Below are positions 1 through 64,000 of a stretch of 64,000 nucleotides of DNA, in pieces. Origin of the DNA: Dehalococcoidia bacterium (lineage in GTDB: Bacteria; Chloroflexota; Dehalococcoidia; SM23-28-2; HRBIN24); the NCBI GenBank assembly GCA_035574155.1, contig DATLZD010000045.1, forward strand, positions 741 to 64,740. The letters run 5' to 3'. Within the stretch, counting starts at the first letter, position 1, and every line of letters starts with the position of its first letter. The notes below the pieces were generated by a model. The model did not search any database and was not told the origin of the DNA. It saw nothing but the letters and a program-made list of their open reading frames with translations. Both the position numbers and the translations under genes were made by a program.

Positions 1-222
1 GACTTCGTCTGGCGCCGCGCCCGCTTCCTGGGCGTCAGGGGTTACGTGCGCAACCTGCCCGACGGACAATCGGTAGAGGTGGTGGCCGAGGGCGAGCGGG
101 AAGCGCTGGAGCAGCTGCTGGAATACCTGCGGGAGGGTCCCCGGGCTGCCCGCGTCGACGCCGTGGAGGTGGAGTGGGCCCAGCCCAGCGGCCGCTACCG
201 CGACTTCGCCATCGCCCTCTGA
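1..222 (+). CDS. acyP: acylphosphatase, partial (5' end outside the window)
   Basis: Frame 1 reads ...VRGYVRNLPDGQSVEVVAEGEREALEQLLEYLREGPRAARVDAVEVEWAQPSGRYRDFAI, a typical acylphosphatase C-terminus. Stop TGA at 220-222. Confidence 0.7.
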   Translation, partial: DFVWRRARFLGVRGYVRNLPDGQSVEVVAEGEREALEQLLEYLREGPRAARVDAVEVEWAQPSGRYRDFAIAL

Positions 223-225
223 GCG

Positions 226-420
226 CTATTTGGGCGCGGGATGCCCCCGCCGCAGCGTCAACTTCACCTCGCGGGCGTTCTCGCCGCCCTTCAGCGCCCC
301 CACCAGGCCAAAGACCGTCGAGGCGATGATCTGGCGGACGAAGGGGGCCAACGGCAGCTGACGGCCGTCCACCGTCAGCTCCACCTCGTAGTCGTTGGCC
401 TCTTCCCCTGACATCTCCAC
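226..420 (-). CDS. small hypothetical protein (64 aa) immediately downstream of moeA
   Basis: ORF on the same strand as moeA with a 2-nt gap. GC3-rich codons. No recognisable family. Confidence 0.35.
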   Translation of the reverse strand: MEMSGEEANDYEVELTVDGRQLPLAPFVRQIIASTVFGLVGALKGGENAREVKLTLRRGHPAPK

Positions 421-421
421 C

Positions 422-1744
422 TCAGGGAAAACGCGGCTCCTGGGCCAGGAAGCCCGGCTCGGTGCCCCACTCCTCGCCGTGGCTCCAGTCCAGCATGATG
501 ACCTCGATCTCCTCGCCAGGCTCCACCACCCGCTTCTGGGGCGGGATGGCAGTGACGGCGTTGGCGAAGACCATGGACGTCAGGATGCCGGAGCCTTGCG
601 GCCCCGTGAGGCGGGCATAGTAGCGACCGTCGCGGCGGGTCACCACGCAGCGGGCGAAAAAGACGCGGTCGTCGGTGCGGGTGTCAATGCGCTCCTCGGC
701 GATGGCCGTGACCGTTGGCCGCGACCAGTCCCGCTTGCCCATCATCTTGAAGATGGCGGGACGGCCGAACAGCTCGAAGGAAAGCAGGGCGCTCACGGGG
801 TTGCCCGGCAGTCCCAGATGGGGCACCCGCCGCTCGGCGCGATAGAAGCACCCGAAGGCGAGGGGCTTGCCGGGCTTCATGGCCACCGTCCAGAAGTCCA
901 CCTCCCCCTCCTGGGCCAAGACCTCCTTCACCACGTCGTAATACCCGCGGGAGACGCCGGCCGAGGTGACCACCATGTCGGCGTCCAGGGCACGCTGCAG
1001 CTTGGCCCGCAGGGCCCGTACCGTGTCCCGGGCGATGCCCAGCAGCCGCGGAATGCCGCCATAGCGCAGGACGAGGGCAGCCAGCCCATAGGCATTGCTG
1101 TCGTAGATCTTGTCGTCGGCCTTGGGACGGCCGGGCGGCACCAGCTCGTCGCCGGTGGAGATGATGGCCACCACCGGCCGGCGCACCACCCTGACCGTGG
1201 ACCGCCCCAGGGCGGCCAGAACGGCGATATCGGGCGGGCGTAGGACCGAGCCGGCCTTGAGCACTCGCTGTCCCCGGGCAACGTCCTCCCCCGCACGACG
1301 GATGTTGGCCCCAGGGGAGGCCTCGCGGAAGATACGAACCCTCTTCTGCCCACGGCGCAGGCGCCGGGCACCCTCGGGCGGGGCCTCGAAGGGCTCGTCG
1401 GTGTCCTCGAAGGGGACCACCGCATCGGCGCCGGCGGGAATGGGCGCGCCGGTCATGATGCGGACCGCTGTGCCCGGCGCCACCTCCCCGGGGAAGACGT
1501 AGCCCGCCGCCACCTCACCGATGACCCGCAGCTCCACAGGGCGCCCGGGGGAGGCGCCGCGTGTGTCCTGGGCGCGGACGGCGTAGCCGTCCATGGCCGT
1601 GTTGTCCCTGGGTGGGATGTCGAAGGGTGAATGGACATCCTCTGCCAGAACCTGCCCCAGCGCCCGCAAGAGGGTTTGCTCTTCAGGCTCGAGGACGTCC
1701 ACGTAGCTGAGGATGCGTTCCAGCGCCTCCTGGATGCTGATCAT
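422..1744 (-). CDS. moeA: molybdopterin molybdenumtransferase MoeA
   Basis: N-terminus MISIQEALERILSYV..., MoeA-type domains and the motif ISTGDELV. Start chosen at the internal ATG (MISIQEA). Confidence 0.85.
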   Translation of the reverse strand: MISIQEALERILSYVDVLEPEEQTLLRALGQVLAEDVHSPFDIPPRDNTAMDGYAVRAQDTRGASPGRPVELRVIGEVAAGYVFPGEVAPGTAVRIMTGAPIPAGADAVVPFEDTDEPFEAPPEGARRLRRGQKRVRIFREASPGANIRRAGEDVARGQRVLKAGSVLRPPDIAVLAALGRSTVRVVRRPVVAIISTGDELVPPGRPKADDKIYDSNAYGLAALVLRYGGIPRLLGIARDTVRALRAKLQRALDADMVVTSAGVSRGYYDVVKEVLAQEGEVDFWTVAMKPGKPLAFGCFYRAERRVPHLGLPGNPVSALLSFELFGRPAIFKMMGKRDWSRPTVTAIAEERIDTRTDDRVFFARCVVTRRDGRYYARLTGPQGSGILTSMVFANAVTAIPPQKRVVEPGEEIEVIMLDWSHGEEWGTEPGFLAQEPRFP

Positions 1745-1799
1745 GGCCCAGGCACAACGGTGACGTCGCCACCATTGTAGCACCGGGCGGACGCTGGCC

Positions 1800-2051
1800 C
1801 TAGCTCAGGCGGACCACTAGGCAGGTGGTGGTGCGCTGGACGCCGTCCACCTGCTGTATGCCCTCGGTGACCACCCGTCCCAACTTGTCCAGGTCATCGG
1901 CCTCCAGCAGGGCGATGACATCGTAAGGGCCAGTGACGGCGTCCACGGCGACGACGCGGGCATCGGCCGAGGACAGCCTCTGGACGCCCTCGGCCACCCC
2001 CTTGGCCTTGCCGACGGCCGCCTCGATGAGGACGTAGGCGCGCATGGCCAT
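1800..2051 (-). CDS. stand-alone Lrp/AsnC ligand-binding (RAM) domain protein
   Basis: 83 aa, MRAYVLIEAAVGK...VVAVDAVTGPYDVIALLEADDLDKLGRVV...TTT..VV, the typical AsnC C-terminal-domain pattern. Sits directly upstream of moeA. Confidence 0.6.
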   Translation of the reverse strand: MAMRAYVLIEAAVGKAKGVAEGVQRLSSADARVVAVDAVTGPYDVIALLEADDLDKLGRVVTEGIQQVDGVQRTTTCLVVRLS

Positions 2052-2178
2052 GGACGGTCCCTCCTGCGGCGAAGGTTCCGGTCGCCGTCATCATAGCGCC
2101 GCCGCCGGAGGTGTCAAGGCGCTCCTCCCCGGGGCCTTGTTGACCCTAGACCGCCCCGACCCCATACTGGGTGCCGCG

Positions 2179-3225
2179 ATGCCCTCCCTGACCGACTCCC
2201 TGGACGAGCTGGAGCGGCAGGCCCGGGACGCCCTGGCCACCGCCACCGACCTGGAGGCCCTGGACACCTGGCGCCTCACCTATCTGGGCCGGCGTGGCCG
2301 TCTGCGGGAGGTGACCAAAAGCCTGCCCTCGCTGCCACCAGAGGAGCGGCGCCGAGTGGGGGCAGTCGCCAACCGCGTTCTGGAGGCCCTGGAAGCCGCC
2401 TACCAGGAGCGACGCCGCCAGCTGGAGCAGGAGGTCCTGGCCCGCAAGCTGGCCCAGGCCGCCCTGGACGTGAGCCTGCCCGGCCGTCCCCTGCCCAGGG
2501 GCCGCCTACATCCCGTCACCCAGACCCTGCGGGACGTGCTCTCGGCCTTCGTGGCCCTGGGCTTCCAGGTGGTGGAGGGCCCTGAGGTGGAGTGGGACTA
2601 TTACAACTTCGAGGCCCTACTCATTCCCAAGGACCACCCCGCCCGCGACCTCTGGGCGACCCTCTGGATCGACTACCGCCGCGACGGCGAAATGCCGATG
2701 CTCCTGCGGACCCACACCTCGCCCAACCAGGTGCGCTACATGGAGAAGCACCGGCCACCCATACGCATCGTCTCGCCGGGCCGCTGCTACCGCTACGAGG
2801 CCACCGACCCCACCCACGAGTGGATGCTCACCCAGGTCGAGGTCCTGGCGGTGGACGAGGGCATCTCCATGGCCGACCTGAAGGGGACCCTGGCCGAGGT
2901 GGCCCGCCGCCTCTTCGGGACGGAGCGCCGCGTACGCTTCCGCTGCGAGTATTACCCCTTCGTGGAGCCAGGGATGGACGTCCTCATCGACTGCTTCCAG
3001 TGCCGGGGCGAGGGCTGCCGCACCTGCGGCCAGTCGGGCTGGATCGAGATCCTGGGGTCGGGAATGGTCCACCCGCAGATCCTGGCCAACGTGGGCTACG
3101 ACCCTGAGCGCTACACCGGCTTCGCGGCCGGACTGGGCATCGAGCGCATCGCCATGCTGCGCTACGGCATCGACGACATCCGCCTCTTCTACCAGAACGA
3201 CCTGCGCTTCCTGGAACAGTTCTGA
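2179..3225 (+). CDS. pheS: phenylalanine--tRNA ligase alpha subunit
   Basis: LDELERQARDAL...LTYLGRRGRL...EERRRVGAVANRVLEA and a class II catalytic core (FRCEYYPFVEPGMDV). Start set at MPSLTDS; the ORF opens further upstream. Confidence 0.9.
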   Translation: MPSLTDSLDELERQARDALATATDLEALDTWRLTYLGRRGRLREVTKSLPSLPPEERRRVGAVANRVLEALEAAYQERRRQLEQEVLARKLAQAALDVSLPGRPLPRGRLHPVTQTLRDVLSAFVALGFQVVEGPEVEWDYYNFEALLIPKDHPARDLWATLWIDYRRDGEMPMLLRTHTSPNQVRYMEKHRPPIRIVSPGRCYRYEATDPTHEWMLTQVEVLAVDEGISMADLKGTLAEVARRLFGTERRVRFRCEYYPFVEPGMDVLIDCFQCRGEGCRTCGQSGWIEILGSGMVHPQILANVGYDPERYTGFAAGLGIERIAMLRYGIDDIRLFYQNDLRFLEQF

Positions 3226-3241
3226 GGCGAAGGAGCCGAAG

Positions 3242-5641
3242 ATGCGGGTGCCCCTGTCGTGGCTGTCGGACTATGTTGACATAACAGTCGACGTCGAGGA
3301 GCTGGCCCGCCGCCTCACCGATGCCGGTCTCGAGGTGGCCGAGGTCGACCGACGGGGCGACTGGCACAATGTCTTCGTGGGGCAGGTGGTGGAGCTGCGC
3401 CCCCATCCCAATGCCGACCGGCTGGTGCTGGCCACCGTGGACCTGGGGAGCGAGCGCCAGACGGTGGTCTGCGGGGCACCCAACGTGGCCGTGGGCCAGA
3501 AGGTCCCCTTCGCCAAGGAGGGGGCAGTCCTCATAGACCCCCGCACCCGCCAGCCCACGCCCCTGCGCCGCGCCGTCATCCGCGGCGTCGAGTCGGCGGG
3601 CATGATCTGCTCGGAGCTGGAGCTGGGCCTCTCGGACGACCACAGCGGCATCATGGTCTTGCCCGAGGACGCCCCCGTCGGCGTCCCCCTCTCCTCCTAC
3701 CTGGGCGATACGGTGCTGGAACTGGAGATACGGCCCAACCGTCCCGACGCCCTGTCAGTGCTGGGCATCGCCCGCGAGGTTGCTGCCCTGACGGGCACCC
3801 AGGTCCGGGAGCCGCCCCTGGAATACGAGGCCACAGGCCCGCCCATCACCAGGTCCGCCTCGGTGCGGGTGGAGGCCCCCGACCTGTGCCCGCGCTACGT
3901 GGCAGCGGTGGTGACGGGTGTGCGCATCGGCCCCTCCCCCGACTGGATGCAGCGACGCCTGGAAGCGGCCGGTCTGAGGCCCATCAACAATGTGGTCGAC
4001 ATAACGAACTACGTCATGCTGGAGATGGGCCAGCCCCTGCACGCCTTCGACCTGCACAAGCTGGAGGGGAGGTGCATCGTCGTCCGGCGTGCCCGCCAAG
4101 GGGAGACCTTGAAGCTGCTGGACGGCAGCGAGGCCCAGCTCCACCCCCACATGCTGGTCATCGCCGACGCGGAGCGCCCGGTGGCGGTGGCCGGGGTGAT
4201 GGGCGGCGCCAACTCGGAGGTGGACGAGGGCACCACGGCTGTGCTGCTGGAGTCGGCCACCTTTTTCGGCCCCAGCATCCGCCGCACGGCCCAGGCCCTC
4301 AAGCTACGGACCGAGGCCTCCCTGCGCTTCGAGAAGGGCCTCAGCCCCTTCCTGCCCATCCACGCCGCCCGCCGGGCCGTCCGGCTGATGGTCGAGCTCT
4401 GCGACGGCAAGGCTGCCCGCGGCCTCATCGACATCTTTCCCGGACGCCGCCGACCGCCGACGGTCTGCCTGACAGCCGAGCGCCTGCGGCGGGTCTTGGG
4501 AATGGAGGTGCCTCGAGAGGAGGTGGAGCGAGCCCTTGGCGCCCTGGGCTTCCGGGTCGGCTGGCGGCGGCCCGCCACCTATGTAGTCACGCCGCCCTAT
4601 TGGCGCACCGACGTGCGCATCGCCGACGACGTGGCGGAAGAGGTGGCCCGGGTGGTGGGCTACGACCGCATCCCCTCAGTCCTGCGGGCGCCCTCGCTCC
4701 CGCCTGCCGAACGGGACCCCTTGAGGGAGCTGCGGGAGCGGGTCCGGGACGCCCTGGCCCAGGCCGGGATGCAGGAGGTTATCACCTACCCTCTCAGCGA
4801 CCGTGAGACCCTGGCCCGGGCCCTGTCGCCCGAAGAGGTGGAGGCCCATCCGCCGCTGCGGGTGGCCAACCCCATGAGCCGCGAACTGGAGTTCCTCCGC
4901 ACCACCTTGCGGGCGGGGCTGCTGCGGGCCTTGGCCCGCAACCAGCGCTCGCGCCCGGGCCTGGTGGCCCTGTTCGAGGTGGGACGCGTTTTCCTGCCCA
5001 GACCGGACGACCTGCCCCACGAGGTGGAGATGGCTGCCGGCACCGTTGCCGGCCCGAAGCCTGACCGCTGGGGACTGCCCCGCAGCGAGCCGGCCGACTT
5101 CTTCGACGCCAAGGGTATGCTGGAGGCGGCCCTGGCGTCCCTGGGCATAGGGGCCGAGTTCACGCCGGCCCACCACCCCGTCTTCCTGGCCGGCAGAACT
5201 GCCGCCGTTAAGGTGGGCGGACAACAGGTGGGACTGCTGGGCCAGGTCCATCCGGAGGTCGCCCGGGCCTTCGAGGTGGAGGGCGACGCCTTCCTGTTCG
5301 AGCTGGACCTGGAGCGCTTGCTGCCCCACATGCCGACAGGACGACGTTACCAGCCCATCTCCCGCTTTCCGCCCGTGCGGGAGGACCTGGCGGTGGTAGT
5401 GGATTCCGAGATGCCGGCAGGGGCGGTGCGAGCCCTCATAGAGTCATCGCCGCTGGTGGCCAGGGCCGAGCTGTTCGATATCTACACGGGGCCACCGGTC
5501 CCAGAGGGGAAAAAGTCGTTGGCCTTCGCCATCACCTATCAGGCGCTGGACCACACCCCCAGCGACGAAGAGGTGGCCCGGGAACGGCGCCGAATCGTGG
5601 CCCGACTGGAGCGGGAGCTGGGAGCGTCCCTGCGCGGCTAG
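3242..5641 (+). CDS. pheT: phenylalanine--tRNA ligase beta subunit
   Basis: 799 aa with [14 protein letters not shown]..., the B3/B4 and B5 domains, and the C-terminal FDIYTG...SLAF motif. Follows pheS by 16 nt. Confidence 0.9.
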
Positions 5642-6003
5642 CCGGCGCTGGCCAGGGCCTCCTTGGCCTTGGCCACCAGCCCAGCGAAGGTCTCGGGCTC
5701 GCGCACGGCCAGATCGGCCAGGACCTTGCGGTCCAGCTCGATGCCTGCCCGCTTCAGGCCGTCCACCAGCCGACTGTAGGAGAGGCCATGGAGGCGGGCG
5801 GCGGCATTTATGCGGGCGATCCACAGGCGGCGGAACTGGCCCTTGCGGTCGCGTCGGTGCTCGTAGGCGTAGTAGAGGGCATGGATGAGGGACTCGTGGG
5901 CACGGCGGTAGGAGCGGTGACGTGCCCCTACATGCCCCTTGACCTGGGCCAGCACTTTCTTGTGCCGGCGGCGCTTGTTGGTCCCCCTCTTCACCCTGGC
6001 CAC
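5638..6003 (-). CDS. rplT: 50S ribosomal protein L20
   Basis: [23 protein letters not shown]... Confidence 0.95.
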
Positions 6004-6023
6004 GGCGGTTCTTACCTCCCGGA

Positions 6024-6239
6024 CTACTGCGAGTAGGGCAGGAGCCGACGCAGGCGCGGCGCGTCGGCCTCGGACACCGGCAGCTTCTGCGACGCCTGAC
6101 GCAACGTAGCAGGCCGCTTCTTGCGGTGCAGGTGGCTCACGTGTCCCTTGCGCCGCAGTAGCTTGCCGCTGCCCGTGACGTGGAAGCGGTCCTTGGCGCC
6201 CGAGTGGCTCTTGAGCTTATACTTCTTCGGCTTGGGCAA
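6024..6239 (-). CDS. rpmI: 50S ribosomal protein L35
   Basis: [36 protein letters not shown]... The 5' end overlaps the end of infC by 23 nt. Confidence 0.9.
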
Positions 6240-6804
6240 GGCTCTTCTCCACCTCTCGTTTGGCGGATGCGGCCGCCGCCTTGGGGGCTCCCTTACGCCC
6301 CGGCGCCACTATCATGCTGAGGAACTGGCCCTCCATCACCGGCTCCCGCTCCACCACCCCGATGCCGTCCAGGGCCTCCCTCACCTTCCTCAGCACCTCG
6401 TGGCCGCGCTCGGGATGGTCCATCTCGCGGCCCCGACGGAAGCGGACGGCTACCCGCACCTTGTCCCCGCCCTCCAACAGGCGGGCGACGATCTTGATCT
6501 TGAACTCCAGGTCGTGCTGGCCGATGTTGGGCCGCAGCCTGACCTCGTGCAGCTCGCCGCCCTTATGATGGCGGCGGGACTCGCGTTCCTTCTTCTCCTG
6601 CTGGTACTTCCACTTACCGTAGTCCAGTATGCGGCATACGGGTGGGTTACCGCTAGGGTCTACCTCTACCAGGTCCAGGCCCGCTTCCCTAGCCATAGCC
6701 AGGGCCTTGGCCAGGGGGACGACCCCTTGGTTGCGGCCGTTCTGGTCTATCAGGCGGACCTCCCTGGCCCGTATCCGCTCGTTGATCGGCAGCTCCTTCC
6801 GTAT
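6217..6804 (-). CDS. infC: translation initiation factor IF-3, apparently with a non-canonical AUA start
   Basis: ...INERIRAREVRLIDQNGRNQGVVPLAKALAMAREAGLDLVEVDPSGNPPVCRILDYGK... The reading frame opens just after an in-frame TAA. No ATG/GTG/TTG lies upstream of the conserved INERIRA region. An ATA sits 8 nt after GGAAGGGGGA. Confidence 0.8.
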   Translation of the reverse strand: MRKELPINERIRAREVRLIDQNGRNQGVVPLAKALAMAREAGLDLVEVDPSGNPPVCRILDYGKWKYQQEKKERESRRHHKGGELHEVRLRPNIGQHDLEFKIKIVARLLEGGDKVRVAVRFRRGREMDHPERGHEVLRKVREALDGIGVVEREPVMEGQFLSMIVAPGRKGAPKAAAASAKREVEKSLAQAEEV

Positions 6805-6870
6805 AGCCTCTGTCCCCCTTCCCGAGCTTTATCGGCCCGAACTATAGCACATGGGCGGACGATTTACAAG

Positions 6871-7401
6871 CTAGGCCAGCAGCAGCAGGGCCTGGCCCGG
6901 CTCCACCCGGCGCCCAGGCTCCACGTAGACCTCGCGGACGGTGCCGCCGTGCTGGGCCCTCAGCTCGTTGTTCATCTTCATGGACTCTATTACCAGCAAC
7001 ACGTCGCCCTCGTGCACCGTCTGACCGGGGACCACCTGGACCTCCTGGACGACGCCGCTCATGGGCGACACCACCATCCAGCCGCCGTCGGCCGCGGGCT
7101 GCCAGCCCTCGACCTCCACTTGGGGCAGCGGCGGACGCCCGCTGCGGGCCGTCTGGACGTGGACGGCATACCTGCGGAAGCCGATGGTGACCTCGTAGCC
7201 GCCGGCGCGGGGCTCCGCGTAGGCCTCGTAGGGGTGGCCATCCACCTCCAGCAGGTAAAGGGGCTGGGACCCCACCCCCACCTGCTCCAGGCGGACCGTC
7301 TGCCAACGGCCGTCCAGGGCGGCCCGTAGCCCTTCCGGCCCCTCCTCCACCTCCACCTCGTAGATGTCGCGGCCGAGGCGGACTAGGTATTTCTCCGCCA
7401 A
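6871..7401 (-). CDS. accB: biotin carboxyl carrier protein (biotinyl-domain protein)
   Basis: C-terminal biotinyl domain with ESMKMNNEL. Overlaps the end of accC by 19 nt. Confidence 0.75.
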   Translation of the reverse strand: MAEKYLVRLGRDIYEVEVEEGPEGLRAALDGRWQTVRLEQVGVGSQPLYLLEVDGHPYEAYAEPRAGGYEVTIGFRRYAVHVQTARSGRPPLPQVEVEGWQPAADGGWMVVSPMSGVVQEVQVVPGQTVHEGDVLLVIESMKMNNELRAQHGGTVREVYVEPGRRVEPGQALLLLA

Positions 7402-8912
7402 AGGCTTCTCTCCCCCACTAGGCGAGGGCTGCTACGGGCCTGGGCCAGGCGCCAGCCCAGCCGCCAGCCACTGCCCAATCCCGCGGCGAGGGGCCGCGGT
7501 CCGGACCGACGGCCGTGGGCCAGCAGGGCTGCCAGCAAAACGGCGGCCCGTTCCTCCTCACCACGCTCAGCCCTCGGCCGGTAGTGCTTCTCCACGTAGC
7601 GGGTGTCCAGCCGTCCCGCGACGAAGCGGGGGTCCTCCAGCACCTGCAGGTGGAAAGGGATATTGGTGCTGATGCCCACGATCTTGAACTCCCTCAGCGC
7701 CCGCCGCATACGGGCGATGGCCTGTCGACGGTCACGGCCCCAGGTCACCAGCTTGGCTATGAGGGGGTCGTAGTAGTATGTGACCTCCATGCCGTCGTAA
7801 AGGGCGCTGTCCACCCGCACGCCCGGTCCGCCGGGCACGCTGACGTAGGTGATGGTGCCCACCGAGGGCAGGAAGTTCTGAAAGGGGTCCTCGGCGGTGA
7901 TGCGGCATTCGATGGCCCAGCCCCGCAGACGAATGTCCTCTTGGCGATAGGGCAAACGCTCGCCCGCTGCTACCAGGATCTGGTCGGCCACCAGGTCCAC
8001 CCCCGTGACCATCTCCGTCACGGGATGCTCCACCTGCAGGCGGGTGTTCATCTCCAGGAAGTTGATGTTGCCGTCCTGGTCGAGCAGGAACTCCAGGGTG
8101 CCCACGCTGCGGTAGCCCACGAAGGCCACGGCACGGCGGGCAAGCTCCATGAGCCGTTGCCGCAGGTCGTCGTCCACGGCCGTGGAGGGGGCCTCCTCGA
8201 TGATCTTCTGGTGGCGGCGCTGGATAGAGCACTCGCGCTCTCCCAGGACCACCACGTTGCCGTGGTGGTCGGCGATGACCTGGACCTCAATGTGGCGCAC
8301 CGGCTCCAGGTACTTCTCCAGGTATACGACGCCGCTGCCGAAGGCGGAGGCCGCCTCGCGACGCGCCCGCTCCAGGGCCGCCGGTAGCTCCTCCGCCCGG
8401 AACACGGTGCGCATCCCCCGGCCACCACCGCCGGCCGCTGCCTTCACCAGGATGGGGAAGCCTATACGGGTGGCCACCTCCTCGATCTCCTCGTGCCCCG
8501 ACAGCTCCTGAGTGCCGGGCACCACCGGCACGCCTGCTTCCTGCATGAGCTGCCTCGCTCGCAGCTTGTCACCCATGGAGCGAATGACCTGCGGCGACGG
8601 CCCCACGAACGTAATGCCGTTGTCCTGACAGGCCTGGGCGAAGTCGGCGTTCTCGGCCAGAAAGCCGTAGCCCGGGTGGACGGCGTCCACCTTGGCCTTC
8701 TTGGCCACCTCGATGATGCGAGCGATGTTGAGGTAGCTCTCGCGGGCCGGGGGCGGGCCGATGCAATAGGCCTCGTCGGCGTGGCGGACGTGCAGGTCGT
8801 TGCGGTCAGCCTCAGAATACACGGCCACGGCGCGGATGCCCAGGTCGCGGCAGGCCCGCACCACGCGCAGGGCTATCTCGCCCCTATTGGCCACCAGGAG
8901 CTTACGGAACAT
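7383..8912 (-). CDS. accC: biotin carboxylase (acetyl-CoA carboxylase subunit) with a C-terminal extension of about 60 aa
   Basis: MFRKLLVANRGEIALRVVRACRDLGI..., ATP-grasp motifs (GGGGRGMR) and the BC C-terminal domain. Confidence 0.9.
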   Translation of the reverse strand: MFRKLLVANRGEIALRVVRACRDLGIRAVAVYSEADRNDLHVRHADEAYCIGPPPARESYLNIARIIEVAKKAKVDAVHPGYGFLAENADFAQACQDNGITFVGPSPQVIRSMGDKLRARQLMQEAGVPVVPGTQELSGHEEIEEVATRIGFPILVKAAAGGGGRGMRTVFRAEELPAALERARREAASAFGSGVVYLEKYLEPVRHIEVQVIADHHGNVVVLGERECSIQRRHQKIIEEAPSTAVDDDLRQRLMELARRAVAFVGYRSVGTLEFLLDQDGNINFLEMNTRLQVEHPVTEMVTGVDLVADQILVAAGERLPYRQEDIRLRGWAIECRITAEDPFQNFLPSVGTITYVSVPGGPGVRVDSALYDGMEVTYYYDPLIAKLVTWGRDRRQAIARMRRALREFKIVGISTNIPFHLQVLEDPRFVAGRLDTRYVEKHYRPRAERGEEERAAVLLAALLAHGRRSGPRPLAAGLGSGWRLGWRLAQARSSPRLVGERSLWRRNT

Positions 8913-9003
8913 GCAGTCCTTCTATTCGCCTCCTTAGTTTGTCCTATAAAGGGGCGCATGGCAAGGGGCCAGCCAAGGGCCAGCGGGCTGAACATCGGCG
9001 CCG

Positions 9004-10749
9004 TCAGGGGGCCCGGCGGGACTCGGCTGTCAGCCTCGACACGACCTCGTCCAGCGGCAGGGTGCCCAGGTCCTCCCCGGAGCGGAGACGCACGGCCACG
9101 CCTGCGGCCTGGGCTTCACGGTCGCCCACGATAAGCATGTAGGGCACCTTTTGGAGCTGGGCGTCCCGGATCTTGGCCTGCATCCGCTCCTGGCGGTCGT
9201 CCACCTCCACCCGCAGGTCAGCCTCCTTCAGGCGCTGGGCAACCTGGCGGGCGTAGGGCAGGTGGCGGTCGGCTATGGGGATCACCACCGCCTGGACCGG
9301 GGCCAGCCAGAGGGGGAAGGCGCCGGCGTAATGCTCGATGAGCACGCCCAGGAAGCGCTCCATGGAGCCCAGCATGGCCCGGTGGACCATGTAGGGACGC
9401 TGGCGCGAGCCATCGGCCGCCACATAGGTCATGTCGAAGCGCTCGGGAAGGTTGAAGTCGAACTGGACGGTGGTGCACTGCCACTCGCGGCCGATGGCGT
9501 CCACCAGCTTGACATCGATCTTGGGGCCGTAGAAGACGGCACCCCCCTCGTCCACCTGATAGGCCAGGCCCCTGTCCTCCACCGCCCGCCGCAGGGTAGC
9601 CTCGGCCATCTGCCAGTCCTCCAGCGAGCCGGCATACTTGCCCTCGGCATCGCGGGTGGAGAGGTAGACCCTGAACTCGCGGAAGCCGAAGGCCTCGAAG
9701 AACAGGAGCATGAAGTCCAGGCATGCCTCTATCTCCTCCTGGACCTGGTCAGGCCGGCAGAAGATGTGGGCATCGTCCTGGGTGAATCCCCGCACGCGCA
9801 GCAGACCGTGCAGCACACCGGACCGTTCGTAGCGGTAGACGGTGCCCAGCTCCGCCAGGCGTATGGGCAGCTCACGGTAGCTGCGGACCCGCGACTTATA
9901 GATCTGGATATGAAAGGGGCAGTTCATGGGCTTCAGGTAATAGGCCTGCCCGTCCACGTCCATAGGCGAATACATATTCTCAGCGTAGAAGTCCAGGTGG
10001 CCCGAAATCTGCCAGAGGGTCGCGCGGCCGATGTGGGGGGTATAGACCAGCTCATAGCCGCGACGGAAATGCTCCCGCCGCCAGAAGTCCTCGATCACGG
10101 CCCGCACGCGGGCGCCCTTGGGATGCCAGTAGACCAGCCCCGGACCATACTCCTCGTGGAAGCTGAACAGGTCCAGCTCCCGGCCCAGGCGCCGGTGATC
10201 GCGGCGCTGGGCCTCCTCCAGTCGCCGCAGGTACTCCTCCAGCTCTTCCTGCGTCTCGAAGAGGGCGCCGTAGATGCGCTGGAGCATGGGACGCCGCTCG
10301 TCGCCGCGCCAATAGGCGCCCGCCACCGACAGCAGCTTGAAGGGCGGGACCTGGCCCGTCCGCTCCACATGTGGCCCCTGGCACAGGTCCACGAAGTCGC
10401 CGTGGCGGTAGAGGCTGACCCGGTCCCCCTCTATCTCGTCGATGAGCTCCAGCTTGTAGGTCTGGTCGGCGAACAGGCGGCGCGCCTCCTCCTTGGATAT
10501 CTCCTCGTGGATGAAGGGGACATCGGAGGCGACCCGCTCCCGCATCAGCTCCTCGATGCGCGGCAGGTCGTCCGGTGTGAGAGGGCGCGGCAGATCGAAA
10601 TCGTAGTAGAAGCCGGTGTCGATGGGGGGGCCGATGCCCAGTTTGGCCCCCGGGAAGAGCTTCAGCACCGCTTCGGCCATTATGTGGGCGGCCGAGTGGC
10701 GCATGCGATAGAGGCGCTCCTCCTTGGGCAGTCCCGCCAGCTCCGACAT
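9004..10749 (-). CDS. thrS: threonine--tRNA ligase (lacks the N-terminal TGS domain)
   Basis: RMRHSAAHIMAEAV...GPPIDTGFYYDFD, class II motifs and a C-terminal anticodon-binding domain. Start set at MSELAGL; the upstream ORF extension is low-complexity. Confidence 0.85.
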   Translation of the reverse strand: MSELAGLPKEERLYRMRHSAAHIMAEAVLKLFPGAKLGIGPPIDTGFYYDFDLPRPLTPDDLPRIEELMRERVASDVPFIHEEISKEEARRLFADQTYKLELIDEIEGDRVSLYRHGDFVDLCQGPHVERTGQVPPFKLLSVAGAYWRGDERRPMLQRIYGALFETQEELEEYLRRLEEAQRRDHRRLGRELDLFSFHEEYGPGLVYWHPKGARVRAVIEDFWRREHFRRGYELVYTPHIGRATLWQISGHLDFYAENMYSPMDVDGQAYYLKPMNCPFHIQIYKSRVRSYRELPIRLAELGTVYRYERSGVLHGLLRVRGFTQDDAHIFCRPDQVQEEIEACLDFMLLFFEAFGFREFRVYLSTRDAEGKYAGSLEDWQMAEATLRRAVEDRGLAYQVDEGGAVFYGPKIDVKLVDAIGREWQCTTVQFDFNLPERFDMTYVAADGSRQRPYMVHRAMLGSMERFLGVLIEHYAGAFPLWLAPVQAVVIPIADRHLPYARQVAQRLKEADLRVEVDDRQERMQAKIRDAQLQKVPYMLIVGDREAQAAGVAVRLRSGEDLGTLPLDEVVSRLTAESRRAP

Positions 10750-10766
10750 GGCTCTCCCGCAGCGGC

Positions 10767-11006
10767 CTAGCGGCCCAACGCTCGGCGCAGAAGCCTGCCC
10801 TGGACCACCACCAGGCCCAGGCCCAGGGCAGCAAGGGCTATCAGGACGCCCGTCAGGACCCAGTCGCCCTGGGCGGCGGCGAGGACGGCGAAGGCCAGGG
10901 CAATGGCCAGCATGGCCAGCGGCACTCCCACCAGCCACAGGCGCAGAAGCCTCACGCTGGGGGGTTCCCTGCCCGACGACGCCATCGCCTTCCCTGCCCG
11001 TCCCAC
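10767..11006 (-). CDS. small hypothetical membrane protein (two predicted TM helices)
   Basis: 79-aa ORF between tRNA-Val and thrS with hydrophobic segments LLRLWLVGVPLAMLAIALAFAVLAAA and VLIALAALGLGLVVV. Confidence 0.3.
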   Translation of the reverse strand: MGRAGKAMASSGREPPSVRLLRLWLVGVPLAMLAIALAFAVLAAAQGDWVLTGVLIALAALGLGLVVVQGRLLRRALGR

Positions 11007-11059
11007 AAACTCAGCGGGCCAGGGGCCACCGCCCTGGCCCGACGCTGCCTCTCCTGGCT

Positions 11060-11135
11060 GGTGGGCGGTAGAGGACTCGAACCTCTGACCTCAGCGATGT
11101 CAACGCTGCGCTCTGCCCACTGAGCTAACCGCCCA
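11060..11135 (-). tRNA. tRNA-Val (anticodon GAC), CCA encoded
   Basis: Reverse complement GGGCGGTTAGCTCAGTGGGCAGAGCGCAGCGTTGACATCGCTGAGGTCAGAGGTTCGAGTCCTCTACCGCCCACCA. A cloverleaf folds by hand with a 7-bp acceptor stem, GTTCGAGTC T-loop and anticodon loop TTGACAT. Confidence 0.85.
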
Positions 11136-11181
11136 CCCGAGGGGAATGGTAGCAACGGGCCGACGGGGCGGTCAAGGAGCG

Positions 11182-11634
11182 CTAGCCGCCCGCCAGCTCC
11201 CGCCGGTAGGCCTCCAGCGCCTGACGCACCGCCTCGTCGCCCAAGGAGAGGATGGAGGCGGCCAGGAGGGCGGCATTGCGGGCGCCATCGATACCCACAC
11301 AGGCCACCGGCACCCCCGGCGGCATCTGGACGATGGACAGGAGAGAGTCCAGCCCCTGGAGGGGCGACCTGGCGAGGGGCAAGCCGATGACGGGGAGGGT
11401 GGTCCAGGCGGCCACCACCCCCGGCAGGTGGGCGGCCATGCCGGCGGCGGCGATGATGACGCCGATGCCCCGCTCGCGGGCGCCCTGGGCAAACTGACGG
11501 ACCTTCTCCGGCGTGCGGTGGGCGGACATGGCGTGGACCTCGCACTCGATGCCCAGGCGCTCCAGCATCTTCTGGGCCTCTTCCACCTGGGGCAGGTCAG
11601 ACTGGGAACCGACGACGATGGCTACCTTGGCCAC
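11182..11634 (-). CDS. purE: N5-carboxyaminoimidazole ribonucleotide mutase
   Basis: [20 protein letters not shown]...[19 protein letters not shown]... GTG start with AGGAGG 6 nt upstream. The ORF extends further 5' as low-complexity sequence. Confidence 0.85.
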
Positions 11635-11815
11635 GCTGCTCCTCCTGTGTCCTGGACTTCGCTCCGTCCGACGTCCCGTCCCCCGTACGGTCCCGGCCTT
11701 GGGAGCAGATATTGGTGGCTCCCGGCCCTCAGGCCTGGCCGAAGGCGCGCAGGGGCCGCTGAGGCCGATTGTAGCTGGGCCGCGCCCGATGGTCACGCAG
11801 GCGGGGCCCGCCCCG

Positions 11816-13096
11816 TTACTGGACCTTGGCGTCCTGGGCAGGGGCAGCGATGTCGCGCCGGTAATGGGCACGGGTGAAGTGGATGTGCTGGACGGCGCGA
11901 TAGGCCTTGGCCCGGGCCTCCGTCAGGGTGGGGGCCACCGCCACCACCGTCAGCACCCGGCCCCCGGCCGTGACCACCGTCCCATCGTCGCGCAGGGCGG
12001 TGCCGGCGTGGAACACCAGCACGTCGTCCTCCACCGATCCCAGGCCGTAGATGGGGTAACCGGTGCGGTACTCGTCGGGGTAGCCTCCGGAGGCCATCAC
12101 CACCCCCACGCAGGCCTCGGTGGACCACTCCACCGCTACCTCGTGTAGGCGGCCGTTGGCCACGGCCCAGGCGATCTTCAGCAGGTCGCTCTTCAGGCGC
12201 GGCAGCAGGACCTGCGTCTCCGGGTCGCCGAAGCGGCAGTTGAACTCCAGCACCAGCGGCCCCCGGTCGGTGACCATCAGGCCAGGGTAGAGGACGCCGC
12301 GGTAGTCGATCCCCTCGGCGGCCAGGGCCCGCACCGCCGCCTCCGTCACTTGCTGGTGGACGAAGCGCTCGGTCGGCTCGTCGAGCCAGAGGGCAGGGCT
12401 GTAGGCACCCATGCCGCCGGTGTTGGGGCCCTGGTCGCCGTCCAGCGCCCGCTTGTAGTCGCAGGCGAAGGGCATGGGCACCACCGTGCGGCCGTCGGTG
12501 AAGGCGTGGGCCGACACCTCTCGCCCGCTCAGCTTCTCCTCCACCACCACCGTCCGCCCAGCCGGGCCCAGTGCCTCGTCCACCATCAGCCGGTCGATGA
12601 TGTCCAGCGCCTCCTCCTTGGACTGGCAGACGAAGGCGCCCTTGCCCCCGGCCAGGCCATCGGCCTTCACCACCGGCGGTCCCGACAGGGACATGACGTA
12701 GTCCCGGGCATCGGTGCGGGACGTGAAGATGGCGAAGGCTGGGTGGGGTATGCCATGGCGGGCGGCCAGCTCCCGCGCCCAGGCCTTGGAGGCCTCAATG
12801 CGCGCGCCGGCCTGCCTGGGCCCGAAGACGGCGATGCCCTCGGCCTCCAGGCGGTCGGCCAGGCCCCGTGCCAGCGGCTCCTCGGGCCCCACCACCACCA
12901 GCTCCACCCGGTGCTCCCTGGCCGCCGCCACCAGACCCTCGACGTCGTTGGCCCTGATGTCGAGGTTGGTAGCGATGGCGGCGGTGCCGGCGTTGCCTGG
13001 GGCCACCAACAGCTCGCCCAGGCTGGACGACTGGCGCAGCTTCCAGGCGATGGCGTGCTCGCGGCCGCCACCGCCTACCACCAGGACCCGCCTCAC
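11816..13096 (-). CDS. purD: phosphoribosylamine--glycine ligase
   Basis: [18 protein letters not shown]..., ATP-grasp domain, about 427 aa from the GTG at 13096. Confidence 0.85.
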
Positions 13097-13632
13097 GGTG
13101 CCCTGCGCACCTCCGCCGTCACCGGAATGGGATGGCTGAGGGCAAAGACGGCCGGGCAGCGGGCCAACGCCTCCTGCCGTGCCGCTTCCAGCTCCTCGGG
13201 CGAGGCATCGGTGTCGGCCTCGATGGCGAAGGCCACCCCCTGGACCGCAGGCGCCTCGGATACGCCGAAGACGCGGCCGAAGTCCAACTGGCACTCGCCG
13301 CTGGCCCTCAGGCCGCGGAGCTGGATGCCCCTGGCCGAGGCAGCGGTGACGAAGGTGGCCGTAAAGCAGGAGAGCAGTCCCAGCACGCACAGGTGCAGCG
13401 GCCCCGGCTGCGACCCCTTGCCGCCCATGAAGGTGGGCGAGTCCAGCTCCAGCCTCAGCTCCCCGTTCTCATACCTGGCCACCACGGTCATCTGCGGCCC
13501 CGCAGGGTCGGGATGCCACTCCAGTTCGCCCCGGTTGACACGCCGCCCGCGGGCGGGGTCGCGGGCGATGGCGTCCGCCTCCCGGGCGACGGCGTCCAGG
13601 TCCACGTTGTTGACGACAGCCACGGTCTCCAC
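13093..13632 (-). CDS. OsmC/Ohr family protein
   Basis: GSQPGPLHLCVLGLLSCFTATFVTAA and ...ARCPAVFAL, the conserved two-Cys pattern of the OsmC family. Confidence 0.65.
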   Translation of the reverse strand: METVAVVNNVDLDAVAREADAIARDPARGRRVNRGELEWHPDPAGPQMTVVARYENGELRLELDSPTFMGGKGSQPGPLHLCVLGLLSCFTATFVTAASARGIQLRGLRASGECQLDFGRVFGVSEAPAVQGVAFAIEADTDASPEELEAARQEALARCPAVFALSHPIPVTAEVRRAP

Positions 13633-13641
13633 CTCCAGGGC

Positions 13642-13977
13642 CTATTGTAGGCCGCGGCGGCGCCTACGGGCATGCCGCCGAGACGGTCCCTCGGCCAGGG
13701 CAGCATGGTAGGCAGCCTCAGCCAGGCCAGCCACCTCGGCCTGACCGAGGCCTGTCGGCAGGGACGCCCACTGTCCGAAGGGGACGCCCGGCCGCAGCAT
13801 GAAGGGCTCCCCGCCCGCTGCCAGCAGCCGCCCGTATTCCGGGCCGGGTAGCCGCAGGAAGAGGCGGTCGCCGGCCAGGAAGGCGAACATGCGGCCGTTG
13901 GGGGCGAAGAAGCAGTCGGCCCCGAACATCCGCCGCACGTAGACTCCCCGGAGGGATGGGGGCGGGAACGCGACCAT
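13642..13977 (-). CDS. TfoX N-terminal domain-like hypothetical protein
   Basis: MFGADCFFAPNGRMFAFLAGDRLFLRL resembles the TfoX_N fold. Confidence 0.35.
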   Translation of the reverse strand: MVAFPPPSLRGVYVRRMFGADCFFAPNGRMFAFLAGDRLFLRLPGPEYGRLLAAGGEPFMLRPGVPFGQWASLPTGLGQAEVAGLAEAAYHAALAEGPSRRHARRRRRGLQ

Positions 13978-14108
13978 GAACAGCTACTCGGGTCCCGGAC
14001 GACGGACACTGGAAACGCAGCTGCAGGTCTTCAGACCTGCTCCTAGACAGCCCCTCGGCACCCCCACCGTCGAGGCGGCAGAGGTCCATGAACGCGAACG
14101 GCCTGCCC

Positions 14109-15776
14109 TCACTCCCATTCTATGGTGCCGGGGGGCTTGGAGGTGATGTCGTAGACGACGCGGTTCACCCCCGGCACCTCGTTGACGATGCGCGAGGATA
14201 TGCGAGCCAGCACGTCGTAGGGCAACCGTGCCCAGTCGGCCGTCATGGCATCCTCGGCCGTTACCGCCCGCACCGCCACCACGTAGCCGTAGGTCCGGTA
14301 GTCGCCCATGACCCCCACCGAGCGGGTGTCCGTCAGCACGGCGAAGGACTGCCACAACTGCCGGTAGAGGCCGGCCCGCTTTATCTCGTCCATGACGATC
14401 CAGTCGCAGGCCCGCAGCAGCTCCAGCTTCTCCTCGGTTACCTCGCCTATGACGCGGATGGCCAGGCCCGGGCCCGGGAAGGGCTGACGGTAGACCATCT
14501 CCTCGGGCAGCCCCAGCTCCAGGCCCACCCGTCGCACCTCGTCCTTGAACAGGTAGCGCAGCGGCTCCAGCAGGCGGAAGCTCATCTCCTTGGGCAGGCC
14601 GCCCACGTTGTGGTGGGTCTTGATCTTGGCGGCGGTGCCGGAGCCAGCGGCGCTCTCGATGACGTCGGGGTAGGTGGTGCCCTGGGCGATGAACTCGAAG
14701 TCGCCCAGCTTGCCCGCCTCGGCCTCGAACACGCGGATGAACGTCTCGCCAATGACCTTTCGCTTCTCCTCCGGGTCCGTCACCCCCCGCAGCCGCTCCA
14801 GGAAGGTGCGCGAGGCGTCCACATAGACTAGGGGGATGCCCAGGTGACGGCGGAAGGCGTCCTGCACCCGCTCCGGCTCCTCCCGTCGCAGGAGGCCGTT
14901 GTTGACGAAGATGCAGGTGAGCTGGTCGCCCACCGCCCGGTGCACCAGGGCGGCCGTCACGGCCGAGTCGACCCCGCCCGAGAGGGCACAGAGGACGCGG
15001 CTGTCGCCCACCGTCTCGCGGATACGCTCCACCGCCTCGGCAATGAAGTTGCCCGGCGTCCAGTCGCCCCGGCAACCGCACACCCGGTAGAGGAAGTTGC
15101 GGATGATGTCCCTCCCAAGGGGCGTGTGGACCACCTCCGGGTGGAACTGGAGCCCGAACAGGCGGGAGTCATCGGCCATCACGGCCACGGGCGAGTTGTC
15201 CGAGTGGGCCAGGGCACGGAAGCCGGGCGGCAGCTCCGTCACCTGGTCACCGTGGGACATCCACACGGGGAAGGAGGGGGGCAGGCCGGCGAAGAGGGGC
15301 GAGGAGGCATCGTCCACCTGCAGCATGGCCAGGCCATACTCCCGACGCTGGGAGGGTGCCACACGTCCCCCCAACTGGTGGGCCAGGAGCTGCATGCCAT
15401 AGCAGATGCCGAGGACCGGCAGGCCCGAGGCGAAGACGTAGTGGGGTGCCAGCGGGGCACCCTCATCGTAGACCGATGCCGGGCCGCCTGAGAGGATGAA
15501 GCCCCGCGGTGACAGGCGCCGCACCTCTTCCCAGGGCGTGTCCGGCGGCACCAGCTCGCAGTAGACGTTGCACTCCCGCACCCTGCGGGCGATGAGCATG
15601 CTATACTGGGAGCCGAAGTCCAGAACGACCACCGTCTCGGGCTGCCGTCGTCGCTCGGTGGGCACAGGAGCCGGCGCATGGCCCTCCCGCTGCCGGGCGA
15701 TCTCCAGATAGACGGAGACCTCCACGTCATCGGAGGCGGACAGGCGGTGACTGGTGGGCGGGCCTGGTCGGGTCAT
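14109..15776 (-). CDS. guaA: GMP synthase (glutamine-hydrolysing)
   Basis: GATase [20 protein letters not shown], the ATP-PPase motif SGGVDSAV, and the C-terminal ...KPPGTIEWE. The N-terminal start is uncertain. Confidence 0.9.
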
Positions 15777-15862
15777 GGCGGCTCGTTCGGTTCCCATGCT
15801 AGCGGCGTCGGCACAACCTGTCAATCAGCAAAACTGGTTAACAGTAATGCCAGCCCCTTTGG

Positions 15863-18241
15863 GTGCCCGTGATGGCGTCGCGTAGGCTAAGGGGGGCCGC
15901 CCTGCTGGCTGCCGTGGGGGTAGGGGCGGCAGCCCTGGCCTATCGCCTTCTGAGGGGGCGCCAGCCGACGGGACGACGCCGGCTGAGGCTGGTAGGCCTG
16001 CGGGAAGAGGTGGAGGTACTGCGCGACCGCTGGGGCGTGCCCCACATCTATGCCCGCAACCTATGGGACCTCTTTTTCGCCCTGGGCTACGTGCAGGCCC
16101 AGGACCGCCTCTGGCAGCTGGACTTCTACCGGCGTCTGGCCACCGGCACCTTGGCCGAGGTCATGGGCGAGGCGGCGCTGGAATACGACCGCCTGATGCG
16201 GCGCGTGGGCATCGGACGGGTGGCCAGCCGCGATGTGGACCGCCTCGGGCCCCAGGTGAGGGAGGCCATGGAGGCCTTCGCCGGCGGGGTCAATGCCTGG
16301 CTGGCCTCGGGCACCTTGCCTGTGGAGTGCCTGCTGTTGCGCTACCGCCCTCAGCCCTGGCAGGTGTCCGACTCCACCGCCATAGGCCGCTTCGTGGCCT
16401 GGACCCTCTCCGGTAACTGGGACCGGGAAGTCCTGCGGGCCTGGCTGCTCGAGCGCTTCGGCCCAGAGACGCTGGCCGAGCTGGAGCCGCAGTATCCCCT
16501 GGGCAAGCCGCTGGTCCTGCCCCCTGGGGGCTCGTCGCGGTCGCAGGGCCCCGACCTGCGAGGGGAGTTCCGCGACCTGGCGCTGGCGGTGGTCCGCGGC
16601 GGCCTCAGCAACAACTGGGTGGTGGACGGGGCCAAGTCGGTAACGGGAAGGCCGTTGCTGGCCAACGACCCTCACCTGCCGCTGGGCATCCCCTGCATCT
16701 GGTATGAGGCCCACCTGGAGGCCCCCGGGCTGCGGGCCGCAGGGGTGTGCCTGCCGGGGGTGCCGGCCATCATCATCGGCCACAACCAGCGCATCGCCTG
16801 GGGCGTCACCGCGGCCATGGTGGACCAGGACGACCTGTACATCGAGCGGCTGGACCCATCGGATCCGTCCCGTTACCTGTTCCAGGGGCGTTGGGAGCAG
16901 GGGGAGGTGGTGCGGGAGGAGATCCGCGTCCGGGGGCGTCAGGAGCCGGTGGTGGAGGAGGTGCTGGTCACCCGCCACGGTCCCGTAATCAGCCCCTGCC
17001 TGCCGGGGGTGGACCAGCCCCTGGCCCTGCGCAGCGTGTGCCTGGAGGAAAGGGACTTCGCCGGGGGGCTTATGGCCCTGATGCAGGCCCAGGACTGGGA
17101 CGGGTTCCGCGCCGCCCTCAAGGGCTGGGTCTCCAGCGTCCTCAACTTCGTCTACGCGGACGTGGACGGCAACATCGGCTACCAGATGGCCGGGCTGGTG
17201 CCGGTGCGCAGGAAGGGCCTGGGGCTGGCACCGGTGCCGGGCTGGACCGGCGAGTACGAATGGGAGGGATATGTGCCCTTCGAGGAGCTGCCCCACAGCT
17301 TCAATCCTCCCTCCCACTGGTTAGCCACGGCCAACAACAAGGTGGTGGACGACGATTACCCTCACTTCCTCAGCGCCGAGTATGTGGACAGCCCCCGCAT
17401 CGAGCGCATCGTGCAGGTGCTGACGTCGCGGCAGGCCCTCTCCAGGGACGACTTCCGGGCCCTCCAGACCGACCTACAGTCGCTGCCGGGGCAGGAGCTG
17501 GCCCGGATCATCCTGTCCTTGGAGCCCAGGGACCCGTGGGCCCGTAGGGCACAGACCTTCGTGGGGGCGTGGGACGGTTCCCTGCACCCCGAGAGCATCG
17601 CTGCTGCCATCGTGGAGGCCTTCTTCGTCCACCTGGTGAGGCGAGCGCTGGAGGAGAAGGTGGGGGCCATGGCCGACTTCCTGCTGGGGCGCCCCATTCA
17701 CCCCATACGGGACGCCGGACACTTCTTCATCGATGCGGCCTCATGGCTCCTGCGCAAGATGGAGGAGCGGCCCGACTGGTTCCCCGGGCGCACCTGGCGG
17801 GAGGTGGCCGAGCAGGCGCTGGTGGACGCCGTCCGGGACCTGCGCCGCCGCCTGGGCGAGGACATGACGCGCTGGCAGTGGGGACGCCTCCACCGCATCG
17901 TGCTGCGACATCCCCTGGGTCAGGTGCGCGCCCTCGCCCCCATCTTCAATCGCGGCCCTTATCCGGTGGGCGGCGACGCCAACACCGTGGCCCAGGCCGC
18001 CTACCTGCCCTACGATGGCTACGAGGTGGTCAGCTTCGCGGCCTCCTGGCGCATGATCATCGACCTGGCCGACTTCAACCGCAGTCTGGGAGTCATACCC
18101 GGAGGGCAGTCGGGCAACCCGGCCAGTCGCCATTACACCGACCAGTTGCAGCTCTGGCTGCAGGGCGAATACCACCCCATGCCCTGGGACCGGGAGCAGG
18201 TGGAGAAGCACCTGGAGGCCCGGCTGGAGCTGGCCCCCTGA
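15863..18241 (+). CDS. penicillin amidase (S45) family Ntn-hydrolase, secreted or membrane-anchored
   Basis: N-terminal hydrophobic segment. Hallmark GGLSNNWVVDG nucleophile Ser at the start of the beta subunit. 792 aa. Confidence 0.8.
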   Translation: MPVMASRRLRGAALLAAVGVGAAALAYRLLRGRQPTGRRRLRLVGLREEVEVLRDRWGVPHIYARNLWDLFFALGYVQAQDRLWQLDFYRRLATGTLAEVMGEAALEYDRLMRRVGIGRVASRDVDRLGPQVREAMEAFAGGVNAWLASGTLPVECLLLRYRPQPWQVSDSTAIGRFVAWTLSGNWDREVLRAWLLERFGPETLAELEPQYPLGKPLVLPPGGSSRSQGPDLRGEFRDLALAVVRGGLSNNWVVDGAKSVTGRPLLANDPHLPLGIPCIWYEAHLEAPGLRAAGVCLPGVPAIIIGHNQRIAWGVTAAMVDQDDLYIERLDPSDPSRYLFQGRWEQGEVVREEIRVRGRQEPVVEEVLVTRHGPVISPCLPGVDQPLALRSVCLEERDFAGGLMALMQAQDWDGFRAALKGWVSSVLNFVYADVDGNIGYQMAGLVPVRRKGLGLAPVPGWTGEYEWEGYVPFEELPHSFNPPSHWLATANNKVVDDDYPHFLSAEYVDSPRIERIVQVLTSRQALSRDDFRALQTDLQSLPGQELARIILSLEPRDPWARRAQTFVGAWDGSLHPESIAAAIVEAFFVHLVRRALEEKVGAMADFLLGRPIHPIRDAGHFFIDAASWLLRKMEERPDWFPGRTWREVAEQALVDAVRDLRRRLGEDMTRWQWGRLHRIVLRHPLGQVRALAPIFNRGPYPVGGDANTVAQAAYLPYDGYEVVSFAASWRMIIDLADFNRSLGVIPGGQSGNPASRHYTDQLQLWLQGEYHPMPWDREQVEKHLEARLELAP

Positions 18242-18268
18242 CCGTTCACACCCCGGACGGAGGAGGAC

Positions 18269-19453
18269 GTGGCCAAGAAGAGCGTGCGCGAGGTAGACGT
18301 GCGCGGCAAGCGCGTGCTGGTCAGGGTGGACTTCAACGTCCCCCTGGACCCTTCGACCCGGCGGGTGCTGGACGACTCCCGCATCCGGGCCTCCCTGCCC
18401 ACCATCCGCCACCTGCAGGAGCGGGGGGCGAGCATCGTCCTATGTTCCCACCTGGGAAGGCCCAAGGGCCGTGATGCGGCCCTGAGCCTGGCGCCGGTGG
18501 CCCAGCGCCTGGCCGAGCTGCTGGGACAGCCGGTGGCCATGGCCCCGTGCTGCGTGGGCCCGGAGGTGGAGGCGATGGTCGGCTCCCTCGAGCCAGGCGG
18601 TGTGCTCCTGCTGGAGAACGTGCGCTTTCATCCCCAGGAGGAGGACAACGACCCCGAATACGCGCGTGCCCTGGCCCGCCTGGCCGACATATTCGTCAAC
18701 GATGCCTTCGCTGCCGCCCATCGCGCCCACGCGTCGACTGCCGGCGTCGCCTCCTACCTGCCGGCGGTGGCGGGGCTGCTCATGGAGCGGGAGATAGCCC
18801 ACCTGTCGCGGGCCCTGGAGCCGGAGCGCCCCTATGCTGCCGTCATCGGGGGGGCGAAGGTCAGCACCAAGATAGGCGTGCTGCATAACCTGCTGCGGCG
18901 GGCCGATCGCCTCCTGCTGGGTGGCGGCATGGCCAACACCTTCCTCAAGGCGGAGGGGTTCGACGTGGCCGCCTCCCTGGTGGAGGACGATTACCTGGAC
19001 GAGGCGCGGCGCATCATGGCCGAGGCCCGTGAACGGGGCGTCCGCCTCCTCCTGCCCAGCGACGTGGTGGTGGCGGACCGGGTGGCCGCCGACGCCCAGA
19101 CCCGCCGCGTATCGGTGAAGGACGTGCCGACGGGCTGGCACATCGTGGACATCGGCGATACCACCCTGGAGGTCTTCGCCCGTGCCCTCGAGGACTGCCG
19201 GACGGTGGTCTGGAACGGGCCCATGGGCATCATGGAGCTGGAGCCCTTCGCTCGCGGCTCGCGGCGCCTGGCAGGGGTCATCGCCGGCCTGCGGAATGCA
19301 GTAACCATCGTCGGGGGTGGCGAGACAGCGGCCGTGGTGGAGTCGCTGGGCCTCGCCGACCGCTTCACCCATGTCTCCACCGGGGGCGGCGCCACCCTGG
19401 AGTTCCTGGAAGGCAAAGAGCTGCCGGGCATCGCCGTCCTGGCGGATGCCTGA
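18269..19453 (+). CDS. pgk: phosphoglycerate kinase
   Basis: VLVRVDFNVPLD...LENVRFH...GGGASL... classic PGK motifs. Confidence 0.95.
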   Translation: MAKKSVREVDVRGKRVLVRVDFNVPLDPSTRRVLDDSRIRASLPTIRHLQERGASIVLCSHLGRPKGRDAALSLAPVAQRLAELLGQPVAMAPCCVGPEVEAMVGSLEPGGVLLLENVRFHPQEEDNDPEYARALARLADIFVNDAFAAAHRAHASTAGVASYLPAVAGLLMEREIAHLSRALEPERPYAAVIGGAKVSTKIGVLHNLLRRADRLLLGGGMANTFLKAEGFDVAASLVEDDYLDEARRIMAEARERGVRLLLPSDVVVADRVAADAQTRRVSVKDVPTGWHIVDIGDTTLEVFARALEDCRTVVWNGPMGIMELEPFARGSRRLAGVIAGLRNAVTIVGGGETAAVVESLGLADRFTHVSTGGGATLEFLEGKELPGIAVLADA

Positions 19454-20400
19454 TGGGCGGCGGGGCCCGAGGGGATCCTGCCATGAAGGTCGGCTTCATC
19501 GGACTGGGCAACATGGGCATGCCCATGGCCCGCAATGTGCTGGCATCAGGCCACCAGGTGCGGGCCTATAACCGGACCATAGCGCGCGCCCAGGAGCTGG
19601 CGACCTACGGCGCGCAGGTGGCCGCCACCCCGGCCGAGGCCGCCCAGGACGCCGAGGTGGTGGTGACGATGCTGTCGGACGATGCGGCCCTGGAGGAGGT
19701 CGTGTTCGGCCCCGAAGGCATACTCGGGGCCATGGGGGCCGGCGCCGTGCACCTGTCCATGAGCACTATCGGCGTGGCCACCGCCCGGCGGGTGTCCCAG
19801 GCCCACGCCGAGAGGGGACAGGGCTACGTGGCTGGCCCCGTCTTCGGGCGACCCGAGGCTGCCGGCGCCCGTTCCCTGTGGATAGTGGTCAGCGGCGCGC
19901 CGGAACATGTCGAACGCTGCCGGCCCCTTCTCGAGGCCATGGGAGCCGGCTACACCGATGCGGGCCCTGACCCCGCCGCTGCCCACCTGGTGAAGATCGC
20001 CGGCAACCTCCTCATAGCGGCTGCCATCGAGGCCGTAGGGGAGGCCATCGCCTTGGTGCGCAGGCACGGGATCGACCCAGGCCTGCTCATGGAGGTGGTG
20101 GCCGAAAGGGTCTTCCGCTCCCCCATCTACGCCAACTACGGCCGCATCGCCCTGGAGGGCCGTTTCCGACCGGCTGGGTTCAAGCTCCGCCACGGGCTGA
20201 AGGACATCAGGCTGGCCCTGCAGGCCGGAGAGGAGAAGACGCTGCCCCTCCCCATTGCCAGCCTGCTGCGCGACCGTCTCCTCGCGGCATTGGACCGCGG
20301 CTGGGGCGAGGACGACTGGGCCTCCATCGTGGGGCTGAACGAGCCCGGGGACGGCCGAGGCCACCCGCCCCTAGCTGGTCGCAGCGCCCATGACCGATAA
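19453..20400 (+). CDS. NAD(P)-dependent beta-hydroxyacid dehydrogenase (3-hydroxyisobutyrate / 6-phosphogluconate dehydrogenase-like)
   Basis: MKVGFIGLGNMGMPMARN Rossmann N-terminus, which may itself be the start at about 19483. The ATG at 19453 overlaps the pgk stop as TGATG. Confidence 0.75.
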   Translation: MGGGARGDPAMKVGFIGLGNMGMPMARNVLASGHQVRAYNRTIARAQELATYGAQVAATPAEAAQDAEVVVTMLSDDAALEEVVFGPEGILGAMGAGAVHLSMSTIGVATARRVSQAHAERGQGYVAGPVFGRPEAAGARSLWIVVSGAPEHVERCRPLLEAMGAGYTDAGPDPAAAHLVKIAGNLLIAAAIEAVGEAIALVRRHGIDPGLLMEVVAERVFRSPIYANYGRIALEGRFRPAGFKLRHGLKDIRLALQAGEEKTLPLPIASLLRDRLLAALDRGWGEDDWASIVGLNEPGDGRGHPPLAGRSAHDR

Positions 20401-20411
20401 TCGGTAGCGAG

Positions 20412-21620
20412 ATGGCCATGGACCTGGAGCTGGCACGACAGCTGGCCACAGAGGCCGACACGAAGATCGTCCTGGTGGTCATGGACGGCCTCGGTGGGCT
20501 GCCCCACCCGGAGACGGGCCGCACCGAGCTGGAGGCCGCCTATACGCCCAACCTGGACCGTCTCGCCCGCGAGAGCATGTGCGGCCTGACGGTTCCCGTG
20601 GCCCCCGGCGTGACTCCCGGCAGCGGTCCCGGTCATCTGGCCCTCTTCGGCTACGACCCCCTGAGGTTCCAAGTGGGGCGCGGGGTGCTGGAGGCACTGG
20701 GCATCGACTTCGACCTGCAGCCCGGAGATGTGGCCGCCCGTGGCAACTTCTGCACCGTTGACGAGGCAGGCATCGTCACCGACCGCCGGGCGGGACGCAT
20801 CGATAGCGAGCGGTGCGCCCAGCTGGTGGCCAAGCTCCGGGGCATCCAGGTGGACGGGGTGCAAGTCCTGGTGGAGCCGGTGCGGGAGCACCGCTTCCTG
20901 GTGGTCCTGAGGGGCGAGGGCCTCTCGGACCGGGTGTCCGACACGGACCCCCAGCGGGAGGGGGCGAAGGTGCCCCCCGCCGTGGCAACCGCCCCCGAGG
21001 GTGAGCGCACCGCCTCGCTGGTGAACCGCTTCGTGGCCGAGGCTGCCCGTCGCCTGCAAGAGGAGGCCCCCGCCAATATGCTGCTCTTGCGGGGCTTTGC
21101 CATGCGCCCCCACTGGCCCACCGTGCAGGAGGTCTTCCGGCTGCGGGCGGCGGCCGTGGCCTATTACCCCATGTACCGCGGCCTGGGCAAGCTGGTGGGG
21201 ATGCAGCCGTTGCCCTCAGGGCCGCGGCTGGAGGACGCCATCGCCTCGACACGGGAGCACTGGCACCAGTTCGACTACTTCTTCCTGCACTACAAGGCTA
21301 CCGACACCGCTGGGGAGGACGGGGACTTCGACCGCAAGGTAGAGGCCATCGAGGCGGCCGACCGGGCCATCCCTGCCCTCCTTGACCTGGACCCCGATGT
21401 GCTCATCGTCACCGGCGACCATTCGACGCCGGCGGTGATGGCTGGCCACTCCTGGCACCCGGTGCCGTTCATGATGCGCGCCCGCTGGGCCCGAGCCGAC
21501 GACTGCGACGCCTTCAACGAGGTGGCCCTGCAACGGGGGATCCTGGGCACCTTCCCCGCGGTGGAGGTGATGCCCCTGGCCCTGGCCCACGCGCGACGCC
21601 TCCTCAAGTTCGGGGCCTGA
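20412..21620 (+). CDS. apgM: 2,3-bisphosphoglycerate-independent phosphoglycerate mutase, archaeal type
   Basis: VVMDGLGGLPHPETGRTELEAAYTPNLDRLA...TGDHSTPAVMAGHSWHPVPF, apgM family. Confidence 0.8.
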   Translation: MAMDLELARQLATEADTKIVLVVMDGLGGLPHPETGRTELEAAYTPNLDRLARESMCGLTVPVAPGVTPGSGPGHLALFGYDPLRFQVGRGVLEALGIDFDLQPGDVAARGNFCTVDEAGIVTDRRAGRIDSERCAQLVAKLRGIQVDGVQVLVEPVREHRFLVVLRGEGLSDRVSDTDPQREGAKVPPAVATAPEGERTASLVNRFVAEAARRLQEEAPANMLLLRGFAMRPHWPTVQEVFRLRAAAVAYYPMYRGLGKLVGMQPLPSGPRLEDAIASTREHWHQFDYFFLHYKATDTAGEDGDFDRKVEAIEAADRAIPALLDLDPDVLIVTGDHSTPAVMAGHSWHPVPFMMRARWARADDCDAFNEVALQRGILGTFPAVEVMPLALAHARRLLKFGA

Positions 21621-21621
21621 C

Positions 21622-22389
<768 letters not shown>

Positions 22390-22395
22390 GGCGGA

Positions 22396-22767
22396 ATGGA
22401 GAGAGAGGCCATCATCGAGTCGCTCCGGAACAGCAGGGAGATCCGCATCACCGTCAGGGGCCGACGCAGCGGCCGTGCCATCTCCCTGCCGGTGTGGTTC
22501 GTCCTGGACGAAGAGCGCCCGTGCCTCTGGCTGTTGCCCATTCGTGGCTCCCGTAGCCCGTGGTTCCGCAACCTGGAGGCGGAGCCGGCCCTAACGGTGC
22601 AGGTGGGAGACCACTCGCTGAGAGCGACTGCGGTGGTGCACCGCGATCCCGCGCTGGTGGAGGGCACCATCGAAAGGTTCAAGGCCCGCTACACGGCCCG
22701 CGAATTCGAGCGCTACTATAGCGGTGTAGACGTGGCAATAGAGGTGCCCCTGGCAGATGAGCGATAG
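22396..22767 (+). CDS. deazaflavin (F420)-dependent nitroreductase-family protein (DUF385-like)
   Basis: TVRGRRSGRAISLPVWFV...PWFRNLEAEPALTVQVGD, the DUF385 pattern. Confidence 0.55.
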   Translation: MEREAIIESLRNSREIRITVRGRRSGRAISLPVWFVLDEERPCLWLLPIRGSRSPWFRNLEAEPALTVQVGDHSLRATAVVHRDPALVEGTIERFKARYTAREFERYYSGVDVAIEVPLADER

Positions 22768-23722
22768 AGGCGTCACACGCTGTCTGGTGGCCATCGTGGG
22801 CCCCACGGCCACCGGCAAGAGCGCGCTGGCCATCGCTCTGGCCCAGCGTTTCCAGGGCGAGGTGGTCAACGCCGACTCCCGTCAGGTCTACGCGGGCATG
22901 GACATCGGGACCGCCAAGCCCACTCCCCAGGAGCGGCGTCAGGTCCCCCATCACCTGTTCGACATCGCCCGCCCCGACGAGCCCTTCAGCCTGGGGCGCT
23001 GGCTGGACTTGGCACGGCAGACGCTGGAGGACATCTGGCAGCGGGGACGGCTGCCGGTCCTGGTGGGGGGCACCGGACAGTATGTGTGGGCGCTGCTGGA
23101 GGGCTGGACGGTGCCCAGGGTCCCGCCCAGGCCCGACCTGCGCCGCCACCTGGAGGAGCGGGCACGACGCGAGGGGGTCCAGGCCCTCTACGCGGAGCTG
23201 GCCGGGCGCGATCCTGCCGCCACCGCCTTCGTGGACCCCCGCAACGTGCGCCGGGTCGTCCGTGCCCTGGAGGTGATGGAGGCCACGGGCCGGCCCTTCT
23301 CCGAACAGCGCCGACGCATCGGCGCGCCCTTCCCCTACCTAGCCATCGGCCTATGGCTCCCGCGGCAGGAGCTTTACCGCCGCATCGACCAGCGCGTGGA
23401 GGAGATGGTGCGCCAGGGGCTGGTGGACGAGGTCCGCAAGCTGCTGGCCCAGGGCTTCTCGCCCGAGCTCCCAGCCATGAGCAGCATCGGCTACCGGGAG
23501 ATGTGCCAGCACCTGCAGGGCAAGCTGACGCTGCCTGAGGCGGTCGAGCGTATCAAGACGGGCACACACCGCCTAGTCCGCCACCAGGAGAACTGGTTCC
23601 GCCGCAGCGACCCGCGCATCCGCTGGCTGCGGGCCGATGACCCCCGCCTGCTGGAGGAGGCTTCGCGCCTCGTGGCACAGTTCCTGGCCACACGAGAGGA
23701 GGCCGTCTCGTGCGCTTCGTGA
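22757..23722 (+). CDS. miaA: tRNA dimethylallyltransferase
   Basis: LVAIVGPTATGKSALAIALA...VNADSRQVYAGMDIGTAKP. Confidence 0.9.
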   Translation: MSDRGVTRCLVAIVGPTATGKSALAIALAQRFQGEVVNADSRQVYAGMDIGTAKPTPQERRQVPHHLFDIARPDEPFSLGRWLDLARQTLEDIWQRGRLPVLVGGTGQYVWALLEGWTVPRVPPRPDLRRHLEERARREGVQALYAELAGRDPAATAFVDPRNVRRVVRALEVMEATGRPFSEQRRRIGAPFPYLAIGLWLPRQELYRRIDQRVEEMVRQGLVDEVRKLLAQGFSPELPAMSSIGYREMCQHLQGKLTLPEAVERIKTGTHRLVRHQENWFRRSDPRIRWLRADDPRLLEEASRLVAQFLATREEAVSCAS

Positions 23723-24552
23723 AGATGCACGGCACGGGAAACGATTTCGTGCTGCTGCAGCCCCAGCGGGAGGACGAGGACTGGCCCCATCTGGCCCGAA
23801 CTCTGTGCGACCGCCACTTCGGCATCGGTGCCGACGGCGTAATTCTGGTGCTCCCGTCGGACCGGGCCGACGTGCGCATGCGCATCTTCAACCCTGACGG
23901 CTCCGAGGCCGAGATGTGCGGCAACGGCATTCGGTGCCTGGTCCGCTACGCCGTCGAGACGGGGCTCGCCCGTCCCCGCGACGGCCAGCTGATGGTGGAG
24001 ACCGCCGCCGGCGTGCTGCCCGCCTGGGTGGACGTGGAGGACGGCCAGGTCCAGCGGGTGCGGGTCGGCATGGGCGTGCCGCGCTTCTCGCCCCAGGAGG
24101 TGCCCGTCCGGGCCCAGGGGCCCGGGCCGCTGCTTTCTTTGCCCCTGGAGGTGGGGGGCCACCGGCTCTCGTTGACCTGCCTCTCCCTGGGCAACCCGCA
24201 TGCGGTCCACTTCCTGGACGGGCCGGTGGAGGAGTTCCCCCTCCAGGAGGTGGGCCCGGCGGTGGAGCACCACCCCCTTTTCCCACAGCGGGTCAACTTC
24301 GGCGTGGCCCGTGTCCTGGACAGGGGACACGTGGAGCTGCGGGTCTGGGAACGGGGCGCTGGGCCGACATTGGCCTGCGGGTCAGGCGCCACCGCTGCTG
24401 TGGTGGCCGCCCGCCTGCACGACCTGGTGGACAGCAGGGTAGAGGTCCATCTGCCGGGCGGCACCCTGACCATCGAGTGGGACGGCCGGGGAGAGGCCTA
24501 TCTGAGCGGCCCGGCCCAATGGGTGTTCGAGGGCAGATGGCTGGGGCAATAG
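23710..24552 (+). CDS. dapF: diaminopimelate epimerase
   Basis: FVKMHGTGNDFVLL...MCGNGIRC...CGSGATA. Confidence 0.9.
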   Translation: MRFVKMHGTGNDFVLLQPQREDEDWPHLARTLCDRHFGIGADGVILVLPSDRADVRMRIFNPDGSEAEMCGNGIRCLVRYAVETGLARPRDGQLMVETAAGVLPAWVDVEDGQVQRVRVGMGVPRFSPQEVPVRAQGPGPLLSLPLEVGGHRLSLTCLSLGNPHAVHFLDGPVEEFPLQEVGPAVEHHPLFPQRVNFGVARVLDRGHVELRVWERGAGPTLACGSGATAAVVAARLHDLVDSRVEVHLPGGTLTIEWDGRGEAYLSGPAQWVFEGRWLGQ

Positions 24553-24687
24553 CGCCCGATGGGTCCCTGATGGGATGCCCGCCATGATCCCCGCCCCCGC
24601 TACAGGAGCCGACAGGAGGTGGTAGCGCCACCGATGCCGACCAGGCCTGCCCAGTCCGCCGACGTACCGTAGTGAAGGAGGTGCGAG

Positions 24688-25059
24688 GTGATCAAGCTGG
24701 TCTACTGCATGCACCGCCGGCCAGGCATGACCATGGCCGAGTTCCAGAAGCATTGGCGAGAGGTGCATGCCCCCCTGGTCAAGAAGAACGCTGCCGTCCT
24801 GGGAATCCGCCGCTATGTCCAGCTCCACACCTTGGACAGCCCTTTCGTGCGTGAGCTGAACAGACAGCGCGGCTGCGAACTGGAACCCTTCGACGGCGTG
24901 GCAGAGATCTGGCTGGACAGCCTGGACGGCTTCGCCTCCGTCCTCCAGTCGGAGGAGGGGCGCCGTGCCGTGGAGGAGCTGGCGGAGGACGAGCGGCGCT
25001 TCATCGACTTCGAGCGCTCCATCGTGATATTCGCCGAGGAGCACCCCATCATCGCCTAG
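24688..25059 (+). CDS. EthD-domain protein
   Basis: MIKLVYCMHRRPGMTMAEFQKHWREVHAPLV, the EthD family pattern. GTG start preceded by GAAGGAGG. Confidence 0.6.
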   Translation: MIKLVYCMHRRPGMTMAEFQKHWREVHAPLVKKNAAVLGIRRYVQLHTLDSPFVRELNRQRGCELEPFDGVAEIWLDSLDGFASVLQSEEGRRAVEELAEDERRFIDFERSIVIFAEEHPIIA

Positions 25060-25072
25060 GGAGGGAAGGCCC

Positions 25073-26251
25073 TTGAGGCTCTCGCGCCGCCTGGAGAAGC
25101 TGCCGCCCTACCTGTTCGTGGAGATCAGCCGCAAGATAGCCGAGAAGCGTGCCCAGGGCATCCGCGTGGTCTCCTTTGCCATCGGGGACCCCGATCTGCC
25201 CACGCCCCGTCACATACTGGATGCCCTCATAGAGGCGGCCCGTGACCCGGTCAACCACCGCTATCCCGAGACGGAGGGGCTGCCGGAGCTGCGGCAGGCC
25301 ATCGCCCGCTGGTACCGGCGCCGGTTCGGGGTAGAGCTGGACCCCGACACGGAGGTGCTACCCCTCATCGGCTCCAAGGAGGGCATCGGCCACGTCGCCC
25401 TGTGCCTGATAGACCCCGGGGACATAGCGCTGGTGCCCGATCCGGGCTATCCGGTTTACTCCATGGGGACGGTGCTGGCGGGCGGTGAGCCCTATTATCT
25501 CCCCCTGCGGGCCGAGAACGGCTTCCTCCCCGACCTGGACGAGGTGCCGCCGGAGGTGGCGCGACGGGCCAAGGTGCTGTGGCTCAATTACCCCAACAAC
25601 CCCACCGGGGCTGTGGCTGACCTGTCCTTCTTCCAGCGGGCCGTGGAGTTCGCCCGCCGCTATGGCCTGGCCATATGCCACGATGGCCCCTATACCGAGG
25701 TCGCCTTCGACGGCTACCGCCCGCCCAGCTTCCTCCAGGCGGAAGGCGCCAAGGACGTCGGCATCGAGTTCCATTCCCTCTCCAAGACCTACAACATGAC
25801 CGGCTGGCGCATCGGCATGGCTGTGGGCAACGCCGACCTGATCCGGGCCCTGCGGGACGTCAAGTCCAACCTGGACTCGGGCATACCGCAGGCCATCCAG
25901 CGCATGGCCATCGCCGCCCTGGACGGCCCCCAGGACTGCATCGACGAACACAACCGCACCTACCAGCGCCGACGCGACCGATTGGTGGAGGCCCTGCGCA
26001 GCCTGGGGCTGCGGGTGGACCCTAGCCCCGCCTCCCTCTACCTGTGGGCGCGGGTGCCCGAGGGCGAGACGTCGGTGAGCTACACTGCCAAGCTGCTGGA
26101 GGAGGCGGCGGTGGTGGTGACCCCAGGCGTGGGCTACGGGCCCAGCGGCGAGGGCTACATCCGCCTCTCCCTTACCGTCCCCGATGAGGACCTGGAGGAG
26201 GGGCTACGGCGCATGGAGAGGCTGGCCAGCGGCCAGCGCCCCACCTTCTGA
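25073..26251 (+). CDS. dapL: LL-diaminopimelate aminotransferase (DapL-type class I aminotransferase)
   Basis: LPPYLFVEISRKIAEKRAQGIRVVSFAIGDPDLPTP..., PLP Lys motif SLSKTYNMTGWRIG. Adjacent to dapF. Confidence 0.75.
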   Translation: MRLSRRLEKLPPYLFVEISRKIAEKRAQGIRVVSFAIGDPDLPTPRHILDALIEAARDPVNHRYPETEGLPELRQAIARWYRRRFGVELDPDTEVLPLIGSKEGIGHVALCLIDPGDIALVPDPGYPVYSMGTVLAGGEPYYLPLRAENGFLPDLDEVPPEVARRAKVLWLNYPNNPTGAVADLSFFQRAVEFARRYGLAICHDGPYTEVAFDGYRPPSFLQAEGAKDVGIEFHSLSKTYNMTGWRIGMAVGNADLIRALRDVKSNLDSGIPQAIQRMAIAALDGPQDCIDEHNRTYQRRRDRLVEALRSLGLRVDPSPASLYLWARVPEGETSVSYTAKLLEEAAVVVTPGVGYGPSGEGYIRLSLTVPDEDLEEGLRRMERLASGQRPTF

Positions 26252-26281
26252 AGGGACGCCCTGGCGGATGGCTTATACTGG

Positions 26282-27547
26282 TTGGGGGAGGACCAGGACC
26301 GAAGAGGGAGGGAAGATAGCATAGGCCGCAGGCTGCACGAGACCATAAGCCCGCCCGAGCGTGCCCTGCTGGTGGCGGCCGAGGCCAAGAACGGCGGCCG
26401 CCGCGACAGTTGGGACGCGGCCAGTTCCCTCGAGGAGCTGGCCCTTCTGGCCAGCACTGCCGGCGCCCAGGTGGTAGGCAGGGTCGTCCAGAGGCTGGAG
26501 CGGCCCGACCCGGCCTATTACGTAGGCCGCGGCAAGCTGCAGGAGATAGTCTCCCTGCGCACCACCCTTGGCTATGACCTGGTCATATTCGACGACGAGC
26601 TGTCGCCCGTGCAGCAGCGCAACCTGGAGCGCGCCCTGCAGGTAAAGGTCCTGGACCGGACGGCCCTCATCCTGGACATATTCGCCCAGCATGCCCGCAC
26701 CCGCGAGGGCCGGCTGCAGGTGGAGCTGGCCCAGCACGAATACCTGCTGCCCCGCCTGCGGGGACAGTGGTCCCACCTGGAGCGCCTCGGCGGAGGCATC
26801 GGGACCCGTGGGCCGGGCGAGACGCAGCTGGAGACGGACCGCCGGCTCATCAAGCGCCGCATCCAGCACCTGCGGCGCGAGCTGGAAGAGGTGCGTCAGC
26901 ACCGGGCCCTGCACCGGCGTCGTCGGGCCAGGGAGGGCCTGCCGCTGGTGTCGCTGGTGGGCTACACCAACGCCGGCAAGAGCACCCTCATGCGGGCCCT
27001 ATCAGGGGCCGACGTGCTGGTGGCCGACCAGCTCTTTGCCACCCTGGACCCCCTCACCCGCAGGGTGCGGCTCCCCAGCGGCGGCTTCTTCCTCCTGACG
27101 GACACGGTGGGGTTCATAAACAAGCTGCCGCCCCAGCTGGTGGCGGCCTTCCGCGCCACCTTGGAGGAGCTGGACGAGGCCGACCTCCTGCTGCACGTCA
27201 TCGACATAACGCACCCCAGGGCAGCCGAGCAGGCCGATGCGGTGGAGAAGACCCTCGCCGAGCTGGGGCTTCAGGCCAAGGCGCGCATCGCCGTGCTCAA
27301 TAAGGTGGACCGCCTGCAGCGCAAGGACGGCCGACCCATCGCTGGGCTGGAGGAGGTCACCGACCTCCTCCCGCACCTCCGCTCCTGGCAGCCGCGGGCG
27401 GTCCTGGTCTCTGCCCTGCGGGGCTGGGGCCTGGACGAACTGTTACAGCAGATAGAGGCGGCCCTGGCCCAGGAGCGCAGGGCCGCCCTCGATGGCAACC
27501 GCGGGACCGCCGCCATGACGCCGGCCCGCGGACGGGCCAGCCGCTAG
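26282..27547 (+). CDS. hflX: GTPase HflX
   Basis: N-terminal HflX domain and G domain (GYTNAGKSTLMRAL...DTVGF...NKVD). Confidence 0.9.
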   Translation: MGEDQDRRGREDSIGRRLHETISPPERALLVAAEAKNGGRRDSWDAASSLEELALLASTAGAQVVGRVVQRLERPDPAYYVGRGKLQEIVSLRTTLGYDLVIFDDELSPVQQRNLERALQVKVLDRTALILDIFAQHARTREGRLQVELAQHEYLLPRLRGQWSHLERLGGGIGTRGPGETQLETDRRLIKRRIQHLRRELEEVRQHRALHRRRRAREGLPLVSLVGYTNAGKSTLMRALSGADVLVADQLFATLDPLTRRVRLPSGGFFLLTDTVGFINKLPPQLVAAFRATLEELDEADLLLHVIDITHPRAAEQADAVEKTLAELGLQAKARIAVLNKVDRLQRKDGRPIAGLEEVTDLLPHLRSWQPRAVLVSALRGWGLDELLQQIEAALAQERRAALDGNRGTAAMTPARGRASR

Positions 27548-28062
27548 GGCAGTGGCCCGTCGCCCCACAGGCGCAGCGTGAGCTCAGCCACCCTCCGCCC
27601 CAGGGCGCGGGCCTGCTCCCGATCGACGTCGCTGACCTGGCCGTGGGCGGTGGCCCCGTAATAGGAGCCGGAAAGGCGCATCCGCTCCGACCAGGGCAGG
27701 CCCACCACTACCATGCCGTGGGCGAAGAGCAGGTGCAGGAGCTGCAGCAGGGTGGCCTCGATGCCGCCGGAGCGGGAGTAGCCGGCGGTGAAGGCGGCCC
27801 CCACCCTCCCGGCCAGCTCACCTGTCTCCCACAGGTCGCCCGAGTGGTCGAACCACTCCTTGAGCTTGCCGGTTATGCCGCTCCAGTTGGGGGAGCCGAG
27901 GACCAGCCCGTGGCATCCCTTCAGCTCATCGATGCTGGCCTCGTCCAGGCGACGATAGACCAGGCGCACGCCTTCCACGGAGCGCACGCCCTCGGCCACG
28001 GCCTCCGCCAACTGCTCCACCAGCCCCCCGCGCGAGTCGAAGAGCACCAAGACGGTAACCAT
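27544..28062 (-). CDS. flavodoxin-like NAD(P)H:quinone oxidoreductase (WrbA-like)
   Basis: MVTVLVLFDSRGGLVEQLAEAVAEG...LGSPNWSGI... Confidence 0.7.
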   Translation of the reverse strand: MVTVLVLFDSRGGLVEQLAEAVAEGVRSVEGVRLVYRRLDEASIDELKGCHGLVLGSPNWSGITGKLKEWFDHSGDLWETGELAGRVGAAFTAGYSRSGGIEATLLQLLHLLFAHGMVVVGLPWSERMRLSGSYYGATAHGQVSDVDREQARALGRRVAELTLRLWGDGPLP

Positions 28063-28092
28063 GGGGGACCCACAGCGGGGCAGGGGTAGCGC

Positions 28093-28638
28093 TCAGTCGC
28101 CGAGGAGGGTCGTGTAGCCCAGGGCTACAACCTCTTCCACGTATTCGGAGCGCCAGCCGGGGTTGGGTATGCGATAGCCGTGCTGACGGAACCAGCGGTG
28201 GAGCTTGAGGTATTGCTCCTCCAGATAGCGGCGCCAGGCGTCCTCCTCGCGGAAGAGGTCCGGGTCCACGTCCTCCAGGCGCTTGTCCATCTCCTCGGGG
28301 TCTATGTCCAGGTCCTCGCGCCAGTACTCGCTCAGGTAGTCCAGGGACTCCTCCAACTGGCGGCGGCACTCCTCCAACAGGGCCACCATCATGCCGTACT
28401 GGTCTACCTTGCGGCCCCGCAGGCGGACGGCGCGGGCGCACTCCTCGCACAGGGTGACCAGCTTACGGGCGTCGCAGTACTCCTCCTTGTTGCACCCCTC
28501 GCACAGGGGCGCCCAGTGGGCAGCCTCTGGGGCGCGCATGTAGCCGATGTAGACCTCATCGGTGAGCGCCCCGCAGCGGGGACAGGACAGCTTATTGGCC
28601 AGGATCTCGTTGATGGTCCGCTGCCAGTCTATCTGCAT
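28093..28638 (-). CDS. Cys-rich zinc-ribbon hypothetical protein with an acidic C-terminal region
   Basis: CPRCG...CEGC...CEEC motifs followed by a glutamate/aspartate-rich tail. No recognisable family. Confidence 0.45.
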   Translation of the reverse strand: MQIDWQRTINEILANKLSCPRCGALTDEVYIGYMRAPEAAHWAPLCEGCNKEEYCDARKLVTLCEECARAVRLRGRKVDQYGMMVALLEECRRQLEESLDYLSEYWREDLDIDPEEMDKRLEDVDPDLFREEDAWRRYLEEQYLKLHRWFRQHGYRIPNPGWRSEYVEEVVALGYTTLLGD

Positions 28639-28806
28639 GACGGCATGCCCGCGGAGGCCTCCGCACCTCTTATCATAGGCAGCCCCCGTCCCCTGTCAAC
28701 CGCCGGGACCCGTCCCCTGCGCCCCCCGCAGGAGCGGGGGAGGTCCCCCGGGTCGCCCCCTGAGCGCCCGGGCTTACTCCCCATCGACCCCCCGACGACT
28801 CAGCCT

Positions 28807-30246
28807 CTAGGACGACGGCAGCTCTCGGGGCCAGTGGCTCGCCCAGGGACGTGCCTGCTCGAAGGCATAGGCGGCCCGCAGCACCAGGTCCTCCCGCAGG
28901 CGCGGCCCCACGATCTGCAGCCCCACCGGCAGCCCGGCGTCGCTGAAGCCGGCCCGCACCGTGGCCGCCGGGTGGCCCGACAGGTTGAAGGGATACGTGA
29001 AGGCGACATAAGATATGGGGTTCTCGATGGGGCGGCCGGCGATCTCCATGCTCAGGCGCCCATGGGCGTCCACCGCTTCGGTGGCAGTAGTGGGGGTCAG
29101 CAGGAGGTCGTAGCGCTCGAACAGGTGCCAAAGGCGGTTGACCAGGTCGGCCCGGACCGCCTGGGCGCGATAGTACTGGTCCTGTGTCACCTGACGCCCC
29201 CGCTCGGCCAGGGCCAAGAAGCCGCGCCCGAACTGGTCGCGGTGGGCCTCCACCTTGTCAGCGATGCGCATCCACAAGGCCCCACCCTCGACGATCCCCC
29301 ACGCCCAGGCCGGGTCCGGGAACACGTCCTCCACCTCCTCCACCTCGTGTCCCAGGTCCTGGAAGACACGGGCGGCCGACTCCGCCACCCTCAGGACGTC
29401 GGGCTGCACTAGGGCATAGCCCAGGGTAGGGCTCCAGGCCACACGCAAGCGCGACAAGGGTTCTCGCAGTCGCTCGACATAAGAATAGCCTGGGTGAGGT
29501 AGGGAATAGGGGTCCGATGGATGGTCGCCCACCACGGCGTCGAGGTAGAGGGCGGCGTCCATGACGGTCCGGGTGATGGGGCCGTAGCAGGCCAGCCCGC
29601 TCCAGGGCACCACCTCAAAGGGCCCCATGGGCACGCGCCCGAACTGGGGCTTTATGCCGAAACAGCCGGTGTAGGCAGCGGGGATACGGATGGAGCCGCC
29701 GGCGTCGGAGGCGGTGGCCAGGGGCACCATCCCGGCGGCGATGGCCGCAGCCGAGCCGCCGCTGGAGCCACCGGGCGTCCGCTCCAGGTGCCAGGGGTTC
29801 AGGGTCGCGCCCGTCAGCAGGTTGCGGCAGAAGAAGGTGTACCCGAACTCTGGGGTGGAGGTCTTGCCCACCACGATGGCCCCCGCCCGCTTCAGCCGCT
29901 CCACCTGCACCGAGTCCCGCCGCGCCACGTTGTCGCGGAAGGGGAGGGAGCCATAAGTGGTGGGCAGGCCGGCCACGTCCTCCAGGTCCTTGACCCCTAG
30001 GGGCAAACCAGCCAAGGGGCCCACTTCCTCGCCGCGGGCGATGAGGTCGGCCATCTGACGGGCCTCGGCCAGGGCCTCGTCTGCCCGCAGGGTGATAAAG
30101 GCCCTTATCACCGGGTCGAGGCGGCGGATTCGGTCCAAGGTGGCCTCCATCAGCTCCACCGGCGACAGCTGACGGCTGCGCACCAGCTCGGCTAACTCGT
30201 GGGCCGGCCGGAAGACCAGGTCGTCCATGTCGCCCTCCCTTGACAT
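28807..30246 (-). CDS. amidase (amidase-signature family)
   Basis: GGSSGGSAAAIAAGMVPLATASDAGGSIRIPAAYTGCFGIKP, the AS-family signature with catalytic Ser. The start is ambiguous (MSREGD or MDDLV). Confidence 0.85.
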   Translation of the reverse strand: MSREGDMDDLVFRPAHELAELVRSRQLSPVELMEATLDRIRRLDPVIRAFITLRADEALAEARQMADLIARGEEVGPLAGLPLGVKDLEDVAGLPTTYGSLPFRDNVARRDSVQVERLKRAGAIVVGKTSTPEFGYTFFCRNLLTGATLNPWHLERTPGGSSGGSAAAIAAGMVPLATASDAGGSIRIPAAYTGCFGIKPQFGRVPMGPFEVVPWSGLACYGPITRTVMDAALYLDAVVGDHPSDPYSLPHPGYSYVERLREPLSRLRVAWSPTLGYALVQPDVLRVAESAARVFQDLGHEVEEVEDVFPDPAWAWGIVEGGALWMRIADKVEAHRDQFGRGFLALAERGRQVTQDQYYRAQAVRADLVNRLWHLFERYDLLLTPTTATEAVDAHGRLSMEIAGRPIENPISYVAFTYPFNLSGHPAATVRAGFSDAGLPVGLQIVGPRLREDLVLRAAYAFEQARPWASHWPRELPSS

Positions 30247-30259
30247 AACTGTTTCGGCC

Positions 30260-30778
30260 CTAGTCCGTGCACACGGACGCCTCATACGCGGCCGACTGTC
30301 CCGGGGCCTCCTCCACCTCTACCCGTAGGGACCGTAGGTGCAGATGGCCACGGGCCAGTAGCTCCCGCACAACCTCTTCGGCCAGGTACCGGGCCAGGCA
30401 CTCAGCGGTGGAGTTCTCCACGGGCAAAGGGACCACATCCTGCCTCGGGAACCTGTAGCAACGCTCGCCGAACCTCACCTCCCACCCGTCTTCAGTATCG
30501 GCCACCGCCAGATGGGGGTTGCGGGTCGGCAGGATGAAGCGGTGGTCAAGTCGCCGGCACAGGCCCGCCGCCACGGCCCTCAGCTCCCCGAAATCGATCA
30601 CCCAGGAGTCAGGCGTCAGGCCCCCTTCCACCTCCACAGCCACGGCGTAGTTGTGGCCGTGGAGCGGCTCGGCCTCGCCGCCGAAGGTGGCGAAGTGCGC
30701 GGCTGCGAAGCGCAGCGCATCGCCCGAAACCCTGACCCTGTAGGAGGCCTGGTTCGCACTATGTCCGTTATGTTGCAT
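30260..30778 (-). CDS. 6-pyruvoyl-tetrahydropterin synthase / QueD-like protein
   Basis: ASYRVRVSGDALRFAAAHF...LHGHNYAVAVEVEG...VIDFGEL, the PTPS-fold motifs. Confidence 0.7.
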   Translation of the reverse strand: MQHNGHSANQASYRVRVSGDALRFAAAHFATFGGEAEPLHGHNYAVAVEVEGGLTPDSWVIDFGELRAVAAGLCRRLDHRFILPTRNPHLAVADTEDGWEVRFGERCYRFPRQDVVPLPVENSTAECLARYLAEEVVRELLARGHLHLRSLRVEVEEAPGQSAAYEASVCTD

Positions 30779-30889
30779 ACCAGCACCACCCCCTGCAGTA
30801 TAGCAGCCCCGCTCACGCCCGTCGGCCCCAGCTCCACCCTTGGGCCCAGCCTTAGCCACTAGGCCAACTAACGCCCTAGCCACTGTAGC

Positions 30890-30918
30890 TTGTCTAGGAG
30901 ATGGCAAACTCTTACAAT
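30890..30918 (+). promoter_or_regulatory. sigma-70-type promoter TTGTCT-17-TACAAT in an AT-rich island upstream of the first lipoprotein gene
   Basis: TTGTCT (30890-30895), a 17-nt spacer, TACAAT (30913-30918). This is the most AT-rich stretch in the window. Confidence 0.5.
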
Positions 30919-30976
30919 TTCATCATTTACCTTGCTAGCTCCGGCTGAGTGAGGGCAACAGCCCCCGATAGGAGGT

Positions 30977-31705
30977 GTGAACGTGGGGAAGAGAGCAACG
31001 GCCACCTTGGCAGTAGCGGCCTGCGCCCTGCTGTTTGCGGCGTGTGGCGGAGGGGGAGGGCAGGAGGAGCGGGCCGCCGCTGGCACCACCCCAGAGGCCG
31101 GCCAGACGCCGGCGGCGGGCCAGACCCCCGCCGCCACACCCCGCACCGGCCAGACGGCCACGGCGGCGGCCGGGCGCGACAACCTGCCGCCCGCCCTGCG
31201 CCAGGCGGCGGAGCGGTGGCAGCAGGGCAGCTTCAAGATCACCTACGCCCTGACCGCTTTCGGCTCTCGAGACTCAATGCAGGTGGTGCTCTACACGCAG
31301 CCAGGGAAGCAGCGCATGGACGTGGCGGGGATCACCTTCATACTGCGTCAGGGCCAGCCCGGCCTGATGTGCATGGCGCTGGACCGGACGTGCGAGGAAG
31401 TAGACGCCTCCTCGGCATCCCAGGCGCCCTTCGGGATGAGTCCTGAGTCCATATCCTCGGCCATCAGCGCCTTCGGCGTAGGGGGAGGCAGCCCGCAGCA
31501 GTCGGGCCGGACCATCGCCGGCCGCCAGGCCACCTGCTGGTCCCTGGCGACGGGCACACGCACCGAGCTCTGCTTCGGTGACGACGGGGCGCTGCTGCTC
31601 ATGGCGGTGGACTTCGGCGGCCAGACCATCCGCATGGAGGCCCAGCGGGTGGAGAGGGCGTCGGACGCCGACTTCGAGCCTCCCTACCCGGTGACCAGAG
31701 GCTAG
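30977..31705 (+). CDS. secreted lipoprotein, paralog 1 of a tandem triplet
   Basis: Signal peptide with lipobox LLFAAC, a Pro/Thr/Gln-rich linker, a conserved core (GSFKITY...RTCEE...SGRTIAGRQATCWS...CFGDDGALLL) and tail AQRVERASDADFEPPYPVTRG. Confidence 0.7.
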   Translation: MNVGKRATATLAVAACALLFAACGGGGGQEERAAAGTTPEAGQTPAAGQTPAATPRTGQTATAAAGRDNLPPALRQAAERWQQGSFKITYALTAFGSRDSMQVVLYTQPGKQRMDVAGITFILRQGQPGLMCMALDRTCEEVDASSASQAPFGMSPESISSAISAFGVGGGSPQQSGRTIAGRQATCWSLATGTRTELCFGDDGALLLMAVDFGGQTIRMEAQRVERASDADFEPPYPVTRG

Positions 31706-31769
31706 CCCGCCTCCAGGTCCCAGACGAGACTGGTCGGGGTAGGCCGCCGCAGGAGCGAGGAGGGCAGGC

Positions 31770-32429
31770 ATGGTGTATAGGGACACCGCCCGCCCCCTGA
31801 CCGTGGCGGCTGCCGCCTGCGTCCTGCTGCTGGCAGTGGCCTGTGGGGGAGGGCAGGGGGAGCGGGTCGGCGGCCGCGACGACGCCCAGCGCGCCCTGCG
31901 GGAGGCTGCCCAGCGCTTGGCCCAGGGCCAGTTCAAGATAACCTACTCGGCCACCATCTCCGGCGGCGGCCAGCCCAGCCAGGGCGGCCAGATGGTCTTC
32001 TACTGGCGCCCGGGCAACTTCCGCCTGGACTTCTCGGCGGGGCCGGCCCAGATATCCCTCTTCACCAGCCAGGGCCAGGGACAGATAGGGGTCATGTGCG
32101 ACCACACGTCACGCACCTGCGCCGAGGTCACTGTGGGCCGTGACACCTCCACCCCCTTCGGGTTCGACCCCAACACCATCTGGCAGGACATACCCGGTCT
32201 GCTGGGCAGCGGGCCCCTGCAACGGTCCAGCCGGACCATCGCTGGCCAGCAGGCCACCTGCTGGACAGGACAGTCGCCCTACCGCGTGGAGGTCTGCCTC
32301 CGCAACGATGGCGCCCTGCTGTCCCTGTCCTATGAGGAGGCCGGCCAGACCTTCCGCATGGAGGCCCAGCGGGTGGAGCGTCCCTCCGACGCCGATTTCC
32401 AGCCGCCCTATCCGGTGGCCAGAGGCTAG
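31770..32429 (+). CDS. secreted lipoprotein, paralog 2
   Basis: Lipobox LLAVAC. Shares QFKITY, RTCAE, SSRTIAGQQATCW and the tail AQRVERPSDADFQPPYPVARG. Confidence 0.7.
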   Translation: MVYRDTARPLTVAAAACVLLLAVACGGGQGERVGGRDDAQRALREAAQRLAQGQFKITYSATISGGGQPSQGGQMVFYWRPGNFRLDFSAGPAQISLFTSQGQGQIGVMCDHTSRTCAEVTVGRDTSTPFGFDPNTIWQDIPGLLGSGPLQRSSRTIAGQQATCWTGQSPYRVEVCLRNDGALLSLSYEEAGQTFRMEAQRVERPSDADFQPPYPVARG

Positions 32430-32490
32430 CGGGCCTCCAGCTCCAGGGGAGGCTGGCCGGGTGTATCTATTTCCGACAGGAGGTGCGAGG

Positions 32491-33180
32491 ATGAGGAAAA
32501 GAGCAGCGGCTACGATGGCAGTGGCGGCTGCTGCCTGCGCACTGTTGCTGGCGGCCTGTGCCGGAGGGGGAGGGGAGAAGGGGGCTGGGACCATCCCCGA
32601 GGCCACCCCCCGCGCCGGCCAGACTCCCGCGGCTGCGGGTCAGGCCGGGCAGGAGGCCCCGCCGTCCTCCCTGCGCCAGGCGCTGGAGCGGTGGCAGCGG
32701 GGCAGCTTCAAGATCACCTACGCCGTGACCATCCCAGGGTTCCAGGACCCCTTCCAGGTGGTGCTCTACACGCAGCCCGGAAAGGTCCGCATCGACACCG
32801 AGGACATGACCGTCATACAGCGGGAGGGGGAGCCTGACCTGGTATGTGACAGGCAGGAACGGACGTGTGAGGAGGGGGATGCCGTCTCGGCGCTCTCGAC
32901 CTCCGTCGCGTTCGACCCCAAGGTCGCGTCCTCGACCGTTGATCTTCTCGCTGCGCCGGGGAGGACGGCCCAGCAGTCGGGCCGGACCATCGCTGGCCGT
33001 CAGGCCACCTGCTGGTCTTCCGGGACGGACACGCGCATCGAGGCCTGCTTCGCTGACGACGGGGCGCTACTGCTCCTGGCCGTAGACTACGGTGGCCGGA
33101 CCCTGGCGTGGGAGGCCCAGCGGGTGGAGAGGGCATCGGACGCCGACTTCCGGCCCCCCTACCCGGTGACCAGGAGTTAG
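32491..33180 (+). CDS. secreted lipoprotein, paralog 3
   Basis: ATG at about 32491 preceded by AGGAGG. Lipobox LLAACAG. About 85% nucleotide identity to paralog 1 over the 3' third. Tail AQRVERASDADFRPPYPVTRS. Confidence 0.7.
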   Translation: MRKRAAATMAVAAAACALLLAACAGGGGEKGAGTIPEATPRAGQTPAAAGQAGQEAPPSSLRQALERWQRGSFKITYAVTIPGFQDPFQVVLYTQPGKVRIDTEDMTVIQREGEPDLVCDRQERTCEEGDAVSALSTSVAFDPKVASSTVDLLAAPGRTAQQSGRTIAGRQATCWSSGTDTRIEACFADDGALLLLAVDYGGRTLAWEAQRVERASDADFRPPYPVTRS

Positions 33181-33215
33181 TCCAGGAGCAAGACCTAGCG
33201 CCCCATATGGCGGGT

Positions 33216-33265
33216 GCCCCTGGCCTCCCGGCGATGGCCGGGGGGCCAGGGGCGGCCTTTGTTGT
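33216..33265 (+). terminator. candidate intrinsic terminator after the lipoprotein triplet
   Basis: 17-bp GC-rich hairpin GCCCCTGGCCTCCCGGC-gatg-GCCGGGGGGCCAGGGGC followed by cctttgttgt. The T-tract is weak. Confidence 0.4.
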
Positions 33266-33280
33266 CCCCATAGCTACCCA

Positions 33281-34549
33281 ATGGTAGACTGGACTCGAAA
33301 AAAGGCCCCGTGGGCTGAGCAGATGCGTCCGCGACTGCGCTTGTTGGCAGTGATCCTGGCCGTCATCGCCCTGCCAGTGATGGGCGGGGTGGTGGGCTTC
33401 GCCCTAGGCGAGAGCAGGGGCAGCCAGCCCCAGACCCGGACGGCGCCCCCTGCCGAGGCCCCAGACTTCCGAGTCCTGCAGGAGATATACCAGATCCTGA
33501 AGGAACGTTATGTCGACCCAGACAAGGTCACGCCCGACCTCCTGCGCACCAGCGCCATTGACGGCATGCTCAAGGCCCTGGGCGACCCTCACACCCTCTA
33601 CATCGACCCCGAGAGCAAGGAGTCGGGCATCGACATCATCACCGGCACCTTCGAGGGCATCGGCGCCAGGGTGGAGCAGGACCCCCTCAGCGGCGACATC
33701 GTGATCGTCGCCCCCTTCAGCGGGTCCCCGGCTGAGAAGGCGGGCATCCGTCCGGGCGACCGGCTGTTGGAGGTGAACGGGGAGTCAACAGCGGGCTGGA
33801 GCGTCTCCCAGGCGGTGCGGCGCATCCGCGGCCCCAGGGGCACCTCCGTCACCCTGACTGTCCAGCACCGCGACGGCAAGGTGGAGCAGATAACCGTCGT
33901 CCGCGACCGCATCGTGGTGCCGACGGTGACGGTGCGGCCTGTGACCGACAGCGCCGGCCGCCAGCTCCCCGACATCGCCCTGGTCCAGATCGAGCAGATC
34001 ACGGAGCAGACGGTGCCTGACCTGGCCCAGGCCCTGCGGGACCTGAAGAGCAAGGGCACCCGCGGTCTCGTGCTGGACCTGCGCATCAACCCGGGCGGCT
34101 CCCTCAACGCTACCATCAACATCGCTGACATGTTCCTGGACGGGGGCACTATCCTCACCGAGGTGGAGCGAGGGGGGAAGGAGCGCAGCTTCGAGGCCAG
34201 GCCCGGCGGAGAGGGCACCGGCATCCCCCTGGTGGTCCTGGTAGGACCGGGCTCGGCCAGCGGCGCCGAGGTCCTGGCAGCTGCCCTCCGGGACAACAAC
34301 CGTGCCATCCTCGTGGGCGAGAAGACCTTCGGCAAGGCAACGGTGAACCAGCTCCATGACCTTTCGGACGGCGGCGCCCTCTACGTGACGGTGGCCCGCT
34401 GGCTCACCCCCAGGGGCGACCTCATCGAGGGGGTCGGCGTCAGCCCCGACATCCAGGTATCCACCGACCAGGGCCAGGGGGGCCGCGACCTGGCCCTGGA
34501 GACGGCCGTCAATCACCTGCGCCAGGTCATCGCCCAGGCCGGGCGCTGA
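33281..34549 (+). CDS. ctpA: carboxyl-terminal processing protease (S41, CtpA/Prc family)
   Basis: N-terminal membrane anchor, PDZ domain, S41 catalytic region (GPGSASGAEVLAAAL...GEKTFGK). Confidence 0.85.
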   Translation: MVDWTRKKAPWAEQMRPRLRLLAVILAVIALPVMGGVVGFALGESRGSQPQTRTAPPAEAPDFRVLQEIYQILKERYVDPDKVTPDLLRTSAIDGMLKALGDPHTLYIDPESKESGIDIITGTFEGIGARVEQDPLSGDIVIVAPFSGSPAEKAGIRPGDRLLEVNGESTAGWSVSQAVRRIRGPRGTSVTLTVQHRDGKVEQITVVRDRIVVPTVTVRPVTDSAGRQLPDIALVQIEQITEQTVPDLAQALRDLKSKGTRGLVLDLRINPGGSLNATINIADMFLDGGTILTEVERGGKERSFEARPGGEGTGIPLVVLVGPGSASGAEVLAAALRDNNRAILVGEKTFGKATVNQLHDLSDGGALYVTVARWLTPRGDLIEGVGVSPDIQVSTDQGQGGRDLALETAVNHLRQVIAQAGR

Positions 34550-34553
34550 TGTT

Positions 34554-35039
34554 ATGTCGAGCAAACGCCAGGCCCCGTCCGCGGGCGAAAAGACCATCAC
34601 CGTCAACCGCAAGGCCTACCACGATTACCAGGTCCTAAAGACCTACGAGGCGGGGATCCAGCTCACCGGGACCGAGATCAAGTCCATCCGCCTGGGCCGG
34701 GTGAACCTCCGCGACGCCTACGTGCGGCCCGAGAACGGAGAGATGTGGCTGGTGGGCGCCCACATCGCCCACTACCCGCCGGCCGGACGTTGGAACCACG
34801 ACCCCACCCGCAAGCGTCGTCTGTTGCTGACCCGCCGGGAGATCCGCCAGCTGGAGGAGGCGCTGCGCAAGGGCCAGGGCATGACCGTTGTCCCTCTGAG
34901 GCTTTATATCAATAGCCGTGGACTGGCCAAGCTGGAGATCGCCTTGGCCAAGGGCAAGCGCAAGTATGATAAGCGGGAGGAGCTGGCGCGCAAAGAGGCG
35001 GAGCGGCGCATGCGTCAGGCCCTATTGCGGCGGGCCTAG
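34554..35039 (+). CDS. smpB: SsrA-binding protein
   Basis: TITVNRKAYHDYQVLKTYEAGIQLTGTEIKSIR... Confidence 0.9.
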   Translation: MSSKRQAPSAGEKTITVNRKAYHDYQVLKTYEAGIQLTGTEIKSIRLGRVNLRDAYVRPENGEMWLVGAHIAHYPPAGRWNHDPTRKRRLLLTRREIRQLEEALRKGQGMTVVPLRLYINSRGLAKLEIALAKGKRKYDKREELARKEAERRMRQALLRRA

Positions 35040-35125
35040 CCCGCACACCCCCCAGGGATCCCACAGGACATTGCCCGTCCACCGCCGGTGGATGCCCGCC
35101 CTCGCTGGCCGGTGCCGGCCGCTGC

Positions 35126-35155
35126 TTGGCAGGGCAGCCGGCGGTGCGCTAGAAT
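35126..35155 (+). promoter_or_regulatory. candidate ssrA promoter TTGGCA-18-TAGAAT
   Basis: TTGGCA at about 35126 and TAGAAT at about 35150, roughly 14 nt upstream of the mature tmRNA 5' end. Confidence 0.35.
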
Positions 35156-35168
35156 ACAACTGCCGAGT

Positions 35169-35522
35169 GGGGACGAGCGGGTTTCGACAGGGAAGGTCGG
35201 GCCCGGACAGCAGGCCGAGGTCGCCACAGCCCTCGCTAAACAGGTGGCAAAAAGTAACTGGCGAGCGCGAACTCGCTCTCGCCGCCTAAGAACTAGGCGG
35301 CGCGTTGCCCCGGCCCTCCTCCTGCGGGCCGGAAGCGGCGCCAGAGAGCAGGGGTGCCGCCTCCCCGACGCCGATAGGGGCGGCGTAAGACAGATCGGCT
35401 GGCCCGTCGGCACGCAGCCAGCGGCGGTACGACGGGCGAGAGCCAAGCGCTGGCTAAGCCTGTAGCCGGTCCGGGTTGGTCTTCCCCTGGACGAGGGGTT
35501 CGACTCCCCTCCGTCTCCACCA
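35169..35522 (+). ncRNA. ssrA: tmRNA (SsrA); predicted tag reading frame GGC-GAG-CGC-GAA-CTC-GCT-CTC-GCC-GCC-TAA, tag (A)GERELALAA
   Basis: 5' GGGGACGAGCGGGTTTCGACAGGG..., 3' ...GGACGAGGGGTTCGACTCCCCTCCGTCTCCACCA (tRNA-like T-arm and acceptor). An A-run then GUAACU precedes the resume codon, as in E. coli. The tag ORF is at about 35260-35289. Confidence 0.85.
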
Positions 35523-35601
35523 ATTTCTTTTTCAGGTCATCCAGCCTCAGCCCGCACGGGAGCCTGTCCCCGCCTCCGTCTCCACCAATTTCTTTTTCAG
35601 G
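35508..35601. repeat. 29-bp direct repeat duplicating the tmRNA 3' end (cctccgtctccaccaatttctttttcagg) with a 36-bp spacer
   Basis: Copy 1 at 35508-35536 spans the tmRNA 3' end. Copy 2 at 35573-35601 overlaps the MFS gene stop codon. Confidence 0.8.
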
Positions 35602-36886
35602 CCCCTCGCGATGCCCCCTCCCTCTTCTCCGACCGCAACCTCCTGCCCAGGGGACCCACTGCCAGGAAGCAGAGGGCCGATAGGCCGAAGCTGGCCATGA
35701 ACATGGCCAGCGCCGCATCGTAGTTGCCCAGGGCATCGTAGAGCACGCTGGCCAGGAACGGCCCCAGGGCGAACCCCATGCTGGACACGACCCCCGAGGC
35801 GCCCAGCACCGAACCGAAGTGGGCGGTGCCGAAGTAGCGACCGATGAGGAGGGGCTCAATGACGGCGCCGTTGGCCTGCCCCACCGCCCATGCCGGCACG
35901 AAGACGGCCAGCGTCGGCGGGGCTGTCTCCCACAGCAGCAGCCCGAGGGCCGCAGCCTGCAAAAGTGCGATGCTGGCCCCCAACGTTCGCGGCGGGAAGC
36001 GGTCCGTGAGCCCACCCAGCGCTATGCGCAGGGCCGTGTAGAGGGCAGTGATGGCCGACACCAGGGCCGCCGCCCCTCCCGGCGACATCCCCTCCGACCG
36101 CAGGAATGGCACGGCATGGATAAGGAAGGAGAGCTGGGCCATGTAGAGCAGGCCCTGCCCCAGGGCGATGGCCCAGAACACCGGCGTCCGAACCGCCTCC
36201 GCCAGTCGGTAGCTGACAGCGCTGACCGCCACCGGCGACGAGGCCTGTCCGTGCGGCGGTGCCGGCTCCTCCAGTCCCATCTCAGCGGGACTATCGCGGA
36301 CGATGAACAGGGCCACCGGCAGGAAGTAGGCCAGCAGGGCCACCCCCGAGCAGACGAAGGCCTGCCGCCACCCCCACTCCTCGATGAGGAACACCAGCAG
36401 CGGCGTGAAGATGAAGCCTCCCAGGCCCAGCCCCGAGCTGGCCAGGCTCATGGCCTGTCCCCTGCGCCACCGGAACCAGCGCGAGACCAACGACTGGACG
36501 ACGACGTTGCCCAGCCAGGCGCGGGTCACGGCCGCCATCAGCAACAGGGCGTAAAAGTGCCAAAGGGAACGCATGCCCGCCAGCAGGAAGTAGGTGATGG
36601 CGGTGGGCACCGTCCCCGCCAGGAAGGCCGAGCGCACTCCCAGGCGGTCCACCCACCAGCCCGCCGCCGGCCCGGCCAGGGCGGTCAGGGCCCAGGTCAG
36701 GCCCACCGCCCCCGACAGCTCCGTGCGGGTCCAGCCCATGTCCCGCTCCAGGGACTCGAAGTACAGGCCGTAGGCCCAGAAGGAGACGCCGGAGCCCACC
36801 GCCAGGGCGCCCGTGGCGACCAGGGCCATCCACCACCCGTAGTAGGAGGGTGCCCGCAGTGGCAGGGCGAGGGCCTTTACCTTCAC
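35597..36886 (-). CDS. MFS transporter
   Basis: 12-TM-like hydrophobic profile and MFS motifs. The GTG start overlaps the cobQ stop (GTGA). Confidence 0.8.
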   Translation of the reverse strand: MKVKALALPLRAPSYYGWWMALVATGALAVGSGVSFWAYGLYFESLERDMGWTRTELSGAVGLTWALTALAGPAAGWWVDRLGVRSAFLAGTVPTAITYFLLAGMRSLWHFYALLLMAAVTRAWLGNVVVQSLVSRWFRWRRGQAMSLASSGLGLGGFIFTPLLVFLIEEWGWRQAFVCSGVALLAYFLPVALFIVRDSPAEMGLEEPAPPHGQASSPVAVSAVSYRLAEAVRTPVFWAIALGQGLLYMAQLSFLIHAVPFLRSEGMSPGGAAALVSAITALYTALRIALGGLTDRFPPRTLGASIALLQAAALGLLLWETAPPTLAVFVPAWAVGQANGAVIEPLLIGRYFGTAHFGSVLGASGVVSSMGFALGPFLASVLYDALGNYDAALAMFMASFGLSALCFLAVGPLGRRLRSEKREGASRGA

Positions 36887-38388
36887 CCCTCCAGTCCCAG
36901 CAGCCGGTATATCAGGCCCATGTCCAGGTGGGATCGCACCAGGGCCGCCAGTCGGTCGTAGGGGTCGGCCCCAGCGTCGTCCGATCGCGGCAGGGAGACC
37001 CCCTTGCGGCGGGCCAGGTTGCCCAGAAGCCGCCGCCGCAGGTGGTGGTTGTGGAACAGACCGTGGAGATAGGTCCCCAGCAGCCAGCCGTCCTCGCTGA
37101 GGGCCCCATCGGGCACGTGGCACGCCTCCCCCGACCGGGACAGGACAACGAAGGGCGCATCGGCCCCGCCCCGGGACTCGCCCATGTGGATCTCGTAGCC
37201 CCGCAGCAGCATGCCGCGGCAGCCCTCCAGCAGGCCGCGCCCGGCCTCGACCCTCGCCTCCACCTGGTGCGTGGTCTTGGCCGAGCGGAAGACGGTGGTG
37301 ACGGGTAGCAGCCCCAGCCCCTTGGCCCGCGGTAGGGGGCTCTCCACCCCCTGGGGGTCCAGCACCGCCTGGCCCAACATCTGGAAACCGCCGCAGATGC
37401 CCACCACGGCCGTGCCCGTCGAAGCGGCACGGACGATGGCCTCCGCCAGGCCCGTGGCGCGCAGGTGCTCCAGGTCGGCCACGGTGGTCTTGGTGCCGGG
37501 GATGACTACCAGGTCAGGCCGTCCCAGCTCCTGGCCCTCGTTAACGAAGCGGAGCCCCACCCCCGGCTCCCTCCGCAGGGGATCAAGGTCGTCGAAGTTG
37601 GCGATGCGAGGCAGGCGCACCGCCGCCACGTCCAGCAGCCCCTGGGCCTGCCTCGGCGCCCCCTCCAGGGCCACCGAGTCCTCCTCCGGCAGTGCCAGGC
37701 CCGGGTCGTAGGGGATGACGCCAGCCACCGGCAGGCCTGTGCGACTCTCGAGGAAGCGCAGGCCGGGCAGCAGCAGGGACTTGTCGCCCCGGAACTTGTT
37801 GATGACCAGGGCCTTCACCAGCGCCCGTTCCTGCGGCTCCAGCAGCTCCACGGTCCCCACCAGCTGGGCGAAGACGCCGCCCCGGTCTATGTCCCCCACC
37901 AGCAGGACAGGCGCGCCCACCTGGCGGGCCAGCCCCATGTTGACTATGTCGTGGGCCCTGAGGTTCACCTCCGCCGGGCTGCCCGCCCCTTCCATCACCA
38001 CCACGTCGTAGCGGGAGCGGAGCCGCTCCAGGGCCTCCAGCACCGTCGGGAACAGGGATGGCTTCAGGCGGTGATAGTCGGCGGCCCCGTAGGAGCCGAT
38101 GGGCCGTCCCATGACCACCACCTGACTGCGATGGTCGGCCTCGGGCTTGAGGAGGACGGGGTTCATCTCCACCGCTGGTGGTATGCCGGCGGCCTCCGCC
38201 TGCACGGCCTGGGCACGCCCTATCTCCAGGCCATCGGGGGTGACGAAGGAGTTGAGGGCCATGTTCTGGGCCTTGAAGGGGGCCACCCGTAGCCCGTCCT
38301 GCAGGAGGATGCGGCAGAGGGCGGCCACCAACACCGTCTTGCCGACGTGGGACATGGTGCCCTGGACCATAAGCAGGCGGCCGCCCAT
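36883..38388 (-). CDS. cobQ: cobyric acid synthase
   Basis: MVQGTMSHVGKTVLVAALCRIL..., CobQ/CbiP N-terminal ATPase and a C-terminal GATase-like domain. Confidence 0.9.
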   Translation of the reverse strand: MGGRLLMVQGTMSHVGKTVLVAALCRILLQDGLRVAPFKAQNMALNSFVTPDGLEIGRAQAVQAEAAGIPPAVEMNPVLLKPEADHRSQVVVMGRPIGSYGAADYHRLKPSLFPTVLEALERLRSRYDVVVMEGAGSPAEVNLRAHDIVNMGLARQVGAPVLLVGDIDRGGVFAQLVGTVELLEPQERALVKALVINKFRGDKSLLLPGLRFLESRTGLPVAGVIPYDPGLALPEEDSVALEGAPRQAQGLLDVAAVRLPRIANFDDLDPLRREPGVGLRFVNEGQELGRPDLVVIPGTKTTVADLEHLRATGLAEAIVRAASTGTAVVGICGGFQMLGQAVLDPQGVESPLPRAKGLGLLPVTTVFRSAKTTHQVEARVEAGRGLLEGCRGMLLRGYEIHMGESRGGADAPFVVLSRSGEACHVPDGALSEDGWLLGTYLHGLFHNHHLRRRLLGNLARRKGVSLPRSDDAGADPYDRLAALVRSHLDMGLIYRLLGLEG

Positions 38389-38469
38389 CGGCTCCTATGC
38401 TATCACGCCCACCGGCAAGCTTGACGGGGGCAGCGGCCTATGTTAAGAAGAGGGCGACCGACAACCGCA

Positions 38470-38635
38470 TAGGCTGTCTCCCGGGTGCCCGCAAGGGCCT
38501 AACAGGGAAGAGGGGTAAAAGCCCCCGCGGCCGCGCCACTGTGAGCGGGGAGCCCCGGCAAGGGCCACTGTCCCGGCAGGGGATGGGAAGGCGCCGAGGG
38601 CGACGATCCGCCAGCCAGGAGACCTGCCCGGGAGA
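38470..38635 (+). promoter_or_regulatory. cobalamin (AdoCbl) riboswitch
   Basis: GGTGCC...AACAGGGAAG...GGTAAAAGCC...CCGCGCCACTGTGAGCGGGG...GCCACTG...GGGAAGGCG...AGCCAGGAGACCTGCC, the B12-box consensus. About 90 nt upstream of cobN. Confidence 0.8.
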
Positions 38636-38727
38636 CGGGCGCGGACCTCCTCGCGTCGGGGAGGGCGCCCAGGTGGGCCGTATGGCCTCTCCTGTCCGCT
38701 CTCCCCCAGGGGCGGGGGAAGCGGACG

Positions 38728-41700
38728 ATGATCGTCTTCTTGACGACGGCCGACACCGACCTGCAGGCCCTGTCAGGGGCCCTGGACCGCCTCCCCCCCG
38801 ACTTCCCGCCCGTCGTCGCCCGCCACGTCCGCCAGCTGGCCTCGCCCGAGGCGGTGGACTCCTTCGTCCAGTCGGTGGTCCAGCGCGCCTCCCTGGTCCT
38901 GGTCCGCCTCCTCGGGGGCAAACGGGCCTTCGAGGTCGGCATGGAGCGTCTGGCTACGTTATGTCGAGAAAACGGCATCCCCTTGGTGGCCTGTCCGGGA
39001 GAGGCGACCCGTGACCCGGCGCTGGAGGCCCTATGCACCGTGCCGGCACCGCTGGTCGCCCGCGCCTACGAGTACCTGGTCCACGGCGGCGCTGAGAACC
39101 TGCGCCACCTGCTCCTGTTCCTTAGCGACCGCCTCCTGGGCACCGAGTACGGCCACGGGCCGCCCAGCCCCCTCCCCTGGGACGGCGTCTACCGGCCCGG
39201 CGTGGGAGAAGTGCTCTCCTCGGCCGACTACCGCCGTCGCTACTGGCGTGGGGAGGGACCGCGGGTGGCCGTCCTCTTCTACCGCGCCCTCTGGGCCAGC
39301 GGGAACACCGAGGCCATCGATGCCCTGGTGGAGGCGATGGAGGAAAGGGGGGCCGACGTGCTGCCCGTCTTCTGCTACAGCCTGCGGGACGAGGCCAGCG
39401 GCCCGGGGCAACTGCCCCTGGCCCTCCGCCGTCACCTCCTGGACGACGATGGGCGTCCCCTGGTGGAGTGCATCGTCTCCACCCTCAGCTTCGCCCTAGC
39501 CCGTGACGACCCCGACGTCACCGCCCGCGCCCTAGCAGCCCTGGACGTCCCCATCGTCCAGGCAGTCCTGTCCACCACTTCCCGGCAGGAGTGGGAGGAG
39601 AGCGCCGTCGGCCTCTCGCCCCTCGACGTGGCTATGAACGTGGCCCTGCCCGAGCTCGACGGACGCATCATTTCCCTGCCCATCGGCTTCAAGGAGGAGC
39701 GTCCCGACCCCCGTCTGGGAGTGACGGTGGCCCGCGCTGTCCCCCATCCCGAGCTGGTGGCCATAGTCGCCCGGCAGGCCCTGCGCTGGGCGGAGCTGCG
39801 CCGCAAGCCCAACGCCGAGAAGCGCATCGCCATAGTCCTCAGCAACTATCCCACCCGCAGCGCCCGCGCCGGCAACGCGGTGGGCCTCGATACCCCCGCC
39901 TCGGCCGTCCGACTCCTGGCAGCCCTGCGCGAGGCGGGGTACCGGGTGCCGGAGGTGCCAGCCGACGGCGACCAGCTCATGCGGCGGCTGCTGGCCACGG
40001 GCAGCTACGACCGAGAGCACCTGACGGAGGGGCACCTGGCCAACGCGCCCGGGCAGGTGAGCGAGGCCCAGTACCGGCGCTGGTTCCAAGAGCTGCCTGG
40101 GGCGCTCCAACGGGAGGTGGAGAGTGCCTGGGGGCCGCCACCGGGCCAGGTCTACCGTGCCGACGGCGGCCTGGCCATTCCCGGCCTGGTGCTGGGCAAC
40201 GTCTACCTGGGGCTGCAGCCGCCCCGCGGCTTCGGCGAGGACCCCATGGCCGTCTACCACAGCCCCGACCTGCCGCCCACCCACCACTACCTAGCCTTCT
40301 ACCGCTGGCTGCGGGACGGCTTCGCCGCCGACGCCGTCGTCCACCTGGGCAAGCACGGCACCCTGGAGTGGCTGCCGGGCAAGGGCATCGGGCTATCGCC
40401 CGAATGCTATCCGGTCGCCTGTCTGCCTGACCTGCCCCTGTTCTACCCCTTCATCGTCAACGACCCCGGTGAGGGCGCCCAGGCAAAGCGCCGCGCCCAC
40501 GCCGTGATCATCGACCACCTGATGCCGCCCATGACTGCCGCTGGGACATACGGAGACCTGGCACGGCTGGAGCAGCTCATGGACGAGTATGCCCGTGCCC
40601 AGGCCATGGACCCGGCCAAGCTCCCCCTCGTGCGCGCCCAGATCTGGGAGCTGGTGGAGAGGTCCAACCTCCACCGCGACCTGGGGGTGGAACGAGAGCC
40701 GGAGGACTTCGACTCCTTCCTGCTGCACGTGGACGGCTACATCTGCGAGCTGAAGGACGCCATCATCCGCGGTGGGCTGCACGTGCTGGGGGAGCTGCCC
40801 CGGGGCGATGCCCTCATCGACACCCTGCTGGCCCTGACCAGGCTGGACAACGGCGACGTCCCCTCCCTGCGGCGGGCAGTGGCCGAGGCCGTGGGCGTGC
40901 CCTACCAGGACTTGCGCGCCGACCTGGGCATGCCCTATGACGGCCCCCAGGCCGACGCCCTGAGGTCCCTCGGCCTGCCGCTGCGGACCCGCGGCGACGC
41001 CCTGGCAGCGGTGGACGCCCTCTGCCGTCGACTGCTGGAGGCCCTCCAGTCCCGCGGCTTCGAGGCCTCCGCCGTCGCCGACGCCCAACGGCAGGTCCTG
41101 GGGGGCGTCCATGATGGGGTATCGCGGACACTACAGCACATCTGCAGCAGGCTGGTGCCGGACCTGGAGCGCACCGGCGACGAGATAGGCAACCTGCTGC
41201 GGGGGCTGTCGGGCGGCTTCGTGCCCCCCGGCCCCAGCGGCTCGCCCACCCGCGGCATGGCCAACGTCCTGCCCACCGGCCGCAATTTCTATTCCCTGGA
41301 CCCGCGCTCTGTGCCGTCCCCCTTCGCCTGGGAGGTAGGCAGGGCGCTAGCCGAGGGGCTGGTCCAACGCTACCTGCGGGACGAGGGACGCTACCCCGAG
41401 ATGGTGGGGCTGGTGGTGTGGGGCACCGCCGTGATGCGGACCCACGGCGACGACATCGCCCAGGCCCTGGCGCTGCTGGGCGTCCGCCCTCGCTGGCGGG
41501 AGGAGGACGGCCGCGTCGTGGGCCTCGAGGTCATACCCTTGGAGGAGCTAGGGCGGCCCCGCATCGACGTCACCCTGCGCATCTCCGGCTTCTTCCGCGA
41601 CGCCTTCCCCAACCTGGTGGCCCTGCTGGACGAGGCCATCGAGACGGTGGCCAACCTGGACGAGCCCGACGAGATGAACTACGTCGCCCGCCACTACCGG

Positions 41701-42492
41701 CAGGACCTGGCCCGACGACTGGCCTCGGGGCAGGCCGAGGACGACGCCCGCTCCCGCGCCCTCTACCGCATCTTCGGCTCCAAGCCCGGGACCTACGGGG
41801 CCGGCATCCTGGCCGCCCTGGACGAGGGGAACTGGCGCACGGAGGAGGACCTGGCCAACATCTACATCGCCTGGGGCTCTTACGCCTACTCACGCCGTGC
41901 CCAGGGGGAGAGCGCGCCCTTGGAATTCCGCGAGCAGTTCGCCCGCATCGCCGTGGCCGCCAAGAACCAGGACAACCGCGAGCACGACATCTTCGACTCG
42001 GACGACTACCTGCAGTACCACGGCGGCATGGTGGCCACCGTGAAGGCCCTGACAGGGCGCCGCCCGCGGGCCTACTTCGGCGACTCAGCGGACCCCTCCC
42101 TGCCGCGGGTCCGCGACCTGGCCGAGGAGGCGCGCCGGGTCTTCCGCACGCGGGTGGTGAACCCCAAATGGCTGCAGGCCATGATGGCCCACGGCTACAA
42201 GGGGGCTTTCGAGCTGGCAGCCACCGTGGACTACCTGTTCGGCTACGACGCCACCGCCGGCGTGGTGGACGACTGGATGTATGCCGAGGTGGCCCGCACC
42301 TATGCCCTCGACCCGCAGGTCCAGGAGTTCTTCCGCCGGAGCAACCCCTGGGCGCTGCGGGACATCGCCGCCCGCCTGCTGGAGGCAGCTTCGCGGGGCC
42401 TTTGGGAGTCGCCTCCCCCGGAGACGCTGGAGGCCCTGCGCCGCGTCTATCTGGAGACCGATGCCCTGCTGGAGGAGGCCGATGACCGCTGA
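38728..42492 (+). CDS. cobN: cobaltochelatase subunit CobN
   Basis: 1254 aa, CobN/Mg-chelatase H family. Confidence 0.9.
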   Translation: MIVFLTTADTDLQALSGALDRLPPDFPPVVARHVRQLASPEAVDSFVQSVVQRASLVLVRLLGGKRAFEVGMERLATLCRENGIPLVACPGEATRDPALEALCTVPAPLVARAYEYLVHGGAENLRHLLLFLSDRLLGTEYGHGPPSPLPWDGVYRPGVGEVLSSADYRRRYWRGEGPRVAVLFYRALWASGNTEAIDALVEAMEERGADVLPVFCYSLRDEASGPGQLPLALRRHLLDDDGRPLVECIVSTLSFALARDDPDVTARALAALDVPIVQAVLSTTSRQEWEESAVGLSPLDVAMNVALPELDGRIISLPIGFKEERPDPRLGVTVARAVPHPELVAIVARQALRWAELRRKPNAEKRIAIVLSNYPTRSARAGNAVGLDTPASAVRLLAALREAGYRVPEVPADGDQLMRRLLATGSYDREHLTEGHLANAPGQVSEAQYRRWFQELPGALQREVESAWGPPPGQVYRADGGLAIPGLVLGNVYLGLQPPRGFGEDPMAVYHSPDLPPTHHYLAFYRWLRDGFAADAVVHLGKHGTLEWLPGKGIGLSPECYPVACLPDLPLFYPFIVNDPGEGAQAKRRAHAVIIDHLMPPMTAAGTYGDLARLEQLMDEYARAQAMDPAKLPLVRAQIWELVERSNLHRDLGVEREPEDFDSFLLHVDGYICELKDAIIRGGLHVLGELPRGDALIDTLLALTRLDNGDVPSLRRAVAEAVGVPYQDLRADLGMPYDGPQADALRSLGLPLRTRGDALAAVDALCRRLLEALQSRGFEASAVADAQRQVLGGVHDGVSRTLQHICSRLVPDLERTGDEIGNLLRGLSGGFVPPGPSGSPTRGMANVLPTGRNFYSLDPRSVPSPFAWEVGRALAEGLVQRYLRDEGRYPEMVGLVVWGTAVMRTHGDDIAQALALLGVRPRWREEDGRVVGLEVIPLEELGRPRIDVTLRISGFFRDAFPNLVALLDEAIETVANLDEPDEMNYVARHYRQDLARRLASGQAEDDARSRALYRIFGSKPGTYGAGILAALDEGNWRTEEDLANIYIAWGSYAYSRRAQGESAPLEFREQFARIAVAAKNQDNREHDIFDSDDYLQYHGGMVATVKALTGRRPRAYFGDSADPSLPRVRDLAEEARRVFRTRVVNPKWLQAMMAHGYKGAFELAATVDYLFGYDATAGVVDDWMYAEVARTYALDPQVQEFFRRSNPWALRDIAARLLEAASRGLWESPPPETLEALRRVYLETDALLEEADDR

Positions 42493-44374
42493 CCGGGGCC
42501 CGACCTTCCCCTTCACCGCCATCGTGGGGCAGGAGCGGATGAAGCTGGCCCTCTTGCTGGCAGCGGTGGACCCTGGCATCGGCGGCGTCCTCATCCGCGG
42601 CCACAAGGGGACGGCCAAGTCCACAGCGGTGCGGGCGCTGGCCAGCGTCCTACCACCCATCGAGGTGGTGGACGGGTGTCCCTTCTCGTGCCACCCACGG
42701 GCCCCGCAAGGGCTCTGCGGCCTCTGCCAGGGAGACGGACCGCCACCGGCCACGGTGCGCCCGGCCCGCCTGGTGGACCTGCCCATGGGCGCCACCGAGG
42801 ACCGGGTGTTGGGCACCCTGGACATCGAGGCCGCCCTCAAGGAAGGGGAGCGGCGCTTCCAGCCAGGGCTGCTGGCACAGGCCCATCGCGGCGTCCTCTA
42901 CATCGACGAGGTGAACCTGCTGCCCGACCACCTGGTGGACGTGCTGCTGGATGCCGCCGCCATGGGCATCAACTACGTAGAGCGGGAGGGCGTGTCCTTC
43001 TCCCATCAGGCCCGCTTCGTGCTGGTGGGCACCATGAACCCGGAGGAGGGGGAGGTGCGCCCCCAGCTCCTGGACCGCTTCGGCCTGGCGGCCGAGGTGG
43101 AGGAGCTCACCGACCCCGCCCTGCGGGCCGAGGTGGTCCGGAGACGTCTGGAGTTCGACCGCGACCCGGAGGGCTTCCTCGCCCGCTGGCGTCCCGAGGA
43201 GGAGGCCCTGCGCCGCCGCCTGGCCGATGCCCAGGCCCTGCTGCCCTCGGTCCGGGCGGAGGAAGGGCTGCTGGAGCACATCGCCGGCCTCTGCCTGGCC
43301 CACCGCGTCGAGGGGATGCGGGCGGACATCGTCATCTACCGGGCGGCCCTGGCCCACGCTGCCTTAAATGGGCGCCGGCACGCGCGGGCCGAGGACGTGG
43401 AGGCGGTGGCGCCCCTGGCCCTCCTGCACCGGGGGCGCCCACCCGAGGGCCCATCGCCGGCCTTTCCGCCGCCGCCACCACCGCCTGCGGACACGGGCCA
43501 TCGCCCATCGCCCGGCCCAGGGGGCGCTGGGGGGGAAAGGCACGTCCCGCCGGCCCCGTCCGCAGCCCCCTCGCTCCTGCTTAAGGAGGACAGACCGCCC
43601 CCCTCACCACGGTTGGGCCGGAGGGCCGTGGTGACGGGCGTCCCGAGCCACGGCCGCTACGTATCGGCCCGGCTTCCCCGTGGGCGCGTCGCCGATCTGG
43701 CCTTGGACGCCACCCTGCGGGCGGCGGCCCAGCGGGGCGCCCGCGTACACCGGGGCCTGGGGCTGCGGCTACGGCCCGAAGACCTGCGGGTGAAGGTGCG
43801 GGAGGGGCGGGTGGGGGCCCTCCTGGCCTTCGTGGTGGACGCCAGCGGCTCCATGGCCGCCCGTCACCGCCTGGCCGCCGTCAAGGGGGCTGCCCTGGAG
43901 CTGCTGGCCGATGCCTACCGGCGTCGCGACCGCGTGGCGGTGGTGTGTGCCCGCGGCAGTGGGGCACAGGTGGTGCTGCCCCCCACGGGCAGCCTGGAGC
44001 GGGCGCGACGGCTGCTGACATCGCTGCCCGCCGGCGGCGCCACCCCCCTGGCGGCGGGCCTGGCGCGGGCCGCCTGGCTGCTGGAGCGGCACCGGCGCAC
44101 CCACCCCCGCGCCCCCTGCCTTCTGGTGCTCGCCACCGACGGTCGGGCCAACCGCTCCCTGCACGGTGGCGACCCGTATGCCGAGGCCATCGCCCAGGCC
44201 GAGGCCCTGCGGCAGCGGGGGTTCAAGGCGGTGGTCCTGGACGTCGAGGGCGGCGCCCCTTTCTCCCTGGGACTGACGCGAGGGCTGGCCCGTGCCCTGG
44301 GCGCACCCTGCGTGCCCGTCGGCCCCGGCGACGGCCAGGCGTTGGCACGGGCCATCCGCGTGGTGCTGAGGTGA
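42482..44374 (+). CDS. chelatase ATPase, ChlI/ChlD-like (AAA+ domain, Pro-rich linker, VWA domain); putative CobN partner
   Basis: FPFTAIVGQERMKLALLL...GHKGTAKST (Walker A), PPPPPPPADTG linker, and a VWA MIDAS motif VVDASGSMAA. The start overlaps the cobN stop by 11 nt. Confidence 0.8.
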   Translation: MTADRGPTFPFTAIVGQERMKLALLLAAVDPGIGGVLIRGHKGTAKSTAVRALASVLPPIEVVDGCPFSCHPRAPQGLCGLCQGDGPPPATVRPARLVDLPMGATEDRVLGTLDIEAALKEGERRFQPGLLAQAHRGVLYIDEVNLLPDHLVDVLLDAAAMGINYVEREGVSFSHQARFVLVGTMNPEEGEVRPQLLDRFGLAAEVEELTDPALRAEVVRRRLEFDRDPEGFLARWRPEEEALRRRLADAQALLPSVRAEEGLLEHIAGLCLAHRVEGMRADIVIYRAALAHAALNGRRHARAEDVEAVAPLALLHRGRPPEGPSPAFPPPPPPPADTGHRPSPGPGGAGGERHVPPAPSAAPSLLLKEDRPPPSPRLGRRAVVTGVPSHGRYVSARLPRGRVADLALDATLRAAAQRGARVHRGLGLRLRPEDLRVKVREGRVGALLAFVVDASGSMAARHRLAAVKGAALELLADAYRRRDRVAVVCARGSGAQVVLPPTGSLERARRLLTSLPAGGATPLAAGLARAAWLLERHRRTHPRAPCLLVLATDGRANRSLHGGDPYAEAIAQAEALRQRGFKAVVLDVEGGAPFSLGLTRGLARALGAPCVPVGPGDGQALARAIRVVLR

Positions 44375-44377
44375 GCC

Positions 44378-45055
44378 GTGGGCCTGCTGGACCGCTACCG
44401 GGCATCGCCGCAGGAGATATACCAGCGGGGGCTAGCCGCCGCCCGCTCCCTGCTGCCGCCGCTGTCCCTGTCGCCGGCTGAGGAGGAGGTCGCCCTGCAG
44501 CTGCTGAGGGCCACCGGCGACCCCGCGCTGCCAACGCTGCTGCGCTTCTCGCCCGGGGCAGTCGAGGCGGGTGTGCTGGCGCTACGGTCAGGGGCGGGCA
44601 TCGTGGCCGACTCCCATGTCACTCTGGCAGGCATCGACCGCCAAGCAGCCATGGAGCTGGGCTGCCCCCTCATGTGCACCCTCGATGTCGCAGGGGCAGA
44701 GAGGGAGGCCTCGAGGCGGGGCATCACCCGCTCGGCAGCAGCCATGCTGCTATCGGCGGAGGCCCTCCGGGGAGCCGTGGTGGCGGTGGGGACCGCTCCC
44801 ACCGCTCTGCTGGCCCTCCTCGACCTGGTCGACGGAGGGCTGGCGAGGCCGTCCCTGGTCGTCGGGGCGTCGGTGGGGCTGGTGCTGGCCCCCGAGGCCA
44901 AGGAGGAGCTGATGGCCCGTTCGCTGCCCTACATTGCCATTGCCGGCACGCGCGGCGGCGGAGGGGCGGCCGCCGCCATCGTCAACGCGCTGCTGGGCCT
45001 GGCCAGGGCCAAGACAGCGCGCACCGGCCCGGCCCGCGGGAAGGAGGTGGGATGA
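44378..45055 (+). CDS. cobH: precorrin-8X methylmutase (CobH/CbiC)
   Basis: EIYQRGLAAARSLLPP...GAGIVADSHVTLAGI..., CbiC family. Confidence 0.8.
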   Translation: MGLLDRYRASPQEIYQRGLAAARSLLPPLSLSPAEEEVALQLLRATGDPALPTLLRFSPGAVEAGVLALRSGAGIVADSHVTLAGIDRQAAMELGCPLMCTLDVAGAEREASRRGITRSAAAMLLSAEALRGAVVAVGTAPTALLALLDLVDGGLARPSLVVGASVGLVLAPEAKEELMARSLPYIAIAGTRGGGGAAAAIVNALLGLARAKTARTGPARGKEVG

Positions 45056-45110
45056 CTACGCCCGTCGGCACCCGAACCGACATCCGCAGCTGCCAAGTAG
45101 GAGGGACGCC

Positions 45111-45329
45111 ATGAGGTTGTTAGCACAGGTCCGAGAATGGAGCGAGGCGTCGGCCGATGTGTGGCTGGCCTGGGGGGCCATCCTCCTGGGGCTTCTGGGC
45201 CTCTACCTGGTGGGGATGGACCAGGGGATGGCCCTGGGCGCCTTCCTGGGCGAGGTGGCCATGCGTTCCAACTGGCTCCACGAGCTGTTCCACGACGCCC
45301 GTCACACGGCCGGGTTCCCCTGCCACTAG
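45111..45329 (+). CDS. cbtB: cobalt transporter subunit CbtB
   Basis: 72 aa with a single TM helix and C-terminal LHELFHDARHTAGFPCH, the CbtB signature. ATG preceded by TAGGAGGG. Confidence 0.7.
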   Translation: MRLLAQVREWSEASADVWLAWGAILLGLLGLYLVGMDQGMALGAFLGEVAMRSNWLHELFHDARHTAGFPCH

Positions 45330-45332
45330 GAC

Positions 45333-46052
45333 ATGGCCACATCGACGCTGGCCCAGAACCTGAAAGCCGCCCTAGGCGCTGGTGCCCTGGCCGGCATGCT
45401 GGTGGCCCTCTATCACTTCCTGGCCACCGAGCCGGTGTTGCAGGAGGCTATCGGCCGGGAGGCGGCCCTGGGGCCCGTGCAGGAGGTCTTCCCCCGCTCC
45501 GTGCAGCGGCTGGGGCTGTTCGGCGGCTTCCTGCTCTACGGCCTCTCCTGGGGGCTCATCTTCGCTGGCTCCTACTCCCTGTTGGAGCGGCACCTGCCCG
45601 GCCGCGCGCCCTGGCAGCGTGGCCTAGCCCTGGCCCTGGGGCTGATGTGGTCGGTGGCCATCTTTCCCTTCCTCAAGTTCCCAGCCAACCCGCCGGGCGT
45701 GGGCGACGAGGCCACGGTGGAGGCGCGACAGGCCGGGTACCTGCTGTTCACGGTCCTGTCGGCGGCGGCGCTCCTGGTCGCCTGGCGGCTGGCCAGGGGC
45801 GGGTCGCCACGACGGCTGGCCCTAGCCCTGGGCCTGTACGCCGTCGCCTGCCTGCTGCTCTACTTCATGGTGCCGAAACCCCATGACGAGGTGCCCGCCG
45901 GCCTTTCGGACCTGCTGCCCCGTTTCCGCGCCCTGTCTGCGGGCGGGCTGGCCCTCTTCTGGCTGGTGGTAGGAGGTGGCTTTGGTCCCCTGCACGTGGC
46001 CTTCGCCCCCGACGGGCAGACGGCCAGGGGTCATCCTGCTGGCCCACGGTAG
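45333..46052 (+). CDS. cbtA: cobalt transporter subunit CbtA
   Basis: 239-aa multi-TM protein immediately after cbtB, CbtA-like. Confidence 0.6.
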   Translation: MATSTLAQNLKAALGAGALAGMLVALYHFLATEPVLQEAIGREAALGPVQEVFPRSVQRLGLFGGFLLYGLSWGLIFAGSYSLLERHLPGRAPWQRGLALALGLMWSVAIFPFLKFPANPPGVGDEATVEARQAGYLLFTVLSAAALLVAWRLARGGSPRRLALALGLYAVACLLLYFMVPKPHDEVPAGLSDLLPRFRALSAGGLALFWLVVGGGFGPLHVAFAPDGQTARGHPAGPR

Positions 46053-46776
46053 CCGTCGCGGCGACGACACTCCCCGTGGGGCGTCAGCCCTGGCCCATGA
46101 GCTGTCGCGGCGGCTGGGCGGCCTGCCGGTGACGGTGGCCTACCTGGAGGCGCTGACCCCCTCGCCGCCCGAGGCCGCCCGCCTGCTGTTGGCCCAGGGC
46201 GTGGACCTGCTGGTGGTCCAGCCCCTGCTCCTCGGGGAGGGACAGCACCGACAGGAGGCGTGCGCTGTCGCCAGGGAGCTGGCACGGCTCTGGCCCGGCC
46301 TGGAAGTCCTCAGCGGGCGTCCCCTGGCCCGCCATCCCCTGCTGGCCTCGCTGGTGGCCCGCAGGGCCGAGGCCCTGCTCAGGGGACAGCGCCAGCCCTG
46401 GGGACTGCTGCTGGTCAAGGCCTACACCCGCTACAACGGCGGCGACCTGGGCTGGGCACAGTCGCTGGCCGAGGCGGCGGCCGAAGCCCTCGCTGGGGAG
46501 TGCCGCGCCGCCGTGGCCCAGTCGGGTCCCGGGCCGCCCACGCTGGCCGAGGCGGGGGAGGAGCTGCTGCCCCACGTGTCCACGCTCCTGGTCTTTCCCT
46601 GCCTCCTGTTCCGGGGCAAGATATGGGAGCAGGACGTGGTGCCGGCCGTCGAGGACCTGAGGCGACGTCATCCCCACAAGGGTATACTCCTCTCGGGGCC
46701 GCTGGGGCCCGACCAGGCCGTGGCGACGATGCTGTGGGACCGGGTGAGGGAGGTGCTGGCGGGATGTCGCAGGTGA
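45976..46776 (+). CDS. cbiX: sirohydrochlorin cobaltochelatase CbiX-like (the start overlaps cbtA)
   Basis: GVILLAHGSRRGD...LVVQPLLLGEGQH..., CbiX family. The only in-frame start is the ATG at 45976, which overlaps cbtA by 77 nt. Confidence 0.65.
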   Translation: MALVPCTWPSPPTGRRPGVILLAHGSRRGDDTPRGASALAHELSRRLGGLPVTVAYLEALTPSPPEAARLLLAQGVDLLVVQPLLLGEGQHRQEACAVARELARLWPGLEVLSGRPLARHPLLASLVARRAEALLRGQRQPWGLLLVKAYTRYNGGDLGWAQSLAEAAAEALAGECRAAVAQSGPGPPTLAEAGEELLPHVSTLLVFPCLLFRGKIWEQDVVPAVEDLRRRHPHKGILLSGPLGPDQAVATMLWDRVREVLAGCRR

Positions 46777-47858
46777 GGCGACGGGGCCTGCGCCGGGGCT
46801 ACACCACCGGCACCTGCGCCGCCGCCGCTGCTAAGGCCGCCGCCATCGCCCTCGCCACCGGCCGGGCGCCGCAGCAGGTGACGGTGCGCCTGCCTGTGGG
46901 CCAGGAGGCGACGCTATCGGTGCACCGGGCGGAGCTGGGCGACGGCCGCGCCACCTGCTCCGTGGTCAAGGACGCGGGCGACGACCCCGACGTGACCCAC
47001 GGCGCCGAGATCTGCGCCACCGTTTCCTGGGCGGAGCCGCCGGGGGCCGTCCACATCCGGGGCGGTCCGGGGGTGGGCACCGTCACCCGACCGGGGGTGG
47101 GCATCCCGGTGGGGGAGCCTGCCATAACCCGCGTGCCCCGCCGCATGATATCCGAATCGGCCCTGGAGGGGCTGGGGCCGCTGGCCAGCCAACGGGGGCT
47201 GACAGTAGAGATATGGGTGCCCGGGGGTGAGGAGATAGCCCAAAAGACCACCAACGCCCGCCTGGGCATCGTGGGGGGGATATCCATCCTGGGCACCACC
47301 GGCATCGTGGTGCCCTTCTCCACCGCCGCTTGGCGCGCCAGCGTGGAGATGGCCATCGACGTCGCGGCCGCCAACGGCCTGCGGCACATCGTCCTCAGCA
47401 CCGGCACCCAGAGCGAGGAGTTCGCGCGCCGGCTCCTCTCCCACCTGCCCGACATGGCCTTCGTGGAGGCGGGCATCTTCTTCGGCCCCGGCCTGAGAAG
47501 GGCCGCCCAGCGGGGCATCGGCCGTGTCACCCTGGCCGGGATGATCGGCAAGCTGTCGAAGGTGGCCCAGGGCAAGATGGTGACCCACGTGGCCGGCAAC
47601 CAGGTGGACACCGACTTCCTGGCGGGACTGGCCCTGGCCCTGGGCGCCCCCGAGAACCTGGTGGAGGCGGTGCGACGCGCCGCCAGCGCCCGTCACGCCC
47701 AGGAGCTGGTCCAGGCCCACGGCCTGGCCGGCTACTTCGACCTCCTCTGTCGCAAGGTGTGTGAGGCGGCCCACTCCTATGTGGGAGGGAGGCTGTCGGT
47801 GGAGTGCCTCTGTTTCGACCAAGACGGCCGACTGCTGGGGAGGGCCGACCTGGGATGA
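46764..47858 (+). CDS. cbiD: cobalt-precorrin-5B C1-methyltransferase
   Basis: LRRGYTTGTCAAAAAKAA...GGISILGTTGIVVPFS, CbiD. Confidence 0.85.
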   Translation: MSQVRRRGLRRGYTTGTCAAAAAKAAAIALATGRAPQQVTVRLPVGQEATLSVHRAELGDGRATCSVVKDAGDDPDVTHGAEICATVSWAEPPGAVHIRGGPGVGTVTRPGVGIPVGEPAITRVPRRMISESALEGLGPLASQRGLTVEIWVPGGEEIAQKTTNARLGIVGGISILGTTGIVVPFSTAAWRASVEMAIDVAAANGLRHIVLSTGTQSEEFARRLLSHLPDMAFVEAGIFFGPGLRRAAQRGIGRVTLAGMIGKLSKVAQGKMVTHVAGNQVDTDFLAGLALALGAPENLVEAVRRAASARHAQELVQAHGLAGYFDLLCRKVCEAAHSYVGGRLSVECLCFDQDGRLLGRADLG

Positions 47859-48448
47859 GGGGCCAGCAGCCCTTCCTGGGCATACCCGACGACGAGCTCC
47901 TGTCCCAGCCACCGGGCGTCATGACCAAGGAGGAGGTGCGGGCGGTGGCCCTGTTCAAGCTGCGTCTGAGGCCCGACTCCCTGGTCTGGGACGTGGGGGC
48001 TGGCAGCGGCTCCCTGGCCCTGGAGGCAGCGGTGGTGGCCCACCGGGGACACGTCTACGCCGTGGAGCGTCGCCCCCAGGCCCTGGCCGCCCTGCGCGGC
48101 AACCTGCAGCGCTTCCCCCGTCCCAACCTGACCGTCGTGGAGGGGGAGGCACCCGAAGCCCTCGATGGCCTGCCCGCACCCGATGCCGTCTTCGTGGGCG
48201 GCAGCGGCGGAAGGCTGGCGGAGATCCTCGCCTGCGCCGCCCAGCGACTGCGGCCGGGAGGGCGCATCGTGGTGGACCTGGCCACCCTGGAGAACCTGGA
48301 GCGGGCGCGTGCGGCCCTCGCCTGCCTGGGGCTACGGTTCCGGGTGACGGAGGTCCAGGTCGCGCGCTCGCGGGAGCTGGGGGGCCTCACGGGCCTGGAG
48401 GCCCTCAACCCCGTCTTCATCGTCTCGGCCTGGAAGGAGGAGTCATGA
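47855..48448 (+). CDS. cbiT: cobalt-precorrin-6B C15-methyltransferase (decarboxylating), CbiT subunit
   Basis: GVMTKEEVRAVALFKLRLRPDSLVWDVGAGSGSLALEAA... ATGA overlap with cbiD. Confidence 0.8.
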   Translation: MRGQQPFLGIPDDELLSQPPGVMTKEEVRAVALFKLRLRPDSLVWDVGAGSGSLALEAAVVAHRGHVYAVERRPQALAALRGNLQRFPRPNLTVVEGEAPEALDGLPAPDAVFVGGSGGRLAEILACAAQRLRPGGRIVVDLATLENLERARAALACLGLRFRVTEVQVARSRELGGLTGLEALNPVFIVSAWKEES

Positions 48449-49152
48449 GCAGCCGCTGGGGACGCTTCTACGGTATCGGCGTGGGGCCGGGGGACCCGGA
48501 GCTGCTGACCCTCAAGGCCGTCCGCGTCCTGCAGCGGGTGCCTGTGGTCTGCTATCCTCAGTCCACCTCGGGCGAGGGCAGCATGGCCCTGGCCATCGCC
48601 GCCGGTGCCGTATCGCTGGAGGGCAAGGAACTGGTGCCCTTTCCCTTTTCCATGTCCCAGCCCCACACCGTCGACACCTGGCAGGCGGCACTAGCGCGGG
48701 TGCTGGAGAGACTATCGCAGGGCCAGGACTGCGCCTTCCTCACGGAGGGCGATCCCCTTCTCTACAGCACCTTCGTCTACGTCTATGAGCACCTGCGCAG
48801 GGAACACCCCCAGGTGCCATTGGAGGTGGTGCCGGGGGTATCGTCGCTGACGGCGGCGGCCGCGCGGGCGGGGGTCCCCCTGGCCGCGGGCCGCGAGCGC
48901 ATCGCCGTCCTGCCCGCCCTCTACCACCCCCAGGCCATCGGGCCGGCCCTGGACGCCAGCGACTCCCTCGTCCTGCTGAAGGTGAACCGGGTCCTGGACG
49001 TGGTCCGCAACGAGCTGGACGCGCGGGGACTGCTGGACCGGGCCGTGCTGGTGCGTCGCGCGACCATGCCTGAAGAGCAGGTGCTGCACGGGGCCCAGGC
49101 CGTGGACGGCAGCGTGCGCGACTACTTCTCGCTCCTCATCGTCCGGAGGTAG
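48445..49152 (+). CDS. cbiL: precorrin-2 C20-methyltransferase (CobI/CbiL)
   Basis: FYGIGVGPGDPELLTLKAVRVLQRVPVVCYP... ATGA overlap with cbiT. Confidence 0.8.
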   Translation: MSSRWGRFYGIGVGPGDPELLTLKAVRVLQRVPVVCYPQSTSGEGSMALAIAAGAVSLEGKELVPFPFSMSQPHTVDTWQAALARVLERLSQGQDCAFLTEGDPLLYSTFVYVYEHLRREHPQVPLEVVPGVSSLTAAAARAGVPLAAGRERIAVLPALYHPQAIGPALDASDSLVLLKVNRVLDVVRNELDARGLLDRAVLVRRATMPEEQVLHGAQAVDGSVRDYFSLLIVRR

Positions 49153-49155
49153 GGG

Positions 49156-49944
49156 ATGGCAGGAAAGGTCTACTTCATCGGTGCCGGGCCGGGCGACCCC
49201 GACCTGCTGACGGTGCGGGCGGTGCGTCTGCTGGGAGAGGCCGATGTGGTGGTCTGGGCCGACTCCCTCATCTCGCCGCAGGTGGTCTCCCTCTGCCGTC
49301 CCGACGCGGCAGTGCACGGTAGCGCCTCCCTGACGCGGGACGAGATAGCCCGCCTCATGACCGCGGCCGCCATGCAGGGGAAGGTAGTGGCCCGGCTGCA
49401 CAGCGGCGATCCCTCCCTCTACGGCGCCCTGCTGGAGGAGATGCGCGTCCTAGAGGAGGCGGGCATACCTTACGAGGTGGTGCCCGGCGTCAGCTCCCTG
49501 TTCGCTGCCGCCGCCGCCCTCAAGGTGGAGCTGACGGCGCCTGGCGTCTCCCAGACGGTCATCGTCACACGCGCACCGGGGCGGACGCCCATGCCCGAGG
49601 GGGAGGACCTGCGTGCCCTGGCCCGTCACGGCGCCACCCTTGCCCTCTTCCTGTCGGCGGCCCGGTTGCGGGAGGCGGTGGCCGCCCTCGTGGAGGGCGG
49701 CTATGCGCCCGACACACCGGCCGCCATCGTCTACCGGGCGTCGTGGCCCGACGAGCTGGTCCTGCGGGGGGGCCTGGCCGACGTGCCCCGCCTGGCGCGG
49801 CAGGCGGGCATCACTCGCCAGGCCATCGTGCTGGTGGGGAGGGCCCTGGACCCTTCCCTGAAGGGACCCCAGGGGCCTTCCTCCCGCCTGTACGACCCCG
49901 CCTTCAGCCACCTGTTCCGCCGGGGGAGGAAGGATGGGCGCTGA
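49156..49944 (+). CDS. cbiF: precorrin-4 C11-methyltransferase (CobM/CbiF)
   Basis: VYFIGAGPGDPDLLTVRAVRLLGEADVVVWADSLI... Confidence 0.85.
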   Translation: MAGKVYFIGAGPGDPDLLTVRAVRLLGEADVVVWADSLISPQVVSLCRPDAAVHGSASLTRDEIARLMTAAAMQGKVVARLHSGDPSLYGALLEEMRVLEEAGIPYEVVPGVSSLFAAAAALKVELTAPGVSQTVIVTRAPGRTPMPEGEDLRALARHGATLALFLSAARLREAVAALVEGGYAPDTPAAIVYRASWPDELVLRGGLADVPRLARQAGITRQAIVLVGRALDPSLKGPQGPSSRLYDPAFSHLFRRGRKDGR

Positions 49945-51016
49945 GGGGGCTGTGCGGCGGCCCATCGCCGCTGTGGCCATCACCCGTCGCGGGGCCGAGA
50001 TGGCATCTGTGTTGGCCCGACGCCTACCCGCCGTCGAGCTTTATGTCGAGGAGCGCTGGGCCGGGGGTCTGGGGGCCTGCTGCCACGCCTTTCGCCTTCC
50101 TCTGCGGCCCCTGATAGGCGACCTCTTCGCCCGTTATCCTTCGCTGGTCCTGTTCACCGCCGTGGGGGTGGCGGTGCGCCTGCTGGCGCCCCTGCTCTCG
50201 GGCAAGGGACGCGACCCAGCGGTGGCGACGGTGGACGAGGGGGGCCGCTTCGTCGTGTGCCTCCTGTCCGGCCACCGGGGCGGCGGCGAGGCCCTGGCGC
50301 GGGAGGTGGCGAGCGCCCTAGGCGCCGTCCCCGTCCTCACCTCGGCCAGCGCCGCCCTGGGCCTGCCCGCCCTCGACCTGCTGGGCATCGACCGGGGCTG
50401 GCGATTGGAGGGCGAGGAGGACCTGACGGCCGTGGCCGCTGCCCTGGTCAACGGCGGGCCTGTGGCCTTCTACCAGGACGCCGGTGGGCGGCCCTGGACC
50501 GAGGCCCCCCCTGGCATCCTCGAAGTGCCCAGCCTGGACGACGCCCTCGCCCTGGGCGCCCCCCGCATCGTGGTGAGCGACCGCCTCCTGCCGGATGGCA
50601 TCCGCGACGGCGCGCCGACCCTGGTCTACCGTCCCCGCACCTTGGTGGCGGGGGTGGGCTGTAGGCGCGGCGTGGGGGGAGTCCGCATCGCCGCCTTCGT
50701 GCGCAGCGTGCTGGAAGGCAACGGCCTCTCGCCCCTGTCCCTGCGCTGCCTGGCCACCGCCGAGGCCAAGGCCGGGGAGCAGGGGCTGAAAGAGGCGGCA
50801 CGGCTGCTGAACGTGCCGCTTTTGACGCTCCCCGCCGACCGTCTGAGGCGAGTGGCGGGCCTCGTCTCCCCGTCGGCCTCGGAGCGGCTCCTGGGGCTGC
50901 CATCGGTCTCGGAGGCCTCGGCCCTGGCTGCCGCCGGGGCCGCCCGGCTGCTGGTGCCCAGGGCCAAGGACGGCCAGGTAACGGTGGCGGTGGCGCGCTG
51001 GGAGGGAGAGGCGTGA
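49934..51016 (+). CDS. cbiG: cobalt-precorrin-5A hydrolase CbiG
   Basis: CbiG N- and C-terminal domain patterns (IAAVAITRRGAEMAS...; ...LLVPRAKDGQVTVAVA). Confidence 0.75.
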   Translation: MGAEGAVRRPIAAVAITRRGAEMASVLARRLPAVELYVEERWAGGLGACCHAFRLPLRPLIGDLFARYPSLVLFTAVGVAVRLLAPLLSGKGRDPAVATVDEGGRFVVCLLSGHRGGGEALAREVASALGAVPVLTSASAALGLPALDLLGIDRGWRLEGEEDLTAVAAALVNGGPVAFYQDAGGRPWTEAPPGILEVPSLDDALALGAPRIVVSDRLLPDGIRDGAPTLVYRPRTLVAGVGCRRGVGGVRIAAFVRSVLEGNGLSPLSLRCLATAEAKAGEQGLKEAARLLNVPLLTLPADRLRRVAGLVSPSASERLLGLPSVSEASALAAAGAARLLVPRAKDGQVTVAVARWEGEA

Positions 51017-51765
51017 GGGGGCGCCTGAGCGTGGTGGGCATCGGCCCGGGCGACGAGACGCTCCTCACGCCCATGGCGCGCCGCACCCTGGAGGAGGCCA
51101 CCGCCGTAGTGGGCTACCGAGGCTACCTGGAGATGGTCTCGCCCCTCCTCGGGGGCAAGAACGCCCTCCCCTTCGAGCTGGGGCAGGAGGTGGAGAGGGC
51201 GTGGCGCGCCCTGGACCTGGCCAGCCAGGGCGAGCGGGTGGCCCTCCTCTCCAGCGGCGACCCCGGCATCTACGGCATGGCCTCCCCCGCCCTGGAGGCC
51301 TGGCTGGCCCTGCCCGCCCCTCAGCGTCCGCCCTTGGAGGTGGTGCCGGGAGTCCCCGCCCTGGCGGCCTGCGCTGCCCTGTTGGGGGCGCCCTTGGGCC
51401 ACGACTTCGCCGTGGTCAGCCTCAGCGACCTCCTCACCCCCTGGGAGGTCATCGTCCGCAGGCTGGAGGCGGCCGCCGCCGCCGATTTCGTGCTGGTCAT
51501 CTATAACCCCCGTAGCCGGGGGCGGCCCTGGCAGTTGGGCGAGGCCCGGCGCATCGTCCTGCGTCACCGTAGCCCCGACACCCCCGTCGGCCTGGTGCGC
51601 CGTGCCTACCGCCAGGGCCAGGCCGCCCTCATCGCCACCCTGGGCACCCTGGACGAGGCTGCGGTGGACATGGAGACGACCATCATCGTCGGCAGCTCCC
51701 GCACCCTCGCCCGCGATGGCGTGATGCTGACGCCACGGGGCTACCGACAGGAGGGGAAAGGGTGA
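51013..51765 (+). CDS. cbiH: precorrin-3B C17-methyltransferase (CobJ/CbiH)
   Basis: LSVVGIGPGDETLLTPMARRTLEEATAVVGYRGYL... Confidence 0.85.
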   Translation: MRGRLSVVGIGPGDETLLTPMARRTLEEATAVVGYRGYLEMVSPLLGGKNALPFELGQEVERAWRALDLASQGERVALLSSGDPGIYGMASPALEAWLALPAPQRPPLEVVPGVPALAACAALLGAPLGHDFAVVSLSDLLTPWEVIVRRLEAAAAADFVLVIYNPRSRGRPWQLGEARRIVLRHRSPDTPVGLVRRAYRQGQAALIATLGTLDEAAVDMETTIIVGSSRTLARDGVMLTPRGYRQEGKG

Positions 51766-52454
51766 AGCCGATCCACGTCGTGGGTGTGGGGCCGGGCGAC
51801 CCCGAGTTCTTGACCCTCAAGGCCCTGCGCCTGCTTCAGGAGGCCGACCTGGTAGCCGGCTTCTCTACCGTCTTGGCGGTGGTCCGTCCCCACATCCGTG
51901 GGGAGACCGTGGTCCTCACCTACCGGGACCAGGAGGAGGGGCTGGCAAGACTGGGACAGGCGGCGCGGGAAGGGAAGCGCTGCGTGGTCTGCGCCTGGGG
52001 CGACCCCTCGGTGTCGGCCGCGGAGCTGGTGGGACGCGTTCGCCGTGCCCACCCCTGCGTGGAGGTGGTGCCGGGGGTCAGCTCCCTGGCGGTGGCCTGT
52101 GCCCGGGTGGGCGTGCCCCTGGAGGAGTCCCTGTTCGTGAGCCTGCACCGCCGCGAGGGAGGAGAGGACGCCCTGGACGAGCTGGTCGAGGCCCTGGCGC
52201 TGGGGCGCCGCCACCTGTTCGCCTTCCCCAGGCCCTACGACCTTATGCCGGCCGAGATGGCCCGTCGCCTCTTGGCGAAAGGGCTCCAGGGTGACCGGCC
52301 GGTACTGGTGCTGGAGCGCCTCACGCTGGAGGGCGAGCGCCTGGTGGCCCTCTCCCTGGGAGAGCTGGCCCAGAGAGACGACTTCAGCGACCTGACGGTG
52401 CTCTTTTTCCCTAGGCCCGACCGGGAGGGTATCCATGGCAAGGGGACGGACTAG
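51762..52454 (+). CDS. cbiE: cobalt-precorrin-7 C5-methyltransferase, CbiE subunit
   Basis: IHVVGVGPGDPEFLTLKALRLLQEADLVAGF... Confidence 0.75.
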   Translation: MKPIHVVGVGPGDPEFLTLKALRLLQEADLVAGFSTVLAVVRPHIRGETVVLTYRDQEEGLARLGQAAREGKRCVVCAWGDPSVSAAELVGRVRRAHPCVEVVPGVSSLAVACARVGVPLEESLFVSLHRREGGEDALDELVEALALGRRHLFAFPRPYDLMPAEMARRLLAKGLQGDRPVLVLERLTLEGERLVALSLGELAQRDDFSDLTVLFFPRPDREGIHGKGTD

Positions 52455-52968
52455 GCAGGGGCTGGTGCTCCTCAACACCGGTAACGGCAAGGGCAAGACC
52501 ACCGCCGCCCTAGGGGTCCTCATGCGGGCCTGGGGCCGGGGCATGAAGGTCGTCATGCTCCAGTTCATCAAGGCCTCCCATCACCGCTTCGGCGAGCACC
52601 GGGCAGCCGAGCGCATGGGCGTGGAGGTCATTCCCATGGGCCGTGGCTTCACCTGGCTCTCGGAAGACCTGGAGCGGGACAAGGCCATGGCCCGCGCCTG
52701 CTGGGAGGAGGCCGTCCGCCGCCTCCGTTCGGGGGAATACGACATCGTTGTCCTGGACGAGGTCACCTACCCTATCCGCTACGGCTGGCTGGACGTCCAG
52801 GAGGTCATCGCCGCCCTGGCGCAGCGGCCGCCCCACGTCCATGTGGTCCTCACCGGCCGCAACGCCCCCCAGGAGCTGGTGGACTTCGCCGACCTGGTGA
52901 CGGAGATGCGTGAGGTGAAGCACCCCTACAAGCAGGGCGTGAAGGCCCAGCCCGGCCTGGAGTACTGA
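52435..52968 (+). CDS. cobO: cob(I)yrinic acid a,c-diamide adenosyltransferase
   Basis: GLVLLNTGNGKGKTTAALGVLMRAWGRGMKVVMLQFIK... Confidence 0.85.
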   Translation: MARGRTRQGLVLLNTGNGKGKTTAALGVLMRAWGRGMKVVMLQFIKASHHRFGEHRAAERMGVEVIPMGRGFTWLSEDLERDKAMARACWEEAVRRLRSGEYDIVVLDEVTYPIRYGWLDVQEVIAALAQRPPHVHVVLTGRNAPQELVDFADLVTEMREVKHPYKQGVKAQPGLEY

Positions 52969-52971
52969 GCC

Positions 52972-54339
52972 ATGAAGGGTGTCGTGGTGGCAGGGGTGGC
53001 CAGCGGGGTGGGCAAGACCACCGTGGCCGTGGGCATCATGGCCGCCCTGGCCCGTCGAGGCCTGCGGGTCCAGCCCTTCAAGGTGGGCCCTGACTACATA
53101 GACCCTACCTATCACCAGGCGGCCTGTGGCGTCCCCTCCCGCAACCTGGACTCCTGGATGCTCCCCCACGAGCACCTGCGGGAGCTCTTTGCCCGCGCCG
53201 TGGCAGGCTGCGACGTGGCCGTGGTGGAGGGGGTCATGGGCCTGTTCGACGGCTCCTCCCCCGACTCCGACGAGGGCAGCACCGCCCAGGTGGCCAAGCT
53301 GTTGGGCCTGCCGGTGCTGCTGGTGGCCGACGCCCGCAAGGTGGCCCGCAGCGTGGCCGCCACCGTGCTGGGCTTCCAGCAGTTCGACCCCCAGGTCCGC
53401 ATAGCGGGCGTCCTCCTGAACGGCATCGCCAGCCCCCGCCACCTGGACTACTGCCGACGGCCCATCGAGCAGGCGGTGGGGCTGCCGGTGGTGGGCCACC
53501 TGCCCCGCCGCGACGACCTGCAGCTCCCCGAGCGGCACCTGGGGCTGGTGCCCGAGGTGGAAGGGCCGGTGGCCCGCGACTTCTTCGACCGCCTGGCTGC
53601 CCAGGTGGAGGCCACCGTGGACCTGGACCTGCTGCTGCGCCTGGCCGAGGCCCCCGACCCACCGTCGCAGCCTCCCCGCCTCTTCCCGCCCCAGCCTCTG
53701 CCCAAGCGGGCGGTCATCGCCGTGGCCCGCGACCGGGCCTTCAGCTTCTACTACCAGGACGCCCTCGACCTGCTGTCGGCCTGGGGGGCCGAGGTGGTGC
53801 CCGTCAGCCCCCTGGAGGATGCCTCCCTGCCCGATGGGTGTGGGGCCCTTTACCTGGGCGGCGGCTTCCCCGAGCTCTACGCCCGCGAACTGGCGGGGAA
53901 CGCCCCCTTTCTCCAGTCGCTTCGGGAAGCGGTCCTGGCCAAGCTGCCCGTCTACGCCGAGTGCGGCGGCCTGATGTACCTGGGCCGGGAACTGGTGGAC
54001 GCCCAGGGGACGGCCCACGTCATGGCCGGCCTGCTGCCCCTGCGCACCAGTATGGAGGGGGCGCGCCTGCAGCTGGGCTACCGGAGGGTGCGCGCCCTGG
54101 CCGATGGCCCTGTGCTGGCCGAGGGGGAGGAGGCCCGCGGCCACGAGTTCCATTACTCACGCCTGGAGGTGCTGGAGGAGGCGCCAGCCGCCTACGAGGT
54201 CCTGGACCAGCCCGGACGGCTGGAGGGCTTCCGGGTGGGCAGCCTCTGGGCCAGCTACATCCACCTTCACTTCGGCCAGTCGCCCACCATGGCCCAACGC
54301 CTGGTGACCATGGCCGCATCACACGCCCATGGTAGCTAG
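52972..54339 (+). CDS. cbiA: cobyrinic acid a,c-diamide synthase (CobB/CbiA)
   Basis: VVVAGVASGVGKTTVAVGIMAAL...PFKVGPDYIDPTYH and a C-terminal GATase domain. Confidence 0.9.
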   Translation: MKGVVVAGVASGVGKTTVAVGIMAALARRGLRVQPFKVGPDYIDPTYHQAACGVPSRNLDSWMLPHEHLRELFARAVAGCDVAVVEGVMGLFDGSSPDSDEGSTAQVAKLLGLPVLLVADARKVARSVAATVLGFQQFDPQVRIAGVLLNGIASPRHLDYCRRPIEQAVGLPVVGHLPRRDDLQLPERHLGLVPEVEGPVARDFFDRLAAQVEATVDLDLLLRLAEAPDPPSQPPRLFPPQPLPKRAVIAVARDRAFSFYYQDALDLLSAWGAEVVPVSPLEDASLPDGCGALYLGGGFPELYARELAGNAPFLQSLREAVLAKLPVYAECGGLMYLGRELVDAQGTAHVMAGLLPLRTSMEGARLQLGYRRVRALADGPVLAEGEEARGHEFHYSRLEVLEEAPAAYEVLDQPGRLEGFRVGSLWASYIHLHFGQSPTMAQRLVTMAASHAHGS

Positions 54340-54392
54340 AGAGGGGCCGCCGAGCGCCACCCACGGCCTGGTTTAGTAGGCATTCGAAGTTA

Positions 54393-54421
54393 TTGACGGC
54401 CTCTGGCGAGGTCTATATAAT
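54393..54421 (+). promoter_or_regulatory. consensus sigma-70 promoter TTGACG-17-TATAAT upstream of the Liv-type substrate-binding gene
   Basis: TTGACG at 54393-54398, a 17-nt spacer, TATAAT at 54416-54421. A GGAGGGG RBS precedes the ATG at 54463. Confidence 0.55.
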
Positions 54422-54462
54422 CTGGCCGCACCGCAAGCTGTATTGGCCTCGGAGGGGTGACC

Positions 54463-55790
54463 ATGAAGGCAAAATCCGTCCGTAGGCAATTGGGACTCCT
54501 GGTCCTGCCGCTCTTGCTCACGGCCCTGCTGGCAGTGGGCTGCGGCGAGGAGGGCGCGGCCCCAGGGGTCGGGACCCCCTCGGTGCCGGTGGAGCCGGGC
54601 CAGCTACGCATAGGCCTGCTGGTGCCCTTCACCGGCGCCCTCGCCCCCTTCGGCCCGGACTTTGCCAACGCTGCCAACCTGGCCGTGGAGCACATCAACG
54701 CGGCCGGCGGCGTTCTGGGGAAGCCGGTGCGCCTGATCATCGGCGACGACGGCACCAACCCCGACCAGGGGGTGGCTGAGGCCCGCCGCCTGGTGGACAT
54801 CGAGCGGGTCAGCGCCATCGTGGGGGCAGCAGCCAGCGGCGTAACGCTGCCCATCGCCGAGAGCGTGACGGTGCCCAAGAAGATCGTGCAGATCTCGCCC
54901 TCGGCCACCTCTCCTGCCCTCACCACCCTGCGCGACGACGACTTCCTCTTCCGGACGCCCATCTCCGACGCCGCCCAGGGAGTGGTGCTGGCACGCCTAG
55001 TGCGGGAGCTGGGCTTCTCGCGGGTGTGCACCATGTATGTCAACAACGCCTACGGGCAGGGGCTGAGCGAGACCTTCACCCGCACCTTCCAGCAGTTGGG
55101 CGGCAACGTCACCGCCCAGGTCTCCCATACCGCCACCACAGCGCCCAGCTACCTCTCGGAGCTGCAGCGTTGCACCAGCGGCGGACCCGAGGCCCTCATC
55201 GCCATCAGCTACCCCGAGGGCCAGGCCGACGTATACCTGCGGGAGGCCCTGGAGCGGAACCTGGTGCGCAACTTCGTGTTCGTGGACGGGACCAAGTCTC
55301 CCGACCTGTTCGCCAAGCTGGGCTGGGACCGCTTCAATGGCATGAAGGGGACTGCCCCCGGTGCCCTGCAGACCGACGCCGGACGCCGCTTTGACGACCT
55401 CTTCGAGCAGAAGTACAAGTACCGCTACCAGAACCCCTTCGTGCGCGAGTCCTATGACGCCGTGATGGTCATCGCCCTGGCGGCAGAGAAGGCCAGTCCA
55501 CCGATCCGGCCAAGATCCGCGACGCCCTGCGTGACATCGCCAACGCCCCCGGCCGCAAGTTCGGCCCGGGGCCCGACGACGTCAAGGCCGCCTTGGAGGC
55601 CATCCGCCGCGGGGAGGACATCGACTACGACGGCGCCTCCGGCTCGGTGGAGTTCGACCGCAACGGCGACGTCACCATCGGCGCCATTGAGGTCTGGCGG
55701 GTGGACGCGCCCAGCCGCCGTCTGGTGACGGAGGCAGTCTACCGCGTAGACCTGAGCAAGACCCCGCCCGAAGTGAACAGGGTCCAGTAG
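54463..55790 (+). pseudogene. branched-chain amino acid ABC transporter substrate-binding lipoprotein (LivK family), disrupted by a -1 frameshift near 55480-55495
   Basis: Lipobox LLAVGC, then a LivK-like N-terminal 340 aa. Around 55490 the frame decays into low-complexity sequence. The conserved C-terminus ...DPAKIRDALRDIANAPGRKFGPGPDDVKAALEAIRRGEDIDYDGASGSVEFDRNGD... continues in the -1 frame (ORF 55593-55790). Confidence 0.7.
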
Positions 55791-55804
55791 TGGGGCGCCA
55801 GCCC

Positions 55805-56962
55805 TCAGCCGTCGGGAGCGCGGCCGGCAGCCGGCCGCGCTCCCGCCCTTTCGGGCGGCGCTCGCCGCAGCAACCTCTCGACCCAGACGGACACCCGCCG
55901 TTCCTCTGGCAGCAGCCCCTGGGGCCTGACCAGCAGCACCAGCACCAGAAGGGCGCCCAGCAACAGGTCACGGATATAAAAGATGCGCACCCGCAGGGCC
56001 TCGGGGAGGGGGTATCCCAGGAGCTGCAGGCTGATGATCCATAGCCCCCATACTATGTAGGCCCCCAGGACCGCTCCACGGTTGTTCCCGCTGCCGCCCA
56101 CCACCAGCATGACCCAGAAGATGAAGGTGCCTGCGAAATGGGTGAAGGTGTCGGGCGAAACGGCCCCCCGCTCGTAGGCGTAGACGGCACCGCCCAGGCC
56201 CATGATCATGGCCCCCACCACGAAGGCCTGGCGACGGAAGGACGTCACGTCCTTGCCGCTGGCAGCGGTCGCTATCTCGTCCTCCCGCAGCGCCCGCAGC
56301 ACCCGCCCCCAGGGAGAGCGCAGCGCCCTCTCGGCGGCCAAGAAGACCAGCGCCAGGACCAGCACCGCCAACAGCAGGTAGAAGTACTGGTAGTCATCAG
56401 GGCTGAACAGGGAGTAGAAGGGACGGGGGATGCCCTTCAGTCCCCGCTCACTGTTGACCAGCCCTCGTTCCGCCACCACCACGTTGCGCATCAGCTCGGC
56501 GATGCCGATGGTGGCGATGGCCAGGTAGTCCTCCCGGAGGCGCAGGGCAGGAAACGATAACAGGTAGGCCAGCAGGCCACACATGGCCATGGCCGCCAGC
56601 GCCCCCACCAGGAAAGGCAACCACTCCTCACCCTGGAGCAAGGGCGGCGAAAGCTTGGGGCCTAGGCCACCGACATAGGTGTCGAATCCGCCCGTAGCCG
56701 GCCCGGTGGTGAAGGCCGCCGCCCCGTAGGCCCCGAGCATGAAAAAGGCCACCACGCCGAAGTTGAACACGCCGGCATAGCCCCATTGCACGTTCAGCCC
56801 CAGGGTGAACAGGGAGTAGATGGCCACCGTCACCGCAAAGGCGGTGAGGAAGCTCAGGACCCCACCCCAGTCCCAGCCTGACCGCTCGGCAGGCATGATG
56901 ACCACCGCGGCTGTCACCGCCAGGAAGGCCGCCAACGTGGGCCACATGCCCCGGCGCGTCAT
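55805..56962 (-). CDS. livM: branched-chain amino acid ABC transporter permease (LivM-like)
   Basis: Hydrophobic multi-TM permease. ATGA overlap with livH. Confidence 0.8.
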   Translation of the reverse strand: MTRRGMWPTLAAFLAVTAAVVIMPAERSGWDWGGVLSFLTAFAVTVAIYSLFTLGLNVQWGYAGVFNFGVVAFFMLGAYGAAAFTTGPATGGFDTYVGGLGPKLSPPLLQGEEWLPFLVGALAAMAMCGLLAYLLSFPALRLREDYLAIATIGIAELMRNVVVAERGLVNSERGLKGIPRPFYSLFSPDDYQYFYLLLAVLVLALVFLAAERALRSPWGRVLRALREDEIATAASGKDVTSFRRQAFVVGAMIMGLGGAVYAYERGAVSPDTFTHFAGTFIFWVMLVVGGSGNNRGAVLGAYIVWGLWIISLQLLGYPLPEALRVRIFYIRDLLLGALLVLVLLVRPQGLLPEERRVSVWVERLLRRAPPERAGARPAAGRAPDG

Positions 56963-58056
56963 GTCCGTGCCCCCAGCAGCCCCCTGGGCCGCAGCAGCAG
57001 GATGGCGATGAGGATGACGAAGGCCACTCCCGGCTTGTAGGTCGGATCCAACTGCCGCCCGAATATCTCCCACCCCACCGAGGTCTCCTGGGCCATGGCC
57101 ACCACCATCGCCCCGAGAAGGGCACCGACAGGATTGCCGATGCCCCCCAGAATGGCGCCCGCGAAAACCGGCAACAGGACAACGAACCCAAGCTGGGGGT
57201 TGAGCTGGGCCTGGAGGGCCAGCAGCACACCTGCCACGGCCATGAGCGCCCCGGCCAGCGCCCAGGTCGCGGTGGTGACCCGGTCGGTGTCGATGCCGGA
57301 GACGCGGGCCAGGTCGGGGTTGTCGGCCATGGCGCGCATGGCCTTACCCAGGCGGGTCCGGAACAGCAGCAGGTAGACCAGGGCCGCCAGCCCCAGCGCA
57401 AGCCCGAAGGTGAAGACCTGGTCTGTCTTCAGCAGGACGCCGAAAGGGAAGCTGCGGGCCGGGAAGACGCCCTCCACATACAGGCGGGGGTTGGGCCCCC
57501 AGAGCATGAGCATCAGGCTGCGCAGACCGATGGCCAGCCCCAGAGAGGCCACCGCCAGGACGACCACGCCCGCCCGTCGCCTCCGCAGGGGCCGATAGAC
57601 CAGCCGGTCCAGGCCAATGCAGAGCAGGGCCAGGGCCAAGGCCGCTAGCAGGGTGGCCAGCAGCAGCCCGTAGCCGAAGGTGAGGTCGCCCAGACGCTCG
57701 CTGGCGCCGGGCAGGGAGTCCAGGGCCCTGGGCAGGTGCACGTCCCGGCGGGTCCCCACCACCGCCCCCGTCAGGACGAAGTAGGCCAAGTAGGCCCCTA
57801 GCATCATCAGGTCGCCATGGGCAAAGTTAGCGAAGCGTAGGACGCCATACACCAGGGTCAGCCCCAGGGCGGCCAGGGCATAGACGCTGCCCACCACCAG
57901 CCCCACGGCGAAGTGGTCAGGGCTGGAGACCGCCGCTCCCACCAGGAAGGAGAGCACCAGGGCCCACAGGAGCGCCCCGCCCAGGGCGTCGGCGCGATAG
58001 CGCAGCTCCTGCCAGCCCGACAGGGCGAAGGCGCGGGCCCTGGCGATAGCCGTCAC
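56959..58056 (-). CDS. livH: branched-chain amino acid ABC transporter permease (LivH-like)
   Basis: LVYGVLRFANFAHGDLMMLGAYLAYF..., LivH family. The N-terminus is possibly shorter than the ORF. Confidence 0.8.
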   Translation of the reverse strand: MTAIARARAFALSGWQELRYRADALGGALLWALVLSFLVGAAVSSPDHFAVGLVVGSVYALAALGLTLVYGVLRFANFAHGDLMMLGAYLAYFVLTGAVVGTRRDVHLPRALDSLPGASERLGDLTFGYGLLLATLLAALALALLCIGLDRLVYRPLRRRRAGVVVLAVASLGLAIGLRSLMLMLWGPNPRLYVEGVFPARSFPFGVLLKTDQVFTFGLALGLAALVYLLLFRTRLGKAMRAMADNPDLARVSGIDTDRVTTATWALAGALMAVAGVLLALQAQLNPQLGFVVLLPVFAGAILGGIGNPVGALLGAMVVAMAQETSVGWEIFGRQLDPTYKPGVAFVILIAILLLRPRGLLGART

Positions 58057-58059
58057 CGG

Positions 58060-58809
58060 CTACTCCCCCAGATACACGCGGGCCACGTCCGGGCTGGCCA
58101 GCAGCTCCTGGGCAGCCCCCTCCAGACGGTTCTGCCCCATGGCCAGCACATAGGCGCGATGGGCGAGCTTGAGGGCCTCGCGGGCGTTCTGCTCGACCAT
58201 CAGGACAGCGGTGCCGGTGGCGTTGATCTCCCTGACCTTGGCGAAGACCAGCTCCACCATGCGGGGGGCCAGGCCGGCCGAGGGCTCGTCCAGCAGCAGG
58301 ACCTGTGGTTCCAACATGAGGGCACGGGCCAGGGCCAGCATCTGTCTCTGTCCGCCCGATAGCCTTCCCGCCCGCTCATGGCGGCGATGGGCCAGCTCGG
58401 GGAAAAGGGCGAAGGCCCTCTCCATTCGGGCCCTGGCCTGCTTGGGCACCAGATAGGCCCCCATCTCCAGGTTCTCCCGGACCGTCAGGGAGGGGAAAAC
58501 GTTGTCGGCCTGGGGCACATAGCACACCCCCCTGGCCACCACCTGCTCCGCGGGCAGGCCGGTGATATCCTGCCCCCGCAGCAGGACCCGGCCCGCCCGC
58601 GGCGGCACCAGCCCTACGATGGCCTTCATGAGGGTGCTTTTGCCGGCCCCGTTGGGGCCGATGACCGCCACCATTTCCCCCTCGGCCACCCGCAGCGAGA
58701 CCCCGTGCAGGACCTCTACCTCGCCGTAGCCGGCCACCAGCTCACGGACCTCAAGGACGCTCGCTGTGGAGGTACTGCCCGCCAAGGTAGGCCTCCAGGA
58801 CTCGCTCAT
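58060..58809 (-). CDS. livF: ABC transporter ATP-binding protein (LivF-like)
   Basis: Walker A GPNGAGKST, signature LSGGQRQMLALARAL. Confidence 0.85.
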   Translation of the reverse strand: MSESWRPTLAGSTSTASVLEVRELVAGYGEVEVLHGVSLRVAEGEMVAVIGPNGAGKSTLMKAIVGLVPPRAGRVLLRGQDITGLPAEQVVARGVCYVPQADNVFPSLTVRENLEMGAYLVPKQARARMERAFALFPELAHRRHERAGRLSGGQRQMLALARALMLEPQVLLLDEPSAGLAPRMVELVFAKVREINATGTAVLMVEQNAREALKLAHRAYVLAMGQNRLEGAAQELLASPDVARVYLGE

Positions 58810-59548
58810 CGGACCTGATCTCGTCTGGGGTGCCCTCGGCGATGACCTCGCCGCTGCTCATGACGATGATAGGGTTGCAGAGGCGCATCACCAGGTCCAT
58901 GTCGTGCTCCACGATGAAGAAGGTGATGCCCCGTCGGTGACAGAGGTCCTCGATGACGGTCACCAGGCGACGCATGAGGACCGGATTGACACCGGCCCCG
59001 GGCTCGTCCAGAAGGACCAGCTCCGGGTCGCACATCAGGGTCCGGGCCAGCTCCAGAAGCTTCTTCTGACCGGCGGAGAGGTTGGCGGCATACTCGTCCC
59101 TCAGGTGGGCCAGGTCCACCAAGTCCAGCACTGACATGGCCTTCTCGAACAGCTCTTCCTCCTGCCGCGCCACCCTGCCGGGGAAGAGCCAGACGTTCCA
59201 GAGCAGCTCCCCCTTCTGGCCCGGTGGCACCAGCATCAGGTTCTCCAGGACCGTCATAGCGCCCAGGGGACGCGGGATCTGGAAGGTCCTGGCTATTCCC
59301 CGGCGGAAGACCTGGTGGGGCGGAAGGCCGTCGATGCGTTCCCCACGGAAATAGATGGACCCAGAGGTGGGGCGCAGGAAGCCGGTGATGAGGTTGAAGA
59401 GGGTCGTCTTGCCGGCCCCGTTGGGCCCGATGAGGCCGGTGATGGTGCCCTGCCGCAGCCGCAAGGTGCAGCCGTTCACCGCCCGCACGCCGTCGAAGGC
59501 CTTGGTAAGGGCGCGGGTCTCCAGCAGAGGGGCCTTGGTGGTGTCCAT
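58751..59548 (-). CDS. livG: ABC transporter ATP-binding protein (LivG-like)
   Basis: GLIGPNGAGKTTLFNLITG..., signature LSAGQKKLLELARTL. Confidence 0.85.
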   Translation of the reverse strand: MDTTKAPLLETRALTKAFDGVRAVNGCTLRLRQGTITGLIGPNGAGKTTLFNLITGFLRPTSGSIYFRGERIDGLPPHQVFRRGIARTFQIPRPLGAMTVLENLMLVPPGQKGELLWNVWLFPGRVARQEEELFEKAMSVLDLVDLAHLRDEYAANLSAGQKKLLELARTLMCDPELVLLDEPGAGVNPVLMRRLVTVIEDLCHRRGITFFIVEHDMDLVMRLCNPIIVMSSGEVIAEGTPDEIRSDERVLEAYLGGQYLHSERP

Positions 59549-59644
59549 AACCAGCGACGGACGGCCAGAATACCCCTATGGGCCGACCCTCAGTATATGT
59601 GGCCGATGCTGTGTGTCAATCGGCAGCCCTGGTCACCAGGGCCG

Positions 59645-59905
59645 TCAGGCAGGGGCTATGGAACGGAGGTAGTGATAGTGGCAGGAGAGGCGGGCGCCCG
59701 GACGCCCCTCTGGCTCCAGTACCGCCACCGTGCCGTCCAGGGCATCGATGACGCCCACCAGGGTGCCGACCACCGCCGGCCCGAAGGGCGAGGCAGGGTC
59801 CAGCTCCAGCCGGACCCGTTGCCCCAGGTGACGGCGCAACTCCTGCGGGTCGAGACGGCTGCCCTGTCGTTGGCGTTCCACGAGGTGCCTCCCGTCGCGC
59901 ACCAT
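59645..59905 (-). CDS. small hypothetical protein (86 aa)
   Basis: GC3-biased ORF between tRNA-Arg and livG. No recognisable family. Confidence 0.3.
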   Translation of the reverse strand: MVRDGRHLVERQRQGSRLDPQELRRHLGQRVRLELDPASPFGPAVVGTLVGVIDALDGTVAVLEPEGRPGARLSCHYHYLRSIAPA

Positions 59906-59944
59906 GATGGAGCAATCGGCGTATATCTGGTCAGGGGCACCACC

Positions 59945-60020
59945 TGGCGCCCCAGGAGGGACTCGAACCCCCGGCCCGCGGCTTAGGACGCCGCCGCTCT
60001 TCCTACTGAGCTACTGGGGC
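59945..60020 (-). tRNA. tRNA-Arg (anticodon CCT), CCA encoded
   Basis: Reverse complement GCCCCAGTAGCTCAGTAGGAAGAGCGGCGGCGTCCTAAGCCGCGGGCCGGGGGTTCGAGTCCCTCCTGGGGCGCCA. A cloverleaf folds by hand with anticodon loop GTCCTAA. Confidence 0.8.
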
Positions 60021-60165
60021 ACCCATCCGATATTGTATCCCCCCGCACCTTCCTGTAAACCCCGACACCGGCTGCCTGGCGTGGGCCAATGGCCTCGGAA
60101 CGGGATATAGATTAGGTTGACGCCCATGGTCTGAATTTGTATCCTCCGCAGGGGAGGTGTTAGCG

Positions 60166-60852
60166 ATGGCGCCGAGGTCCGGCATCGGGAACGACGCGCC
60201 CACGCCCACGGTTGAGGACTACTTGCATGCCATCTACAGCCTGCTCGGCGAGGGCGAAACGGTGTTCTCCGCCCGACTGGCCCGCCGCATGCGGGTGACG
60301 CCGCCCACTGCCTGGGCCACCGTCCAGCGCATGGTGCGCGACGGCCTAGTGACCCTGGACAGCAAGAAGGTGATCCACCTGACCGAGAAGGGCAAGCGGC
60401 TGGCCGAGGACATCGTGCGCCGCCACCGGCTGGCCGAGCGCTTCCTGACGGACGTCCTGGGCCTGGGCTGGGCCGACTGTCACGAGGAGGCCCACCTGTT
60501 CGAGCACGCCCTCACCCCCAGGCTGGAGGAGCGCATCGTCGCCCTGCTGGGGAACCCGACCACCTGCCCCCACGGCAGCCCCATCCCCGGCTCGGGCGCC
60601 ACCCTGCCGTCCGACCTGGTGCCGCTGGCATCCCTGGGCGCAGGGGAGGAGGCCACCATCGAGTTCATCTCCGAGGAGCTGGAGGAGGACCTGGACCTGC
60701 TCCGTTACCTTGAGCGGGGCCGCATCATGCCGGGCCGCCGGGTACGAGTGGTCGAGGTCGTGTCGCCCAGCGAGCTGATGGTGGTGGAGTCGGACGGCCA
60801 GCAGGTGCCGCTAGGGCTGAAGGTGGCCCAGAAGATACGCGTCCGCCGCTAG
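60166..60852 (+). CDS. DtxR/IdeR/MntR-family metal-dependent transcriptional regulator with a C-terminal FeoA/SH3-like domain
   Basis: TVEDYLHAIYSL...HTH, metal-site residues (CHEEAHLFEH), and a C-terminal SH3-like domain. The ATG at 60166 is preceded by GGAGG. Confidence 0.8.
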   Translation: MAPRSGIGNDAPTPTVEDYLHAIYSLLGEGETVFSARLARRMRVTPPTAWATVQRMVRDGLVTLDSKKVIHLTEKGKRLAEDIVRRHRLAERFLTDVLGLGWADCHEEAHLFEHALTPRLEERIVALLGNPTTCPHGSPIPGSGATLPSDLVPLASLGAGEEATIEFISEELEEDLDLLRYLERGRIMPGRRVRVVEVVSPSELMVVESDGQQVPLGLKVAQKIRVRR

Positions 60853-60982
60853 CGCCCTCCCCCCTCCTCGGTTGACGCCGGGGGGTCCCGGTGCTAGACT
60901 TTCTCTTGCTCAGCAGAAGAGGGGGTCGACGCCTTCCGAGGTCGGGCTCGGCCCTTTCTCTGTGTAAAAACGGGACGGGCGG

Positions 60983-61246
60983 ATGCGCAGGCGCTGGTTC
61001 CGGTTCGGCTTCTACGCCCCCTTCGGCTTCTGGCTGAGGGGCTTTCACGGGGCCTGGGGCGGCCCCTGGCACCGCCACGGCCATCGCCCCTTCTCTCTCC
61101 TGCGGGACTACCGTCGCTGGCTGGAGGAGTACCGTCAGGACCTCCAGCAGGCGCGGCAGGAGCTGGAGGAGGAGCTGAGAGAAGTGGAGGCCGAGCTGGA
61201 GCGCCTGCGAGGCGCTCGAAAAGAGGAGGAGAGACAGGGCCCTTAG
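60983..61246 (+). CDS. DUF5320-like small protein (Gly/aromatic-rich N-terminus plus C-terminal coiled coil)
   Basis: RWFRFGFYAPFGFWLRGFHGAWGGPW followed by EEELREVEAELERLRGARKEEE. GC3-biased codons. Confidence 0.45.
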   Translation: MRRRWFRFGFYAPFGFWLRGFHGAWGGPWHRHGHRPFSLLRDYRRWLEEYRQDLQQARQELEEELREVEAELERLRGARKEEERQGP

Positions 61247-61282
61247 TCTGGGGAAGGCACCTTCCCCAACGGAAGCGGTCAG

Positions 61283-62272
61283 ATGCTGACGACGGTCGTA
61301 GGACACTACCCGAAGATACCCAACCGCCCCAGGCCGGCCCGACTGCGCCAGGCCATCGCCCGCTACGAACGGGGAGAGATCTCCCGACAGGAGCTGGCGA
61401 GGATCGAGGACGAGGTGACCGTGGAGGTCATCCAGGAGCAGATCGAGGCCGGCATCGACATTATCAGCGACGGGCAGATCCGCTGGGAGGACGACCAGAC
61501 CTACATCGCCCGCCGCCTCTCGGGCTTCGACATCAACGGCCTGGTCCGGTACCTGGACACCAACACCTATTTCCGCCAGCCGGTGGTGGTGGGCGAGGTC
61601 CGGCACCGGGAGACGTTCCTGGTCCAGGACTGGCGCTTCGCCCAGAAACACAGCCCTCGTCCGGTCAAGGCCATAGTCACGGGGCCCGTTACCCTGGCCA
61701 GGCTGTCCCGGGACGAGCACTACCACGACCACCGCCGCCTGGTGATGGCCCTGGCGGAGGCCCTGGCACCTGAGGTCAAGGCCCTGGCCGAGGCCGGCGC
61801 CCCCGTCGTCCAGGTCAACGAGCCGCTGATCCTCTGGCACCCCGAAGACCTGCCCCTCCTGCGCGAGGCCCTCCAGGTCATGTTGGCCGGGGTCGCCTGC
61901 GAGACTGCCCTATACACCTGGTTCGGCAGCATCGAGCGGGTCTATCCCCAGCTCCTGGAGCTGCCCGTGACCACCATCGGCATCGACCTGGTCTCCCAGC
62001 CCCGCAACTGGCAGGTGCTGGGCCAGCACGCCTTCCCAGCCGACCGGAAGCTGGGGGCGGGCATCGTGGACGGTCGCAACACCCGCCTGGAGTCGGTGGA
62101 GGAGATCGTGGCCTCGGTCCGGCACCTGACCCGCATCGTCCCGCCAGACCGCCTCTACCTCAACCCCAGCTGCGGGCTGGAATACCTGCCGCGGGAGGTG
62201 GCCCAGGACAAGCTGCGCCGCTTGGCCGAGGGCGCCCGTGCCGCCCGTCAGGCCCTGGGGGTGGAGGCCTGA
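61283..62272 (+). CDS. MetE-like (UroD/MetE barrel) protein lacking a complete Zn site; cobalamin-independent methionine synthase N-domain-like
   Basis: MLTTVVGHYPKIPN...ISDGQIRWEDDQTY..., short (329 aa) MetE-family barrel. It has SCGLEYL but lacks the H-x-C motif. Confidence 0.6.
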   Translation: MLTTVVGHYPKIPNRPRPARLRQAIARYERGEISRQELARIEDEVTVEVIQEQIEAGIDIISDGQIRWEDDQTYIARRLSGFDINGLVRYLDTNTYFRQPVVVGEVRHRETFLVQDWRFAQKHSPRPVKAIVTGPVTLARLSRDEHYHDHRRLVMALAEALAPEVKALAEAGAPVVQVNEPLILWHPEDLPLLREALQVMLAGVACETALYTWFGSIERVYPQLLELPVTTIGIDLVSQPRNWQVLGQHAFPADRKLGAGIVDGRNTRLESVEEIVASVRHLTRIVPPDRLYLNPSCGLEYLPREVAQDKLRRLAEGARAARQALGVEA

Positions 62273-62273
62273 G

Positions 62274-63272
62274 ATGAGGGACGCACTGCTCACCAGTGCC
62301 GTCGGCTCCTACCCCAAGCCCGACTACCTGGTGCGGGCCCGGAACGCTTATGCCCAGGGCAAGCTGGACGTGCAGGAACTGCGGCAGCTGGAGCGGAAGG
62401 CCACCGAAGACTGGGTCCGCGTACAGGAACGGGTGGGGCTGGACGTGCTCGTCCACGGCGAACAGGAGCGGGGCGACATGGTGGCCTACTTCGCCGGCGA
62501 GCCGGGCGGAGTGGTCATCGAGGGCATGAAGCTGGGCGGTCTCGTCCGCTCCTACGGCAACCGATACTACCACAAGCCCATCATCGCCGGTAAGCTGCGC
62601 TGGCCCGGCCCCATGACGGTGGACATGTGGCGCTTCACCCAGTCCCTCACCGACCGGCCAGTGAAGGGCATGCTCACCGGGCCCTACACCATGGTGGAGT
62701 GGTCCTTCAACGAGTATTACCCCACCAGGGAAGAGGCCGTCATGGACATGGCCCTGGTCATTCGTGAGGAGGTGAAGGCCCTAGTCGCCGCCGGCTGCCG
62801 CTACATCCAGATAGACGAACCGGCCATTCACACCCGCCCCGAGGAGGACTTCGACATGGCAGTAGAGGCCTTCCGGCGGGTGGTGGAGGGCATAGACTGC
62901 GAGTTCCACACCCACATCTGCTACGGCCCCATCGAGAAGATATACCCTGAGATGCTGCGGCTGCCGGTGCGACAGATACACCTGGCCTTCAAGAACACCG
63001 GCTTCCAGTACCTGAAGCTGCTGGAGGAGCACCCCTGGCCCGCCGACAAGGTGCTGGGGGTGGGCGTCACCGACGTGCACAACCATAAAGTGGAGTCGGT
63101 GGAGGAGGTGGTGGAAGGCATGAAGCTGGTGCTCAGGCTGCTGCCACCGGAACAGGTGTGGGTCCTGCCCGATTGCGGCCTCAAGACCCGCACCCCCGAA
63201 GAGGCCGAGGCCAAGCTGCGCGTCATGGTGGAGGGCGTGCAGCGGGTGAAGCGAGAACTGGGACTGGACTAG
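62274..63272 (+). CDS. MetE-like catalytic barrel with an intact Zn/homocysteine site (short cobalamin-independent methionine synthase homolog)
   Basis: LLTSAVGSYPKP...EFHTHICYGP...LPDCGLKTR, the His/Cys/Cys Zn-ligand pattern of the MetE C-domain. Starts 2 nt after the previous gene. Confidence 0.65.
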   Translation: MRDALLTSAVGSYPKPDYLVRARNAYAQGKLDVQELRQLERKATEDWVRVQERVGLDVLVHGEQERGDMVAYFAGEPGGVVIEGMKLGGLVRSYGNRYYHKPIIAGKLRWPGPMTVDMWRFTQSLTDRPVKGMLTGPYTMVEWSFNEYYPTREEAVMDMALVIREEVKALVAAGCRYIQIDEPAIHTRPEEDFDMAVEAFRRVVEGIDCEFHTHICYGPIEKIYPEMLRLPVRQIHLAFKNTGFQYLKLLEEHPWPADKVLGVGVTDVHNHKVESVEEVVEGMKLVLRLLPPEQVWVLPDCGLKTRTPEEAEAKLRVMVEGVQRVKRELGLD

Positions 63273-63277
63273 GAGCG

Positions 63278-63685
63278 ATGGAGAGGCTGGCACAGGTCAC
63301 CTACCAAGAGCGAGAGGCGGCCATCCTGGCGCTGGGCATCCACCTCCTGTGCGAGATGTGGGAATGCGACCGGGAGGCCCTCAACCGTCGCCGCTACCTG
63401 GTGCGCGCCCTGACGGAGGCGGTCAGGGCTGCCGGGGGCACCCTCCTGGGCATCAAGTCCCATGCCTTCAAGCCCCACGGCGTCTCGGCGGTGGCCCTCT
63501 TGGGCGAGTCCCACATGTCCATCCACACCTGGCCCGAGCTGGGCTACGCCGCCGTGGACATCTTCACCTGCGGCCCCAGCATGGACCCGTACCGCGGTCT
63601 GGAGCTGCTGAAAGAGGCCGTGGGGGCGAGGCGCATGTCGGTGCAGGAGGTGCGTCGTGGCCCGGGAACAGGCCGCCTCGGCTGA
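63278..63685 (+). CDS. speH: S-adenosylmethionine decarboxylase proenzyme (pyruvoyl-dependent, SpeH type)
   Basis: GESHMSIHTWPELGYAAVDIFTCG, the class 1 AdoMetDC self-cleavage motif. Confidence 0.85.
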   Translation: MERLAQVTYQEREAAILALGIHLLCEMWECDREALNRRRYLVRALTEAVRAAGGTLLGIKSHAFKPHGVSAVALLGESHMSIHTWPELGYAAVDIFTCGPSMDPYRGLELLKEAVGARRMSVQEVRRGPGTGRLG

Positions 63686-64000
63686 GGGCAGCCCCCAGGG
63701 GCCTTTCTGGTTCACCGAGGAGCTGCCGCCCTACTGGGACCAGAACCTGCGCACCCAGCTACGTGTCCACCGCGTCCTGCACGAGGAGCGGTCCCCATAC
63801 CAGCACATCCAGGTCTTCGACCTAGGCAGCTTCGGCCGCGCCCTGCTGCTGGACGGCATCGTCCAGACGACCGAGGCGGACGAGTTCGTCTACCACGAGA
63901 TGGTGGCGCTCCTGCCCTGCCTCCAGGTAGGCAGGCCTAGGGAGGCCCTCATCATCGGCGGGGGCGATGGCGGCGCCCTGCGCCAGGTCCTGCGCTTTCG
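63656..64000 (+). CDS. speE: spermidine synthase (polyamine aminopropyltransferase), partial (3' end outside the window)
   Basis: GTG start preceded by AGGAGG-6 nt. WFTEELPP...YQHIQVFD...LLLDG..Q...DEFVYHEM...IIGGGDGG, the SpeE N-terminal motifs. The frame runs to the window end. Confidence 0.65.

Follow-up and report, generated by a model that had tools for sequence, protein, structure and literature searches.

Split MetE, described by Price, Deutschbauer and Arkin in 2021, is a two-gene form of cobalamin-independent methionine synthase that is predicted to use methyl-pterins; examples include PF1268/PF1269 of Pyrococcus furiosus, G0EDA1/G0EFB7 of Pyrolobus, D4GW95/D4GW90 of Haloferax and a pair in the bacterium Sulfobacillus sp. 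hq2, and the Pyrococcus pair has been reported as a complex (PMC7857596). In that work, catalytic subunits were recognized by a phmmer score of at least 200 bits against P. furiosus PF1269, and partner subunits by a length of at most 400 amino acids and a Meth_synt_1 score above both the trusted cut-off and the Meth_synt_2 score, a filter that, as the authors concede, drops true partners such as AMET1_0515 (PMC7857596). Many thermophilic and halophilic archaea are predicted to have split MetE as their sole methionine synthase, and its entry in GapMind 2026 is still 'predicted'. Here, we report two adjacent MetE-barrel genes, which we denote A and B, in a 64,000-nt stretch of a Dehalococcoidia genome (the window). 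We find that A and B are a split MetE sensu Price et al. 2021, and the pair adds to a known type whose split arrangement was previously described mainly in archaea. They probably form the two subunits of one cobalamin-independent methionine synthase, the genome's sole one, encoded in one operon and most likely using 5-methyl-tetrahydrofolate as methyl donor.

The three open reading frames on which the original prediction was built are present as claimed (Table 1). A and B are two genes in different frames; a single nucleotide (62273) separates the TGA of A from the ATG of B, and a GGAGG stands 6 nt 5′ of the B start codon. The promoter-like element that had been proposed was located, and it is kept in relatives: a −35 TTGAC and an extended −10 GTGCTAnAnT precede the small open reading frame in eight of them, from several families. 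The leader that follows is not conserved in more distant relatives, and Rfam gave nothing at E ≤ 1 for the region 59500–64000. The possibility that the leader contains a riboswitch or attenuator was set aside, and we claim no RNA element here, because conservation is limited to close relatives and an Rfam match is lacking.

Table 1 Features of the split MetE locus, in window coordinates.
Feature	Coordinates	Strand	Evidence and remarks
DtxR/MntR-family metal-dependent regulator, upstream neighbour	60157..60852	+	Fe_dep_repr_C, Fe_dep_repress and FeoA domains
Sigma-70-type promoter (predicted)	60872..60900	+	Consensus scan; TTGACG-17-TAGACT, TG before the −10 hexamer
5′ leader	60901..60982	+	GC hairpin (60936-60951), then CCCTTTCTCT; near-invariant in the genus and in one related locus (L006)
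Small protein gene	60983..61246	+	87 aa; aromatic/Gly-rich N-terminus RWFRFGFxxPFGFW; C-terminal coiled coil
Gene A, zinc-less N-barrel-type partner subunit, split MetE	61283..62272	+	329 aa; Meth_synt_2 and Meth_synt_1
Gene B, catalytic Zn/homocysteine barrel, split MetE	62274..63272	+	332 aa; Meth_synt_2 270 bits
speH, S-adenosylmethionine decarboxylase	63278..63685	+	PF02675 130 bits; TIGR03330 133 bits, the latter above its cut-off
speE, spermidine synthase	63657..64000	+	PF17284 60 bits, PF01564 39 bits; continues past the window edge

The small gene stands directly 5′ of the A–B pair in nine genomes of the same order, representing three family codes; across the order its product measures 64–87 amino acids and has 28 invariant columns. 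It had been described as DUF5320-like. Its place beside the pair is conserved, but the family name falls below threshold: DUF5320 (PF17253) matches at 18.4 bits (E 0.0049), under the gathering cut-off of 27, and although it is the top Pfam match in seven of eight orthologues, all of these scores are below the cut-off. At the other end, speH begins 5 nt after B and also follows the pair in two related loci (L005 and L006). The DtxR/MntR-type gene occupies the same position in three others (L103, L104 and L110).

Both proteins score far above the Pfam threshold for Meth_synt_2 (A at 138 bits), and their sequences align with 34% identity (E 1e-59). A additionally matches Meth_synt_1 at 107.4 bits, against a trusted cut-off of 27. 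Against the fused-MetE model TIGR01371, B reaches 286 bits and A 143 bits where the cut-off is 930, so neither scores as a canonical fused MetE. B also falls under the cut-off of NF003317 (PRK04326 'methionine synthase'; 393.7 bits versus 406), is 43% identical to the representative of a Sulfolobales methionine synthase cluster (P0130; 257 bits) and shares 39–43% identity with Sulfolobales-type catalytic subunits. It has the catalytic features of split MetE: a length of at most 400 amino acids, homology to the MetE C-barrel, the HXC…C motif and the Ser/Glu/Asp set. A has the size and the Meth_synt_1 score of a partner, and the adjacency and sole-synthase features of split MetE are likewise found here, but A fails the published partner filter in that its Meth_synt_1 score (107 bits) is lower than its Meth_synt_2 score (138 bits).

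The active-site residues distinguish the two barrels. By alignment, S12, E63, D181, H214, C216 and C301 of B correspond to E. coli S433, E484, D599, H641, C643 and C726, so B retains the His-x-Cys…Cys zinc motif and the homocysteine-binding Ser, Glu and Asp. Its HTHICYG and DCGLKTR motifs are present as first described, and the claim of a complete zinc and homocysteine pattern holds for these residues, but not for the fourth ligand of the canonical zinc site, where B has Ala238, flanked by His236 and Lys240, in place of E. coli Glu665. In A, LYTWFGS takes the place of His-x-Cys, and the Cys of NPSCGLE is retained; Tyr and Trp stand at the zinc His and Cys positions and His, Gln and Asn at the homocysteine Ser, Glu and Asp positions, so that all three homocysteine ligands are gone. 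A is therefore not a second complete MetE-C-like enzyme, the finding that would have told against the original prediction. A shares with MetE N-domains and archaeal-type partners the motifs DTNxY, TY[FY]G and a G-x-D at the Glu665 position.

Residues around the folate site are partly kept. In T. maritima numbering (PMC539065), B retains Trp539, the DMV motif and Arg493, and has His for Arg496. In T. maritima MetE, Glu583 is a ligand of the pterin N3 and 2-NH2; B has Thr at this position, and so do all of the 29 split catalytic subunits compared except one, which has Ala. The 8-residue β4–α4 insertion of fused MetE is absent from B and from the split catalytic subunits compared. Given both differences, folate binding, if any, cannot match that of fused MetE exactly. 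In A, the residue equivalent to Lys104 is Arg, and the N-terminus is conserved and basic in the region that holds Arg15 and Lys18 in MetE.

In a tree from an IQ-TREE 'quick' search, all catalytic barrels lie on one side of a single branch (SH-aLRT 100), and all partner and N-terminal barrels, A included, lie on the other. The catalytic and partner subtrees are congruent, and B clusters with the C-domains of fused MetE, apart from the archaeal-type subunits. An independent bacterial duplication, in which A would stem from the bacterial catalytic lineage, was rejected by the AU test (ΔlnL 60.7, p-AU 0.0034). The AlphaFold2 model of A (pLDDT 92) has its best structural matches among MetE N barrels (Z 35–36.8; S. 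mutans MetE N barrel 36.8) and MesD (36.7), against Z 30–34 for MetE C barrels and roughly 22 for UroD and the M. mazei methyltransferase. Judged from these comparisons, the score-order rule of the partner filter appears to be a search heuristic rather than a defining property: by tree, AU test and motifs, A belongs among the N-type barrels. Residue patterns, tree and AU test together bear out the view that two homologous MetE barrels are encoded separately, a catalytic one and a partner without the zinc site.

A phylogenetic survey of the gene pair, as had been proposed, found the arrangement to recur. The A–B order and adjacency are seen in Chloroflexota, Dehalococcoidia and one Planctomycetota metagenome-assembled genome (MAG), with A and B adjacent in the related loci L005–L009, L017–L019 and L103–L110, and two adjoining MetE-barrel genes occur in 68 of 80 Sulfolobales-type metagenome loci, Sulfolobales being the name of the query's cluster. 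Many Chloroflexota MAGs carry A-type genes; the phylum tally includes two unpublished genomes (G038 and G227), on which none of the conclusions depends. The A family comprises more than 1,265 strongly conserved proteins, and the roughly 80 columns that are invariant among 45 of its sequences indicate purifying selection rather than decay.

The host is a heat-loving Chloroflexota bacterium. In its genome, which is 96% complete, A and B are the only Meth_synt_2 genes, and neither a full-length metE, which together with an inactive pair would have told against the proposal, nor MetH was found; the pair is the only methionine synthase of this 96% complete genome. Nor did the same genome yield an S-methyl_trans (homocysteine methyltransferase) domain, CdhD/CoFeSP, MtrH or a methyl-transfer corrinoid protein, and its sole protein with a B12-binding domain is the small subunit of methylmalonyl-CoA mutase, which adjoins MeaB and the epimerase. 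A stand-alone methylenetetrahydrofolate reductase (MTHFR) and AhcY are present. With MTHFR present and these alternatives missing, 5-methyl-tetrahydrofolate is the likeliest donor, rather than a corrinoid. The nearest relative (G301) likewise has MTHFR and lacks any other methionine synthase domain; four other relatives (G187, G256, G302 and G197) have S-methyl_trans domains besides the split pair, so that the pair is not the sole candidate there.

These observations point to a probable mechanism. One transcript from the predicted promoter would carry the small gene, A, B, speH and speE, with A and B translationally coupled. B would bind zinc and homocysteine and generate the thiolate, and A, the counterpart of the MetE N-terminal barrel and now devoid of zinc and homocysteine sites, would dock face-to-face on B, aiding cleft closure and holding of the methyl donor. 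The donor would most likely be 5-methyl-tetrahydrofolate, as the polyglutamate, supplied by the genome's MTHFR, and the pair would at least recycle the homocysteine that comes from S-adenosylhomocysteine.

The original prediction had also raised a corrinoid-bound methyl donor, pointing to a large B12 cluster nearby. The cluster is real: downstream of a cobalamin riboswitch (38466–38645), cobN and cbi/cob genes extend to about 52.5 kb, and the gene content indicates that the organism makes B12 de novo. B could then be a stand-alone 'core' methionine synthase like MesA or MesB, for which a corrinoid protein or free methylcobamide from the neighbouring B12 pathway is the methyl donor, and A would serve another role. 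De novo B12 synthesis would suit such an enzyme, as would the absence from B of Glu583 and the β4–α4 insertion, shared with single-domain archaeal enzymes (PMC539065), and characterized short MetE homologues are active with methylcobalamin in vitro (PMC7005905, PMC7857596). We nevertheless consider this reading unlikely. The corrinoid partners it calls for were not found in the 96% complete genome, it leaves MTHFR without a consumer, and A is strictly co-inherited with B. Opposite-strand transporter genes lie between the cluster and the pair, and no cobalamin riboswitch precedes the pair. A functional link between pair and cluster was rejected, the cluster being a separate riboswitch unit in a genome that lacks a corrinoid methyl carrier. 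The proposed corrinoid donor is not supported; use of such donors is a property of the single-barrel 'core' families MesA, MesB and MesC.

A homocysteine methyltransferase built from A and B could instead draw on a small methyl compound that is neither folate nor corrinoid, for instance S-methylmethionine or a betaine, and the missing pterin ligand Glu583 would fit this, as would the complete genome of a relative (G197) that has the split pair and lacks a PF02219 MTHFR. This is improbable for the present pair, given that B keeps Trp539, DMV and Arg493, that A keeps an Arg equivalent to Lys104 and a basic patch at its N-terminus, and that MTHFR is found both here and in the nearest relative, where no other methionine synthase domain accompanies it; moreover, a search of this genome gave no member of the S-methyl_trans family, to which the known enzymes for such donors belong. 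Very improbable is a third reading, in which A acts as an enzyme in its own right (perhaps an MT2/UroD-family methyltransferase of the methylcobamide:CoM type) or is a recent, decaying and functionless duplicate of B: NCBI gives some homologues of A the name 'methylcobamide--CoM methyltransferase', these show weak URO-D matches, and A scores higher for Meth_synt_2 than for Meth_synt_1, but A has neither the His-x-Cys typical of zinc thiol methyltransferases nor any of the homocysteine ligands, resembles MetE (Z 33–37) far more closely than UroD in structure, is under purifying selection and is not, by the AU test, a recent offshoot of the bacterial catalytic lineage.

With A and B taken as the subunits of a probably folate-dependent split synthase, their relation to fused MetE can be considered. 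The barrel–barrel similarity is 182 bits for A and B, whereas the N and C barrels of fused MetE barely detect each other (21–44 bits), and A and B are the least-diverged barrel pair among those compared. It is possible, if doubtful, that the Chloroflexota pair has preserved the state of bacterial MetE before its barrels were fused, and that in this order the conserved small aromatic/coiled-coil protein serves as a third component and the zinc site is remodelled (Glu to Ala, with His/Asn and Lys flanking). B, as sister to the C-domains of fused MetE, lacks the interface insertion and Glu583; the placement of A is compatible with a sister position to MetE N-domains, with an N-terminal insertion site in common. 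Because the barrels are 34% identical and fused MetE is the closest group to B, the pair is informative about the origin of double-barrel MetE by duplication and then fusion. A folate-using bacterial host with MTHFR, in which neither a corrinoid partner nor a rival synthase was found, is also a clean setting in which to test which donor is used and what the second barrel does. Since Chloroflexota A-type genes bear the 'methylcobamide--CoM methyltransferase' name and the published filter would miss them, methionine synthesis is probably under-called in the Chloroflexota MAGs that carry them.

Compared with known systems, B resembles the core synthases MesA, MesB (the core-MetE of Dehalococcoides, found in the same bacterial class as the host; PMC7005905) and MesC in being a short (about 330 amino acids) Zn/homocysteine barrel homologous to the MetE C-domain. 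Those enzymes, however, are single, methylcobalamin-active barrels without a partner, tied to the Wood–Ljungdahl CoFeSP or to Mtr, whereas B is accompanied by a partner barrel, and the genome yielded no CdhD, MtrH or methyl-transfer corrinoid protein. With fused MetE (TIGR01371; T. maritima 1T7L/1XPG) the pair shares both barrel types in N-then-C order, the zinc His/Cys/Cys, the homocysteine Ser/Glu/Asp, Trp539 and DMV, and the fit of the A model to the N barrels. In contrast to the single polypeptide of about 750 amino acids with His/Cys/Glu/Cys zinc ligands, it consists of two polypeptides, has Ala at the Glu665 position and lacks Glu583 and the β4–α4 insertion in B. The closest match is split MetE, with which it has in common two genes of at most 400 amino acids, a catalytic and a zinc-less barrel, an almost invariable adjacency, the position of sole synthase and a predicted methyl-pterin donor. 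It differs from the archaeal-type pairs in its bacterial host (Chloroflexota/Dehalococcoidia), in a much less diverged partner (34% identity within the pair versus 21–33%), in the grouping of B with fused MetE C-domains, in the replacement of Glu665 by Ala and in the small conserved gene that precedes the pair.

The adjacent MetE-barrel genes A (zinc-less partner) and B (catalytic barrel) are a predicted bacterial member of 'split MetE' as defined by Price, Deutschbauer and Arkin: two genes matching the two domains of MetE, which lie side by side in diverse archaea and in a single bacterium, Sulfobacillus sp. hq2 (PMC7857596). The original prediction, that the two barrels of MetE are encoded here as separate genes, is confirmed as an observation: A falls on the partner and N-domain side of a phylogenetic tree, B carries the catalytic ligands, and the boundaries given for both genes and for a small upstream ORF hold. 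A single base separates the TGA of A from the ATG of B, and GGAGG is positioned 6 nt 5′ of that ATG, so A and B look translationally coupled. This start of B is preferred over an upstream GTG (62238) and agrees with homologue alignments.

Features at and around the A–B pair and the B12 cluster (window coordinates)
Feature	Position	Strand	Size	Details
tmRNA gene	35169-35522			132 bits
Cobalamin riboswitch	38466-38645			90.7 bits
De novo corrin synthesis cluster	38466-52454			riboswitch to end; cobN, chelatase subunits I/D, cobH/cbiC, cbiL, cbiF, cbiG, cbiH, cbiE
tRNA	upstream of pair	opposite		
DtxR/MntR-type regulator	60157-60852	+		FeoA domain; upstream neighbour
-35 and extended -10	60872-60900			
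GC hairpin, terminator-like	60936-60960			weak T-rich tail; in 5′ leader between promoter and small ORF
Small ORF	60983-61246	+	87 aa	
Gene A	61283-62272	+	329 aa	Pfam: Meth_synt_2 138 bits, Meth_synt_1 107 bits
Gene B	62274 (ATG)-63272 (stop)	+	332 aa	Pfam: Meth_synt_2 270 bits, Meth_synt_1 57 bits
Zinc-site variant in B	62979-62993			B residues 236-240
speH	5 nt 3′ of B	+		S-adenosylmethionine decarboxylase
speE	after speH	+		spermidine synthase

A and B share the short 'methionine synthase' NF003317 as their best NCBIfam model (286 and 394 bits, respectively; cut-off 406), align with each other over their full length (34% identity, E 1e-59) and have full-length MetE enzymes as their closest solved structures. 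The A family is large and tightly conserved: it has more than 1265 matched proteins, chiefly from Chloroflexota and Dehalococcoidia MAGs, and an alignment of 45 sequences shows about 80 invariant columns, often occupied by Arg, Lys or Asp. Some A homologues (P0011, P0022, P0037 and P0104) are named 'methylcobamide--CoM methyltransferase' in NCBI MAG annotation, a probable misannotation in light of their residues and the fold comparison.

In E. coli MetE numbering (PMC7857596), B keeps the homocysteine ligands Ser433, Glu484 and Asp599 and the zinc ligands His641, Cys643 and Cys726. The zinc motif had been read as complete; its His-x-Cys...Cys part is present, but the fourth ligand, Glu665, is replaced by Ala238, flanked by His236 and Lys240 (RQIHLAFKN). 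This replacement, accompanied by Lys at +2 and by either Asn or His at -2, occurs in two separate places in the tree: in the clade of the window, L005, L006 and L007 (IHLAFKN in B), and in 17 of the archaeal-type (Sulfolobales-type) split MetE loci (INLALKN). All examined fused MetE retain Glu at 665 except two aberrant rows, P0262 and P0268. A lacks the His-x-Cys motif, as predicted: Tyr and Trp occupy those positions, the last Cys (NPSCGLE) is the sole zinc-site remnant, and the three homocysteine positions hold His, Gln and Asn. With these ligands replaced, A is ruled out as an independent zinc thiol methyltransferase.

The tree sequence set comprised bacterial pairs (L005-L009, L017-L019), fused MetE from Chloroflexota and a representative library, and 80 metagenome loci with relatives of a Sulfolobales methionine synthase, 68 of which have two adjacent barrel genes; this adjacency is the archaeal split MetE arrangement. 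Several archaeal-type loci (L061, L064, L072, L076, L078, L079, L081, L083-L085 and L088) have the reversed order, catalytic first and partner second. In the 78-row tree (quick IQ-TREE search, LG+C20, root not inferred), every catalytic barrel lies on one side of a single branch with SH-aLRT 100, and every partner barrel and MetE N-domain on the other; A is on the partner side. Constraining the bacterial partners to group with MetE N-domains had no cost (lnL +1.1, AU test p 0.53); grouping them with bacterial catalytic subunits and MetE C-domains was rejected (-60.7 log-likelihood units, p-AU 0.0034). Four N-type motifs of A also occur in archaeal partners and MetE N-domains: its long hairpin reads DTNTY, where catalytic barrels have SYGxR; LYTWFG fits TY[FY]G; the Glu665 position has G-I-D; and the Trp539 position has Leu. 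A confident AlphaFold2 model of A (pLDDT 92, pTM 0.90) has its best superpositions with two kinds of structure, the MetE N-terminal barrels from S. mutans and C. albicans (Z 35.0-36.8) and the single-barrel MesD structure 3RPD (Z 36.7), compared with Z 30-34 for C-terminal barrels and about 22 for UroD-type proteins.

The two barrels have diverged little. Partner and catalytic subunits are 34-36% identical in the window and its close relatives (178-191 bits) and 21-33% identical in archaeal-type pairs (43-167 bits); identity between the N and C halves of fused MetE is barely detectable (21-44 bits). Profile comparison says the same, with A-family scores of 470 for archaeal partners, 464 for bacterial catalytic subunits, 299 for MetE N-domains and 265 for MetE C-domains. 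Bacterial B subunits and fused MetE C-domains form one clade (SH-aLRT 100), apart from archaeal-type subunits; B nevertheless lacks the interface insertion present in fused MetE. A and MetE N-domains share an N-terminal insertion at the same site, absent from other barrels. Taken together, these features are compatible with a Chloroflexota pair that stands near the ancestor from which bacterial MetE arose by fusion, a tentative and rather doubtful placement on a quick tree whose root was not inferred; the pair may instead derive from secondary fission of a fused MetE, with a deletion.

The 87-aa ORF upstream of A is no artefact. Its orthologues (64-87 aa) lie directly 5′ of the A–B pair in nine genomes of the order, across three family codes, and share 28 invariant columns, an N-terminus of the form M-R-x-x-W-F-R-x-G-F-x-x-P-F-G-F-W and a coiled-coil C-terminus. 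Compared with the HR24 relative, it differs at 13 synonymous and 24 non-synonymous codons, weakly biased to synonymous; it is degenerated in L006, and tblastn detected none upstream of the pair in distant lineages with upstream sequence (L007-L009). Of the Pfam models, DUF5320, the family first suggested, is matched most often (7/8 members), always below the cut-off. The proposed promoter is conserved in all genomes bearing the small gene. The leader hairpin, which has no Rfam match, is kept only in close relatives (the genus and L006, where it is invariant). A DtxR/MntR-family regulator also directly precedes the small gene in L103, L104 and L110, from the genus and a second family of the order.

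The original prediction had left open a corrinoid-bound methyl donor, noting a nearby B12 cluster. The cluster is a separate unit, set apart from the pair by opposite-strand ABC transporter genes, and neither a cobalamin nor a SAM riboswitch was found before the pair. We searched the genome (2.0 Mb, 86 contigs, 96% complete) for alternatives. It encodes no detectable MetH, homocysteine S-methyltransferase domain, CoFeSP subunit CdhD or MtrH; its sole B12-binding-domain protein is the small subunit of methylmalonyl-CoA mutase, adjoining MeaB and epimerase. The original interpretation is partly right: split MetE is supported, and a corrinoid donor is not supported in this genome. A and B are its only Meth_synt_2 genes, and it has a stand-alone, YitJ-type MTHFR (310 aa, G000:C62:6278-7210; L004 1441-2373); without the pair, nothing would consume its product, 5-methyl-THF. 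The nearest relative, G301, likewise has an MTHFR and no other methionine synthase domain. The MTHFR of the window's genome best matches the C-terminal half of NF006396 (321 bits), a bifunctional homocysteine S-methyltransferase/MTHFR, and lacks the Hcy-methyltransferase half; next to it comes a flavin reductase-like gene. AhcY is encoded, so S-adenosylhomocysteine is at least one source of homocysteine; the genome yielded no clear enzyme of the MetB/Y/Z type.

Folate contacts known for T. maritima MetE (PMC539065) were mapped onto both proteins. In B, Trp539, the DMV motif and Arg493 are retained and the Arg496 position is His; in A, the Lys104 position is Arg, and a conserved basic N-terminus (K11, R15, R17, R20, R22) takes the place of Arg15 and Lys18 of MetE. 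Glu583, which grips the pterin in T. maritima MetE (PMC539065), is Thr in B and, among 29 split catalytic subunits, Thr in 26, Ser in 2 and Ala in 1; all 29 also lack the 8-residue β4–α4 insertion of fused MetE. The folate binding mode cannot equal that of fused MetE. On the basis of the genome-wide search and the contact mapping, we favour methyl-THF, with some confidence, as the predicted donor, and A and B probably act as a heterodimer using it. The complete Chloroflexota genome G197 (L019) and its genus-code-g79 relatives have a split MetE pair plus further short Meth_synt_2 paralogues, with 7 Meth_synt_2 matches and four S-methyl_trans genes each; PF02219 (MTHFR) has no match in G197.

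Split MetE is a kind already described from archaea and Sulfobacillus sp. hq2, to which the window adds a bacterial Chloroflexota member. The Pyrococcus pair reportedly forms a complex, and the Chloroflexi entry in the table of Price et al. lists MesB only (PMC7857596). Their filter demands a Meth_synt_1 score above the Meth_synt_2 score, a weakness they state themselves with AMET1_0515 as example (PMC7857596); A, at 107 against 138 bits, fails it. Split MetE is still 'predicted' in GapMind 2026. Its spread in Chloroflexota is wide and under-annotated, and further points of interest in this pair are the unusually small divergence between its barrels, the affinity of B to fused MetE, the Glu665-to-Ala variant and the conserved small upstream gene.
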